Source: Eledone cirrhosa
Taxonomy: Eukaryota
Direction: 5' to 3'
Length of the DNA: 64,000 nucleotides
Assembly (NCBI GenBank): GCA_964016885.1
Contig: OZ024742.1
Coordinates: 353,896,001 to 353,960,000 of the forward strand
Shown here one piece after another: positions 1 to 64,000 of the stretch (positions are counted from its first letter, which is position 1; the number at the start of each line of letters is the position of its first letter). The position numbers and the translations under genes are program-made. The notes under the pieces were generated by a model. It was not told the DNA's origin. It ran no database searches and saw only the letters and a list, made by a program, of their open reading frames with translations.

Positions 1-7
1 GAATAAC

Positions 8-10
8 AAC

Positions 11-57
<47 letters not shown>
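8..57. repeat. (AAT)n microsatellite
   Basis: Direct trinucleotide run. Confidence 0.95.
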
Positions 58-1100
58 GCATATTTAAACATATAGAACAAATAGAAACCAGTATATAAAG
101 CACTAAACTTGTGAATATTTTTTATATTTAAATTTTGACATTAATATCTTTCTTCTCTGTGTATATAATCTAAACTATAATAAAGTAAGGAGTCCGGTAC
201 TGCGTCCAGAATATATTTTTGTTATCCCAATTGTAAAATAAGTTAGATTACTTTGAATAAATAATGAGTGAATGGTACATAATTTATTTACTAAATTTAG
301 TTATTCTTGATTAAATATAAATCATGTTGTTGCTTATTTCAAGATATACTTCTTTTAAATGTTGAACACTTCCGTTTGGCGCTCGTTTAAATAACCGTCC
401 ATATATTTCCGTCACTAATTTTCTCCTAATGCAATTTATATATAATATCGTCTTTTTGTAATGTTTCATGGATTACTTTACTGATTACATAAGAGAGTGT
501 AACGCAGTCTTCGTTCAATTTCTCTGTATATTGTAGATTACGATTTTATTTCATTTATCATATCTACATAGATATATACTTCCGTATAATATCAATATGC
601 ACCCTACATATGCTAGCAGAAAAACCACCCGTGAATTTTCTGCTAGCATGTAAAGTTTGCACCTGAAGGTTGGTTTTTCTTCTAGTAATTACACTTATAT
701 CACTAGTTAAACATAAGGCTCAAGATAAAAAAAAAAGAAAAAAAGACACAACTCTTTAGAATTTTGAAAATGGTTATTCTGATATGTTTTATTAATAATT
801 TCAATGATTATTTTACGATTTTCTCTATTTTTCTTAACCTACTCCTTTTTTTCATAATAATATCCTTTTGAATATGGCTTTCTCCAAATTAAATGGATCT
901 TGCTTTTATATATTTATATGTGTTTAAAAAATTAAATAATTTCAAAAAATTGTATGAGAATTTAAAGTGAACATGGTACCGTGAATAGTAAGGTAGGCAC
1001 TCAACGATATATGAAATAATTTGCATTTCTTAGTCTCATAAATGCTGTTGTCAATGATTTATCTCCATTACATTACACACACATTAAAATAGCAACATTA

Positions 1101-1169
1101 ACATACACACATACACACACACACGCACACACACGCACACGTACACACGCACACGCACACACACACACA

Positions 1170-1233
<64 letters not shown>

Positions 1234-1247
1234 AATATATATATATA
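1101..1247. repeat. (CA)n/(CACG)n then (TA)n compound microsatellite, representative of dozens of such tracts in the window
   Basis: Direct reading; it explains the poly-CV/YI/HT ORFs. Confidence 0.95.
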
Positions 1248-1490
1248 GGGCGGGGTTGTGATTGAGTGTTTGGATATCAGTTTACAAACAATAAATATAT
1301 ATATCATATATATATATTCATTTTATTAAGTGTTGTTAATCTGGAGTGTCACCAGTTTATCACAGTGTATTCCGAAAAGAACGCTTATAAGTTGACCCTA
1401 TAAAAAGTCTCACTATTTAACCTTAATAAAATTAAAAATAAAATTCAACTTCGTTGCTGAGAATTCCTATCTCTCAGCCGTCAAGCTATA

Positions 1491-1672
1491 TTGTTTCTAC
1501 TTTTGGCACAAGACCAGACATAACCCAGTGCATTACCGGTACTTTAATTTATGGACCCCGTAAGGATGAAGGGTAAAGTTAACCTCGGCGGGATTTGAAC
1601 TGAGAATGGCAAAGTCCGTAACTCTATGCGTCAAAGCATGGTGTCAGACCCTCTACCGTACAGCCAATCCAT
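1491..1672 (-). mobile_element. tRNA-derived SINE (octopod-type)
   Basis: Reverse complement of the 52558-52741 copy; B-box seen as ggatttgaact. Confidence 0.85.
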
Positions 1673-1828
1673 CAGATATATATATGGGGAATCACAGACA
1701 TATACTGATATCAATTGGGGATGGGGAATATATATGCAGGAGAATTATGTCCTTGTATGGAATGCTCCTACATCCATAATATTTAAGTATATATGAAAGT
1801 CTAAATTTAAATGCCGAGTGTTAATATT

Positions 1829-1935
<107 letters not shown>

Positions 1936-2067
1936 ATACTTTGGGAGGGTCATGTTGCCAATAAGAAACACACGCACAAGCTGCTTTCAATTCAATTTAT
2001 AAATTTAGGAATTTATAAATTTCCGGTTGGTTGGTTGGTTCCACAACCAGATGGTTGTTTATATATT

Positions 2068-2110
2068 GTCAAAGTGCTTTCGTCACACATTATGTGACCT
2101 CTTCAGTGGC
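2068..2110 (-). ncRNA. Minimal type I hammerhead ribozyme, family A pLTR
   Basis: GCCA CUGAAGA G GUCACA-UAAUG-UGUGAC GAAAG-CA-CUU UGAC. Confidence 0.7.
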
Positions 2111-2179
2111 TGGGGATTTGTGCTTTGTGTTTTTAATAGAATAAAGTCATGGTATGATAGCAATAAATAGCAGAGTGTA

Positions 2180-2710
2180 ATGTTCATCGATACAACCCCT
2201 AGTGGCGAATTAACCTACACATATAGAAGGGGCCTAGATAAACATAAACTCAATATTAAGATAGTAGAAAGACCAGGTGCCTCCATAAAAATACTTATTA
2301 GCAAGACATACCCTTTTCAAAGACCTCCCTGTATAGATAAGAAATGTATATTCTGTAAATTAAGCCCCATATTAACTGTAAAACTAGAACTGTAGTATAT
2401 AGCATAAGATGTACTGAAGGACAATGTAGAGATAAACATAGAGTGTACATAGGTGAGAGAGCTCGTAGTATAGGGGAACGGATAAATGAACACTGGCGAG
2501 ACCTTCAAGATAGTAAAGAATCATCTGTACTTTACCAACATGCTAAACTAGAACATAAGGGTAAATTAGAGAACATAGAAATAAAAATAGAATCTACACA
2601 CAGAAAAGACGCAATGTTTAGACAAATCACAGAGGCAATACACATAAATGAATTACAACCAAAATTAAATAGAAAACATGAGTAGAACAGCAACATCACA
2701 ACTTACAATT
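2180..2710 (+). pseudogene. PLE GIY-YIG endonuclease fragment, frameshifted
   Basis: ORFs 2180-2395 and 2443-2685; Cys-rich linker CIDKKCIFCK followed by YIGE motif. Confidence 0.85.
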
Positions 2711-2929
2711 AAGGACAAAATGAAAACACACACGCACATAGAACAAACAACCAACCAGTAACATGTAAATAAACAAATAAATAAACGAATATAAACACAC
2801 ACAGGCCCCTTCTCAATGTGTAAGATAATTCACCACTAGGAGGTTGTATCGATGAACATTACACTCAGGTATTTATTGCTATCATACCATGAGTTTATTA
2901 TATTAAAAAAACAAAGACAAAAATCTCCA

Positions 2930-2972
2930 GCCACTGAAGAGGTCACAGAATGTGTGACGAAAGCATTTTGAC
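2930..2972 (+). ncRNA. Minimal type I hammerhead ribozyme, family A pLTR
   Basis: CTGAAGA 2934-2940; stem II GTCACA/TGTGAC; GAAA; tiny stem III; TGAC. The homologue at 18661-18705 restores stem I as GTCA/TGAC. Confidence 0.7.
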
Positions 2973-3186
2973 TATATATAAACAACCATCTGGTTGTGGA
3001 ACCAACCAACCAACCAACCGGAAATGTATAAGTTCATAGATTTATAAATGTATTATAATAAATTGAAGTGAAACCATCTAGTGCGTGTGTTTCTTATTGG
3101 CATCATGACCCTTCCAAAGTATAACAATATCGGTTTCAACACACGTTTTCAGATAAAGAATCTTGCTAAACAAATTCAGAAACGAA

Positions 3187-3264
<78 letters not shown>

Positions 3265-3267
<3 letters not shown>

Positions 3268-4710
3268 TAATTTAATATAACTACTAACATAAGCGCTCAG
3301 ATGTACGCTAATGCCAGCAAATACACAGGTTATGTCATAGTACCTAGGTGGTCCAATGCAGGAGAATGCAGAACAATAATATAAAAGACGTAAAATAAGA
3401 AAATTTAAAAAAAAAAAATTTTTTTTAAATTTACTTACTTACTTAAATTTTCACTCCAACTAATTAATTTCTGCAATGGGATAAAGACAGTTACGTAATG
3501 AACTGTTGATAATTTCATTGCGTCATCAGGGAGGTCATTCTCAGCCGAGTCTCCAGGCGATGCGCGGACACTGGAGACTCATATAAAAATAATAATAATT
3601 CGGTAAATGGAACAGCTATCGAGGACTGGATTCCAGCTACCGAAAATTCTCACTGCTACTGATCATATGGCCGATTCTAAAGAATCAATCACGTGACACA
3701 GAGGCTAGTCAGTAGGAATGGGATGGTAAGATGACAGGCACCTACTAACACCCCCAAAAAATTTAGAAGTGGTTTTGGCAGGTTTACTCGACAAATCAGT
3801 GATTTGGAGATAAATATAGATAATTTTATATATCTACTAACATAAGCGCACAGATGTACGCTAATGCCAGCAAATACACAGGTTATGTCATAGTACCTAG
3901 GTTGTTTAATGCAGGAGAATGCAGAACAATAATATAAAAGACGTAAAATATTATTATTATTTTTATATGATTCCCCAGTGTCCGCGCATCGCCTGGAGAC
4001 TCGGCTGAGAATGACCTCCCTGATGACGCAATGAAATTCTCAATAGTTCATTACGTAACTGTCTTTATCCCATTGCAGAAACTAATTAGTTGGAGTGAAA
4101 ATTTAAGTAAGTAAATTTAAACAAAATTTTTTTTTTTTTAATTTTCTTATTTTACGTCTTTTATATTATTGTTCTGCATTCTCCTGCATTGAACCACCTA
4201 GGTACTATGACATAACCTGTGTATTTGCTGGCATTAGCGTACATCTGTGCGCTTATGTTAGTAGATATATTAATCATCTATATTTATCTCCAAATCACTG
4301 ATTTGTCGAGCAAACCTGCCAAAACCACTTCTAAATTTTGTTTGGAGGTGTTAGTAGGCGCCTGTCATCTAACCATCCCATTCCTACTGACTAGCCTCTG
4401 TGTCACGTGATTGATTCTTTAGAATCGGCCATATGATCAGTAGCAGTGAGAATTTTCGGTAGCTGGAATTCAGTCCTCGATAGCTGTTCCATTTACTGAA
4501 TTATTATTATTTTTATATGAGTCCCCAGTCTCCGCGCATCGCCCTGAGACTCGGCTGAGAATGACCTCCCTGATGACGCAATGAAATTCTCAACAGTTCA
4601 TTACGTAACTGTCTTTATCCCATTGCAGAAACTAATTAGTTGGAGTGAAAATTTAAGTAAGTAAGTAAATTTTTCAAAAAAATTGTTTACAAAAATGTTC
4701 TTATTTTATG

Positions 4711-4718
<8 letters not shown>
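3265..4718. mobile_element. ORF-less ~550-bp HHR-bearing repeat (family D): 1.25 units on minus, then 1.4 units on plus; retrozyme-like
   Basis: agataatt...ctactaacataagcgc recurs at 3265 and 3819; ttattattatttttatatga recurs at 3951 and 4501; the halves are reverse complements; (TA)n on both flanks. Confidence 0.85.
4010..4052 (+). ncRNA. Minimal HHR-like motif, family D (also 4560-4602 plus, 3497-3539 minus)
   Basis: CTGATGA-C-GCAA-T-GAAA-TTCTC with distal stem I AATGACCT/AGTTCATT; the proximal stem I is imperfect. Confidence 0.5.
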
Positions 4719-4762
<44 letters not shown>

Positions 4763-5738
4763 CGAGAGAGATTGGGAACGAAGGAGAAATACACCTGACC
4801 GTGATGCCAAGCGGTTTCGATATGCGGTATGCAAGTTTTAGCAAGCGTGTACATACATCAAAGCCTTGCTGAGAACACGATATCGTAGTTTATCGTAGGG
4901 GACACATCTGAAATGTGCTACATAGTCAGAAGGAGCCTAGATACGAGTATTTGTAAAGCGTTCTCCTTCTCCACACTGCCTTGTCTGCACCTGTGTATAT
5001 TTACAATCGTTTAAGAAACATCTCATTTTTAACCTTATTTCATTATTTCTATTGTTCTATTTCTATATCTAACCATCTGAATTCATTTCTTACATTAAAT
5101 TCCCCGAGTTGGAATTTATTGTATATTGGCAGCTGGCAACATCCGAATTTATAACAAACTGTGAGTAATTTTCTATTTTCCCGTAATAGGTACGTCATTT
5201 GATTTGTATATATTTCTCTCATATTAACCGCAACATTATTTCCTTTATTTTGTTATATTTTCTTTTGTACCATTTTTGGATTATTATTTTTTCTGTATTC
5301 TCATATTTTTTTCAATTTATCGCTCACTCTCGCATTTCTGCCATTTTTAATCTCCTTCTTTGTATCTCAAGCTCTTTGTATCTCACAACATGATACATAA
5401 ACACGCATGTTTCAGCTAATTACTAATTTTATCTCAATGCTGCATAGTTTATATGTTCAACAAAAGCTCTTTTTCATATTACCTTAGGCAGTTTACGAGA
5501 ACTTATACATCTCTTCTCTCATCTATTATTTGTTTGTCCTCTCATTTCACGTCTGACCCAACTGGAGCATCTGTTACTTCACCATTGCTGAAAGAACACA
5601 TTCCACTATTCAGGCGTTCCATCTATATGCTACATATTTTTTTCTGTATTTCGCCATTCTTTGCTTTAATGTTTACTTTTCTCTATTATTGTCTTCCTAT
5701 AGAGCAATGAGTCATATTGACGTCATCTAAAACTGTAT

Positions 5739-6032
5739 ACATTTTCCTGCTTCCCGATTAAGACTAGCTATATCCAAACCCGACCAAACATTTTCCAGCT
5801 TCCCGATTAAGACTAGCTATATCCAAACCCGACCAAACATTTTCCAGCTTCCCGATTAAGACTAGCTATATCCAAACCCGACCAAACATTTTCCAGCTTC
5901 CCGATTAAGACTAGCTATATCCAAACCCGACCAAACATTTTCCTGCTTCCCGATTAAGACTAGCTATATCCAAACCCGACCAAACATTTTCCAGCTTCCC
6001 GATTAAGACTAGCTATATCCAAACCCGACCAA
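5739..6032. repeat. 49-bp minisatellite, 6 copies
   Basis: Unit acattttccWgcttcccgattaagactagctatatccaaacccgaccaa at 5739, 5788, 5837, 5886, 5935 and 5984. Confidence 0.97.
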
Positions 6033-6880
6033 ACCTTAGTTTCTTCTATGGCAACCGATGGCGGTGCTTTAGAAAGTAATGAAATCTAATCTGATATAAA
6101 TCCTGAAATATAAAAGCATGTCATCTGACTGCTTGCCAAATCACTTCTCAAGTTTCATTGTCAGTTCTATATCCCATTATAACATTACATTTGCCAAACT
6201 AGAAGACTGATGCTATTTGACAAACACCATATTTTATTTCCTTCTTAGGAATCTAATACAGCAATGTTCTCCCATTATAACAATAATTTATTTAAATAAT
6301 TCTCATAAGATATTTGTAATATTAATTCTCTCTAAGATTTTAAGGTGCTGTCTTCTTTATCTTTTGACATGTACATTTATTCCCTTTTCTTCTTATGATT
6401 TGCATGGTTTTATTATTGATATCTTCAGTTTTATACTATTTCTTATCGTCGAGGAGTATACTAATATTTAGTTCAGGATTTAGAAATTGTTAACTTTCAG
6501 CTCGACAAGATATATAACAGAACACGGATCTATTAATGTCCAGGTCTGCAACTAAGATCCACAACAACACTTTGTTAAAGCTACACCTAAAGAAAAGCCT
6601 GTATGTTAACCGTGAATCTATTAGACATCATAGTCAGTCGTGCATCTATATAACAGCATTGTTTATTCAATATATAAGATGTAACTTAGAATATAAACAC
6701 ACTAAATATGACGTTGTGAGAGCTGAAGAATATCTATGAATAATTCTCATCGATGAAATTTGCCATATATTTAAACAGCCACTGCAACAAAAAACAACAT
6801 TGATAATGTCTATAATAACATTATTAAAAATCATATCATTTACTACAAATATAGTTTGAGTATAAATAACACTAATTACA

Positions 6881-7070
6881 GGGCGTGGATTGGAAGTATC
6901 AGTAGAGTGTCGGACACCATACTTTGCATCAAAGAGTTACGGCCTTTTGCAGTCTGAATTCAAATCCCGCAGAGGGTAACTTTGCCTTTCGTCCTAACGG
7001 GGTCGATAAAATAAAGTACCAGTAATACACTGAGATAATTGCTAGCCTTGTGCCAAAAGTAGTAACAATT
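6881..7070 (+). mobile_element. tRNA-derived SINE
   Basis: Same family as 52558-52741; gaattcaaatccc B-box. Confidence 0.85.
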
Positions 7071-7995
7071 CATTGCAGGGCGAACAAATTGTTGCGAACA
7101 AATTGTTGCCACTGGATAATTCAGCTGTCGACATTTGATGTTTTTTAAGCTCCAACGACGTCGGGAAACATAAAATCATCACCACTTTATTTATTATAAG
7201 CGCCTCTCCTGATCAACATTCAGAAATATGAGCAGCAAAGCTCTATTTGATGTTTAACATAAATGGATATCACAAAGGTGCACATAACACATACGTTGAG
7301 AAATATGAAAGGTATATGAATTTCGCTGTGAGGTCCATATAGGCAGTGTTGTATTTTAAACATCTGCTATAAATTAAAATCAACATGCAGATATTCGTGT
7401 CGATATCTTTTTACCAAACTTCTATGATTGTAACTTATTTGATAAGATAGCGTAAAACATTTCTACAATTGCATTAAATCACCTAAAACGATCTCTTCGC
7501 AATGTATAAAATGTTTGACTTAAGGTGACGGACATCGCTGCAGCTAACATGACATTATAAATGATACATTTTACCTGTATCTAAATTCGGCTAGAAACAC
7601 CGTATTGCAAACTTACGATGGGGATTTATGTGGTGTAGCTAAAAATGGCAGTATTCTAAATGCAATATATAAATGTCGAAGACAGAAAATTATCAATTGT
7701 TACGATTATTTAAGAGGAAATGAATTTGAAAAATTTCATTACGAAGCATGAAGAAGTATATGACCGGTGATAAATGTATGACATAACAAGGGAAAGGTAG
7801 AAATATTGATCAGAAGAATCTGCGGCAAAAGCCTCGTCTAAGAATATAGTAAATACATTGGTAGAATTATGTATTCCTAGAAATACGTGTAATGTCTCTT
7901 ATATGTGAAGTTGACGATAGCTTATGGGAATTTTACATAGAAATGTGTTACATGGGGGGGGGGGTCACGAGTGCACACTATTCATGTATTTGAGA

Positions 7996-8380
7996 CTATT
8001 CAACAGTATTCGTAATATAATCGGCTTGTCTCCCAACAGCCCCGGAGGACAGAATAGCGAAGGCGATTCCTCGGAGGAAGGCAAGGGAGACGCGCTGGAA
8101 AAGCCACACCACCTCGTGGGGATCACACCTGTGGCTGGCCAGCTCAGCGCCTATGGTGGTGAGTAGGGAGGTAGCCCTAGGGCCGAGGACACCAGAAGTC
8201 TCCACAGCCAAGTGTACGACCGGAAATCTGTCGGAGAGCGACCGGTATTTGAGGAGTGTCCTCCTCAGCTCGATGTGCAGCAGAACCTGGGTTAGTCGCA
8301 GACTGCTCCAGGTTGCCGCTGCAGAAGGTGTCGGTGCAAGTGGTATCCCAGACGAAGGGTTTGCCCCACCGGAGCCTCTA
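7996..8380 (-). pseudogene. 3' fragment of a CRE-like non-LTR retrotransposon (restriction-like endonuclease C-terminus)
   Basis: KYRSL..FPVVHLAVETSGVLG...IGAEL...DP...LFQRVSLAFLRGIAFAIL matches the KY...AVET.G..G...QR.S.A.QRGNA pattern; GC-rich island. Confidence 0.75.
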
Positions 8381-8757
8381 TGTAATATTCTGACCATCAG
8401 ATTTCATCCATAGTTGTATAATGCAGTATATCGTACTAAATATTTTATCTGATTAATCGTGATGTCATCAGAAAATAGAGAAACTGACATTTAGTGGTAA
8501 CTGGTATTAACATGGAAGAGGGCAAGTCAGAATTGACGTTAAAATATACAAATATGACAATGTATATAGCAACACAGATAATAATGTTGAATTCACCTCA
8601 CATCACTATAGAAGCATAAGCAGTCAATAAAGGATAAAACCTTTCCCTATGGAATGTAACTGGACTTCAATTTGACGTAATGCCAATGCAAATCCCTTTC
8701 CTTTCACGTAATGCATATAAGGAATGAACAAAGCAATTATGGATAATAGCTGTGTGT

Positions 8758-9570
8758 ATCCAGGGTGTTTCAGAAATCGCGATAGATTTTAACCACGGTC
8801 TATTGTATTATATATATAAGACACTTAACACTATAACGTCATATTATTCGCTGGCCATAGAGATTCGTGTGTTTAGTAGAATTTACATATCACTTTTGTC
8901 TATTCATGACAAAAGGGCAATGCGGTATTGTTATAACTAAGAGAAGTACAAAGGTTCTTGTGCTAATATAACAGACAAACACATCCCAAATAACACTCAA
9001 TAAATTTTACAAAATTTTGAAAACATTTGGTAATATTGAACTAATGTAAACGGAAACATTGTTGATGTGTGAATTTTCAGCATTCCCAGGTTTTTAAGTA
9101 GCTGTGACCGTACATCCTACTCTCACTTTATACTCCATATAATATTCAGGAATTTCTCGAATGTAAAGTGATATGTTTCATAGCTCATATTCCGATAGAC
9201 ACACTCCTTTAAAGCGCTGTCATGAACACATTCTAATCATTTATTAGGAAATATGAAAACCATCATGTGATGAATTTCGCAAATAAATTTACCACGTGTA
9301 AACATTTAGATTTAAAATTTAAAAAAAATAATTCGGCACGGAGTTGGTTACGTGCAGGTTTAAGCCCCCCGATCAGGAATGGTTATTCTAAACATCATCC
9401 GGGAAAAGGCCTTCTCTATTCTATACAGATAAGTATAGACATTTCGTATTTCTAATGAAATACCGTCTGTTTATAGGCATGTTAACGGTATGATGTTTGC
9501 ATAGCTACGGCTTTCAAAATGTTTAATTGTAAACATATCGCGTTTTCTTAGAAATACAAAATTTCTATAC
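8758..9570 (+). mobile_element. Possible very old Tc1/mariner-superfamily remnant
   Basis: cagggtgttt TIR-like start and faint HTH and P.SP.L-like traces; no clean ORF or second TIR confirmed. Confidence 0.25.
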
Positions 9571-9866
9571 ATATCAGTTATGCATGTGGCTAAATCCTAA
9601 TTGTATTCTATTATGTGTTGAGTAAGCTTATGCAGCTTCATACGCAAATGACATTAATCACCTCGGTTACATAGGTGACAAAACTATATATTCTCGCCTG
9701 TTTTCAAGTCTAGCAGTTGCAAGTGTGATGAAGATCTGTTAAGTACGAAATGCATCGACGATTGTGCCCCTTGCTTCTGCTGGACACCACCAGAGTGCGT
9801 CAGCTCCGGTGCTTTATGCATAGGTACGGCTTTCTAAATGCTTACCTGTAAACATACCTCTGTATA

Positions 9867-9972
<106 letters not shown>

Positions 9973-10299
9973 TGTGTGTGTGTGTGTGTGTGTGTGCGTG
10001 TGTGGGTGTCGGATGGTAGCTGAGATGCTTCCATAGGCGGTATACCGGTTGAGTACTCTATGCTCTTACAGAGCAGAGTATGTTATAAAATAAAACAAAC
10101 AACCAGTAATGCCCCTGAACTCAGTTTATTGTGTGTTACAATTCTTTCGCCGGCGGACAGCTCGAGACACGATCATTGTGTGGATCCGTTTGATTCTAAA
10201 CCCGCAGTTTCGACGGACACCTCTAATGATTTCAGAGTTGTCCCCCGGCGAACAATAAATTGAGTTCAGTTGCATCACTGATTTTTCATTCTATATTAA

Positions 10300-10334
<35 letters not shown>

Positions 10335-10413
10335 ATATTTAAAGAAAAAGAGATGAAATCGAAAATGCAACTGGAGTCTTATTTTTTTTTTAAATATATA
10401 TATTTATTTGGTT

Positions 10414-10451
10414 CCTTTACCGGTTTCGCAGTTCTTCTGCTTTTCAAAAGG
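10414..10451 (-). ncRNA. Minimal type I HHR, U3-A8 core variant
   Basis: CCUU UUGAAAA GCAG-AAGAA-CUGC GAAAC-CG-GUA AAGG; palindromic stem III ACCGGU. Confidence 0.8.
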
Positions 10452-10473
10452 TGAGTTGAGATGGAGGGTCTGT

Positions 10474-10545
<72 letters not shown>

Positions 10546-10559
10546 TTTTAATATAGATG

Positions 10560-10611
10560 AGATTCTACAGGACTAGAAACTGTTTCACTTTTTAGAAATC
10601 ATCAGGAATCT
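10560..10611 (-). ncRNA. Type I HHR in an inverted pLTR-like segment
   Basis: AGAUUC CUGAUGA (weak stem II) GAAACAG-loop-CUGUA GAAUCU; stem I 6 bp, stem III 4 bp. Confidence 0.75.
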
Positions 10612-10765
10612 AGCTGTCCAAAATAAATGTTGTGGTATTTATATATTTTCATGTGGTAGAAGAGGGTGGGGAGTGTGATGGGTGGAGGTCATTGGTTGAA
10701 AGAAAAGGGAATTCATTAAAAGCTACTTCTTTAAGGCTATCATTTATATTTGGAGGGACAAAGGA

Positions 10766-11946
10766 ATGGGAGTGAGTGACTCGGCTGAAATAAGCGACCT
10801 TGTGGGCATCTACATTTTACATCACCTGAAAAACATCTTTACTGGTAACCGGAGGTTTATACAGTGACGGCGGCCTCTTTGCCCTGCACAAGGTTACCAC
10901 CAGCACCACCATTGGTTTTCTGAGAGACTTAAGCTCATTCTTTCGTAATCTAGGATTTAGTATAACTATAGAATCTAATATTACTAGGGCCAACTATTTA
11001 GATGTCACTCTCGACCTAGATACTCCTTTCTATTACCCGTACCACAAACCCAATGAGTCCCTTAGATATATTAATGTTAATTCTAACTAGCCCCAAAACA
11101 TCACTGATAACTTAGTAAAAAGCGTCTCTATTAAAATCTCTGGCCTCTCGGCCAATGGAGATATATTTAGCGCCTTCGCCTCCCACTACAATGAAGCCCT
11201 CGCCCGCAGCAGATTTAAAGAAAAGATAACCTACCTAGAAACCACCGCAAGACCGCATAGGAGGAATAGTCATAGGCAGATTAGCAGCTACTACCCTCCC
11301 TTCAATAGAGAGGTCTCTAAACCTATAGCTAGGATTTTCTTCACTTTGCTGAACACACACTTCCCCATACAATATAGGTACTACACCATCTTTAATAAGA
11401 ACACAATAAGACTCTCCTACTCCACTACATCTAACCTAGCTAGGATTATAGCCAATCACGATTCTAAAAAATTAAATAAGCCAACCATCTCCGAACCCAA
11501 TACCGGGACTGAGACCTTGTGTAATTGCCTAAATAAGGAAGCCTGCCCACTTGAAAACAAATGCCTGACAAATGATATCGTATACAAATGCGATGTCATC
11601 TCAGGCACCGATGATTGCAACAACAAAAAGACTTACATCGGCATGACTTCCCATAATGCTTAAGACCCGGTGCTATGCCCACACCCACTCCTTCAGGAGA
11701 CCTGACAAATCAAAACAGACAACACTCACCTCCTTTGTTTGGGACCTCAAAATGAACTCCACCCACTTCACGCTTAAATGGAAAATACTCCAGGAAGCGG
11801 GCTCATACAACGGAGGACACAAGTGCTGCGACCTTTGTATCTCAGAGAGCTACGAAATATTATTCGCCCAGGGCCCGCTACTGAAAAACTCGCTGAACAC
11901 TGCCCGAACTGCATACACAAAAATGTGCAACTTTCAAATAACTTAA
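10766..11946 (+). pseudogene. 5'-truncated PLE (Naiad-like lineage): RT C-terminus plus GIY-YIG, decayed
   Basis: MGVSDSAEISDLVG; GGLYSDGGL (decayed YRDD); CNCLNKEACPLENKCL..IVYKC; YIGMT; CDLC; frameshifts. Confidence 0.88.
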
Positions 11947-12374
11947 GCCAGTGTAAATGCCCGATGGCTAAAAACCACATTCCCTTTCTTTCTTTTCTTC
12001 TTTTGTTAACGCCACCCGACAAAATAGCCCCTCTACCTCCTTTCCACCCCACCCCTACGCCTTCTCAACCTGAAACACCGCACTATGGTTATGTATGTAC
12101 CTCTTACCTATCTGCATTTTCTGCTTGTAGAGCTGTTTTTGTGTGACCGTGTATATGTATATATTTATAAGTACATGTGTGTATGTATTTGTATGAGTGG
12201 CCGTTCGTTTGTATGCGTATCGGTGTGTGTACCTGCGGTCATATGTACCTGCATATTGGTATGTATGTGTATGTTTGTGTGTATATATATATATACACAC
12301 ATATATATATATGTGTGTGTATATATACATATATATATATATATGTATATATACACACATATATATAAATATGA

Positions 12375-12439
<65 letters not shown>

Positions 12440-12486
12440 TGTATGTATATGTATAGATGTATGTATTTTGTGTGTATATATGTGTA

Positions 12487-12571
<85 letters not shown>

Positions 12572-14076
12572 GTATATGTATGTATATGTGTATGTATATA
12601 TATGTGTATACATATGTATATATATATGTGTATATTTATATATATCTGTATATGTATGTATTTCACGTCACCAGTTGGTGCTACTGGCAACATGTATTCC
12701 ATACAACCTGTCCCATGGTCGGGTCGTTGGCAACTAAACTGGCAACCCCACCAAGGTTTCTTGGTGAGGAGGGTTACTTTGGACATCCTGCAGGACTAAA
12801 AACAAAATCTGTCAAAGGGAAAAGGAGCTCTTAAGAGTCAATGACCATCCAACATTACCAGGAGAGATGACCCCTTATCCTTTGTCATGGTAGAATTCTA
12901 GAAGAAGGAAAAATCTCATATAACTCCTGCAACCCTGTAATTTGGATACACAAATGACTCTTTATTGTTATAATTTTAGATATTTCCTTAATGTTCTAAA
13001 TTATATAACGATCATTACTTAATTTAATTTAATTTATTTTATTTAAATTCGGGTTACCTTCGTGCCATTGAAATCCTTAGCTCCTCTTTCAAACATCTTC
13101 GTGGACACTTTAGAAGTATTGTTAGTCTACTATATAAATTTAAATAAAACTCTCTTGCATTTTAAACTATATTTTTTGATATTGGGCATTTTATGATCGC
13201 AAACAATTCATTATTTTTACTTTTTCACTTTTTATTTTGAATATAGTCCTTATCCTTAGGACTCATGAAGTTTTGATATGTATATTTATAGTATATATCT
13301 ATTAAATGATCATATTACAATAATTGATCTAAAACATTAATGTTAACAATATTTTCAGTAACTTATTTATTGTATTGTATTATGTTATGTCTAATTGAGA
13401 GGTATCATCTTATTTATTTAGACAATATAATATGTGTGTATCTTTTTTTGATAAACGTATATATATAATTAAATAATCAAAGTGTTTTAAGTTTAATTAT
13501 AATGCCTGTTGATCATTTCGGCATTCAAATTGTTAATCTTAAAATTCTTTAAAAATTATAACTGTAATTATTTTATAAATTATATATTAACTTTTTTTCA
13601 ATATAATATAAATAATTTAAGAATTTATAATACATTTAGTAAAGTTTACCTTCGTGAGGTTGTAAAAACATTATGTTTTTCTTTCTCGTGTTTGTAAATC
13701 CTTTAATTTTGATTTCATAAAATTTGATTTTATAAATTAAATATGATAGTATACTTTAATATTAATACAGATATTTATTAACTTGTATAACCTAAAATAT
13801 TATTCATTACTCTGAAATAACTTAAATTAAATGATTTGAATGTTAACGGTCAACCAGATATGTTTGGATATATATTGTATATATGGATAATTATCTAACG
13901 ACTTGATATTAACCTTCATATGATTACACCCAATTATATTTAAAATTTCGATTGATGAATATTTTTAGATATTTCAATAATTCAATAATTCAATGAATTC
14001 AGTTTGTTCCTGTTTCCTAAAGCTAAGCTCAAATATTGTTCTAATTAATATCTCCCTATATTATTACACTATAAAA

Positions 14077-14227
14077 CCATGCTTTCTAGCATAGTTACGT
14101 CCCTTTACAGTCTGAGTTCAAATCCCGCCTAGGTTAACTTTGCCTTTCATCCTTATGGGGTCGATAAATTAAAGTACCAGTAATATACTGGGTAATTGGT
14201 GGCCTTGTGCCTAAAGTAGAAACAATT
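14077..14227 (+). mobile_element. 5'-truncated tRNA-derived SINE
   Basis: gagttcaaatcccgcc...ttgtgcctaaagtagaaacaat. Confidence 0.85.
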
Positions 14228-14574
14228 ATTACACTATAAAAGTTATTCCTATGTTTCTCTCTCTCTGTGATCAACTCTCTTTTGTTTTCTAGGCTCCTAC
14301 TAGCTATATTAGCTCCTCATCTGATTATTTTTCTTTGCCTTTCTTTTCTTTCCTCTTTCTTCAGTAATTTCAATTATTAGAATTTTTAACAGTTATATTG
14401 CTGCCATATATTTTTTAAGCTTTGTCACACGCACCCTCTCTATCATATGTATTATGTGTAGTTTTTTCATGTTTCAATATTTTTAGGTATATAAATATTG
14501 AGTTTTGTCATATTTTCCTCACTACCATGACTGAATCTTAACCATCTACTATGTCAGGGTATGTCATGCATTAT

Positions 14575-14640
14575 CTTATTTTATCTGATGAGGACGTACT
14601 GTTGAAGTTAACTCTGTACCTCTGAAATATATATAATAAC
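14575..14640 (+). ncRNA. Type I HHR in a solo pLTR-like segment (family E)
   Basis: TTAT CTGATGA (14585) stem II with GTAC/GTAC, GAAA (14624) TATATATA ATAA. Confidence 0.7.
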
Positions 14641-14789
14641 ATATACTTGATCACAATAATCTCTATTTTGTTAATATTTTGAATGAATATTAATAACTCC
14701 GGAAAACCAAACGTGTTGAGTGCTTCCAATCTATTGTAAAACTCATTCTTTGATTTATTCATTGAATCTTGTTTAACATTTAAAAAAAG

Positions 14790-14859
<70 letters not shown>

Positions 14860-15576
14860 CGTACAAACATATACGCTTACATACATACATGCATGCATAC
14901 ATACATACCTACACTTATGTATAATATTTTATCAACTCGTATTCTAAATCTAATTCCGTCTAATAAATTTGATTCTATTTAATGAATGTAAATTTACAAA
15001 CTAAATATCCTCTTCAAGTTATCCAATAAAACCTACTTATCTAATAATTCTAATAGAAAAAAAATGAGATTATTACAGGATACATTTCTATATATCCCTT
15101 CAGAAATTATGGCATTGCTTTATTTTTTTCTCTTTTCAACGCATAGATTTATATTTGTAATTACTGCGTTTATATATCACTAATATCGACTTTCCTATCT
15201 CCAGCTTCGATGTTTAAGTCCACAATTCTATTCCAGCAATCTTTAATTAAATATATTCTAGCTACTTGTATACACATATTTTAGATTGTTGATATGTAGT
15301 TTAAAACGTCAGCTTTAACATATAAAAGGGATTTATTGTATTTTATGGTAACAAAATTGAATCCAAATAATGTTTGAGGATCGAGAGAGGAAAATTAATA
15401 CATTAAACAATATGTTGTACAACATTGCTTTCCTCATGTGATGATATTGTTTTATTTTTAACTTAGTCTGTATTATATTGAAATTAATACTGCAATATAA
15501 ACTAATGAATTCACTTGCAATTGTTACACATTTTCCTGCATATATACGTGTATTAATCTTGATATATATATATATT

Positions 15577-16590
15577 TAGAAGATCACGTTAAGGGTGAAA
15601 GCAGCGATTCTTTGCTTAAACTTTAATCTGTTGTTTTAATAATATATATATATATATATAGTAATAATAATAAATTTGAAGACTAACATCGAAAGAGTGC
15701 TCGACAAGTATACATATATATCAATATATAAGAAGCGTAGAGCAAATATTTATTAAAATAACAGATTAAAGTTTAAGCAAAGAATCGCTGCTTTCACCCG
15801 TAACGGGATCTTCTGAAACTAATAAAGTCAATCTGTAAACGCAGAAGTCGATATTTCAAAAAACCTTGCAACCGGAGAAAGACAGGAAAACGATACTTTG
15901 GTTCTTGGAAACGTTCCCTGGCAAAGAACGGGAAAGAACGAATATAATACGTTATATATTTGGAGCGGTGAAAAACAATTACACGCACAGACAAAACCGC
16001 GTCTATGGTATAAAAGAAGTTGTAGACTATTAGGTAGCTCATAGGGACGTTCTCTGGCAATGAACGGAAAAAAGAAAGATAATACGTCATATGTGAAGCG
16101 TGGAGAACAATAGCACGCAAAGACAAAACCACGTAAATGGTATAACTGAAGTCGTAGACTAAAATTCTAAGTAGATAACCGAATGATTCTCGGCTACAGA
16201 GTTAAGAAGAAAGTAAATGAAATACAGAGGTAATTGAAATTAAATAAATACATACACGCATCCATATACGTACATACACAAGCATACTCGAACACACTCG
16301 CCATAGGTATACAAGTACACGCACATATAAATATGTTAGTGTGTACACAAATAATTAAATAAACGTATATAAATAAATAAATACGTATATAACAAGCGCA
16401 CACACATACCTACATGTAAATACACATATGTTCGGAGACGTATGTCAACCAAAACACAGCCGACATACGTACGAACCCGCATACACACACAGACGCAAAA
16501 CTCACGTATGCACATAGTTTCAGAAGATCCCGTTAAGGGTGAAAGCAGCGATTCTTTGCTTAATCTTTAATCTGTTATTTTAATATATAT
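15577..16590 (-). mobile_element. ORF-less HHR-bearing element, family B: long copy 15661-16515 on minus, with short inverted copies at both ends
   Basis: Reverse complement of 19192-20035; internal ~140-bp tandem duplication; (TA)n flanks. Confidence 0.85.
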
Positions 16591-16605
16591 ATATATATAT
16601 ATATG

Positions 16606-18838
16606 TCGTTTCTGAATTTGTTTAGCAAGATTTTTTTATCTGAAAACGTGTGCTGAAACCGATATTGTTATACTTTGAGAGGGTTATGTTGCAATAAAAA
16701 ACACACGCACCAGTTGCTTTCGCTTCACTTTATTATAATAAATTTATAAATTTAGGAATTTATAAATTTCCGGTTGGTCGGTTGGTTCCACAACCAGATG
16801 GCTATTTACAAACTGCATAATATGTAGTATGGATGTTGTGTCCCTGTATTCATCTATTGGCGTGGATTTTGCTGTGGAGAAATGCTTAGAAATGATCAGT
16901 GAGAGCAATGTTGAATTCCATGGGATTGGTACCAGTGAGCTGGGATTCCTACTTAAAATTACCTACAGTAATAATTATCTAGACACATCTGACCTTAGCA
17001 ACCTGTGCCCTACAAGACCGGCAAGAGGCAGATCACCTACCATTACCTCAATGGCCAAGAAAACCCACACAGATAGATCGAACGGGTGGACCAGAGACAT
17101 ACGGACCCCCGAAAACCACGATGAAGTAAAGAAAATGATTGCACATGCGGTGGGGGCCAGCATAAAATTAACCCTTAAGGAACATATGTTCGAATGTAAT
17201 GGAAAAACATATCCCCAAGAGGAGGGAGCAGCTCTTTGTTTTAGCATTGCAGGCGACATAGTTAACCTATTCATGGTATGGTGGGACAGTAGACTTAAAC
17301 TTAAACTTAACGAACAATTAGAAGACCCCTTAACCCTGATAGTGTACTCCTGCTACGTTGATGATATAAACATCGTAGTTAAAACACCCCTACTAGAGAA
17401 CAGTCAGGAATTAGAGAAAAACACAATGGAAAGCATCCAGCAAGTAGCTCACTCCATCCACCAGAGTATTAGAGTTACTATAGACTACTAAACCAAATAC
17501 CACAACCATCGATTACCAGTACTAGACACAGAGCTCTGGTTCCTCCATTCCCATTATGCCAAACCTATGACTTCCAAATATCTAATCTACCGAAACTCAG
17601 ATGATTCGGACCATACCAAAATCAACATACTGATTGCGGATTTGGTATGGGTGATGAGAAACGTGTCCTGCATGTGCAACCCCTAAAAACTAGAGATACA
17701 CATATAACACTTCATCCACCGTATTCAGTTCTCTGGTTACAATCAGAGAGATAACATCACAGTATATAGAGGAGCCAGAACGAAATGGGGAAAAAATGGT
17801 AAATAATGACACAAATGGGCCCTGCCCCTTGTATAGATGCACATTTTGGAATAGAATAGTAAGAACTAGGAGTAAGGCTAATAGAATAAACTCATGGTAT
17901 GATAGCAATAAATACCAGAGTGTAATGTTCATCGATACAACTTCTAGAGGTGAATTAGCTTACAAATTTAGAAGGGGCCTAGATAAACATGAACTCAATA
18001 TTATACGGTAGTAGAAAGACCAGGTACCTCAATAAAATCACTTATTAGCAATACATACCCTTTTCAAGACCTCTCTGTATAGATAAGAAATGTATAATCT
18101 GTAAATTAAGCCCCATATTAACTGTAAAACTAGAAATGTAGTATATAGCATATGATGTACTGAGGGACAATGTAGAGAAAAAAATGTAGTGTACATAGGT
18201 GAGACAGCTCGTAGTATAGTTGAACGGATAAATGAACACTGGCGAGACCTTCAAGATAGTAAAGAACAATCTGTACTCTACCAACATGCTAAAATAGAAC
18301 ATAAGGGTAAATTAGAGAACATAGAAATAAAAATAGAATCTACACACAGAAAATACGCAATGTTTAGACAAATCACAGAGGCAATAAACATAAATGAATT
18401 ACAACCAAAATTAAATAGAAAACATGAGTGGAACAGCAACATCACAACTTACAATTAAGGACAAAATGAAAACACACACGCACATAGAACAAACAACCAA
18501 CCAGTAACATGTAAATAAACAAATAAATAAACGAATATAAACACACACACAGACACCCGGATGTAACACATGCACAAACTAAACACACAACACACACACA
18601 ACCAAAATATGGCGTAGGACAGAACAAAGGAGAGGCACAAAAACAAAGAAAAGAATTCTCAGTCACTGAAGAGATCACCGACTGTGTGACAAAAGAAATT
18701 TGACAACATATAAACAACCTTCTGGTTGTGGAACCAACCAACCAACCAACCGGAAATTTATAAATTTATTATAATAAATTGAAGTGAAAGCAACTGGTCC
18801 GTGTGTTTCTTATTGGCAACATGACCCTCCCAAAGTAT

Positions 18839-18842
<4 letters not shown>
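16606..18842 (+). mobile_element. PLE family A, 5'-truncated, with inverted 5' pLTR
   Basis: 16606-16800 is inverted relative to the 3' pLTR (18715-18840 and 2985-3188); RT and GIY-YIG lie between; degenerate HHR at 18661-18705. Confidence 0.9.
16829..18458 (+). pseudogene. PLE reverse transcriptase plus GIY-YIG, disrupted
   Basis: DVVSLYSSI; YPQEEGAALCFSIAGDIVNLFM; CYVDDI; LPVLD; YIGETARSIVERINEH. Confidence 0.9.
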
Positions 18843-18883
<41 letters not shown>

Positions 18884-18888
<5 letters not shown>

Positions 18889-20030
18889 TAAAATAACAGA
18901 TTAAAGTTTAAGCAAATAATCGCTGCTTTCACCCTCAACGGGATCTTCTGAAACTAACAAAGTCAATCTGTAAACTCAGAAGTGTATATTTCATAAAATG
19001 TTGCAACCGGAGGAAGACAGAAGACGATACTTTGGTTCGTGGAAACGTTCCCTGTCAAAGAACAGGAAAAACGAATATAATACGTCATTAATATGAGCGG
19101 CGAAAAACAATTACGCGCAAAGACAGAACCACGTTTATGGTATAAAAGAAGTCGTAGACTAATGTTCTCTTAGGTGGTTTATAGAGACGCAGGTTCGTAC
19201 GTATGTAGGGTGCGTGTATATGTGTACTTCATGTTTTGGTTCACGTGCTTCCGTACATTTGTCTATTTACATGTAGGCATGTGTGCGCTTGTTATATATG
19301 TATTTATTTATTTATATACGTTTATTTAATTATTTATTTATTTGTATACACGCACACACACATACACATATTAATATGTGCGTGGTTTTGTATAACTATG
19401 GCAAATGTTTTCCCGTATGTTTGTGTATGTACGTATTTGCATGCGTGTATGTATTTATATAATTTCTATAACCTTTGTAGTGTATTTCATTTACTTTATT
19501 CTTAACTCTGAAGCGTAGATTCATTCGGTTTCCTAGTTAGAATTTTAGTCTACGACTTCAGCTATACAGTTTACGTGGTTTTGTTTTTGCGTGCAATTGT
19601 TCTCCACGCTCCACATATGACATATTATCTTCGATTTTCCGTTAATTGCGAGAGAACGTCCCTATGAACCACATAATATAACATTAGTCTAAACGTGGTT
19701 CTGTCTTTGCGCGTAATTGTTTTGCACCGCTCCTATTAATGACGTATTATATTCGTTTTGCCCGTTCTTTGCCAGGGGACGTCACCACGAACCAAAGTAT
19801 CGTCTTGCTGTCTTCCTCCGGTTGCAACGTTTTTTGAAATATCCACTTCTGCGTTTATAGATTGACTTTGTTAGTTTCAGAAGATCCCGTTACGGGTGAA
19901 AGCAGCGATTCTTTGCTTAAACTTTAAACTGTTATTTTAATAAATATTTGCTCTACGGTTCTTATATATTTGATATATATTTATCCTAATCGAGCCCTCT
20001 TTGGATTTTCTTCTTAAAATGTATTATTAT

Positions 20031-20035
<5 letters not shown>
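18884..20035 (+). mobile_element. ORF-less HHR-bearing element, family B, with ~300-bp inverted 5' arm
   Basis: 18884-19190 is the reverse complement of about 19690-19947; (TA)n on both sides. Confidence 0.87.
19859..19930 (+). ncRNA. Type I HHR fold with CAGAAGA (U4A) core, family B (also 15763-15834 minus, 16516-16573 plus, 18898-18969 minus)
   Basis: AGTTT CAGAAGA T-CCCG-TTA-CGGG-T GAA AGCAG-CGATTCT-TTGCT T AAACT; extended distal stem I. Confidence 0.7.
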
Positions 20036-20108
<73 letters not shown>

Positions 20109-20712
20109 GTTATATAGTAAGGTGCATTATTTTTTGTGTAAAATGGTCCAATAAATCTATGTTAGCAATATTAAATTCTCCACGCTTTTGTATATCTCCA
20201 ATTCCATTCAAGGGAACAGCTAGATGATGTAAAACGGAGTATAAGTATCAAAATGAAAATCCGAAGGCAAGATAAAATTCCAATCATTTAATCACGAGAC
20301 ATGTTTCAATAAGTGATAGATCGATTGTGAAGCCATGATCGATTATAATTGATCTCATCAGGTGAATTTGAATTGTCTTCAAATTCTTGATACGAGGGTG
20401 AACAAATAACGATCTTCCCTCACAGAATTCATTCCCTCATATGAAGAAACACCAGACAGAGACACGGTGACTGCTATTAATTTCAGTTGAGGTCATACAA
20501 GTTGTCAGACTTTTATCGCTGCAAAAGACGCTGGACATCAATCAAATATGTAGGGATATAGTTAATATGAGTGGGTACACACACACACCACACCCATATA
20601 CACAGGCTCGAGTTTAAAGAAATATATACATATATATATACACACATCAACACAGTATCATATATTACATATATATAGATAATGTGGGTAATATTATATA
20701 AACAATATTATC

Positions 20713-20760
<48 letters not shown>

Positions 20761-20764
<4 letters not shown>

Positions 20765-21487
20765 CATTATGAAGAGAGAAGAAACATTTAGATATAATTA
20801 GTAATAAAATGTATCATACCTAAACTGCTCCTAAATTCCTCGACTACGCAGTTTCGTGGCATAAACAAAAACAATATATCATAAAGATATAGAGTCCTTG
20901 CGAGGTCTGCCGACCTATCAAGAGGATACCTCATTTTACTAGTCTCAAGAACGCGTCTACACGACGTGAGAAAGAATCCCAAAAGGCGGATGGGGAGATA
21001 GTCACGCGATATAACGGTCGAGAAACAGAGCTAAGCCTCTTATAACCCCGAAGAAAATACCACGGAGGCGGAGGGGGTATTTATATCGAGGCCGTAGAAG
21101 AGGTGGTGAAGAAGGCGAGAAGTATGAGTAATGGAAGCTTTCCAGCTGTTCCCACACTTCAAAGATTGCTCCCCCTCCGCCTCCGTGGTATTTTCTTGGG
21201 GGTTATAAGAGGCTTAGCTCTGTTTCTCGACAGTTATATCGCGTGACTATCTCCCCCTCCGCCTTTTGGGATTCTTTCTCACGTCGTGTAGACGCGTTCT
21301 TGAGACTAGTAAAATGAGGTATCCTCTTGATAGGTCGGCAGACCTCGCAAGGACTCTATATCTTTATGATATATTGTTTTTGTTTATGCCACGAAACTAC
21401 GTAGTCGAGGAATTTAGGAGCAGTTTAGGAATGATACATTTTATTACTAATTATATCTAAATGTTTCTTCTCTCTTCATAATGTATT
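20761..21487. mobile_element. ORF-less fold-back element: ~320-bp inverted arms, one HHR per arm
   Basis: 20761-21077 versus 21171-21487 are near-identical reverse complements; (TA)n on the left. Confidence 0.9.
21322..21411 (+). ncRNA. Type I HHR, UUGAUAG core variant (mirror copy 20837-20926 minus)
   Basis: TCCTC TTGATAG GTCGGCA...TGCCAC GAAAC-TACGTA-GTC GAGGA; palindromic stem III ACTACGTAGT. Confidence 0.72.
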
Positions 21488-22345
21488 TTTAACTCTGATA
21501 CTGGTTCAGTCTAGTTCAACTGAATTGGTCTGCCCCAGTCATTCATTGAGCAACATCGGTGAAGTTGGCACCCTTAACTCACAGTTGGGTGCGGATGCAT
21601 TCATGTATATATGTGTGTGTCCGCATGTATCTGTGTGTTTCTAAATATATTGTTATATATATAAATATATATATTCGCTATACAAGAATGCAATTCTATT
21701 CTAGCACTCAACGCCATATTCGCAATGACAGGCATGACGGAGTATATAATTAAAGATGAAAATGCGAAGTTGAAGGTGCTAGAGTCTTTTATTATTTGAG
21801 CAGTTATACATATTTCAATGACGATGAACATCGTGATCTCTTCAGACAGCAACAGTGATTAAAAGGTAACATTTTCGAGGCAATTTTATGTGGAAGGGAG
21901 TGGACTAAACAAAATGTGTTCTTGCTTTGGTTGTCCATCCTCTACTAGTTTCATGCTATCCAGGAAGCTCTACGCATGTGGCAGGGGTGTGTGGGTGGCT
22001 GACTCCTTAGCCTTCACCCAGAATATTACCAGGCTTGTATGTTCTCTATATCTACCAATCTCCCACCACAGAGGTTGACAACTCGATATGGTCACTGGGA
22101 TTTCAAGCCAGCCAAAACTTACAGCTAGCTTTGGCAGTCGGTAGAATATCGAGGCATTTGTAACGGGCATCCGTTTTTGGAGGGATAATCACCCCAAGGC
22201 GAGTTGGTTCCCTGCTGCTATGGTTAATACAACTTGTCATAGAACATATTAAAAGTTTCACAACCGGAACACATTTCTAAATTTCATACGTTAAGAGTTT
22301 AAAGTTAAATAGACAATACACATTAATATACACATATATAAATAA

Positions 22346-22405
<60 letters not shown>

Positions 22406-22569
22406 TTTTTTATTTTTTTATTTTTGCGCAGCCAATCTTACAATTTTTTATTTGTACTTACTTATCCACAAGTTTTTTACACCCTGTATCAATATGGCTG
22501 AACGCCTTAATGAGTGTATACTTTCTATATATGTACATGAGCGACTACGTATGTGCGCGCGCGTGCGTG

Positions 22570-22630
<61 letters not shown>

Positions 22631-22789
22631 ATGTATATATGTATGCGTATGTGTATGTGTCTTTATATCCGTCTTTTGACATCTAGGTTTTATGTTTTGT
22701 TCCTTTTTTCTTCTCCCCCGCCCCCACACTTTTTTTACTTACTCATTTTTATGCGTCTGCATGCAAACGGTCAATATGCGTGAGTGTAA

Positions 22790-22834
<45 letters not shown>

Positions 22835-23673
22835 TATCGAACGTATGGATGTGTAAGTGTGCGTGTGTATATAAGCATGTCTATTTTTGCGTTTCCTTTG
22901 TGAGATATGCGTGTCTGTGTATGTATGTACCCTTTTTTGTCTTTTTTTCTTTAATTTTTTCTTTCTAATTTTTTTCATTCTAAATTATTGTTCCATTTTT
23001 ATAAATATATCGAGATTGATACTTTCCTTTAATTGTTACACTCGCTTACCTCTTTTACTTCCGCATCTAAGTGTATGTGTATGTAGGTGTGTTTATGCGC
23101 CCGCCTTCATATTCTTATGATGTATCTATTCTGTCTGTAGATTACAGACATACAGATACATTTGCCCTAAATTATACATTTACGCACACTTTTTCACTAT
23201 ACGTATACATATGTGCATACACATATATGCACATCTGTGAGCGTATATACATACATATACACACACCTAACTATATTTCTTGAAAGATTATTATATATTT
23301 CATATTCTAATTCATTTGTCTATATTTTTTTTTGATTTTCTTGACGAGACTTTCCAAGTATTTACCCATGTTTTATATTGCCTCGTGTGACGAACGAATG
23401 AAGACGTTTCTTTCGTATTCGCCTCATTCGGGAAACCTCTGGGAATGAGGTAATTATATTGTATTGATTTTTATACATTAAATGTTGCTCTGATACTTAC
23501 ATAGAGCACTCTTCACTTCTATGACCTTATCTGTTTTCAACGGAAATTTCAATACTTATACAGCTCCCAAGGGAATGATCGCAGCATATTCTACATCTTT
23601 ATGAGATTGGCACTTTCCAGCCCTTTTAAATTCGAGCACTCTTCAGTCATAGGATTTTAAACCAATACTGAAC

Positions 23674-25793
23674 ATGGATAGATACCCTTTGGAATACTCT
23701 GTAAAGAATATCCCAATACCTTCTAACACTCTCTACACGAAAATACTGATAGACAAAGTAGAGAAGGTTGTTAAAAGAATGAGATGGAAAGCTTTGATTC
23801 TCGATGGACAATTTAACACGGATTCTACAGAATATTTTGACATCAAAACTCATAAATACCCGCAAAGAGTAAAAGATATGACCGCCTTTGAATTAGACCT
23901 AGTTAACCTAATCAACAATATCAATTTTCGTAAGTACTCTAACCCTTTTCAATCTAAATTATCTAATGATATTTCAACTTTCAAATCTTCTAATAATAAG
24001 TTCATCTTCTCCGATAAAACTAAAAACCTATATGAAGTTAATAATAATTTACACGACCAACTATTAATAGATAATATCACCTCTAAATACCAAATAGCTA
24101 ATATAAATACGCACCATAATATAAATAAGGAAGCTAAAGAATTAGCTGTTTCTTTAAAAATAGATAATAGGACAGAAAAAACTTGCTAAACGTTCTGCGT
24201 ATATCACCCTTAAAGATCATAAACCCGACTTTATTAATCGTCCTAGTTGTAGATCAATCAACCCTGCTAAGACTGATATTGGTCTTGCCAGCAAAAAAAA
24301 TTTAAATAAATTAAATACACACATTAGAAGTAAGTCTAAATTACTCCAATGGATAAATAGCTCTTCCGTAGTACATTGGTTTAATAATATTAAAAAAAAA
24401 AATAGTTCTAGATTCACCCAATTTGACATTGTAGATTTCTACCCATCTATCACTCAGACCCTTTTAGCGAAAGCTTTAAATTTCGTTAGAGTGTTTACTA
24501 ATATCTCCGATATTGAAGAGAATGTCATCTTGCATGCTAGGAACACTCTACTTGTTAATGATAATGACACTTGGGTAAAATATCTAACCCAGAGAACCCA
24601 TTCGATGTCTCAATGGGCTCTTACGACAGTGCTGATGTTTGTGATCTGGTCGGCCTATTCCTCTTACATACACTTAAATAAAAATTTCCTAACCATATTT
24701 TGGGGCTTTATCGCGACGATGGTCTAATACTTTCCCATACCACCATAGGTCATAACTTAGATAGATTAAGGAAAGACTTAATAAATACCTTCGCTAGTTT
24801 TAATCTTAAAATTACTATTGACACTAACCTTTCCAACGTAGATTTTCTAGATATAAACCTAGATTTGCCTACTGCTTCTTATAAACCATACCATAAACCT
24901 AATGAAAACTTAAAATATATAAATAAAGGATCTTGCCATCCACCTGTTGTTTTTAAAAACCTTATCCCTAATATTAGCCGTAGGATCTCCACCCTCTCTT
25001 CCTAAGAAGCTATTTTTAATAAGGCATCCCCCTACTATAATAAAGCCCTCCAAAATAGCGGTTTTAGTGAACCGATTAAATACATAGCCAACTATACTAA
25101 CTCTATTAAACATAAACACAGGAAAAGAAAAATAATCTGGTTCAGACCCCCTACTCTCTAGCAGTTAAAACTAATGTAGGCAAAACATTCCTTGAGCTCC
25201 TAGATAAACATTTCCCTAGAACACATAGAAACTATAAGATCTTTAACAGAAACTGTGTCAAAATTAGCTATTCCTGCGGTCCCCCTATTAAGTCCTATAT
25301 CCTCAACAGAATATCACCTAGAGAATATCAAACTTGCTCCTGTAGAATCAAAAGTGAATGTCCATTACAAGGTAAATGCAACACCAAAGCCATTGTATAT
25401 GCGGCTAAAGTGACAACCATCAGCAACAACCATCACCCCACCAATGAACGATATGTGGGTATGACGCAAGACAAATTCAAAACGCGTTATTACTCACATG
25501 TCGCATCCTTTCGACATCCAGAAAAAAGATTTACAACAGCTCTGGCTGGCAGAATTTGGGATTTGAAAGACCAAGGCATCCAATATAAATTAGATTGGTC
25601 AATTTTGAACCAATCTAAAGAATATGCTAGAGGAACAAGAAAATGCACGCTCTGCATAAACGAAAAATATTGCATATTCCAAAATCTAAAATCACCAAAG
25701 ACCTGCCTGAAGACAAAGACGGACATTTTCAGCAGTTGCCCACACATGAAATCACACCTGCTTTCCAGCTCATATAAACTTAACACACTTTAA
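23674..25793 (+). pseudogene. PLE polyprotein (RT plus GIY-YIG) with stops and frameshifts
   Basis: SVKNIPIPS..KRMRWKA; SDKTKNLY; KDHK; FDIVDFYPSI; GLYRDDGL; FLDINLDL; CSCR..CPLQGKC; YVGMT..FKTR..H; CTLC. Confidence 0.93.
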
Positions 25794-26247
25794 GATACTT
25801 ATCCTCCATAAACTCTTATTATTCTCTTTTTAATTACCCTTTCTGTCTTACTTTCATTTTTATCCTTGTCATTAATTTCATTTATTTTTATTTTTATATA
25901 TTTTTTTTTTTTTATTTTTACTTCACATCCACCATAACCCCCCCCCCCCTTTATTCTCCGATTTACTCACCTAATATTTTCACTTTCCATTTTTTACTTC
26001 CCTTTTTTTACTTCCCTTTTTCCTTAACTAACTGATTAAACTGTCATTTGTGTTTTCCAATTCAGATATATTTTTCATTTTTATTTTTATTTTTTTATTT
26101 TTGCGCAGCCAATCTTACAATTTGATATTTGTACTTACTCATCCACAAGTTTTTTACACCATGTATCAATATGGCTGAACGCCTTAATGTGTGTATACTT
26201 TCTATATATGTACATGAGCGATTATGTATGTGCGCGCGCGTGGCGTG

Positions 26248-26318
<71 letters not shown>

Positions 26319-27032
26319 GTATGTATATATGTATGCGTATGTGTATGTGTCTTTATATCCGTATTTTGACATCTAGGTTTTGTTTTGTTACTTTTTTCTT
26401 CCCCCCCCCCTTTTTTACTTACTCATGTTTATGCGTGTGCATGCAAACAGGTCAATATGCGTGAGTGTAAGTGTGTGTGTGTGTGTGTGTGTACGTATCG
26501 AACGTATGGATGTGTAAATGTGCGTGTGTATATAAGCATGTATATTTTTGCGTTTCCTTTGTGAGATATGCGTGTCTGTGTATGTATGTGCCCTTTTTGT
26601 CTTCTTTTCTTTAATCTTTTCGTTCTAATTTTTTTCTTTCTATTTTATTGTTCCATTTTTATAAATATATCGAGATTGATACTTTCCTTTAATTATTACA
26701 CTCCCTTACTTCTTTTACTTCCGCATCTAATTGTATGTGTGTGTAGGTGTGTTTATGCGCGCGCCTTCATATTCTTATGATGTATCTATTCTGTCTGTAG
26801 ATTACAGACATACAGATACATTTGCCCTAAATTATACATTTACGCACACGTTTTCACTATACGTATACATATGTGCATACACATATATGCACATATGTGA
26901 GCGTATATACATACATATATACACACCAAACTATATTTCTTGAAAGATTATTATATATTTCATATTCTAATTCATTTGTCTATATTTTTGATTTTCTTGA
27001 CGAGACTTTCCAAGTATTTACCCATGTTTTAT

Positions 27033-27110
27033 ATTGCCTCGTCTGACGAACGAATGAAGACGTTTCTTTCGTATTCGCCTCATTCGGGAAACCTGTGGTA
27101 ATGAGGTAAT
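27033..27110 (+). ncRNA. Type I HHR with canonical core in the 3' pLTR (core-mutated copy at 23377-23454)
   Basis: ATTGCCTCGT CTGACGA ..CGAATGA/TCATTCG.. GAAACC-TGT-GGTA ATGAGGTAAT; 10-bp stem I; GUA site at 27098-27100. Confidence 0.88.
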
Positions 27111-27228
27111 TATATTGTATTGACTTTTATACATTAAATTTTGCTCTGATACTTACATAGAGCACTCTGCACTTCTATGACCTTTTCTGTTTTCAACGGA
27201 AATTTCAATACATATATATATATATATA

Positions 27229-27670
27229 TGTAAAAGAAATCAAAGAACGCTTACATATTCAACCAGTTTTTATTTGCTGACAATGTTTCCTCCATACCGT
27301 TGGGCAGGTATCATCAGAGCTTAAACAAAAACACAGTGCTGAGTATTAACTCTACCAAGCTTAGTCACACAAACAATTAGAATACAATAGAGGGTAAAAA
27401 TAGGGAGATCGGAGATGGCGAATAATGAGATAGTACTTGTTGGGGTTGTTAAATACTAGGGTACAAGCAGAATTGTTCAAGTTGCAGATGCAAACCCTTT
27501 ATTGTATTCCAATTGTTTGTGTGACTAAGCTACGTAGAGCTTATACTCAGCAAGCACTGTGTTTTTGTTTATTAAGCTCCGATGATTCATGCCCAACGGT
27601 ATGGATGAAACATTGTCAGCAAATAAAAACTGTTTGAGTATGTAAGCGTTCTTTGATTTATTTTACATAT
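27229..27670. mobile_element. ORF-less fold-back: ~170-bp inverted arms, minimal HHR in each (27276-27322 minus, 27574-27620 plus)
   Basis: GCT C(T/C)GATGA ..stem II.. GAAAC-ATT-GTC AGC; arms diverged. Confidence 0.82.
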
Positions 27671-27766
27671 AACGGCTCTGTTCTCGTAAATTGAGCTCAT
27701 ACAATACCGTGAAAATACGACACAGTACATGTGTGTCTATGCACATACATTCCGTGCTCTACGTAA

Positions 27767-27789
<23 letters not shown>

Positions 27790-27797
<8 letters not shown>

Positions 27798-28407
27798 AAA
27801 ATATGTCCATAGACACGTTTGATAACATATATACACCATTTCCTCTCCCAATCAGCATAATCAACCACACACAAAAAAACAATTAAACCAGGCTATAAGA
27901 TTAAAAGACACCTATAAAGAAAAATAGATGCATAAACGACAGCTATCTATTCGCGATCAACAGCCATATAATATTTACCCAGCATTTCCAATAGCACGTG
28001 GGAATCGATTAAATACATCGTCAACCATACACAATTAGGTATAAAATCCAAGTTAGAATAAAACATGTATATAAACATACCAAAATTACGTTTCTACCCC
28101 ATGGGATTTCATTCGCTTTTGGAAATATCCGATCAAGGATAATTTCACGAGCTTCGGAATTATCAGGAAACAAACTCACTTGGACGAATATTTTTCTTAC
28201 ATGATCCACGCCAGAAACGAATTCAAAATGGCTATAAGAACTGTGACCTGGCACTGGTTAAGTCAGAAAGAATGTGATTGGTGTCTTACGGCGAGTGAGC
28301 TGGTTACAAGAAAGCGCAGCCTAATATTGCCTAAATTGCATCTCAACCATATGGGAGATTATCAAATATAAAGATTTACATATACGCAAACTAGATAGTA
28401 GCATATA

Positions 28408-28497
<90 letters not shown>

Positions 28498-28890
28498 TTT
28501 CGCAACCATTCACGATGTGGCTCAATGACGGATTAATTAATTAAATAATCAATGATCAGAGCAATATACAATAAAGTATGTCCATATAATTATTTGATAA
28601 AATATATACACCATTTCCTGTCCCAATCAGCATAATCAACCACACAGAAAAACAATTAAACCAGGCTATAAGATTAAAAGACACCTATGAAGAAATAATA
28701 GATAAATAAACGACAGCTATGTTTCCGCGATCAACAGCCATATAATATTTACCCAGCATTTCCAATAGCACGTGGGAATCGATTAAATATATTGTCAACC
28801 ATACACAATTAGGTCTAAAATCAAAGTTAGAAGAAAACATGTATATAAACATGTATATAAACATTTATATAAACATGTATATAAACATAG
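27790..28890. repeat. Direct duplication of ~290 bp (about 27790-28080 and 28565-28890)
   Basis: Shared caccatttcct..cccaatcagcataatcaacc...gcacgtgggaatcgattaaat. Confidence 0.85.
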
Positions 28891-28912
28891 AAAAAAATGT
28901 ATATATATATAT

Positions 28913-29736
28913 ATAAAATATTTTAAAAATGATGAATAAAACAATGAACCAGTTCCTTATATTAAACAAAAAAAGTTCACTATTTAACGATCGTTTCTAG
29001 GATATATATGTGTTAGAATTGGCATGCATATTCAACAGATCTATGTACAAAATTATACAAAATTATACAAACTATCAAAATTAAATATACATACCAAACA
29101 CATATATATGCCGTCTTCAGAAATAATGAAATATATTTATTGATAATAACAACAATTCCAAATTACAGGTCTGTTTGGGAACAGAGTTCAAATTGACCAA
29201 TGAAAATACAAAAAGTTTATACAGTTAGGTGTGTGTATATATATGTGTGTAAGTAACTTCGTTCAGAGATATGCATAAAGATATATGTTCACATGCATAC
29301 GCATGCCAAAAAGATATATGTAAATACACAAATTCAAGGCTAATGTCTCTGTATGTTTATAATCTACAGATAAAATACGTATACACATATAAATATAAAA
29401 TAAATATATACACACATTCATATACTCACACATATACGTACATTCACACACACACGCGCGTATACGCATAAACATACACACAACCACGAACATACATACA
29501 CACATACACCCCCACACACATATATATGTGTATATACTATTATCATAAGCATATGGACATTAATGCGCGCACATAAACACTGCCACACATATTTAGATCC
29601 AGATACAGAAAGTAGGTGGGGGGTGGGGAGAAGAGGTCAGTACTCACCGGTGTCTGCAGACTGCCTATTTATAAATGTATCTATAAACTTAGAAATAAAA
29701 AGAAAAGAAAAAGAAAAAAAGAAATATATCAAGGAA

Positions 29737-29819
<83 letters not shown>

Positions 29820-30114
29820 AACAAGTAAAATATAAAATATACATCGATATACATACATATACATATATATATATATATACACATACACACATATACATAC
29901 ATATACATACACATATACACAAACACATACATACACATACATATACATACACACACCATATAAATACACATACACATACACACACGCATACATATAGAGA
30001 CACATACATATACACATATAAGTACATAGACATATACACATATACACACACATATATATATATATATATATACACATACACGCATACATATATATATATA
30101 CATTCACAACACAC

Positions 30115-30193
<79 letters not shown>

Positions 30194-30266
30194 CACACAC
30201 ATATCTACACACATATATAAACACACTCATGTATATACACACATACACATACATACCCACATATAA

Positions 30267-30301
<35 letters not shown>

Positions 30302-30307
30302 TACACA

Positions 30308-30365
<58 letters not shown>

Positions 30366-30443
30366 TATATATATACACACACACGTACACACACATACAC
30401 ATACACATATTTAAAGATATATATACACACACACACACATATA

Positions 30444-30496
<53 letters not shown>

Positions 30497-30796
30497 CATA
30501 TATACACACACATACATACTCATACATAGACATACATATATACTCACACACACATACACACATACATATACGCATATATACACATACATACACATCCAAG
30601 TATGCGTATATACATACAAACACCACCACACGCTCACACAACTCAGACATACATAGATAAAGGGATATGCATACAGATATATACATATATAAATAGAGAT
30701 ACATATACATATATAAATATATACACACGTACACACACAAACACACATACATACACATACATACACACATACATATATATACACACACATACACAC

Positions 30797-30871
<75 letters not shown>

Positions 30872-31023
30872 CATATATATAAACAAATAAAGAAATAAGA
30901 TAAATAAATAAATAAATTAATTAATACACACAGTCAGACAAATATGCACACACATACATATACATATATATATATACATACACATATATATATACATATA
31001 TATATATATACATACACACATAC

Positions 31024-31054
<31 letters not shown>

Positions 31055-31071
31055 TCAACTACAAATATATA

Positions 31072-31148
<77 letters not shown>

Positions 31149-32022
31149 TATATATATACACACACCCACATATACATGCGCACATACGTACACATATACA
31201 CATACACACATATACACATAGACATATACATGTGCATACATATACATACACACATATACCCACATAAATACATAGATACATATATATATACACATATATA
31301 TACACATATATATATATACACACATAGATACATATATATATATATATATATACACACAATCATACACCCTTATTTACATGCGCACATATGTGTTTTTATA
31401 CTCACATATAAACACCCAAACATACATACATACCTACATATACATACATACATCCACGCTTACAAATACAATTAATAATAGTAGGGGGGAGGGAGGGGGA
31501 AGGGGATTATAGTAAATATAGGTTTCAAGAAACATAGAACATTAATCTGCATTTAGATCATAATATGTGTTTAAATAGTTTCAGTATTAGGAAATGTAAG
31601 AAAGAAGGCAAAATTATGCATTTAAATATAAGTATACCATTAATTATATGTTAACTAAACTAAAGATAGTTAATATATTGATTTCTAAGGTGTATACTAC
31701 TTAGGTTTATAATATTTGAAGCGGAATTTTGAAGTTAAATAGTAGTAGAGTATTAATTATAGTATAACTAAATTAAAATTATTAACGTTATGGTATCAAT
31801 ATTAGGAAATGAATTTAGTAATAGGGAAAAAAACAAATAAAGTTTTACATCGGTAGTAGAATATAAATTATAGGTTAACTAAATTAAAAATTATATATTA
31901 ATTTCTATAGTATATGTTAATTAGGTTTATAATAATTAAAACAGATATTGTATTTTATCTATAGTAGAATATAATTATAGGTAAACAGAAATTAAAATTA
32001 ATACATACACATATACATATAC

Positions 32023-32068
<46 letters not shown>

Positions 32069-35000
32069 ACATACATATACATATTTTTTTCAAAAATTGC
32101 AAAGAATATATTAACTAGGTATACATCCAAAACCTATCTCAGTCTATGATTACATGACACTCTGCAATCCATCTGTATTAGGATATTAATTTTAAGCCAA
32201 TTAAATTAAATTTTTAGGTTGACCAAATTTAAAACCAAATTATAAATATATTTCTAAAATGTACATTAATTAGGTCTATAATACTAAAAATTATTTCTCT
32301 GTCATTGAATACACGATATTTTTTTTTATATTTTATCTGTAAAGGAATTTTAATAAAAGGTTAAATAAATTAAAATTAATCTATAAATTAATTTACGAAG
32401 TATATATTAGTAATATTTAAAGGTTTTTCACAATTTATGATTACACAATATTTTATAATCTCATATGTAGTAGAATTTTAATTAAATTAAATTTATAGGT
32501 TAACTAACATTTAAATTAAATTATATATTAATTTCTAAAATAATGTTATTAATTAGGTTTATAATATTTAAATGTTTTTCTTAGTTTATAATTACACGAT
32601 ATAATTAATTCCTGTCGTTTATTTAATAGGATATCCTTAGATTTCATTATTTCAAATAGTTCTTGGGAACATAATCTACATTCATTTCTATTATTTTGAT
32701 AAGGGGTGGCTCTTTTGAGCACACTCCAGGTCAAATCATATTCTATATTCTTATTTTTATAACTATTGATTTTTTCTGCTAGAGATGTTGTATTAGCCAG
32801 TGCGGCATTTTTAAAACTATGTTTGTGGATATTAAACCTTGCCTTAAAATTGTTAGAAGTAGCTCCTATATATGAGCTAATAGAATCTTTAGTTTTAACA
32901 TTACATTTATAAACTATGTTGTTAACAAGACAATTTCCTTTTAATGGGCAGTTTGCTTTGTTTCTACAGTTACAACCTTTCGTTAATTCTGTATTTGAGG
33001 AGATATTATGGTTAGTTTGATGTATTGGTGGTATACTTATGGTATTCATACATTTATATGCATTATAGGCACTTATATTTTGTTTTATGTTATTTGTTGT
33101 TGAGTATGAGAATTTAACTGTAGACCTATTTAAGATTTGATGGTATTTGTGGTTTGGCGGGAAGTTTTTCTCTAGGATATATAAAAATTTTTTAGCAATA
33201 TTATCCTTAATTTGTAAATTAAATGGAGCATTATACCAAGTAATCCGTCTATTACGGTTTCTATGTTGTTTATTATTTTTATAGGTTGTATCGTGATGTT
33301 TACTAGGAGGATTAATGTTAATGATCTCACCACGCACATTTTTAGTTAGATTTGTAGATTTAGGTGTTTTATCTTGTTTATTAGGAGTTTTATTATTAAC
33401 ATTTATTAGAGTTGTATGATGAGTAGTTTTTTGAGAGTTACTATACTTTATATTAGAAGAGTTGGTATTTTGGGGTATAGTGTGGGTGGCATTTAGGTGT
33501 GTACTATTCATTTGGTGTTTGTTGGTAATATTAGGTTGTATGTTTATAGTATTTTTAGTAGAAGGTATATATTCTAATCTATTTTTGTGGCCACTTCTAT
33601 CTAGAGCTTCGTTATAGAAGGTCGCATTTTTATCAAATACATCTTGGTTAGAAGAAAGGTTAGAAATTCTAAGTGATATATTATATGCAAGGTTTTTAAG
33701 GATAGATTTAGGGTGATTAGATTGTGAGTGTATGTAGTGTAAGTTTTGGTTGGGTTTATGGTAAGGTTGGTAGATACCCGTAGCTAAGTCTAAAGTTATA
33801 TCTAGGAAATTTACTACTTTACTTGTTTTTTCAAAAGTAATATGAAGACTATAATAGTCTTTAAGGAAATTCTAATATGCTTTTTGTTTTTTTCTATTTC
33901 TGAAAGGCTAAGGTTGTTGGAAAGAAGAAGACATTCATCACGATATAAACCACCTTTAAGGTGGGGAAATGAGGCATTTATGTTGAAAAGGAGAAAGAGG
34001 CCCACAAGATCAGTAATTTGGGCGGAATCGCTTGAACCCATAGTAATATCAAATAGATTACTATATGTGTTTCTGGTCCAGTATTCATTCTGAAATTCAA
34101 TAAGTGTTAGTCTACCATGTGTAATAATATTAATGTCATCCAAAGTTAAGTTAGATCTATTTTTAGCAAATATCAATGCTTTGTTCAGGAGTATAGGTGA
34201 TATAGAAGAATAGTAATTATATATATCAAATTGTAGAAATGAATCAGAAGATTTACATCTAATATTTTTAAACCAGTTAATTACCTGGGAAGTGTTTTAC
34301 CAGAGTGGTAAAATAACGTGTTTTCTTATTTGTGGGATGACTCTATCCAAAATTTTTTTGCTAATTATTCCAATATCAGATGTGGAGGGACATATAAGTC
34401 TTATAGAAGGATTTGAGTTAAAGTTTGATTTATGATCCTTCAGGTTGAAGTGTGGTCTTTTCAATTCCAAAGGTTCAGTTCTATCTTCAATGTTTAGTTT
34501 TTTTACTATGTTGTGTGTTTTGTTGTTGATGTTGGTGGGTGACGCATTATTAGATTTTTTATAATTTTTCCTGAGTTCTTTATATATGAACTCATTATAA
34601 TCTTCAATATCCATGTGATACAAGTTACCAGTTTTGTCCGAGTGGACATGGATTTTTTTAAACTTTTTTAGGTCCAATAGGGTAGAATCAAGGTTCTTTT
34701 GAAAGACAGATTTATACTTTTTAAATTTGAGGTGTTTAATTAAATTAAAAAGGTCTTTCTCAAAGTCTTCAAGCAAAGAGTTGTGTGGTGGATTCTTGTA
34801 AGTATTGAAATCATACATATATTTCCTATCTGCATATTTAGATTTTTTATCGAAGTGGTAGGCCCTCCATCTAACTCTTCTGATAAATTGGTTAGTTTTT
34901 TGAATCATAAGGAGTAAGAAATCATCCTTAGAAGCTATTGGTATGTTCTTTAAAAAGGTTCCCAAATATTGTTTTTCCATTGTGATATTGATGATGGACA

Positions 35001-35241
35001 ATTGAAAGAGCTCAACTAAATGTATATGGGTTTACAAAATCATACATATATGTGTATATACATAAATATAAATTTAACACACACATACAGTACAAAAATA
35101 CGAATATTTCCGTGAAAATAGGAGCAAAATTATGTAGATAAATCTACCAAGAGTTTACGGTAGTGTCCAATCCGTATGAAGAACTCAATGTAATCCGGAT
35201 ATCATGGAAAGAAGAGATGCAATGAAAAATCACTTTCGGTG

Positions 35242-35243
<2 letters not shown>
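28913..35243 (-). mobile_element. Full-length PLE (Naiad-like) with ~3.6-kb microsatellite-rich 3' tail
   Basis: ORF pieces 35001-34297, 34176-33814 and 33511-32549; the 5' segment 35131-35243 matches the 3' end of the sister copy (40808-40917). Confidence 0.92.
32549..35001 (-). pseudogene. PLE RT plus GIY-YIG, disrupted
   Basis: LKNIPIAS..RRVRWRA; SDKTGNLY; KDHKSNF; FDITMGSSDSAQITDLVG; GLYRDE; CNCRNKANCPLKGNCL; YIGATS; CRLC. Confidence 0.92.
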
Positions 35244-35338
<95 letters not shown>

Positions 35339-35380
35339 TATATGTATGTATGTCGATGTATATTTTATATTTTACCTGTT

Positions 35381-35429
<49 letters not shown>

Positions 35430-35454
35430 ATATTTATTTTATATTTATATTTAT

Positions 35455-40959
<5,505 letters not shown>

Positions 40960-40964
40960 TATAC

Positions 40965-41078
<114 letters not shown>

Positions 41079-41080
41079 AT

Positions 41081-41272
41081 ATAGGAACCAGTAAGACCCC
41101 GGCAGCTGAGCTCAAGCCGTTTCGACGGCTAATTCTGAATTAGCCGTCGAAACGGCTTGAGCTCAGCTGTCGGGGTCTTACTGGTTCCTATTACCCACTC
41201 TACTACCTCAAGTATTGAGTACTTTGGTGCGTTATGGTCCACCTGGTTCCTTACCACATTTCCTTCGTTATA
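41081..41272. mobile_element. Family C fragment: 111-bp palindrome (41081-41191) made of the HHR 3' half, plus tail
   Basis: Centre at 41136; same sequence as 44630-44760, 42867-42990 and 45221-45271. Confidence 0.85.
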
Positions 41273-41287
41273 TTCATATATATATAT

Positions 41288-41540
41288 ATTAGTAAATGGA
41301 ATTCCAACTTTGTCTGATTTACTCGTTTTATTTACAATCCTTTAAAATTTATAATGGTATTAGAATGAAATAGTATGGTGGAATATTAAATGTTAAGTGT
41401 TAATTGAGCAATTAATTGAGCAATTAACACTTAACATTTAATATTCCACCATACTATTTCATTCTAATACCATTATAAATGTTGAAGGATTGTAAATAAA
41501 ACGAGTAAATCAGACAAAGTTGGAATTCCTTTGACTAATA
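41288..41540. repeat. ~250-bp near-perfect palindrome between (TA)n tracts
   Basis: ggaattccaactttgtctgatttactcg... / ...cgagtaaatcagacaaagttggaattcc. Confidence 0.92.
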
Positions 41541-41552
41541 TATATATATATA

Positions 41553-41667
<115 letters not shown>

Positions 41668-41778
41668 GTTATTCCGGGTTGAATCGGAGGTAACCACAGT
41701 AAGTAAGGTACTCAATACATAGCAGAGTATAACAGTTTTAATATAGATGAGATTCCGGGCTTTCTTCGGCCCGGAATC

Positions 41779-41879
<101 letters not shown>

Positions 41880-42217
41880 CGTATATATATATATACATAT
41901 TATATATATATAATGTTAACAAGCTTTCATGTTACATGTATACTGTTGCCGGTTCCAGTCCTGTCCACCACTGCATAATGGACGAGGCAATTTCAAACTG
42001 CCCCTTCATTCATACACGTAAAGATAATATATTTGTCTATACTCAGATAAACACACACACACACACACACGCACACACATATACTCACTACACACCCGCA
42101 CACACATACATACCCCCCAAGACACACACACATATACACACACACACACATATGTATATATATATATATATATATACGATATTAACAAATGGAAACTATA
42201 TTTATAAAACCATATTT

Positions 42218-42280
42218 ATTTTATTATACATATTTCAAGGATACCATGTTAAATTATGGTATGCCTTCATCAGACAAAAT
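42218..42280 (-). ncRNA. Type I HHR in a solo pLTR (about 42176-42600), family E
   Basis: AUUUUGU CUGAUGA AGG-C-AUACCAU..AUGGUAU-CCU-U GAAA UAUGUAUA AUAAAAU. Confidence 0.82.
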
Positions 42281-42812
42281 ACAATATATACCAGTTTTAT
42301 AAATAAACATTGACGTACCCTTTCAAAATGCAACCGTTACTTTTGGAAGACATCAGGATAGTGGGTTTGTTTATTTTAGTAAGTCGTTATGTTAAAGAGA
42401 AGGAAAAAAGACGGAGAGAGAGAAAAACCGAGAGAGAGAAAAGTGGAGAAAGAAAGGGAGAGATAAATAAAGAAAAAGAAGAAAGAAAAAAAGAAAAAAA
42501 GAAAACAGAGAAAAAACAACAGAGATATATCAAACCACCAGACAGAGAGAAAAAAAATCAAGAGAGAGAAATATAGAGATAGAGAGAGGGGTGAGACCGA
42601 AAACCTTAACTCATCTCATATTAAGTTAAGTTAACAATTGAGATGAAATGAATAAATAAGATTAGAAATATTAATATTCATGAATGGAATATACATATAT
42701 AATATGAGAAATTAATGATTGTTTAACTATGATTAGATATTTAGTTTAAAATTTGATATCAATATATTAAAAATTGGAATTTGAACATCACGAAATATAT
42801 ATATATATGTCG

Positions 42813-42849
<37 letters not shown>

Positions 42850-43025
42850 GAAATATATATATATATGTCGAAACGGCTTGAGCTCAGCTGTCGGCGCCTT
42901 ACTGGTTCCTATTACCCACTCTACTACCTCAAGTATTGAGTACTTTGGTGCGTTATGGTCCACCTGGTTCCTTACCACATTTCCTTCGTTATTGATATAT
43001 ATATATATATATATATATAAATATA

Positions 43026-43939
43026 CGAGATGTCAGTAGAGATCGAGGACTGACGACACAAAAGATTTATTTCAAACCCAAACTTCACACCAAGAGTGTT
43101 CTCCTTCAAATTAATCCCCCTTGAGTATGTAACTGTAATCTTAGCTCTATGTTGTGATCAAACGTGTTTCTTCATAATTTTATATACATGTCCTCTGTTT
43201 CAGATCGTCAAGCAATGAGCACAGAGCAACGAACAAAACGTGGAGTTTCTGGTACGGTAGGGGAAAACTCCGTCAGAAGCACTGGGATTGCTGCAGCAAG
43301 TGTATGGAGATGAGTTGATATCACGCTCACGTGTTTTTGAGTGGTGCAGAGGTTTAAAGAAGGACGCGAGATCATGGAAGATGACCCCAGGAACGGACGG
43401 CCCTCAACAAACAGGACTGAGTTCAATGTGGAGCACGTCAGGCAGATGGTTCGTAGCGATCGTCGGCTGACTGTTCGATTGATGGCAAATGAGCTGGGTA
43501 TGAATCGGGACAGCGTCTGGAAGATTCTCACTGAAGATTTGGACATGTGCAAAGTCTGTGCGAAAGGGTGCCAAAACTGCTGAACGATGACCAGAAGGGG
43601 CGACGCTTGCAAGTGTGCCAGAACATCCTTGAGCGTCGCGAAACCGAATCAGACCTGCTAGGGACAATCAACACTGGTGATGTGTCATGGATCTTCGAGT
43701 ACGACCCGGAAACCAAACGTTTTGAAGATGTGGACGAACGACATCAAAAAGGCCGTGACGACGGTACTGCGGAGGATCCCGGAAGAATCCTACCAGGTGT
43801 GCATGCAAGCGTGACAGAAAAGGATGGACAAGGGGGACTCCAGGGGGATTATTTTGAAGGAGAAAACACTTAGTGTGAATTTTTGGTTTGAAATAAATCT
43901 TTTGTGACATCAGTCCTGGAACTATTCTGACACACCTCG
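43026..43939 (+). mobile_element. Mariner transposon, internally deleted; ~100-bp imperfect TIRs; TA flanks
   Basis: HTH (QQVYGDELISRSRVFEW, RFKEGR..EDDPRNGRPST, DRRLTVR); VPKLL; TGDVSWIFEYDPETK; most of the DDD domain is missing; TIRs 43026-43122 and 43840-43939. Confidence 0.92.
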
Positions 43940-44187
43940 TATATATATATATATGACATAGAATGGCTTCTGCAAGAAGGACTAGAAATGTTTCATTCAA
44001 AGGTAATCGTAAGGAAAGATTATATATTTTAAATTAGAGAGTTCTAGACCTGTAGAAGCCATTTGTGTATTAAACATGATGCTTACATGCTACTAATCTA
44101 TTGAGTATCTGATGTGTTATGGTCCACCTGATAACTTACCACACTATGTTTGTTATGTATATATACTTTTTTTTTCTTTTCTTTTTT

Positions 44188-44368
44188 TTAAATAACAGAT
44201 TAAATTTTACGCAAAGAATCGCTAACGTTAAGGGTGAAAGCAACGATTCTTTGCTTAAACTTTAATCTGGTATTTTATTAAATAGTTGCTCTAGGGTTCA
44301 TATGTATTTGATATATATTTATTTTTATCGAGCCCTCTTTGGATTTTAGTCTTCACATTTATTATTAT

Positions 44369-44372
<4 letters not shown>
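44188..44372. mobile_element. Family B terminal fragment with short fold-back
   Basis: taagggtgaaagcaacgattctttgcttaaac preceded by its inverted copy. Confidence 0.8.
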
Positions 44373-44430
<58 letters not shown>

Positions 44431-44433
<3 letters not shown>

Positions 44434-44758
44434 AGTAAGTAAGACCCCGACGGCTGAGCTCAAGCCGTTTCGACGGCTAATTCTGTACTGAATGAAAAAT
44501 CAGTTCAGGTATTTAAATAGCCGAACTTGTCAAAGGGCAATTCCATATTTATGGAATTTATTTTATGGAATTGCCCCTTGACAAGTTCGGCTATTTAAAT
44601 ACCAGAACTGGTTTTTCATTCAGTACAGAACTAGCCCTCGAAACGGCTTGAGCTCAGCCGTCGGGGTCTTACCTACTCCTATTACCCACTCTACTACCCT
44701 AAGTATTGAGTACTTTGGTGCGTTATGGTCCACCTGGTTCCTTACCACTTCTCCTTCG

Positions 44759-44760
<2 letters not shown>
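44431..44760. mobile_element. Family C fold-back (44431-44680) with a complete HHR on each strand
   Basis: Arms of ~120 bp; (TA)n on both sides. Confidence 0.88.
44573..44667 (+). ncRNA. Type I HHR, U3-A8 core, 55-nt stem II domain (mirror copy 44444-44538 minus)
   Basis: GCCCC TTGACAA G..GGCTA/TAGCC..C GAA ACGGCT-TGAGCTC-AGCCGT C GGGGT; GUC site at 44660-44662. Confidence 0.85.
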
Positions 44761-44813
<53 letters not shown>

Positions 44814-45099
44814 AAAAAAGACAATCAGTGTTGCAACGAATGGAATTTATTGGACATATTACAATCGTTTCTCTGGCGACCAGCTCGAGGCACGATCTAT
44901 ATGACTCTGAACTCGCAAGATTCTCAGATACGTCTTGATTGTACGAAGCCGATTTTCGAAAATTATATATATATATTTTTTTTTTTGCGATATCATAGTC
45001 TGCTTCGTGAGCGCATCGAGTGCTCAAACGGCCTACCGCATACGGACGCTTTAAGCATCCAACACCGATTATATACACACACACGCACGCACACACACA

Positions 45100-45223
<124 letters not shown>

Positions 45224-45474
45224 GGAACCAGTAAGACGCCGACGGCTGAGCTCAAGCCGTTTCGACGGCTATACCTGGTTCCTTACCAGATTTCCTTCGT
45301 TATATATATATATATATATATCAAGTAAGAATATTTTCGAAACAGCGAGCGGGTTTGAAATTATTTTAAATGTAAACTATCGCCGTATTTTGACTAAAGA
45401 AATTAAAGAAATTATTTAGGCTGATAGTGGGGTTAAGAACCCTCGGAGAAATGGAAGAAGATGAGTATTGACGT

Positions 45475-45595
<121 letters not shown>

Positions 45596-45662
45596 CAAAT
45601 AACGAAACGAAATTAAATTTTGTTTCATTTGTAACTCACTTTTGTATGACTGACGCTTAAAC

Positions 45663-45881
45663 AATTAAGTTAAAGATGTACATCCATATATGTATACTGA
45701 AATACTAGTATGTATATGAATACACACACGTATACATATGTAGATGTACCAAGTTTTTTCACTGGTCACTTTACTGTAAAGTGACCAGTGAAAAAACTTG
45801 GTACATCTACATATGTATACGTGTGTGTATTCATATACATACTAGTATTTCAGTATACATATATGGATGTACATCTTTAAC

Positions 45882-45887
<6 letters not shown>
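45663..45887. repeat. Perfect 225-bp palindrome (112-bp arms, 1-nt centre at 45775)
   Basis: Base-by-base reverse complement; ends at (TA)n. Confidence 0.95.
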
Positions 45888-45930
<43 letters not shown>

Positions 45931-47048
45931 GTATATTATATTAGTTGTTCGTTTGAAGTATTAGACACACATTGTACATCAAATCTTTATAGCTGTGTAA
46001 TTATAATCTTTACATAAATAAAAGCTTTCAGGTATAACACTAATACATTAAAACAGTATTAATCTTCATAATCAACAACGGCATTGACATGTATTGCTGG
46101 TGTATTTATTTGGGAACTTGAAGTTGCTAACAATGCTTCTTAATTCCCGAGGTCATTTACTCTTCCATGCATTTGGTCCATATCATTGTTCTGAGAAGTT
46201 CTATGTTCATTCTTGCGACTAGTCTGGAATATTCTGAAAGGGTCCATTGTTAAGAATGTTCACGTACGACGAACGTAAACATAAAATACAAAGAAATGAC
46301 TGGCAAATATTTCAACTGTCGGACTTGTTATAATTGTATTTCACCACCTTGTCATAATGAGATGCTGGAGTCTTTCCTTAACTTTGTAATTATACAATTG
46401 TCTGCCATTGTTCAGTGTAGACAGCTTGTCAAGTAGATGGTCTTGATTCTAAATTATCTGCTTTTCGGTATACCGACAGAGCAGATGTGTCTTTAAACAT
46501 GCCAAAGATCAGGATACGGGATCTAATTAGACACACGAAGATAGTCATGTGGAATATGTACGTTATAACATCAAAGTTATTTTAAGAAATTACTTTCAAA
46601 AGATTCCGATTCAGAATGTACTCTCACGCACGTTTTCAATAACGAATATATTTTAATAACAGGTCATAGAGGACCTCATTTGGACAACGTCGGTATCCAC
46701 AACTGGTGGTTTCCTTGTGCTAGCTGATTATAACAGCCTGTCCCACGTTTGAGAATTCTCTGCTATATTTAGAAGCTATGAGTTGACAGCGGTATATGTG
46801 AATGAACATGTGCATTTTAGACTACGGTGCCGATTGGTAATATTAACATAAATTTACGCTGTATTTTTACTTCAGAAAATAACAAGACAAAAACCCAATA
46901 ACAGATCAAAACGAGCGTCAATTGGGGAATTGTTACCTCTTTATCGTATTATTTCCTTTACTCATGTCCAGAAATTAGGCGATGATATAAATGAAGTTTG
47001 GCTTGTATTTCCGTTAGAAACTGTTCTGGAGTTGTTATCTACTCTATA

Positions 47049-48250
47049 ATTGTTTCTACTTTTGGCACAAGGCCAGCAATTACCCAGTTAATTACTGGTA
47101 TTTTATGTTATCGACCTCATAAGGATGAAATGCAAAGTTAACCTCGACGGGATTTGAACTCAGATCGTAATGGGACATAACTATGCTGGAAAGCATGGCG
47201 TCCGAACCTCTACTGATACTGCCAATTCACTGCCTAATGTTGGGGATGCAATGCAGTGGTTTAATGATTGTTTCTGATTCGACATGACTACTCCTTGATC
47301 AATATGACAAAGAAGGAAAGCAATTCGGTTAGGTGTGAAACGATCACATTATCTGAAATAATTTTCCTCTTTCAGAAAAATTAGATTGTTTCTGATTTAA
47401 GTACAATAAAAAAAGATTGTCTTGAGGGGAGTCTATTCAACCAACAGCCGTACGTTGGTGGTACTGTATTTTATCAACCTAGTAATGATGAAGGGAAAAG
47501 CTAACTCGGTGGGATTTGCACTTAGAAAGATATGGGACATGGCTATATTTTGTAAACATATTATCCAACTCTGTATCGACACTGCTAATTCAAAAACGCT
47601 TTGAATAAAATAGATTCTGATTTAGGAGCAAGTCCAACAATTTGGGGGCTGGAAGAATAAATAAAATCGACCAAATCGGGATACTTTATTTTAACTAGCC
47701 TTTAATGACGAAAGGTAAAGCTAATCCCGGTGGGATTTGAACACGGAACCAACTGTACTATAACCGAATGCTACAAAGCCCACACTTTACTGATATTTCC
47801 ATTCAGCCAACTGTCTGGAAATAAGGGTTACTTATTTAGGTACTAGGTCAGCAATGTCGGGGAGAGAAAATTCGGTTACATCGACCCCAGTGCGTGACTG
47901 GGACTTTATTTTATCAACCCCGTAAGGATGAAAGATAAAACGACCTCTGGTTGGATTTGAACTCAGAACGTAAGAAGGTAAGGAACCTCATATTTATGCC
48001 ACAAAGAAGGATGTCCGACTCCCTACCGATACTGCCAATCCACTGCCCTACGCTTTGAATATAATTGTTTCTACTTTTGGCACAAGACCAGCAAATAACC
48101 CCCGTGTATTACTGGTACTTTATTTTATCGACGCCGTAAGGATGAAAAGCAAAGTTAAACTCAGCGGGATTTGAAGTCAGAATGGCAAGGGCCGTAACTC
48201 TATGCGTCAAAGCATGGCATCCGACCCTCTACCGATACTGCCCATCCACC
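47049..48250 (-). mobile_element. Cluster of five tRNA-derived SINE copies (47049-47235, ~47440-47592, ~47610-47810, ~47833-48048, 48064-48250)
   Basis: Each has a gatgaaa..aaag..ctc..ggatttgaac-type core; divergence varies. Confidence 0.8.
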
Positions 48251-49084
48251 GGAATATAATAATCGGTGATTTGACTTTAATCTTGTTCCACCTATATGTA
48301 GCTTCATTTAACTCGTTTATGATCAGGGTGTCGTTTTAAAAAAAAAACTGTTATGTTTACTTTTGCAGATGATATTTTGACCAGTCATTTTATAATTGAG
48401 ATACGCGCGAGCAATGATGATGTTGGTGGCTGCGGCTCTGGTAGTGCTGCTGTCGGCAGTAGTTAAAGCCATGTTTACGTCACAAATAAAACGATAGATT
48501 TAGAGAAATTGGAAATATTGTGTAAAATTACATTATTTACGAGACAAATGAAACACAGGATAAAAGCCATATCATTATAACCACTTAAACTTAAACATAC
48601 ATCAAATTAAATTTTAAATGAAAGGTATCAGCTTCGCTGCATCCTCAACAGCATCAATATTAATGAAGACCAGAGTAAAACAACCAGCTATTCAAATTTG
48701 GAAACCATATATATAATATGCAAACAAGACTAAAAGAAATAATATGAACAATATGGTTAACATACATGACAGCAACGCTGATAACAACAATATATTTTTG
48801 ACATTTTATTGTCACTGTTTTTAAATAAAAATATCGTTTAAGTTTTATGTAACTTCATTACATATAATAGTTTTAATCGAATACATTTCACAATTCTTCG
48901 TATTAACTCTATTTATGTTTCCCCTAAAAGAATGAATAAAGCTTAGCATGCAGAATATATCTATGTATACATGGACGTATATATAAATATATTGAGTGTA
49001 TGTTGGTTGTTTACCGACACCTCAGAATGCAGATGTATCACTCGACGAAGTGTGAAGGTTGGTTTGGTTACTCCGGAGTAATTT

Positions 49085-49485
49085 AAAATAAAATAAATAA
49101 GTCAAATATAAAAAATTTGGATTCGTTTATTAAAGATGTGTTGCTATATATATTTCGGTGACAGCCATCTTTGGCTGTGAGCTCTTCAGACTTTCCGAAT
49201 TGGTGTGGTAGAGACGGGTACATATGTCGTTGAGGTGTTTAACTACGTCAATACTCCGAAATGCCCAATTCCTGGTTGGGTTGTTATTTCTCAGAGGAAA
49301 TGATTCCAGTTCCTCAGAGAAATAACGACCCAACCAAGAACTGGGCATATCGGAGTATGGACGGAGTTAAACACCTCAACATGTGTACCCGTTTCTACCA
49401 CACCAATTCGGACTGATGACTGTCACCGAAATAAATATAGCAGTAATAAACGCAGCCAAATTTTAAATATTTGACTTATTTATTT

Positions 49486-49492
<7 letters not shown>
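49085..49492. mobile_element. ORF-less ~400-bp fold-back with HHR-like cores (49141-49193 minus; stem II-deleted 49409-49442 plus)
   Basis: Centre near 49303; CUGAAGA..ACAGCCA/UGGCUGU..GAAA UAUAUAUA; stem I is weak. Confidence 0.75.
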
Positions 49493-49529
<37 letters not shown>

Positions 49530-49534
<5 letters not shown>

Positions 49535-49740
49535 TGACCATTTAAAGTTTAAGCAAATAATCGCTGCTTTCACGCTTAAGGGGATCTTTTGAAACTTAAG
49601 GGTGAAAGCAGCGTTTCTTAGGCTTAAACTTGAATCAGCTATTTTAATAAATATTTGCTCTACGGTCCTTATATATTTGATATATATTTATCCTTATCGA
49701 GCCCCCTTGGGATTTTAGTCTTCAAATTTATTATTATTAT
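49530..49740. mobile_element. Family B terminal fold-back fragment
   Basis: tcgctgctttcac...gtgaaagcagcg inverted pair plus the family B tail. Confidence 0.8.
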
Positions 49741-49856
49741 TATATTTGGTTTTTGAATGTCACGTGAATTAGTACCATACAATTCCCGCCAATTCGTGTT
49801 GCAAACATTCTTGTAGTTAAAACAATATATCTATGTATACATGTACGTATGTATAT

Positions 49857-49920
<64 letters not shown>

Positions 49921-50269
49921 ATATACATACGTACATGTATACATAGATATATTCTGCATTCGCCATCTACGTAAACCCCTTGTTGAGTGAAACAACGCCG
50001 TACACTAAAACTATCCATAATACGAAATATTCACAACCTCTAACTGGATTACCTATGGCGCTATTTTGTTACCCCTTATATATACATATATGTATATAAA
50101 TAACTATATATATGTGTGTGTGTGTTTATACCTATATATGTATATATATATATATATTAGTAAAATGAAAAGAAAATGCTGACAAATTGTTCCCAGTGTA
50201 AAATAGTTTAATTAGGAATAAGTATATATTAGTAATAAGTATTGGTTAGTATTCAGTTATAGTTTTAAG

Positions 50270-50306
50270 TCTTTACCGGTTGCGCATTTCTAATACTTTT
50301 CAAAAA
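50270..50306 (-). ncRNA. Degenerate U3-A8 HHR related to 10414-10451
   Basis: UUUU UUGAAAA GUAUU..AAUGC GCAAC-CG-GUA AAGA; GAAA mutated to GCAA. Confidence 0.5.
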
Positions 50307-50871
50307 ATAATTTTGAGATAGTGCGCCCGTGATGTTTGCTCTAATCTGATCAGTTTGGAAAATTCTTCCTGTTTGTGTGAAAAAAGTGGCTCCAGAGGTA
50401 TTCAGATTTGGTTGGTTTTTGAATGTCACGTGAATTAGTACCATAAAATTCCCGCCAATTCGTGTTGCAAACATTCTTGTAGTTAAAACAATTTGATTGG
50501 TCGGTAGAGGTCACGTGAATGTTAAAAATTGATTTTGCGCCAAATGTAGGTTTATCGAACAGTGTCCTTTTTCGCCTGATTGAGAAGTCACTGAAAAATA
50601 AGTTTATTAAGACAAATATGTGTGCGTGTGTGTAGTAAAGAGGTTCATTGTTGTGATAATGTTCAGTAGGGATGTGCGTGTGAATTGCAGTCATATTGAA
50701 AGATCAACAGTTCAGGTCTCTATTGAGACAAATATGTGTGTGTTTGTGTGTGTGTGTGTGTGTGTAGCAGAGTGGTTCGTGGTAGAGGAAATAAATTCGG
50801 TCATGTGTGTGTACGTGTGTGGGGGATATTTTAACATGTTGAAAGATATTCTCAGCTCTTGTCTTAGACGG

Positions 50872-50951
<80 letters not shown>

Positions 50952-50973
50952 GTGTGTGTGGGTATGTGTGTGT

Positions 50974-51027
<54 letters not shown>

Positions 51028-51280
51028 ATGGACAAGTATTTTTTTGATACTGGTAAAAATGGTGTACATCATTCGATATTTTCTGTAATTTGCAAAACGA
51101 TTCTCTCATAAGAACATCAAAAACATTAATAATAAAAGGGGTGAAATGATGTATAGTATTGTCATAACACCAAGGTGTGTGTGAGTGTCCAGATTGTAGG
51201 TACTGCAAGGGGAATCCATTAAGCCCTGCCGTATGGGAATACTTGTGTAGAAATATGTATGCGCCCATCAGTGTGCGATG

Positions 51281-51323
<43 letters not shown>

Positions 51324-51326
<3 letters not shown>

Positions 51327-51709
51327 CGTTTCTGAATTTGTTTAGCAAGATTTTTTATCTGAAATCGTGTGTTGAAACCGATATTGTTATACTTTGGGAG
51401 GGTCATGTTGCCAATAAGAAACACACGCACCAGTTGCTTTCACATCAATTTATTATATATTTATAAATTTATAAATTTACAAATTTGCAAACTTATAAAT
51501 GTCTGGTTGGTTGGTTGGTTCCACAACCAGTGTGACGAAAGGACTATGACTATATATAAACAACTATCTGGTTGTGGAACCAACCAACCAACCAGAAATT
51601 TATAAGTTTGTAAATTTGGAAATTTATAAATTTATAAATATATAATAAATTGAAGTGAAAGCAACTGGTGCGTGTGTTTCATATTGGCAACATGACCCTC
51701 CCAAAGTAT

Positions 51710-51715
<6 letters not shown>
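51324..51715. mobile_element. Family A pLTR-only fold-back (no ORF)
   Basis: Inverted pair of the family A pLTR joined near 51530, inside the HHR; (TA)n on both sides. Confidence 0.88.
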
Positions 51716-51749
<34 letters not shown>

Positions 51750-52122
51750 TAAGGTTTGTTGGTTCACCACTGGATAGAACTGGTCATTCGTATGGTCAAT
51801 CCTGGTGTAATATTATGAAGAGTACTCAAGGCAGTGGTGGTAGTACATGATAGGCCTGCGCCCCCTTACCAGATATTCATTGGTAGTTTTCGGTTGCCAA
51901 CACTTTGAGGGCGGCTGGCTGTGAAGCTAGTTGGTCAGCCGCCCTCTCTGTCTCTGGTTTCTCGGACACATGATTTTTCGGACCCATGGCTTTTTACATA
52001 TTCCTTTGTTATATTCCAATACCTGATGATATCACCCGATTCATATGGAACCCGGTCATTGAAATGATCATAGTATAATAAACCTTTCAAGGATTTACAC
52101 CAGTCCAGCATCCTGTTATTTC

Positions 52123-52241
<119 letters not shown>

Positions 52242-52252
52242 CACACACACAT

Positions 52253-52307
<55 letters not shown>

Positions 52308-52435
52308 ATAAATGTAATCCGAGTCTTTCGAATATTAATAATAATCTTCGAGTCATTTGCAGTTATGCAAACACACCTCAATGTTATAGCCATGTCAGTA
52401 GAATGAACACTTCATCGTTGCTCTTGTTTTGGCAT

Positions 52436-52501
52436 GTGAACAGAACTGCAGCCACTAATGTTTCTGGGTATCACCCGTCATCAGTACAGCTCACTGTTCA
52501 C
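52436..52501 (-). ncRNA. Type I HHR one substitution from consensus (GUC to GGC)
   Basis: GUGAACAG..GAGCUGUA CUGAUGA C-GGGU-GAU-ACCC-A GAAACA-UUAG-UGGC UGCAGUUC-UGUUCAC. Confidence 0.65.
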
Positions 52502-52557
52502 CTGCAAAACTCTCTGACCTTATGGAAATATTTGCAAACGAATCGAATGTTATTATT

Positions 52558-52741
52558 AGTGGATTGGCAGTATCGGTAGAGGGTCGGACGCCATGCTTTC
52601 CAGCATAGTTACGTCCCTTTACGATCTGAGTTCAAATCCCGCCGAGGTTGACTTTGCCTTTCATCCTTACAGGGTCGATAAAATAAAGTACCAGTAATGC
52701 ACTGGGTAATTGCTGGCCTTGTGCCAAAAGTAGAAACAATT
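52558..52741 (+). mobile_element. tRNA-derived SINE, best-preserved copy
   Basis: A-box-like TGGCAGTATCGG at 52565; B-box GAGTTCAAATCC at 52628; nine copies in the window. Confidence 0.88.
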
Positions 52742-52821
52742 ATTAATATTCGAATAACTCAGATACATGTATTGTATTCAGTCATGTAGAGAGTACATTT
52801 TCTCATCTTTTCTTTTGTATT

Positions 52822-52873
<52 letters not shown>

Positions 52874-54003
52874 GATATTAAATAAATGGAAACTATATTT
52901 ATAAAACCATATTTATATCATTATATATATTTCAGGGATATCATATTAACAATATGTTATGCCTTCTTCAGACAAAATACAATATAGACAGTTTTATAGA
53001 TAAATAGATTTGACATACCGTTCAACATCGACTTGTATTTGAAAAAGTTGATTTGGCAGTGAAAAATTGTAAACAGAAAGAAAGAAAGAAAGAAATAAGG
53101 AAAGAAAGAAAGAAAACGAAGAAAAAGAAGAAAAAGAAGAAATGCATGCAACAAAATAGAGAGATGGAAAGATAGATAAAGAGAAGAACTTCATGTAAAG
53201 AAACAGAGAGAGATATATAGAGAGAGGAAATAGATAGAGATAGATATATATAGAGAAAAGTAGGTAGTTGAACGACGTATCAATGATACATTTATTTATT
53301 TATTTATTTATTTAGCTCTAGTATTAATGTAAGGGAGATATATGTGGTTAGGAAAGAAACCAGCCGTTATATAGAGAGAAAAATGAAAAGTAACCAGACT
53401 TAGGCGAGGCTGAATTTAAAAACCCTATGTTTTAATGTAGAAATATTAGTTCGTATAAAAACCAGGCACTATAATGTAAATATCAGTATTCCAGAATGAG
53501 ACACGTATCTATAATGTGTGAAAAGTAATGATCTTATGTCTAGTTTTAAAAATTCATATGTTTATATGATAACTACAAACATCGATGTGAATTTACGTGA
53601 TCAACTCTGCAAACCCCTATTTCACACGGAGAACATTCTCATTGTGCTATAAAAATTTAAGTATACATATATGTGTATATATACACATATATATAGAGTC
53701 TATATTAATTTTAACAATACTATTCTTGTCTTTACTCTACATGATTATCTATCAAGCAGAAATAGAGGACAGATTTCAATATATTAATAAAAATATCAGA
53801 AACAAAAACAAAAAATAATAATAATAATAATAATAAAAAATAATAAATAAAATAGAAAACTAAAACATATTACATATTAAAAATGAAAATTAAAAATATT
53901 AAAAAATATTAAAATAATAAAAATAAAAACATAATATGCCACGCAAATCGACCACAAAGATCAACCCTTCAAAATTAATTGACAATATATTGCCAAGTTC
54001 ATT

Positions 54004-55860
54004 ATGGTGAAATCTGACAAGACCAACAACCTCTATGGAGTGCAGAAAAACATGTATGATGGCCTCATACTGAAGGAACTGAGGAAAAAGTACAAGGTAG
54101 CAGATAAGGCCGAGCTTGAGAAAATGAATGTTGAAGCATATTGTATAATGCACGAGTTGGAAATTGAGAACAGAACACAACATTTCGTGCCCAGGAAACC
54201 GAAGATCAATATGAAAGATCACAAAAGGAATTTTGAAAATGAGTTGCCAGTTAGATTGATCGCACCATCAAAATCGGACCTGGGCAAATTAAGCAAAAAC
54301 ATTCTTGACAGGGTGATACAGCAAATTAAAAACTTGGATTGTTTACCTAACCTGAGCTTGTGGAAGGGAACTGGAGAGGTTGTTGAGTGGTTTAGGCATA
54401 TTAAATATAACAATAATAATAAGTTTATTCAACTTGATACTGCTAACTATTATTCTTCTATTACCCCTAATCTACTAAATAAGGCACTAAATTACGCATT
54501 CAAACATACAGAGCTAACTAGCAATGAAATGCATATTATATTATCGGCTAGGAAAACAGTGATAGAATTTAATGACCAACTATGGACCAGAGCAGATAGA
54601 GATAGCAATTTTGACATTACTATGGGATCATCCGACTCAGCTCAGGTAACTGACCTTATGGGCTTATTTTTAATCAATTCGCTACATAGGAAAATACCTG
54701 GTACTACCGGAGGTTTATATAGAGATGACATGCTTTTACTTATTGATAATAATAACTCTGAACTAAATAGAAAAAGAAAACAAATTACACATTTTTTTAA
54801 TTACTTTAATCTAAAAATAGAAATTGAGAACAACCATAGAATAGTCAATTTCCTAGATATAACATTAAATCTCAACACATGTCTTCACTATCCATTTCAC
54901 AAGTTGAATGAAAACTTAAACTATGTCAGCTTTAACTCTAACCACCCCAGATCTGTCAAAAACACTATAGTAAACTCTGTTCAAAAACGTATCTCTAGAA
55001 TCTCGTCTAATGGAAAGATTTTCGACGAAAAAGCCCAGTACTACAATGAAGCGTTAGCTAGAGCAGGATATAGTGATAAGATTATGTACATAGATAATGA
55101 TAGACAAACTAAACAAAATACCATCTATTTTAATTACGGCCACAACCTTAACAACTATAATAGAAAGCATTACAGTAATTCCAAAAGCCAAAAAAGAAAT
55201 AGAACTAGGAACATAATATGGGTTGCCCCCCCCCTTCTCACTAAACATTAAAACCCACATCGCTAAACTATTTTTTAAAGCTCTCGATAATCGCTTCCCT
55301 AGAACACATAGGTATCACTCAATTTTCAATAGACATACTATAAAATTACCCTACTCATCCACCAAAAATTTAGCACAAAATATTAATAGAATAAATAATA
55401 GGAACTTAAAACCTAGCGATAATACCATAAATAATATACAAGTTAACAAATGTAACTGTAGAGATAGATCTAAATGTCCGTTAAATAACAACTGCTTAGT
55501 TAAAAATATAATATACAACTGTAATGTTAAAACGGACACTAATTATTTTAACTACGTCGGGTCCACATCGACGGAATTTAAACTTCGCTATAATAACCAC
55601 AAGAATTCTTTCACAGATCCAAGCAAAAAATCTTCAACAGCACTATCAGGCGTACTCTGGCAACTTAGGCAAGATAACGTTAGATATTCGATGGCTTGGA
55701 ATATAGTCTCAAGAGGGATTCCTTTTAATTCATCCCCTTTGAGACATGTGACCTCTGCACGGAGGAGATATTCTTTATACTAAAATCTAAAAATTCCCTT
55801 AATCTACGGACAAATTTATTCAGTTGCTGCAAACATAGATTGAACTCAACTTTTAAATAT
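54004..55860 (+). pseudogene. PLE RT (415-aa open frame, YRDD intact) plus frameshifted GIY-YIG
   Basis: SDKTNNLY; KDHK; QLDTANYYSSI; FDITMGSSDSAQVTDLMG; GLYRDDML; SNHP; CNCRDRSKCPLNNNCL; YVGST. Confidence 0.92.
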
Positions 55861-57233
55861 AAATTTAAATTTAAAATGTAGTATATGTAGTTTGATTTGT
55901 AATTATTTGGGAAACTAGCCGATAAATCTTTCGATTTCTTCTTTTTATTCTTCTTTTTATTTTTATTTTTATTTTAAACATTCTTCATGAAAAATTAAAC
56001 TACCTTAAAAGTTGATGCTCCAAATATATCGAATAAACGTTACACTAGATAAACTTCTATATTAAATATAAGAACATATGTAGAACAAATGGGCATCCTA
56101 AACTTTTGAAATGATTTCTGCTAGACACGATTTGGTAAATAATGTTTAGCTTTATCTGTTTTCGACTCTGATGCTTATAATGAACTTGGCAATATATTGT
56201 CAATTAATTTTGAAGGGTTCATCTTTGTGGTCGATTTGCGTGGCATATTATGTTTTTATTTTTATTATTTTAATATTTTTTAATATTTTTAATTTTCATT
56301 TTTAATATGTAATATTTTTTAGTTTTCTATTTTATTTATTTGTTTATTATTTTTTATTATTATTATTTATTTTTATTATTATTATTATTATTATTATTTT
56401 TTGTTTTTGTTTCTGATATTTTTATTAATATATTGAAATCTGTCCTCTATTTCTGCTTGATAGATAATCATGTAGAGTAAAGACAAGAATAGTATTGTTA
56501 AAATTAATATAGACTCTATATATATGTGTATATATACACATATATGTATACTTAAATTTTTATAGCACAATGAGAATGTTCTCCGTGTGAAATAGGGGTT
56601 TGCAGAGTTGATCACGTAAATTCACATCGATGTTTGTAGTTATCATATAAACATATGAATTTTTAAAACTAGACATAAGATCATTACTTTTCACACATTA
56701 TAGATACGTGTCTCATTCAGGAATACTGATATTTACATTATAGTGCCTGGTTTTTATACGAACTAATATTTCTACATTAAAACATAGGGTTTTTAAATTC
56801 AGCCTCGCCTATGTCTGGTTACTTTTCATTTTTCTCTCTATATAACGGCTGGTTTCTTTCCTAACCACATATATCTCCCTTACATTAATACTAGAGCTAA
56901 ATAAATAAATAAATAAATAAATGTATCATTGATACGTCGTTCAACTACCTACTTTTCTCTATATATATCTATCTCTATCTATTTCCTCTCTCTATATATC
57001 TCTCTCTGTTTCTTTACATGAAGTTCTTCTCTTTATCTATCTTTCCATCTCTCTATTTTGTTGCATGCATTTCTTCTTTTTCTTCTTTTTCTTCGTTTTC
57101 TTTCTTTCTTTCCTTCTTTCTTTCTTTCTTTCTTTCTGTTTACAATTTTTCACTGCCAAATCAACTTTTTCAAATACAAGTCGATGTTGAACGGTATGTC
57201 AAATCTATTTATCTATAAAACTGTCTATATTGT

Positions 57234-57297
57234 ATTTTGTCTGAAGAAGGCAAAACATATTGTTAATATGATATCTCTGAAATATATATAATGAAAT
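57234..57297 (+). ncRNA. Type I HHR, family E pLTR (mirror copy 52915-52978 minus)
   Basis: ATTTTGT CTGAAGA AGG..CATATT/AATATG..TCT GAAA TATATATA ATGAAAT. Confidence 0.8.
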
Positions 57298-57425
57298 AAA
57301 TATGGTTTTATAAATATAGTTTCCATTTATTTAATATCGTAAATATACTCCAAATACTTGTTGAGTGCTTTTATATCAGTTATAAATATTTACTAGTTGT
57401 AACCCAACAATTTAAATATAACTTT

Positions 57426-57504
<79 letters not shown>

Positions 57505-57552
57505 AGAGTATTGAAGTTTGCTTGAAGCATTGTGGTATAATAAGGTACATTT

Positions 57553-60060
57553 CTTTAAGTCGATTGGAAGCCTTGATATTGCAGATGGGTAAATCTCCTG
57601 GTAACAAGATCCGGTGGTGGAGAGAGAGATGTAAATGAGTGTACGATGTCATCCCCAACATCATCAGGAACATCCGCTTACCAGGAAGACTACGTACACC
57701 AGTTTTCCAAAACACCACTAACCGCATACATCGCACGTGTATTAAACAGAGCCTGAGACATCTCAACCACCAATTACACATCCATAAGTGGATATTCTCA
57801 GAGCGGACACATCGACTGTCAATAACACCCGGCGACTTGCTCCTGAAAATAACTAAAGCAATCGACCAGTGCTACCACTCCAGACTCCAATACGAGAAAA
57901 CAATGGCTCTAGCGGAGATTTGAGTGGATCTTGTCTAAACTCCACAACGAGAACATCGACACTAACGAACAGACGGACCAGAACCAAGTGGAAAACAACA
58001 ACGTAACAACCGCCACCGCCGCAGCCACCAACGCGGAGCCACACCTCAACGATGCGACGCACCTGGTCACCGACCTAACCGGCACTCTCACGAGCGACGA
58101 GCTGAAACTCCTACACCTCGGACCCAAGTTCATCGTCTCACAACGACTCGACGACAGACTCAAACTCGACATCGAGGCCAACTTTTGTCGAGCCACTTAC
58201 CAACTTAGGGGGATGACCTCCATCAACAGCGCCCACGCAACCCACCCCAAGTTTCCCAATTACCACCCCGACAATCCACTCTACCCCCCACACACCAACC
58301 ACGACCTCGACACTAAACTCATCAGGCTAAAACACTCCATCTCGGATATACTTCGCAAACACACACGCATACGCACAACACAACCTCATCAAATCTCAAC
58401 TCACCACTCTCTCCAACCTAAAACCGATGAACCTCATCTACCTCCCCTCCGACAAGGCACATGAATTCTGCATCATCAGCAGAGAGGCCTACAACACCCT
58501 GGCCCTCCAACAACTTGACGATGACAGCCTCTCCTCCAAGGTCACGGGAATCACTCCCACGCAGATAGAGGAGCACAACAACGCCGCCTGGACCAACATC
58601 TGCGACCGGCGGAAGCTCCCGTAGAAGCTGAGATACAACCTCCTCACTTCCGAATCAACATCACGGAACAGCGAATGAACCACTGCAACTTCTACTGAAA
58701 TGCAGCCCGCAAGGACCTGTTCACCCACTATAAGTCCGCCCTCCCTAACAGTGCCAAACTGGATACATCACGAACGAGATCGCGCGAGTCAAAAACAGAT
58801 GCAGCGATTCCCCGAGTGGCGTCACTGATAACAAGCGATTCCCCGAGGTGCTGGAGACGAACGGGTACCCTACCTCGATCACAGACAGAGTAGGAGACAC
58901 CAGACACAAGAGACAGAGAGGCACCCAAAGCAAGTGCTTCCTTAAAATTCCACACCTGGCCAAGAATACCACCAACGCTATCCGCAAGGCTATACGGATG
59001 GAGGTCCTCGACATCCACCTGGCCCACTCGGGCCCCTTCCTGCGAAGATTACTCTCCAGGAAACCTGGGAAATCAACTGACGCGTGCTCCCTCAGAGACT
59101 GCCCGATGCGCCATGCGAACTGTTGCCTACGCACATACGTCGTGTAGATAGAATGTAACAAGTGCAACCACTACTATATTGGTAGCATAATACGGCCGCT
59201 GCACATCCGGATCAATGACCACACTATCACCAGGGCCTCGTCTTTCCGGAAACACATAGCCAAATGCGGAAACAAAGACGGAAAGCCCATTGTCACAATT
59301 CTAGCGTATCAAGGAAGCACTTTGGATGAAACGCCTAGGGCCACAATTAAACAACCGATCCGAGACAAGCGAAATGAGGTGGTTGGTTTAAGTAAACAAA
59401 GGATGCAACAACACACGCACACACACACATAAGCGAGACAGCAACACACACACACACACACACACACAGTAGCATTCCACCATACGAACATACTACACAG
59501 CCAATACAGAGGAACAAGGCAACAACACACGCACACACACACTCAAGCGAGACAACAACACATGCACACACACACACAGTAACATTCACCAAACAGGCAG
59601 AGAATACTATGGAATGCGAGCTAGCACCACCCCACTCCCACAATTGAAAAAACTATTTCGGCCGCCGACCTCTGCTTGACCGACCCCATTTCACGCGCAC
59701 GCGCGCTCTGAAGAATATCTCAGATGTTCAAAACACGAACAGCGGAGGACACAATTCGCACCTTTCCGACAGACAACCTCCTCCCACCGGAAAAAAACCC
59801 AATTGATGGATCTGAATCCGAAATATATAGGGACAATTAAATCTCTCCCAAGGTAACTATCTCGTGTTATTATCTTTATTTTTGTCATTTACGCTCTTTC
59901 CTACATTCTTCTACACGCTACAGTCTGGAAGCCACGGCAATGCAGATGGGTAAATCTCCCGGTAACAAGATCCGGTGGTGGAGAGAGAGATGTAAGTGGG
60001 ATCTTGTTTCTGGGAGATTTACCCATCTGCATTGTCGTGGCTTCCAAACGACTTAAAGTA
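57553..60060 (+). mobile_element. GC-richer PLE (Penelope/Poseidon-like) with the RT core deleted
   Basis: DLTGTLTSDELKLLHLGPKF; LIYLPSDK; NGYP; ECNKCNHYYIGS..RPLHIRINDH; direct repeat 57560-57640/59925-60000 plus inverted copy 60001-60060; degenerate HHR at 59704-59744. Confidence 0.8.
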
Positions 60061-60093
60061 TATATATATATATATATATTGAAAACTCCCTTA

Positions 60094-60220
60094 TTACATT
60101 TATTGGATGGTGACGCGCGTTTCGCCACTGATCAGATTATGGAGTCGGGTAAGATCGATAGAGATCGAAACTTGAGCTTACCAGTGGTAAAACGCGCGTC
60201 ACCAACCAATAAATGTAATG
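60094..60220. repeat. Small fold-back carrying HHR 3' halves (GAAAC-GCGC-GTC)
   Basis: Arms 60094-60131 and 60183-60220. Confidence 0.7.
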
Positions 60221-61494
60221 AAGATGTAACCAATCGTCCTTGTTATATTTTCAATTTAATACACTCTGTATAGCCCACACCTCGTCACAGATGTGAACGT
60301 AAGCATCGAGTGCTCACCCGGGTGTACCTAGAGTAACTAGAAGTTACACTACCTGGATATATATATATATATATATATAATAGATAGGTGATGACAATTA
60401 TAATTATAATTATAATTATAATGATGATGATATTGATAATGTGATATCATAATAGATCCAAGTGGTACACTCCGGGTTATGGAATAGATAAAATGGAATT
60501 AAGCTGGTCTAATGTTCTCAAATTTAGTCGCCGATTTATGTCGTCAAAAAATATTTTTTTCAATTTTACTGTTAAGAATAATGTTGTTGTAATATAAAAT
60601 TTGGAAAAGTTCCATATTACAGAGACCACAGTGGGACATACCAATTTGATATGCCTTTGCTCCTGATGGCTTTTTCCACTTGATTTTATATTCCATGTTT
60701 GCATCTTTGAGTTGACAGATTTTATTGGCGAGAGTCGTTGTCTTTGAGAGATTACTTTAGTTACAGAGTGCCTATGTACGTACCATATATTTTATATATT
60801 TTATATTTTTTTATATATCTACTTTTATTTTTATTTACATTTATTCATGTATTAACGTTTATTGATTTATTTGTCCCTATATTCTTCTTTCTAAGCTACG
60901 TTATTTCTAATTATGTTTGTTTCTCCTGTATCTACCATTATCTTTTATATATTTTCTTTTTATAATTCTAACTATAATAATTTCACCTTTTTATTCTTAT
61001 CTTTTTCTTTGTCTTTTTGCTTCTTCTTTCTTCTTTCCTTTCCTTTCTTTCTTTACTGTATCTATCTCCCTTTCTTCCGTTTTTTCTCTCTATATCTTTA
61101 TTATTAATATTATTATTGATGATGTAATTTGAATTTGTAAATTTGCAAGTTACATATATATTTTTTTAACAGTTTCCAAAGATCTAATAGAGTTAACATC
61201 GTATTTAAAATTGAGTGGCAATGATTTTAGTGTTCAGCAATTTTTAGACATTTCTATCAGTGAAACAATTATTAGACTGCAAATAAATCCACTTTTTTGT
61301 ACTGTTGACCATGTTATTCTCCACCTTTTTCAATTGTATTACTCCAAGATAAACTTACTTAGGAATACAAGTGAAATCATAAACTCGTCATCTACGTAAA
61401 CCTCTTGTTGGGTCAAGCAACGCCATAGGCTAAAACTATCCATAATAAGAAGTATTCACAACCTCTAATTGGATTAGCTATAACGATATTTTGT

Positions 61495-63911
<2,417 letters not shown>

Positions 63912-64000
63912 GTAAGTTATCGCCGTATTTTGACTAAAGAAATTAAAGATATTATTTAGACTGATAGTGGGGTTAAGAACCCTCGGATAAATTGTAAAAG

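What the first reader, a model, noticed from the sequence alone, without database searches (positions are those of the whole stretch)
3265..4718. Circularly permuted 550-nt HHR repeat on both strands: footprint of a reverse-transcribed circular RNA (retrozyme-like)
Seen: an ORF-less unit runs 1.25 times on the minus strand (period ~554), then flips and runs 1.4 times on the plus strand (period exactly 550). The two arms start and stop at different points of the same circular sequence. One CUGAUGA...GAAA motif occurs per unit (3497-3539 minus, 4010-4052, 4560-4602) and the block sits in (TA)n. Established: metazoan non-LTR retrozymes are HHR-carrying tandem repeats that make circRNAs and are thought to borrow PLE machinery. 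Inference: an RT went more than once round a ~550-nt circle and then switched strand. This would be a cephalopod-type retrozyme family that I do not recognise.
Basis: partly seen in the sequence, partly recalled or inferred. Interest (0 to 1): 0.82.

Follow-up and report, generated by a model that had tools for sequence, protein, structure and literature searches.

The report
Hammerhead retrozyme with Penelope-type insertion
A 550-letter non-coding repeat carrying a predicted self-cutting hammerhead RNA sits here as two back-to-back arms whose ends match those of neighbouring Penelope-type retrotransposons, so it was likely pasted in by their enzymes, probably by copying a small RNA circle.

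Summary
The architecture is real: 1.25 turns of a 550-nt ORF-less unit on the minus strand, then 1.4 turns on plus, inside (TA)n. Each of the three copies holds a complete predicted type I hammerhead, but not the one described. The first GAAA lies in loop II; the ribozyme closes on a second GAAA (4078-4081), with a 6-bp helix II, a palindromic helix III and a predicted cut after GUU at 4091. The two plus-arm cuts would release exactly 550 nt. The unit folds strongly on the ribozyme strand, and the family is abundant and heterogeneous in public runs of three coded organisms. The unequal outer ends are not random permutation: 6 of 8 other inverted blocks in this window show the same short end plus 60-137-nt tail joined to (TA)n, and both arms here end at TATAT microhomology. 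Neither arm nests in the other, which excludes a simple fold-back strand switch; two target-primed cDNAs fit. Both arms run through the cut site, which fits a circle, an uncleaved multimer or template jumps. Verdict: a new non-LTR retrozyme family whose insertion bears Penelope-like hallmarks. Cleavage, circRNA and the partner enzyme are untested.

The parts
3187..3269 (.). left (TA)n target tract, shared with the long end of the neighbouring PLE-type block
   Evidence: TRF; ends shown
3266..3950 (-). minus arm, about 1.25 turns (circle 199 to 338 of the next turn); its outer end joins (TA)n through TATAT shared with the unit
3266..3383 (-). 118-nt tail by which the minus arm runs beyond the plus arm's end; folds into a long hairpin
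3454..3533 (-). type I hammerhead copy 3 (C15.2 changed to U, leaving a U-G pair in helix III); predicted cut after 3458
3949..3951 (.). head-to-head junction of the two arms, 1-nt overlap
3950..4720 (+). plus arm, about 1.4 turns (220-nt partial copy plus one unit); its short end joins (TA)n through TATAT
4016..4095 (+). type I hammerhead copy 1: helix I 4016-19/4092-95, core 4020-26, C.A mismatch 4027/4077, helix II 4028-33/4071-76 with a 37-nt insert holding an inner hairpin, GAAA 4078-81, palindromic helix III 4081-90, predicted cut after GUU 4091
4092..4641 (+). 550-nt monomer that the two predicted cuts would release (putative circle)
   Evidence: inferred
4566..4645 (+). type I hammerhead copy 2; predicted cut after 4641
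4716..4761 (.). right (TA)n target tract
   Evidence: TRF
1932..3186 (.). context, not part of the element: adjacent PLE-type remnant with inverted arms, endonuclease fragment 2359-2685, its own hammerhead-like motifs (2934+, 2106-) and a tail of about 60 nt

Best explanation
This is a non-coding 550-nt tandem element with a predicted type I hammerhead ribozyme in every copy (a non-LTR retrozyme), likely inserted in one event by the reverse transcriptase and endonuclease of a Penelope-like element, probably copying a ribozyme-made RNA circle from both ends of a cut (TA)n target. Shown by sequence: the unit, the three complete motifs, the two arms, the short end plus 118-nt tail, the TATAT joins and the common origin of all copies. 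Inferred: a tandem transcript is cut after GUU at each hammerhead, probably best as a dimer because helix III is a 10-nt palindrome. The 550-nt monomer is ligated to a circle in which helix I is predicted to be sequestered. The 3' end of each target strand anneals to a TA-like stretch 75 or 192 nt downstream of the cut site and primes cDNA that runs more than once round. The two cDNAs are then joined head to head.
For: Hammerhead: helices I 4 bp, II 6 bp, III palindromic in 3 of 3 copies; chance 4 of 20000 shuffled units. Local fold probabilities are 0.98-0.99 for helix I and 0.94-1.0 for helix II; the active fold lies 3.0-5.4 kcal/mol above the ensemble. Among the 40 best-supported variant rows from public runs, none falls in the 43 positions of core and helices (about 0.03 by hand). 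Those inside the motif fall in loop II (4036, 4042, 4049) or keep a pair (4044), and the common 4015A allele adds a fifth pair to helix I (read by hand). Circular folding z is -5.2 and -11.6 on the ribozyme strand against -1.1 and -6.7 on the other; 2 of 36 control tiles fall below -5. GC is 0.37. The family is abundant and heterogeneous: 926 contigs laid in X1 and 7202 reads in X21; it is also in organisms B and D, with the sequence continuing across my arbitrary cut in X5, X7 and X21. PLE-type insertion: short and long ends in 6 of 8 control blocks, tails 60-137 nt against 118 here; in block C the tail equals the leader upstream of the ORF. The same hallmarks are described for PLEs (PMC8557442). 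One event: private differences 2/3/3 in 168 columns and 1/4/3 in 115; both arms share alleles rare in the family at 4361, 4433 and 4437.
Against: No cleavage or circRNA was observed. The motif departs from the textbook form (GUU triplet, C.A at the base of helix II, 37-nt loop II insert), and helix III is weak as a monomer (probability 0.00-0.24). In the one in vitro test I read on tandem elements, 8 of 9 predicted Xenopus retrozyme dimers did not cleave (bioRxiv 10.64898/2026.07.22.740005). A model built from 12 window motifs scores it only 8.4 bits (E 0.77 in the 1.5-kb search; absent at E<=10 in the whole window). No similarity to any PLE end in the window was found, so the partner is unidentified. 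62 variant rows were not shown. In the minus-arm fold, 7 of 21 paired variant sites break a pair and 14 keep it. One locus cannot tell a circle from an uncleaved multimer or template jumps.
Confidence: 0.6

Rival explanations
1. Same element and same PLE enzyme, but the template was linear: an uncleaved read-through transcript of a tandem donor of at least 1.6 units, or a cleaved monomer copied with end-to-end template jumps. No circle is needed.
For: A linear RNA spanning circle 1 to 888 could template both arms. In long transcripts helix I is predicted to be sequestered (probability 0.01), so cleavage may be slow. The same tail pattern occurs in ORF-bearing blocks, where a circle is also unproven. 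The 2026 preprint suggests local tandem amplification from PLE ends.
Against: Neither arm of this insertion reaches 1.6 units, so such donors would erode unless tandem length is regenerated (inference). Conserved ribozyme positions and strand-biased folding fit a cleaved, structured monomer.
Confidence: 0.27
2. The unit is only the terminal region of an autonomous PLE, and this locus is a rearranged ORF-less remnant rather than a self-propagating family.
For: The ribozyme lies at the position of PLE hammerheads relative to the ends (cut to short end 75 nt here, against 49-139 nt in controls). The segment 4437-4499 varies most between runs and could be an internal deletion junction.
Against: The circle is collinear across that segment or its neighbours in X5, X7 and X21, and the share of laid X1 contigs running on into unlike sequence is 0 (the contigs are short). 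There is no ORF and no match to window PLE ends.
Confidence: 0.07
3. One reading: one RT went round the circle, then folded back and copied its own cDNA to make the inverted arm.
For: Both arms come from one template lineage and meet with a 1-nt overlap.
Against: The second arm would have to be a sub-interval of the first; 1-770 and 199-888 do not nest in any phase. Each arm has its own TATAT join to the target.
Confidence: 0.03
4. A DNA-level satellite or Helitron-derived array fragment, inverted by repair, with a chance or dead ribozyme motif.
For: Tandem organisation; (TA)n tracts are fragile sites (general knowledge, not tested here).
Against: The full descriptor is rare by chance. The family is heterogeneous rather than homogenised (identity bands 242/274/268/142 in X1). 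The ends mirror neighbouring PLE-type blocks.
Confidence: 0.03

Closest known systems
Metazoan non-LTR retrozymes (Cervera and de la Pena 2020, PMC7229834; Li et al. 2026 preprint 10.64898/2026.07.22.740005)
   Same: Non-coding tandem repeat, one type I hammerhead per unit, GC below 45%, highly self-paired, co-existing with PLEs. A blocked ribozyme in the predicted circle resembles what the 2020 paper notes for some mussel circles.
   Different: The 550-nt monomer is longer than the 170-400-nt circles studied in 2020, though within the 51-972 bp of the 2026 survey. Helix II has a branched 37-nt insert and the triplet is GUU. In the parts I read, neither paper describes an inverted arm, a tail or (TA)n joins for a retrozyme insertion; their supplements were not readable.
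Penelope-like elements (EN+ PLEs) and their minimal hammerheads (PMC4209133; PMC8557442)
   Same: Partial tandem, adjacent inverted 5'-truncated copy, tail at one end, (TA)n target, palindromic helix III, short helix I, long helix II, hammerheads on opposite strands a few hundred bases apart.
   Different: No RT or endonuclease ORF. The tail is 118 nt against the 30-40 bp quoted, though other blocks in this window have 60-137 nt. Helix III has 3 pairs.
Non-autonomous Chlamys PLEs such as MRC1 (PMC8557442, passages)
   Same: ORF-less elements with pLTRs and head-to-tail insertions, thought to be moved by a PLE.
   Different: Those are in green algae, the clade mostly lacks hammerheads, and they share 3' ends with their partners; no such shared end was found here.

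Membership tests
non-LTR retrozyme | type I hammerhead (core plus helices I-III) in each unit | tested here: met
   3 of 3 copies pass the descriptor; 4 of 20000 shuffles do. Structure prediction only.
non-LTR retrozyme | [quoted passage not shown] | tested here: met
   4016-4095 and 4566-4645, cuts 550 nt apart
non-LTR retrozyme | non-coding, low GC, highly self-paired monomer | tested here: met
   longest ATG ORF 51 aa; GC 0.37; z -5.2 and -11.6
non-LTR retrozyme | multi-copy family in the genome | tested here: met
   926 contigs and 7202 reads laid from organism A, 22 and 3 contigs from B and D. The window's own genome is not held, so it is not shown that A is the window's species.
non-LTR retrozyme | self-cleavage in vitro | not testable with these tools
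   needs a transcription assay
non-LTR retrozyme | expressed as circular RNA | not testable with these tools
   needs RNase R or 2D gel work; no RNA run was laid
non-LTR retrozyme | no LTR, primer-binding site or polypurine tract | not tested
   only a tRNA scan was run (0 genes in 1-12000)
hammerhead, loop I-loop II tertiary contact | conserved interacting loop nucleotides of canonical type I motifs | not tested
   loop II is a 37-nt branched insert; the contact was not modelled
autonomous PLE | RT plus GIY-YIG ORF between the repeats | tested here: not met
   no ORF in the unit
PLE-type insertion | partial tandem, inverted 5'-truncated arm, one-sided tail, microsatellite target | tested here: met
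   against the description in PMC8557442
non-autonomous PLE derivative | sequence shared with the pLTR or 3' end of an autonomous PLE | tested here: inconclusive
   none in this 64-kb window; the genome is not available

The most novel reading that the evidence does not exclude
This locus is a frozen record of a Penelope RT copying a ribozyme-made 550-nt RNA circle from both ends of a (TA)n cut, each cDNA running through the ligation site for more than one turn. The family is a conserved, probably cephalopod, circRNA whose hammerhead works only as a dimer, paired through the palindromic helix III and possibly a second palindrome (4051-4058) in the loop II insert. It would be direct structural evidence that animal retrozymes parasitise PLEs, and an ORF-free substrate with which to solve how PLEs make tandem, inverted and tailed insertions.
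Probability: 0.35. Interest if true: 0.72.

Novelty: new member of a known kind. Interest (0 to 1): 0.55.

Why it matters
The papers I read propose that PLEs move animal retrozymes on grounds of co-occurrence, shared ribozymes and pLTR homology, and call the mechanism unresolved; they also call the origin of PLE tandem, inverted and tailed insertions undefined. Here an ORF-less hammerhead repeat carries all of those insertion marks beside several PLE-type blocks that serve as controls. A 550-nt substrate with two mapped priming sites makes the circle-versus-linear template question testable by a genome survey and a small in vitro assay. The ribozyme's branched helix II also escapes short-spacer descriptors and Rfam, so such families may be undercounted.

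Tried and rejected
1. My first descriptors capped the CUGANGA-GAAA spacer near 40 nt, used the first GAAA and led me to reject the ribozyme (notes 32, 51). A covariance model from 12 window motifs pointed to the second GAAA, and I reversed that view. A type III reading on the first GAAA (7-bp stem, AUG triplet, helix I 0 bp) is rejected. 2. Rfam: 0 hits at gathering score in the window, no ribozyme at E<=10 in 1700-4900, 0 hits in 3950-4700. It also misses the PLE-type motif at 57241, so these blanks say little. 3. HDV-like, twister and hairpin readings were tried by eye and not supported. 4. The read ends in X21 (4035, 4087, 4272, 4337, 4425) lie at or next to AATT sites and look like library cut sites, so I did not use them as element ends. 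I laid 4 of 23 listed runs. 6. One metagenome match, L001, shares only 22 nt and is taken as chance; 0 matches in viral contigs. 7. No earlier finding of this scan matched by sequence, genome or relatives. 8. bZIP-like DNA motifs as the reason for the conserved core: 9 of 16 window matches lie in the unit, but 6 of 100 shuffles reach 16, and CpG content is ordinary (0.81 against 0.87). 9. Of 8 control blocks, D could not be resolved and G showed equal ends by eye and was left out. 10. Control folding covered 36 of 54 tiles, 10 shuffles each, owing to the time limit. 11. Pfam named 1 of 12 window ORFs, weakly (RVT_1); the PLE and GIY-YIG labels of the others are recalled from motifs.

Full report
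Observation. With window 3950-4499 as a 550-nt circle, the minus arm runs from 3950 to about 3260 and covers circle 199 to 338 of the next turn; the plus arm runs from 3950 to about 4720 and covers circle 1 to 220 of the next turn. The arms are about 95% alike and meet with a 1-nt overlap. (TA)n flanks both sides. The longest ATG ORF is 51 aa and GC is 0.37. No other copy lies in the window, and no genome is held.

The ribozyme. I first rejected the ribozyme on that basis. A covariance model built from 12 hammerhead-like motifs elsewhere in the window aligned the same CUGAUGA to a second GAAA 52 nt downstream, at a weak 8.4 bits. That reading gives a complete type I motif: helix I 4016-19 with 4092-95; core 4020-26; a C.A mismatch at 4027/4077; helix II 4028-33 with 4071-76, enclosing a 37-nt insert with its own hairpin; GAAA 4078-81; a self-complementary 10-nt helix III region 4081-90; and a predicted cut after GUU at 4091. 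It hit 4 of 20000 shuffled units and gave 0 hits in 40 shuffled windows. The descriptor was set after the motif was seen. In the isolated motif helices I and II form with probability 0.94-1.0 and helix III with 0.00-0.12; the palindrome pairs with itself at -9.0 kcal/mol; the active fold costs 3.0-5.4 kcal/mol locally and 7.0 in the circle, where helix I has probability 0.0. The two plus-arm cuts would release 550 nt (4092-4641). Rfam finds nothing but also misses the PLE-type motif at 57241.

The family. Of 23 runs listed, 20 hold part of the unit; I laid 4. Organism A gave 926 contigs (identity bands 242/274/268/142) and 7202 reads; organisms B and D gave 22 and 3 contigs. X5, X7 and X21 continue from the end of my monomer into its start; the T tract 4112-4154 was skipped by the tool. 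Of 40 variant rows shown (62 hidden), none lies in the 43 core and helix positions (about 0.03 by hand, 507 searchable positions). Variants within the motif fall in loop II (4036, 4042, 4049) or keep a pair (4044), and the majority allele 4015A adds a fifth pair to helix I (by hand). Circular folding gives z -5.2 and -11.6 on the ribozyme strand and -1.1 and -6.7 on the other (25 shuffles; linear z -5.6 with 100 shuffles); 2 of 36 control tiles fall below -5. In the minus-arm fold 14 of 21 confidently paired variant sites keep their pair and 7 break it, which is modest support only. The read ends in X21 look like AATT cut sites and say nothing on element ends, so whether ends are fixed genome-wide is open.

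The insertion. Private differences are spread evenly over the copies (2/3/3 in 168 columns; 1/4/3 in 115), apart from 11 clustered in one T tract. Both arms share alleles that are rare in the family: at 4437 the other letter makes up all X1 depth and 712 of 835 X21 reads; 4361 and 4433 are similar. This points to one event from one template lineage. Both outer ends stop where the unit reads TATAT and pass into (TA)n, as expected if target 3' ends primed cDNA there. The minus arm exceeds the plus arm by 118 nt. Among 8 other inverted blocks examined, 6 show the same short end plus tail (A 72 including some TA-like flank, H 63, E 60, B 88, C 137, F 100); D was unresolved, and G had equal ends by eye. 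Three insertions of family A share the same two ends, and in block C the tail matches the leader upstream of the ORF (40802-40919 against 35248-35131). Partial tandem, adjacent inverted truncated copy, one-sided tail and (TA)n bias are the PLE hallmarks described in PMC8557442 (passages). The RT of family A has a weak RVT_1 hit, and its best homologue is an Octopus vulgaris protein at 63%; the host is therefore probably a cephalopod, by inference only. The PLE labels of blocks B and C rest on recalled motifs.

Mechanism. A fold-back by one RT requires one arm to nest in the other; 1-770 and 199-888 do not nest in any phase. Two target-primed cDNAs joined head to head fit better (the likeness to L1 twin priming is recalled). 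Priming lies 75 and 192 nt downstream of a predicted cut, and the arms cross the cut site twice and once. A cleaved linear monomer could not template that without jumps, so the template was a circle, an uncleaved multimer of at least 1.6 units, or a monomer copied with jumps. I favour the circle (0.6 for the whole chain) because the ribozyme looks conserved and the monomer is strongly self-paired with the ribozyme predicted to be blocked. One locus cannot settle it, and 8 of 9 predicted Xenopus retrozyme dimers did not cleave in vitro.

Comparison. The element meets the sequence criteria of non-LTR retrozymes; cleavage and circRNA are untested. The circle-to-tandem model and PLE mobilisation are already proposed in PMC4209133 (read parts 1-2 of 4), PMC7229834 (passages and sections 14 and 17; supplement unreadable) and the 2026 preprint (parts 1-3 of 5 and a term search; supplements closed). 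PMC13282606 (passages) lists active PLEs in Octopus vulgaris and has no occurrence of 'ribozyme'. In nine searches of the held library (listings only for papers not named above) I found no cephalopod retrozyme and no description of a retrozyme insertion with inverted arm and tail. The library lacks most subscription papers, and unseen supplements may hold such cases.

Verdict. A new retrozyme family with an atypical, easily missed hammerhead, caught in an insertion with the full set of PLE marks. The kind is known; the value lies in making the mobilisation mechanism testable. Interest 0.55.

Noticed in passing
window 14585+, 21845-, 27043+, 27317-, 42273-, 49189-, 52023+, 52971-, 57241+, 2934+, 2106-, 6723+, 18666+, 23375-23453+: At least a dozen hammerhead-like motifs of several families in 64 kb, most with a short palindromic helix III; none reached an Rfam threshold.
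   Followed up: partly
window 28913-40916: A young 12-kb inverted PLE-type block (arms 97-99.5% alike) whose 137-nt tail matches the leader upstream of its ORF; it carries a long TA/CA microsatellite inside both arms and showed no clear hammerhead core in its last 900 nt.
   Followed up: partly
window 1932-3186, 16583-18888, 51285-51747: Three inverted insertions of one PLE-type family with the same short end and the same tail of about 60 nt; the tail is on the right in one and on the left in two.
   Followed up: yes
window 4051-4058 (also 4601-4608, 3491-3498): An 8-nt palindrome lies mostly in the loop of the hairpin inside helix II; it could form a kissing loop that helps dimer formation (speculation).
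   Followed up: no
window 20901-21450: A tile with extreme folding (z about -30, -388 kcal/mol), probably a long near-perfect inverted repeat.
   Followed up: no
window 1486-1671, 6885-7070, 14077-14229, 47045-47230, 47884-48249, 52559-52743: A dispersed repeat of about 185 nt with at least seven copies at 70-92% identity, SINE-like in size.
   Followed up: no
window 15575-20033, 44226-44371, 49530-49745: A second dispersed family with nested inverted pieces beside (TA)n; the 15951 tile folds at z -8.6.
   Followed up: no
window 5739-6034: Six copies of a 49-bp minisatellite, 98% alike.
   Followed up: no
window 43535-43873 and 7996-8403: ORF fragments that recall a Tc1/mariner transposase and the endonuclease end of a non-LTR element; labels from memory, no Pfam hit.
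   Followed up: no
window 4056-4101: The 3' half of the hammerhead has the highest summed depth in X1 and X5, and two X5 contigs join other sequence upstream of 4056-4057, hinting at other families that share this half.
   Followed up: no

Follow-up and report, generated by a model that had tools for sequence, protein, structure and literature searches.

Within a 64,000-nt stretch of the Eledone cirrhosa assembly, analysed as a whole and referred to here as the window, a dispersed repeat (family B) carries a type I hammerhead-like fold whose core reads CAGAAGA. The A at position 4 is the family-wide majority letter and no local peculiarity. Family B likely represents the end module, hammerhead included, of a very abundant repeat family whose anatomy is Penelope-like, and it will likely cut poorly or not at all, since A takes the place of the normally invariant U4 in the large majority of the copies read. 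With a probability of roughly 0.6, the hammerhead is best explained as crippled and kept, the same bases acting as RNA start and as a signal for a Penelope-type reverse transcriptase (RT) and endonuclease. The original prediction had left two outcomes, a functional core variant or a non-cleaving fold kept as a signal. The second fits better, given arm starts upstream of the predicted cut, equal invariance of loop III and core, no compensatory change and the low activity of CUGA-turn mutants; the earlier interpretation as a whole is partly supported.

Copies and insertion anatomy

A sequence scan of the window located the core at 15809-15815 (minus strand), 16521-16527 (plus), 18944-18950 (minus) and 19878-19884 (plus), and all four copies named by the original prediction indeed read CAGAAGA rather than CUGAAGA. 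Each is followed by T CCC-loop-GGG T GAAA GCAG-loop-TTGC TT AAACT. They had been described as otherwise diverged; in fact they are the arms of two insertions, and only 1-4 of the 70 module positions differ among them. A loop II C that is rare genome-wide (about 1% of the depth in run X1, one of the sequencing runs described below) occurs in both the 15815 and the 19878 copy, and these two may therefore be close relatives.

Insertion 1 consists of a long arm with tail (15660..16515, minus, core 15809-15815) and an inverted 75-nt short-end arm (16515..16590, plus, core 16521-16527), which begins on the first base of proximal stem I. Insertion 2 comprises an inverted arm with a short end (18881..19187, minus, core 18944-18950) and a long arm with tail (19188..20035, plus), whose short end lies at about 19947 and whose tail, at about 19948-20035, is followed by (TA)n. 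Further family ends had been placed near 15577, 44188 and 49530, and arms were found at 15575-15647, 44184-44390 and 49530-49745. The first is a solo short-end arm (15575..15647, plus) between two (TA)n runs, beginning at about core positions 3-4. Insertion 3 has a short-end arm (44184..44223, minus) starting inside stem III and a tailed arm (44225..44390, plus) starting inside stem II and ending in (TA)n. Insertion 4 has a short-end arm (49530..49596, minus), which starts on the first base of proximal stem I and whose core has decayed to CAAAAGA (49591) with A4 retained, and a tailed arm (49596..49745, plus) starting inside stem II.

All two-armed insertions in the window (4/4) bear the short end on one arm and the tail, of about 88 nt and one per insertion, on the other, with the arms head-to-head. 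The arm ends carry (TA)n, as expected of AT-rich or microsatellite targets, and 2246 reads of run X21 pass from 19947 into (TA)n. The fold and the short end share a strand, with the fold 15-90 nt upstream. No head-to-tail module pair was found in the window, 14 of the 15 joints listed (of 40) are opposite-strand, and neither a direct pLTR nor a partial tandem upstream of the body was seen in the two truncated long arms. An inverted pLTR with a tail on one arm has been described for Penelope-like elements (PMC8557442, PMC3846280).

In the same (TA)n tract lies a broken Penelope-like element that does not belong to family B (16605..18846, plus), with an inverted tailed pLTR arm (16605-16808), RT and GIY-YIG remnants interrupted by stops and frameshifts (16810-18458) and a 3' pLTR with canonical CUGAAGA at 18666. 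Its RT and GIY-YIG remnant sits between family B insertions 1 and 2.

The longest family B arms measure about 850 nt. No coding remnant was found in them, their longest frames are not common to the copies and have no Pfam match above the cut-off, and a 135-aa frame has no relatives, translated repeats of other species included. The statement that no ORF is attached therefore holds within the arms, but an ORF-less element is not established, because the long arms end at different places, as those of a 5'-truncated longer, possibly coding element would. It is plausible, at a little short of even chances, that the family B copies are the ends left by 5' truncation of an autonomous Penelope-like element whose 3' untranslated region exceeds 700 nt. 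Within low-complexity sequence, the two long arms stop at points about 40 nt from each other, and the end module does not recur upstream; other family B arms are cut at many different places, and strong 5' truncation is typical of Penelope-like elements (PMC8557442). Against this stand the roughly 850 nt devoid of coding remnant, Pfam match or relatives, and the neighbouring coding family, in which only about 210 nt separate stop and hammerhead. Such truncation concerns the term "ORF-less" and is compatible with a crippled core.

Hammerhead fold and core

In the 19878 copy the fold spans 19857..19932 (plus). Distal stem I (19857-19865/19924-19932) is separated by a 7-nt bulge from proximal stem I (19873-19877/19919-19923); the core with A4 at 19879, stem II (19886-19888/19894-19896), GAAA (19898-19901) and stem III (19901-19905/19913-19917) follow, and the predicted cut is 19918/19919. 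Three helices surround the junction with stem I open, which is type I architecture. C3, G5, A6, G8, A9, G12, A13, A14, A15.1-U16.1 and H17 are kept in 4/4 intact-core copies. U4 of the CUGA uridine turn is replaced by A in 6/6 window copies covering this position, among them the 49591 copy and the 15577 arm, which begins there. Positions 10.1-11.1 form a U.U mismatch with no purine-pyrimidine pair, and the predicted site is CUU, a weak cleavage site.

A hammerhead descriptor with position 4 left free matched three times in the window (19878, 18950 and 15815), missed the 16521 copy, in which one stem I pair is broken, and matched none of the 3000 sequences obtained by dinucleotide shuffling of the 846-nt element. 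An Rfam scan of the window returned no hammerhead family among the 150 of 163 matches listed, which were microRNA models falling on inverted repeats or on (TA)n/(CA)n runs. Minimal hammerheads of Penelope-like elements (min-HHR) have a stem III that is absent or of 1-2 bp, with a palindromic loop, and need a dimer. Family B departs from this with a 5-bp stem III and a 7-nt loop, and a cofold of two copies gave no intermolecular hammerhead. A type III or trans register cutting at 19872/19873 was considered and rejected by eye, its stem III being unpaired.

The expectation that all three helices form well was borne out in part. The fold is possible but not dominant, lying about 2 kcal/mol above the minimum free energy (MFE) structure in the 15815 and 18950 copies and further above it in the other two, and it is no more stable than in shuffled sequences (z from -0.99 to +0.74). 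The hammerhead fold of family A, which has a canonical core, is likewise not the MFE structure. Stem II, proposed as CCCG/CGGG, has that form in only two of the four intact-core copies; the family form is CCC/GGG with loop GUUAA, as position 19893 is A in about 99% of X1 depth and in 5616 of 6099 X21 reads. The proposed distal extension of stem I is missing from the 16516 arm.

These features bear on the possibility, which we regard as unlikely, that the A4 core is a working natural variant, slow alone, which would process the RNA when rescued by a contact between loop II and stem I or by an element protein. The remaining core positions and the three stems are intact, the pairing probability of distal stem I is near 1 in two copies, and most of the family has U1.7 and a 3'-terminal A in loop II. 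Working against it are the combination of three sub-optimal features (U4A, the U.U mismatch and the CUU site) and the behaviour of RNA starting at 19873, which lacks the distal stem and favours other folds (stem I probability ≤0.03). Nor was covariation seen: none of 22 pairs was altered on both sides among nine near-identical window copies, whose divergence is too small to show it reliably.

Position 4 across the family and arm starts

Reads and contigs from four studies, under three organism labels, were aligned to the family at 80% likeness with a 2% variant threshold. Four of 23 runs were used, yielding 12,721 X1 contigs, 13,876 of 12,467,656 X21 raw reads, 36 X5 contigs and 9 X6 contigs. 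Position 19879 has no variant row among the 40 of 148 listed, where the lowest best share is 9.9%; U at position 4 should thus lie below about 10% in X1 and X21, an indirect bound, as 4 of 5 (X1) and 5 of 10 (X21) A>T places are listed. For X5 and X6 the share of U is below 2%, all 4 + 4 A>T places there being explained by other listed positions. Two subfamilies, defined by their upstream sequence, have A as the family letter, as do the data under two further organism labels.

These data support the earlier proposal that the substitution was in the active master. The converse case, a CUGAAGA consensus with the window copies sharing a local duplication, is contradicted by the family-wide A. A local accident spread by duplication retains a negligible chance; the rare loop II C common to two copies would suit it, but the four studies, with reads and contigs in the thousands, show no majority T at 19879 and largely refute it, and the distant 49591 copy also has A4.

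At family level, 1/60 module positions are polymorphic against 12/105 upstream positions (Fisher p = 0.03, from 40 of 148 rows listed), and the two nearest variants sit in the stem I bulge, outside its pairs. This uniformity could speak for a working variant, but the core is no more invariant than loop III, and the constraint is therefore not hammerhead-specific. As a counterpoint, a working ribozyme would show the same combination of intact stems, otherwise intact core letters and a module more uniform than its upstream sequence. Loose ends at 19886 in X5 and X6, with a consensus agreement of only 0.66-0.68, point tentatively to sister forms in which a different stem II follows the same core, a hint that would again suit a working variant. 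Pattern scans gave 15 metagenome loci, all without flanking stems and judged to be chance, and no match in genome_contigs or viral_contigs.

The arms mostly do not start where cleavage would place them. Among the 15 of 40 joints listed, 14 are opposite-strand, and in 10 of these one side falls at 19873-19881. Short arms mostly begin upstream of the predicted cut, by about 40-46 nt, which suggests that the templates were mostly uncleaved; such starts are an indirect sign and do not prove a U4A core inactive. Depth in X21 rises from about 2800 in the 19860s to 5900 in the 19880s, and the change over the predicted cut is only from 7171 to 7291; the want of a step there argues against a working variant. 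Three window arms start at the equivalents of 19872-19876 and none of nine at the predicted cut. One listed joint, 19878/19919 (50 reads, 2 starts, 3-5 ambiguous bases), does represent an arm from the predicted cut and favours cleavage; short-end arms starting at the cut would be just 29 nt long and may be under-counted. Of the family A arms, one starts at the predicted cut and one 11 nt upstream, too few to serve as a control.

The same region raises the idea, very improbable in our view, that the A creates a splice acceptor, and that an upstream exon ending in CUG would restore CUGAAGA in spliced RNA only. A branch-like TTGAC, a pyrimidine-rich run and a CAG ending at 19880 would be consistent with it, motifs which we take to match the splice consensus. 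In D. virilis the Penelope intron terminates at helix I, so that the hammerhead differs between spliced and unspliced RNA (PMC4209133, PMC2377424). However, neither long arm has a CTG/GT donor upstream, no GT..AG skip occurs among the 15 of 40 joints listed, and no common loose end is listed at 19881.

Under the preferred reading of a crippled hammerhead kept as a signal, and by analogy with Poseidon (PMC11167929), the endonuclease would nick both strands of AT-rich DNA. The RT would be primed from each nick at one or other of two sites within the RNA, the short end or the tail end, and the resulting pair of cDNAs would be joined head to head. The RNA template would be mostly uncleaved, and the 75-nt arms would represent run-off at the RNA 5' end near A19873. 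The TTAGTTT at this predicted start presumably fits the initiator consensus. U4A probably arose once, in the master lineage, and may have cost nothing if insertion needs no cleavage.

Relation to known elements and significance

A literature search for a natural U4A hammerhead found none. The string CAGANGA is absent from the searchable text of the 11 supplement files of PMC3088659, whose figures are probably unreadable, and PMC1636495 has nothing on the CUU site. In PMC9901934, CUGA-turn mutants other than a C3/G8 swap have low activity, which weighs against a working variant. The accessible part of Perreault et al. 2011 (PMC3088659) lists the variants U4C, A6C, U3-A8, U10.1-U11.1 and U15.1-A16.1. 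Like these, family B departs from an otherwise invariant core, and it shares the U10.1-U11.1 mismatch, there a tolerated natural variant. A viroid with U4C stays infectious, which lends a working variant some support, but that part names no purine at position 4, and those variants are rare single sequences, whereas A4 is the majority form of a high-copy family.

The pLTR hammerheads of Cervera and de la Pena (2014, PMC4209133), as far as that source was accessible, have in common with family B the type I fold at the element end, an additional or unpaired base following A9, numerous dispersed copies free of ORFs and low expected activity. Family B differs in A4, where the core change there is U3-A8 (Schistosoma), in its 5-bp stem III with a 7-nt non-palindromic loop, where theirs is minimal and palindromic, and in its short stem II and CUU site. 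With endonuclease-positive Penelope-like elements (PMC3846280, PMC8557442) it shares head-to-head arms, a tail on one arm and AT-rich/(TA)n targets; unlike them it has a tail of about 88 nt instead of 30-40 nt, no ORF seen and a fixed core substitution. Anolis Poseidon (PMC11167929), which has two internal RT start sites, would resemble it in using uncleaved RNA as template. Animal non-LTR retrozymes, proposed to derive from Penelope pLTRs, are also non-coding with a type I hammerhead but form head-to-tail tandem arrays, in contrast to the dispersed head-to-head pairs of family B (bioRxiv 10.64898/2026.07.22.740005).

Hammerhead function in Penelope-like elements has been called unclear, and Naiads proliferate without canonical hammerheads (PMC8557442). 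Catalytic hammerhead mutants leave Poseidon insertion in vitro unimpaired, and no Poseidon reads begin at the cut site; the Poseidon hammerhead cleaves only with protein, a precedent for protein rescue (PMC11167929). For the other proposed rescue, by contact between loop II and stem I, PMC3376415 gives a general description. It is even more doubtful than a working variant as such that a cephalopod lineage holds the first natural, still-cleaving purine-U4 hammerhead, contact- or protein-rescued and kept across subfamilies and related species.

Family B is successful and its uridine turn carries a fixed change, which makes it a natural test of why hammerheads are retained in Penelope-like elements. 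Should it cut, the core consensus now accepted would need widening, as would search descriptors based on CUGANGA, and these standard descriptors would have missed a whole class of purine-U4 hammerheads. If it does not, a hammerhead fold can persist as a promoter or protein signal after its chemistry is lost, over decades of master-lineage evolution or longer.

Core variant, fold and occurrence

The exact core CAGAAGA was located at 15809-15815(-), 16521-16527(+), 18944-18950(-) and 19878-19884(+), each time attended by type I hammerhead parts, in agreement with the original prediction of four copies with hammerhead stems. The family B fold comprises a proximal stem I (AGUUU/AAACU), a stem II flanked by U10.1 and U11.1, followed by GAAA, then a stem III (AGCAG/UUGCU) whose loop has 7 nt, and U17. 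Three copies also have, beyond a 7-nt bulge, 9 bp of distal stem I, and one distal pair is broken in the copy at 19878(+), which served as reference (module 19857-19932; equivalents below refer to it). Stem II had been predicted as CCCG/CGGG; since 19893 is A in ~99% of the depth of sequencing run X1, the family form is CCC/GGG, its loop GUUAA. A hammerhead descriptor that allowed any base at position 4 gave three matches in 64 kb, all in family B, and 0/3000 on the shuffled element. Position 4 (19879, normally U) is A in all six window copies extending that far. The fold is feasible and not dominant, lying ~2 kcal/mol above the minimum free energy in the two best copies, with z-scores of -0.99 to +0.74. 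No compensatory change was found in 22 pairs across nine window copies, whose similarity makes this count little informative.

Reads or contigs from 4 of 23 runs were matched to 19760-20030 at 80% likeness, with a 2% variant threshold. Matches comprised 12,721 contigs in X1 (possibly, though not certainly, independent of the source of the window), 13,876 of 12,467,656 raw reads (0.11%) in X21 (same species label, different study), and 36 and 9 contigs in X5 and X6 (two other organism labels). By these numbers family B is very abundant, the depths giving no copy number. Among the 40 of 148 variant rows seen (lowest best share 9.9%), none falls at 19879, and private changes of the reference copy (e.g. 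19893, 19928) stand near 100%. U at position 4 is probably below ~10% in X1 and X21, a bound that assumes rows ranked by share (A>T places outside the listed rows: 1/5 in X1, 5/10 in X21). In X5 and X6, all four A>T places each are explained by other positions, so U4 stands at <2% in both, on few contigs. Upstream variants with shares of 40-70% in X21 (19812, 19818, 19835, 19843, 19844, 19856, 19866 and 19870) mark at least two subfamilies; U4 in either would be expected to give ~25% at 19879, hence a listed row. The proposal that A4 was carried by the active master is thus supported by a family-wide A in all four runs, with no 19879 row among those listed, and the opposing case of a CUGAAGA consensus with a local duplication is largely contradicted.

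Some X5 and X6 contigs leave the family sequence just past the core (loose ends behind the 19886 equivalent). A perfect hairpin of 7 bp occurs in the X5 loose-end consensus; in X6, one contig (record 22) keeps CAGAAGA with a different loop II. These may be sister families that differ in stem II, at a low consensus agreement (0.66-0.68).

Insertion anatomy and neighbouring elements

By window self-comparison, the four CAGAAGA copies are arms of just two insertions. Each consists of two head-to-head arms, one terminating at a short end (~19947 equivalent), the other with an extra tail of ~88 nt reaching ~20035, and both lead into (TA)n. Further family ends, predicted at 15577, 44188 and 49530, were recovered as a solo short arm (15575-15647) and two insertions with a short-end and a tailed arm (44184-44390 and 49530-49745), so that this layout holds in 4/4 two-armed window insertions. 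The window is AT-rich and abounds in (TA)n and (CA)n repeats. Endonuclease-positive Penelope-like elements are described as having inverted copies of their ends, a tail confined to one arm and a bias towards microsatellites (PMC8557442, PMC3846280). The tail corresponds to the two internal RT start sites found in Anolis Poseidon, where the element's protein nicks both strands and extends them (PMC11167929). By analogy, family B would function like the pLTR (end module) plus tail of a Penelope-like element. Its full stem III places it outside the min-HHR class, and it occurs without the tandem arrays that retrozymes form according to bioRxiv 10.64898/2026.07.22.740005.

The family had been called ORF-less, and ~850 nt of its arms indeed hold no coding remnant. 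This weighs against a master that codes for protein and has a long 3' UTR; the two long arms, however, stop ~40 nt apart, as truncated copies do, so that such a master still has somewhat less than even odds.

The stretch 15575-20110 is a 4.4-kb nest of inverted repeats, in which four Penelope-type insertions from two families sit tail to tail within a single (TA)n tract. The long tailed arms 15815(-) and 19878(+) both have loop II C, rare genome-wide (~1% of X1 depth), which may reflect a shared minor source or local conversion. In X21 (796 reads) and X1 (27 contigs) the tail is linked to one other sequence (loose ends before the 19946 equivalent), with a start similar to a Helitron 5' end; the joint may reflect either a composite repeat or insertions that often land at the short end.

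The (TA)n tract that holds the two main family B insertions also has, between them, a broken family A Penelope-like element (16605-18846). It carries canonical CUGAAGA along with remnants of RT (Pfam E 0.006) and GIY-YIG (0.0005), neither of which reaches the curated cut-off; the best relative of the RT remnant is an Octopus vulgaris protein (63% identity), so that the host is probably an octopus or a closely allied cephalopod. The element has the same two-end, head-to-head anatomy. As self-comparison of the window detected no sequence in common with family B, it is a neighbour, at most a candidate helper. Further family A copies lie at 1928-3190 and 51318-51717. Loop III of family A is apparently long and contains TATATAAA; its tailed arm 51530 (minus) begins at the predicted cut, and 16808 (minus) 11 nt upstream of it.

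Hammerhead-like motifs with canonical CUGANGA cores were also seen in other repeat families (57241+, 52971-, 42273-, 21845-, 14585+, 52484-), several of minimal type (GAAA then UAU). Another repeat at 3272-4720 has three direct and inverted copies with CTGATGA (3529-, 4020+, 4570+), after which no GAAA stem was recognised. Long CA/TA-rich satellite-like tracts run in opposite orientation at 29400-31300 and 38400-40300; a 98% match over 358 nt between 40575+ and 29120- suggests a large inverted duplication.

Arm starts and constraint on the module

Fifteen of 40 joints were listed, several resting on 1-3 read starts; among these, 10/14 opposite-strand joints place one side within 19873-19881; their partners are scattered, and most show no microhomology. 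X21 depth approximately doubles from the 19860s to the 19880s and shifts by <2% across the predicted cut (19918/19919). Of the window arms, three begin at 19872-19876 equivalents and 0/9 at the cut, although 29-nt arms (cut to short end) could be under-counted; one joint does put an arm start at 19919, where the stem I inverted repeat leaves 3-5 bases ambiguous. In the simplest reading, arms would arise where copying runs off an RNA 5' end close to A19873; the sequence there, TTAGTTT, matches an initiator consensus. For Penelope, an internal promoter with initiator is reported (PMC2377424). Stalling at a weak hairpin is an alternative account of the same starts. The pattern indicates mostly uncleaved templates and is no proof that U4A is inactive.

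Variable sites (minor share 9-91%, at least 50 read starts, rows with fewer excluded) numbered 12/105 upstream and 1/60 in the module (Fisher p = 0.03; from 40 of 148 rows), a count in which older variants may be thinned out by short copies from a younger master. The single variable module position is a CpG, and the two variants closest to the fold fall within the bulge of stem I. The core is no more constant than loop III, so the constraint extends over all 60-75 nt and is not clearly one on the hammerhead as such.

Catalytic activity and role

Family B combines U4A with a U.U closing pair and with CUU, a weak hammerhead site. Because the three coincide, its hammerhead is probably a ribozyme that is crippled or very slow and has been retained as a cis signal (probability roughly 0.6). 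The same combination makes a biologically working A4 variant unlikely. That A4 creates a splice acceptor is a weak alternative, with no CTG/GT donor upstream.

When every single and double mutant of one type III hammerhead was scanned, all those in the CUGA turn had low activity except for the C3/G8 swap (PMC9901934). Natural core variants include U4C, A6C, U3-A8 and U10.1-U11.1, the last being the mismatch of family B (PMC3088659). Penelope hammerheads are often weak in vitro (PMC4209133), Naiads thrive without canonical ones (PMC8557442), and in Poseidon the hammerhead needs protein for cleavage and is dispensable for insertion (PMC11167929). The open literature yielded neither a natural U4A nor a study of octopus Penelope-element hammerheads; subscription papers, PMC5785218, figure-only and bioRxiv supplements could hold either.

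With U4 replaced, family B departs from the strict hammerhead consensus, and A4 as a fixed core letter is real, family-wide and apparently unreported. The setting is an ordinary Penelope-type repeat, where a dead hammerhead would be in line with recent work. Cleavage by the A4 hammerhead is improbable; should it prove to cleave, the finding would weigh more.
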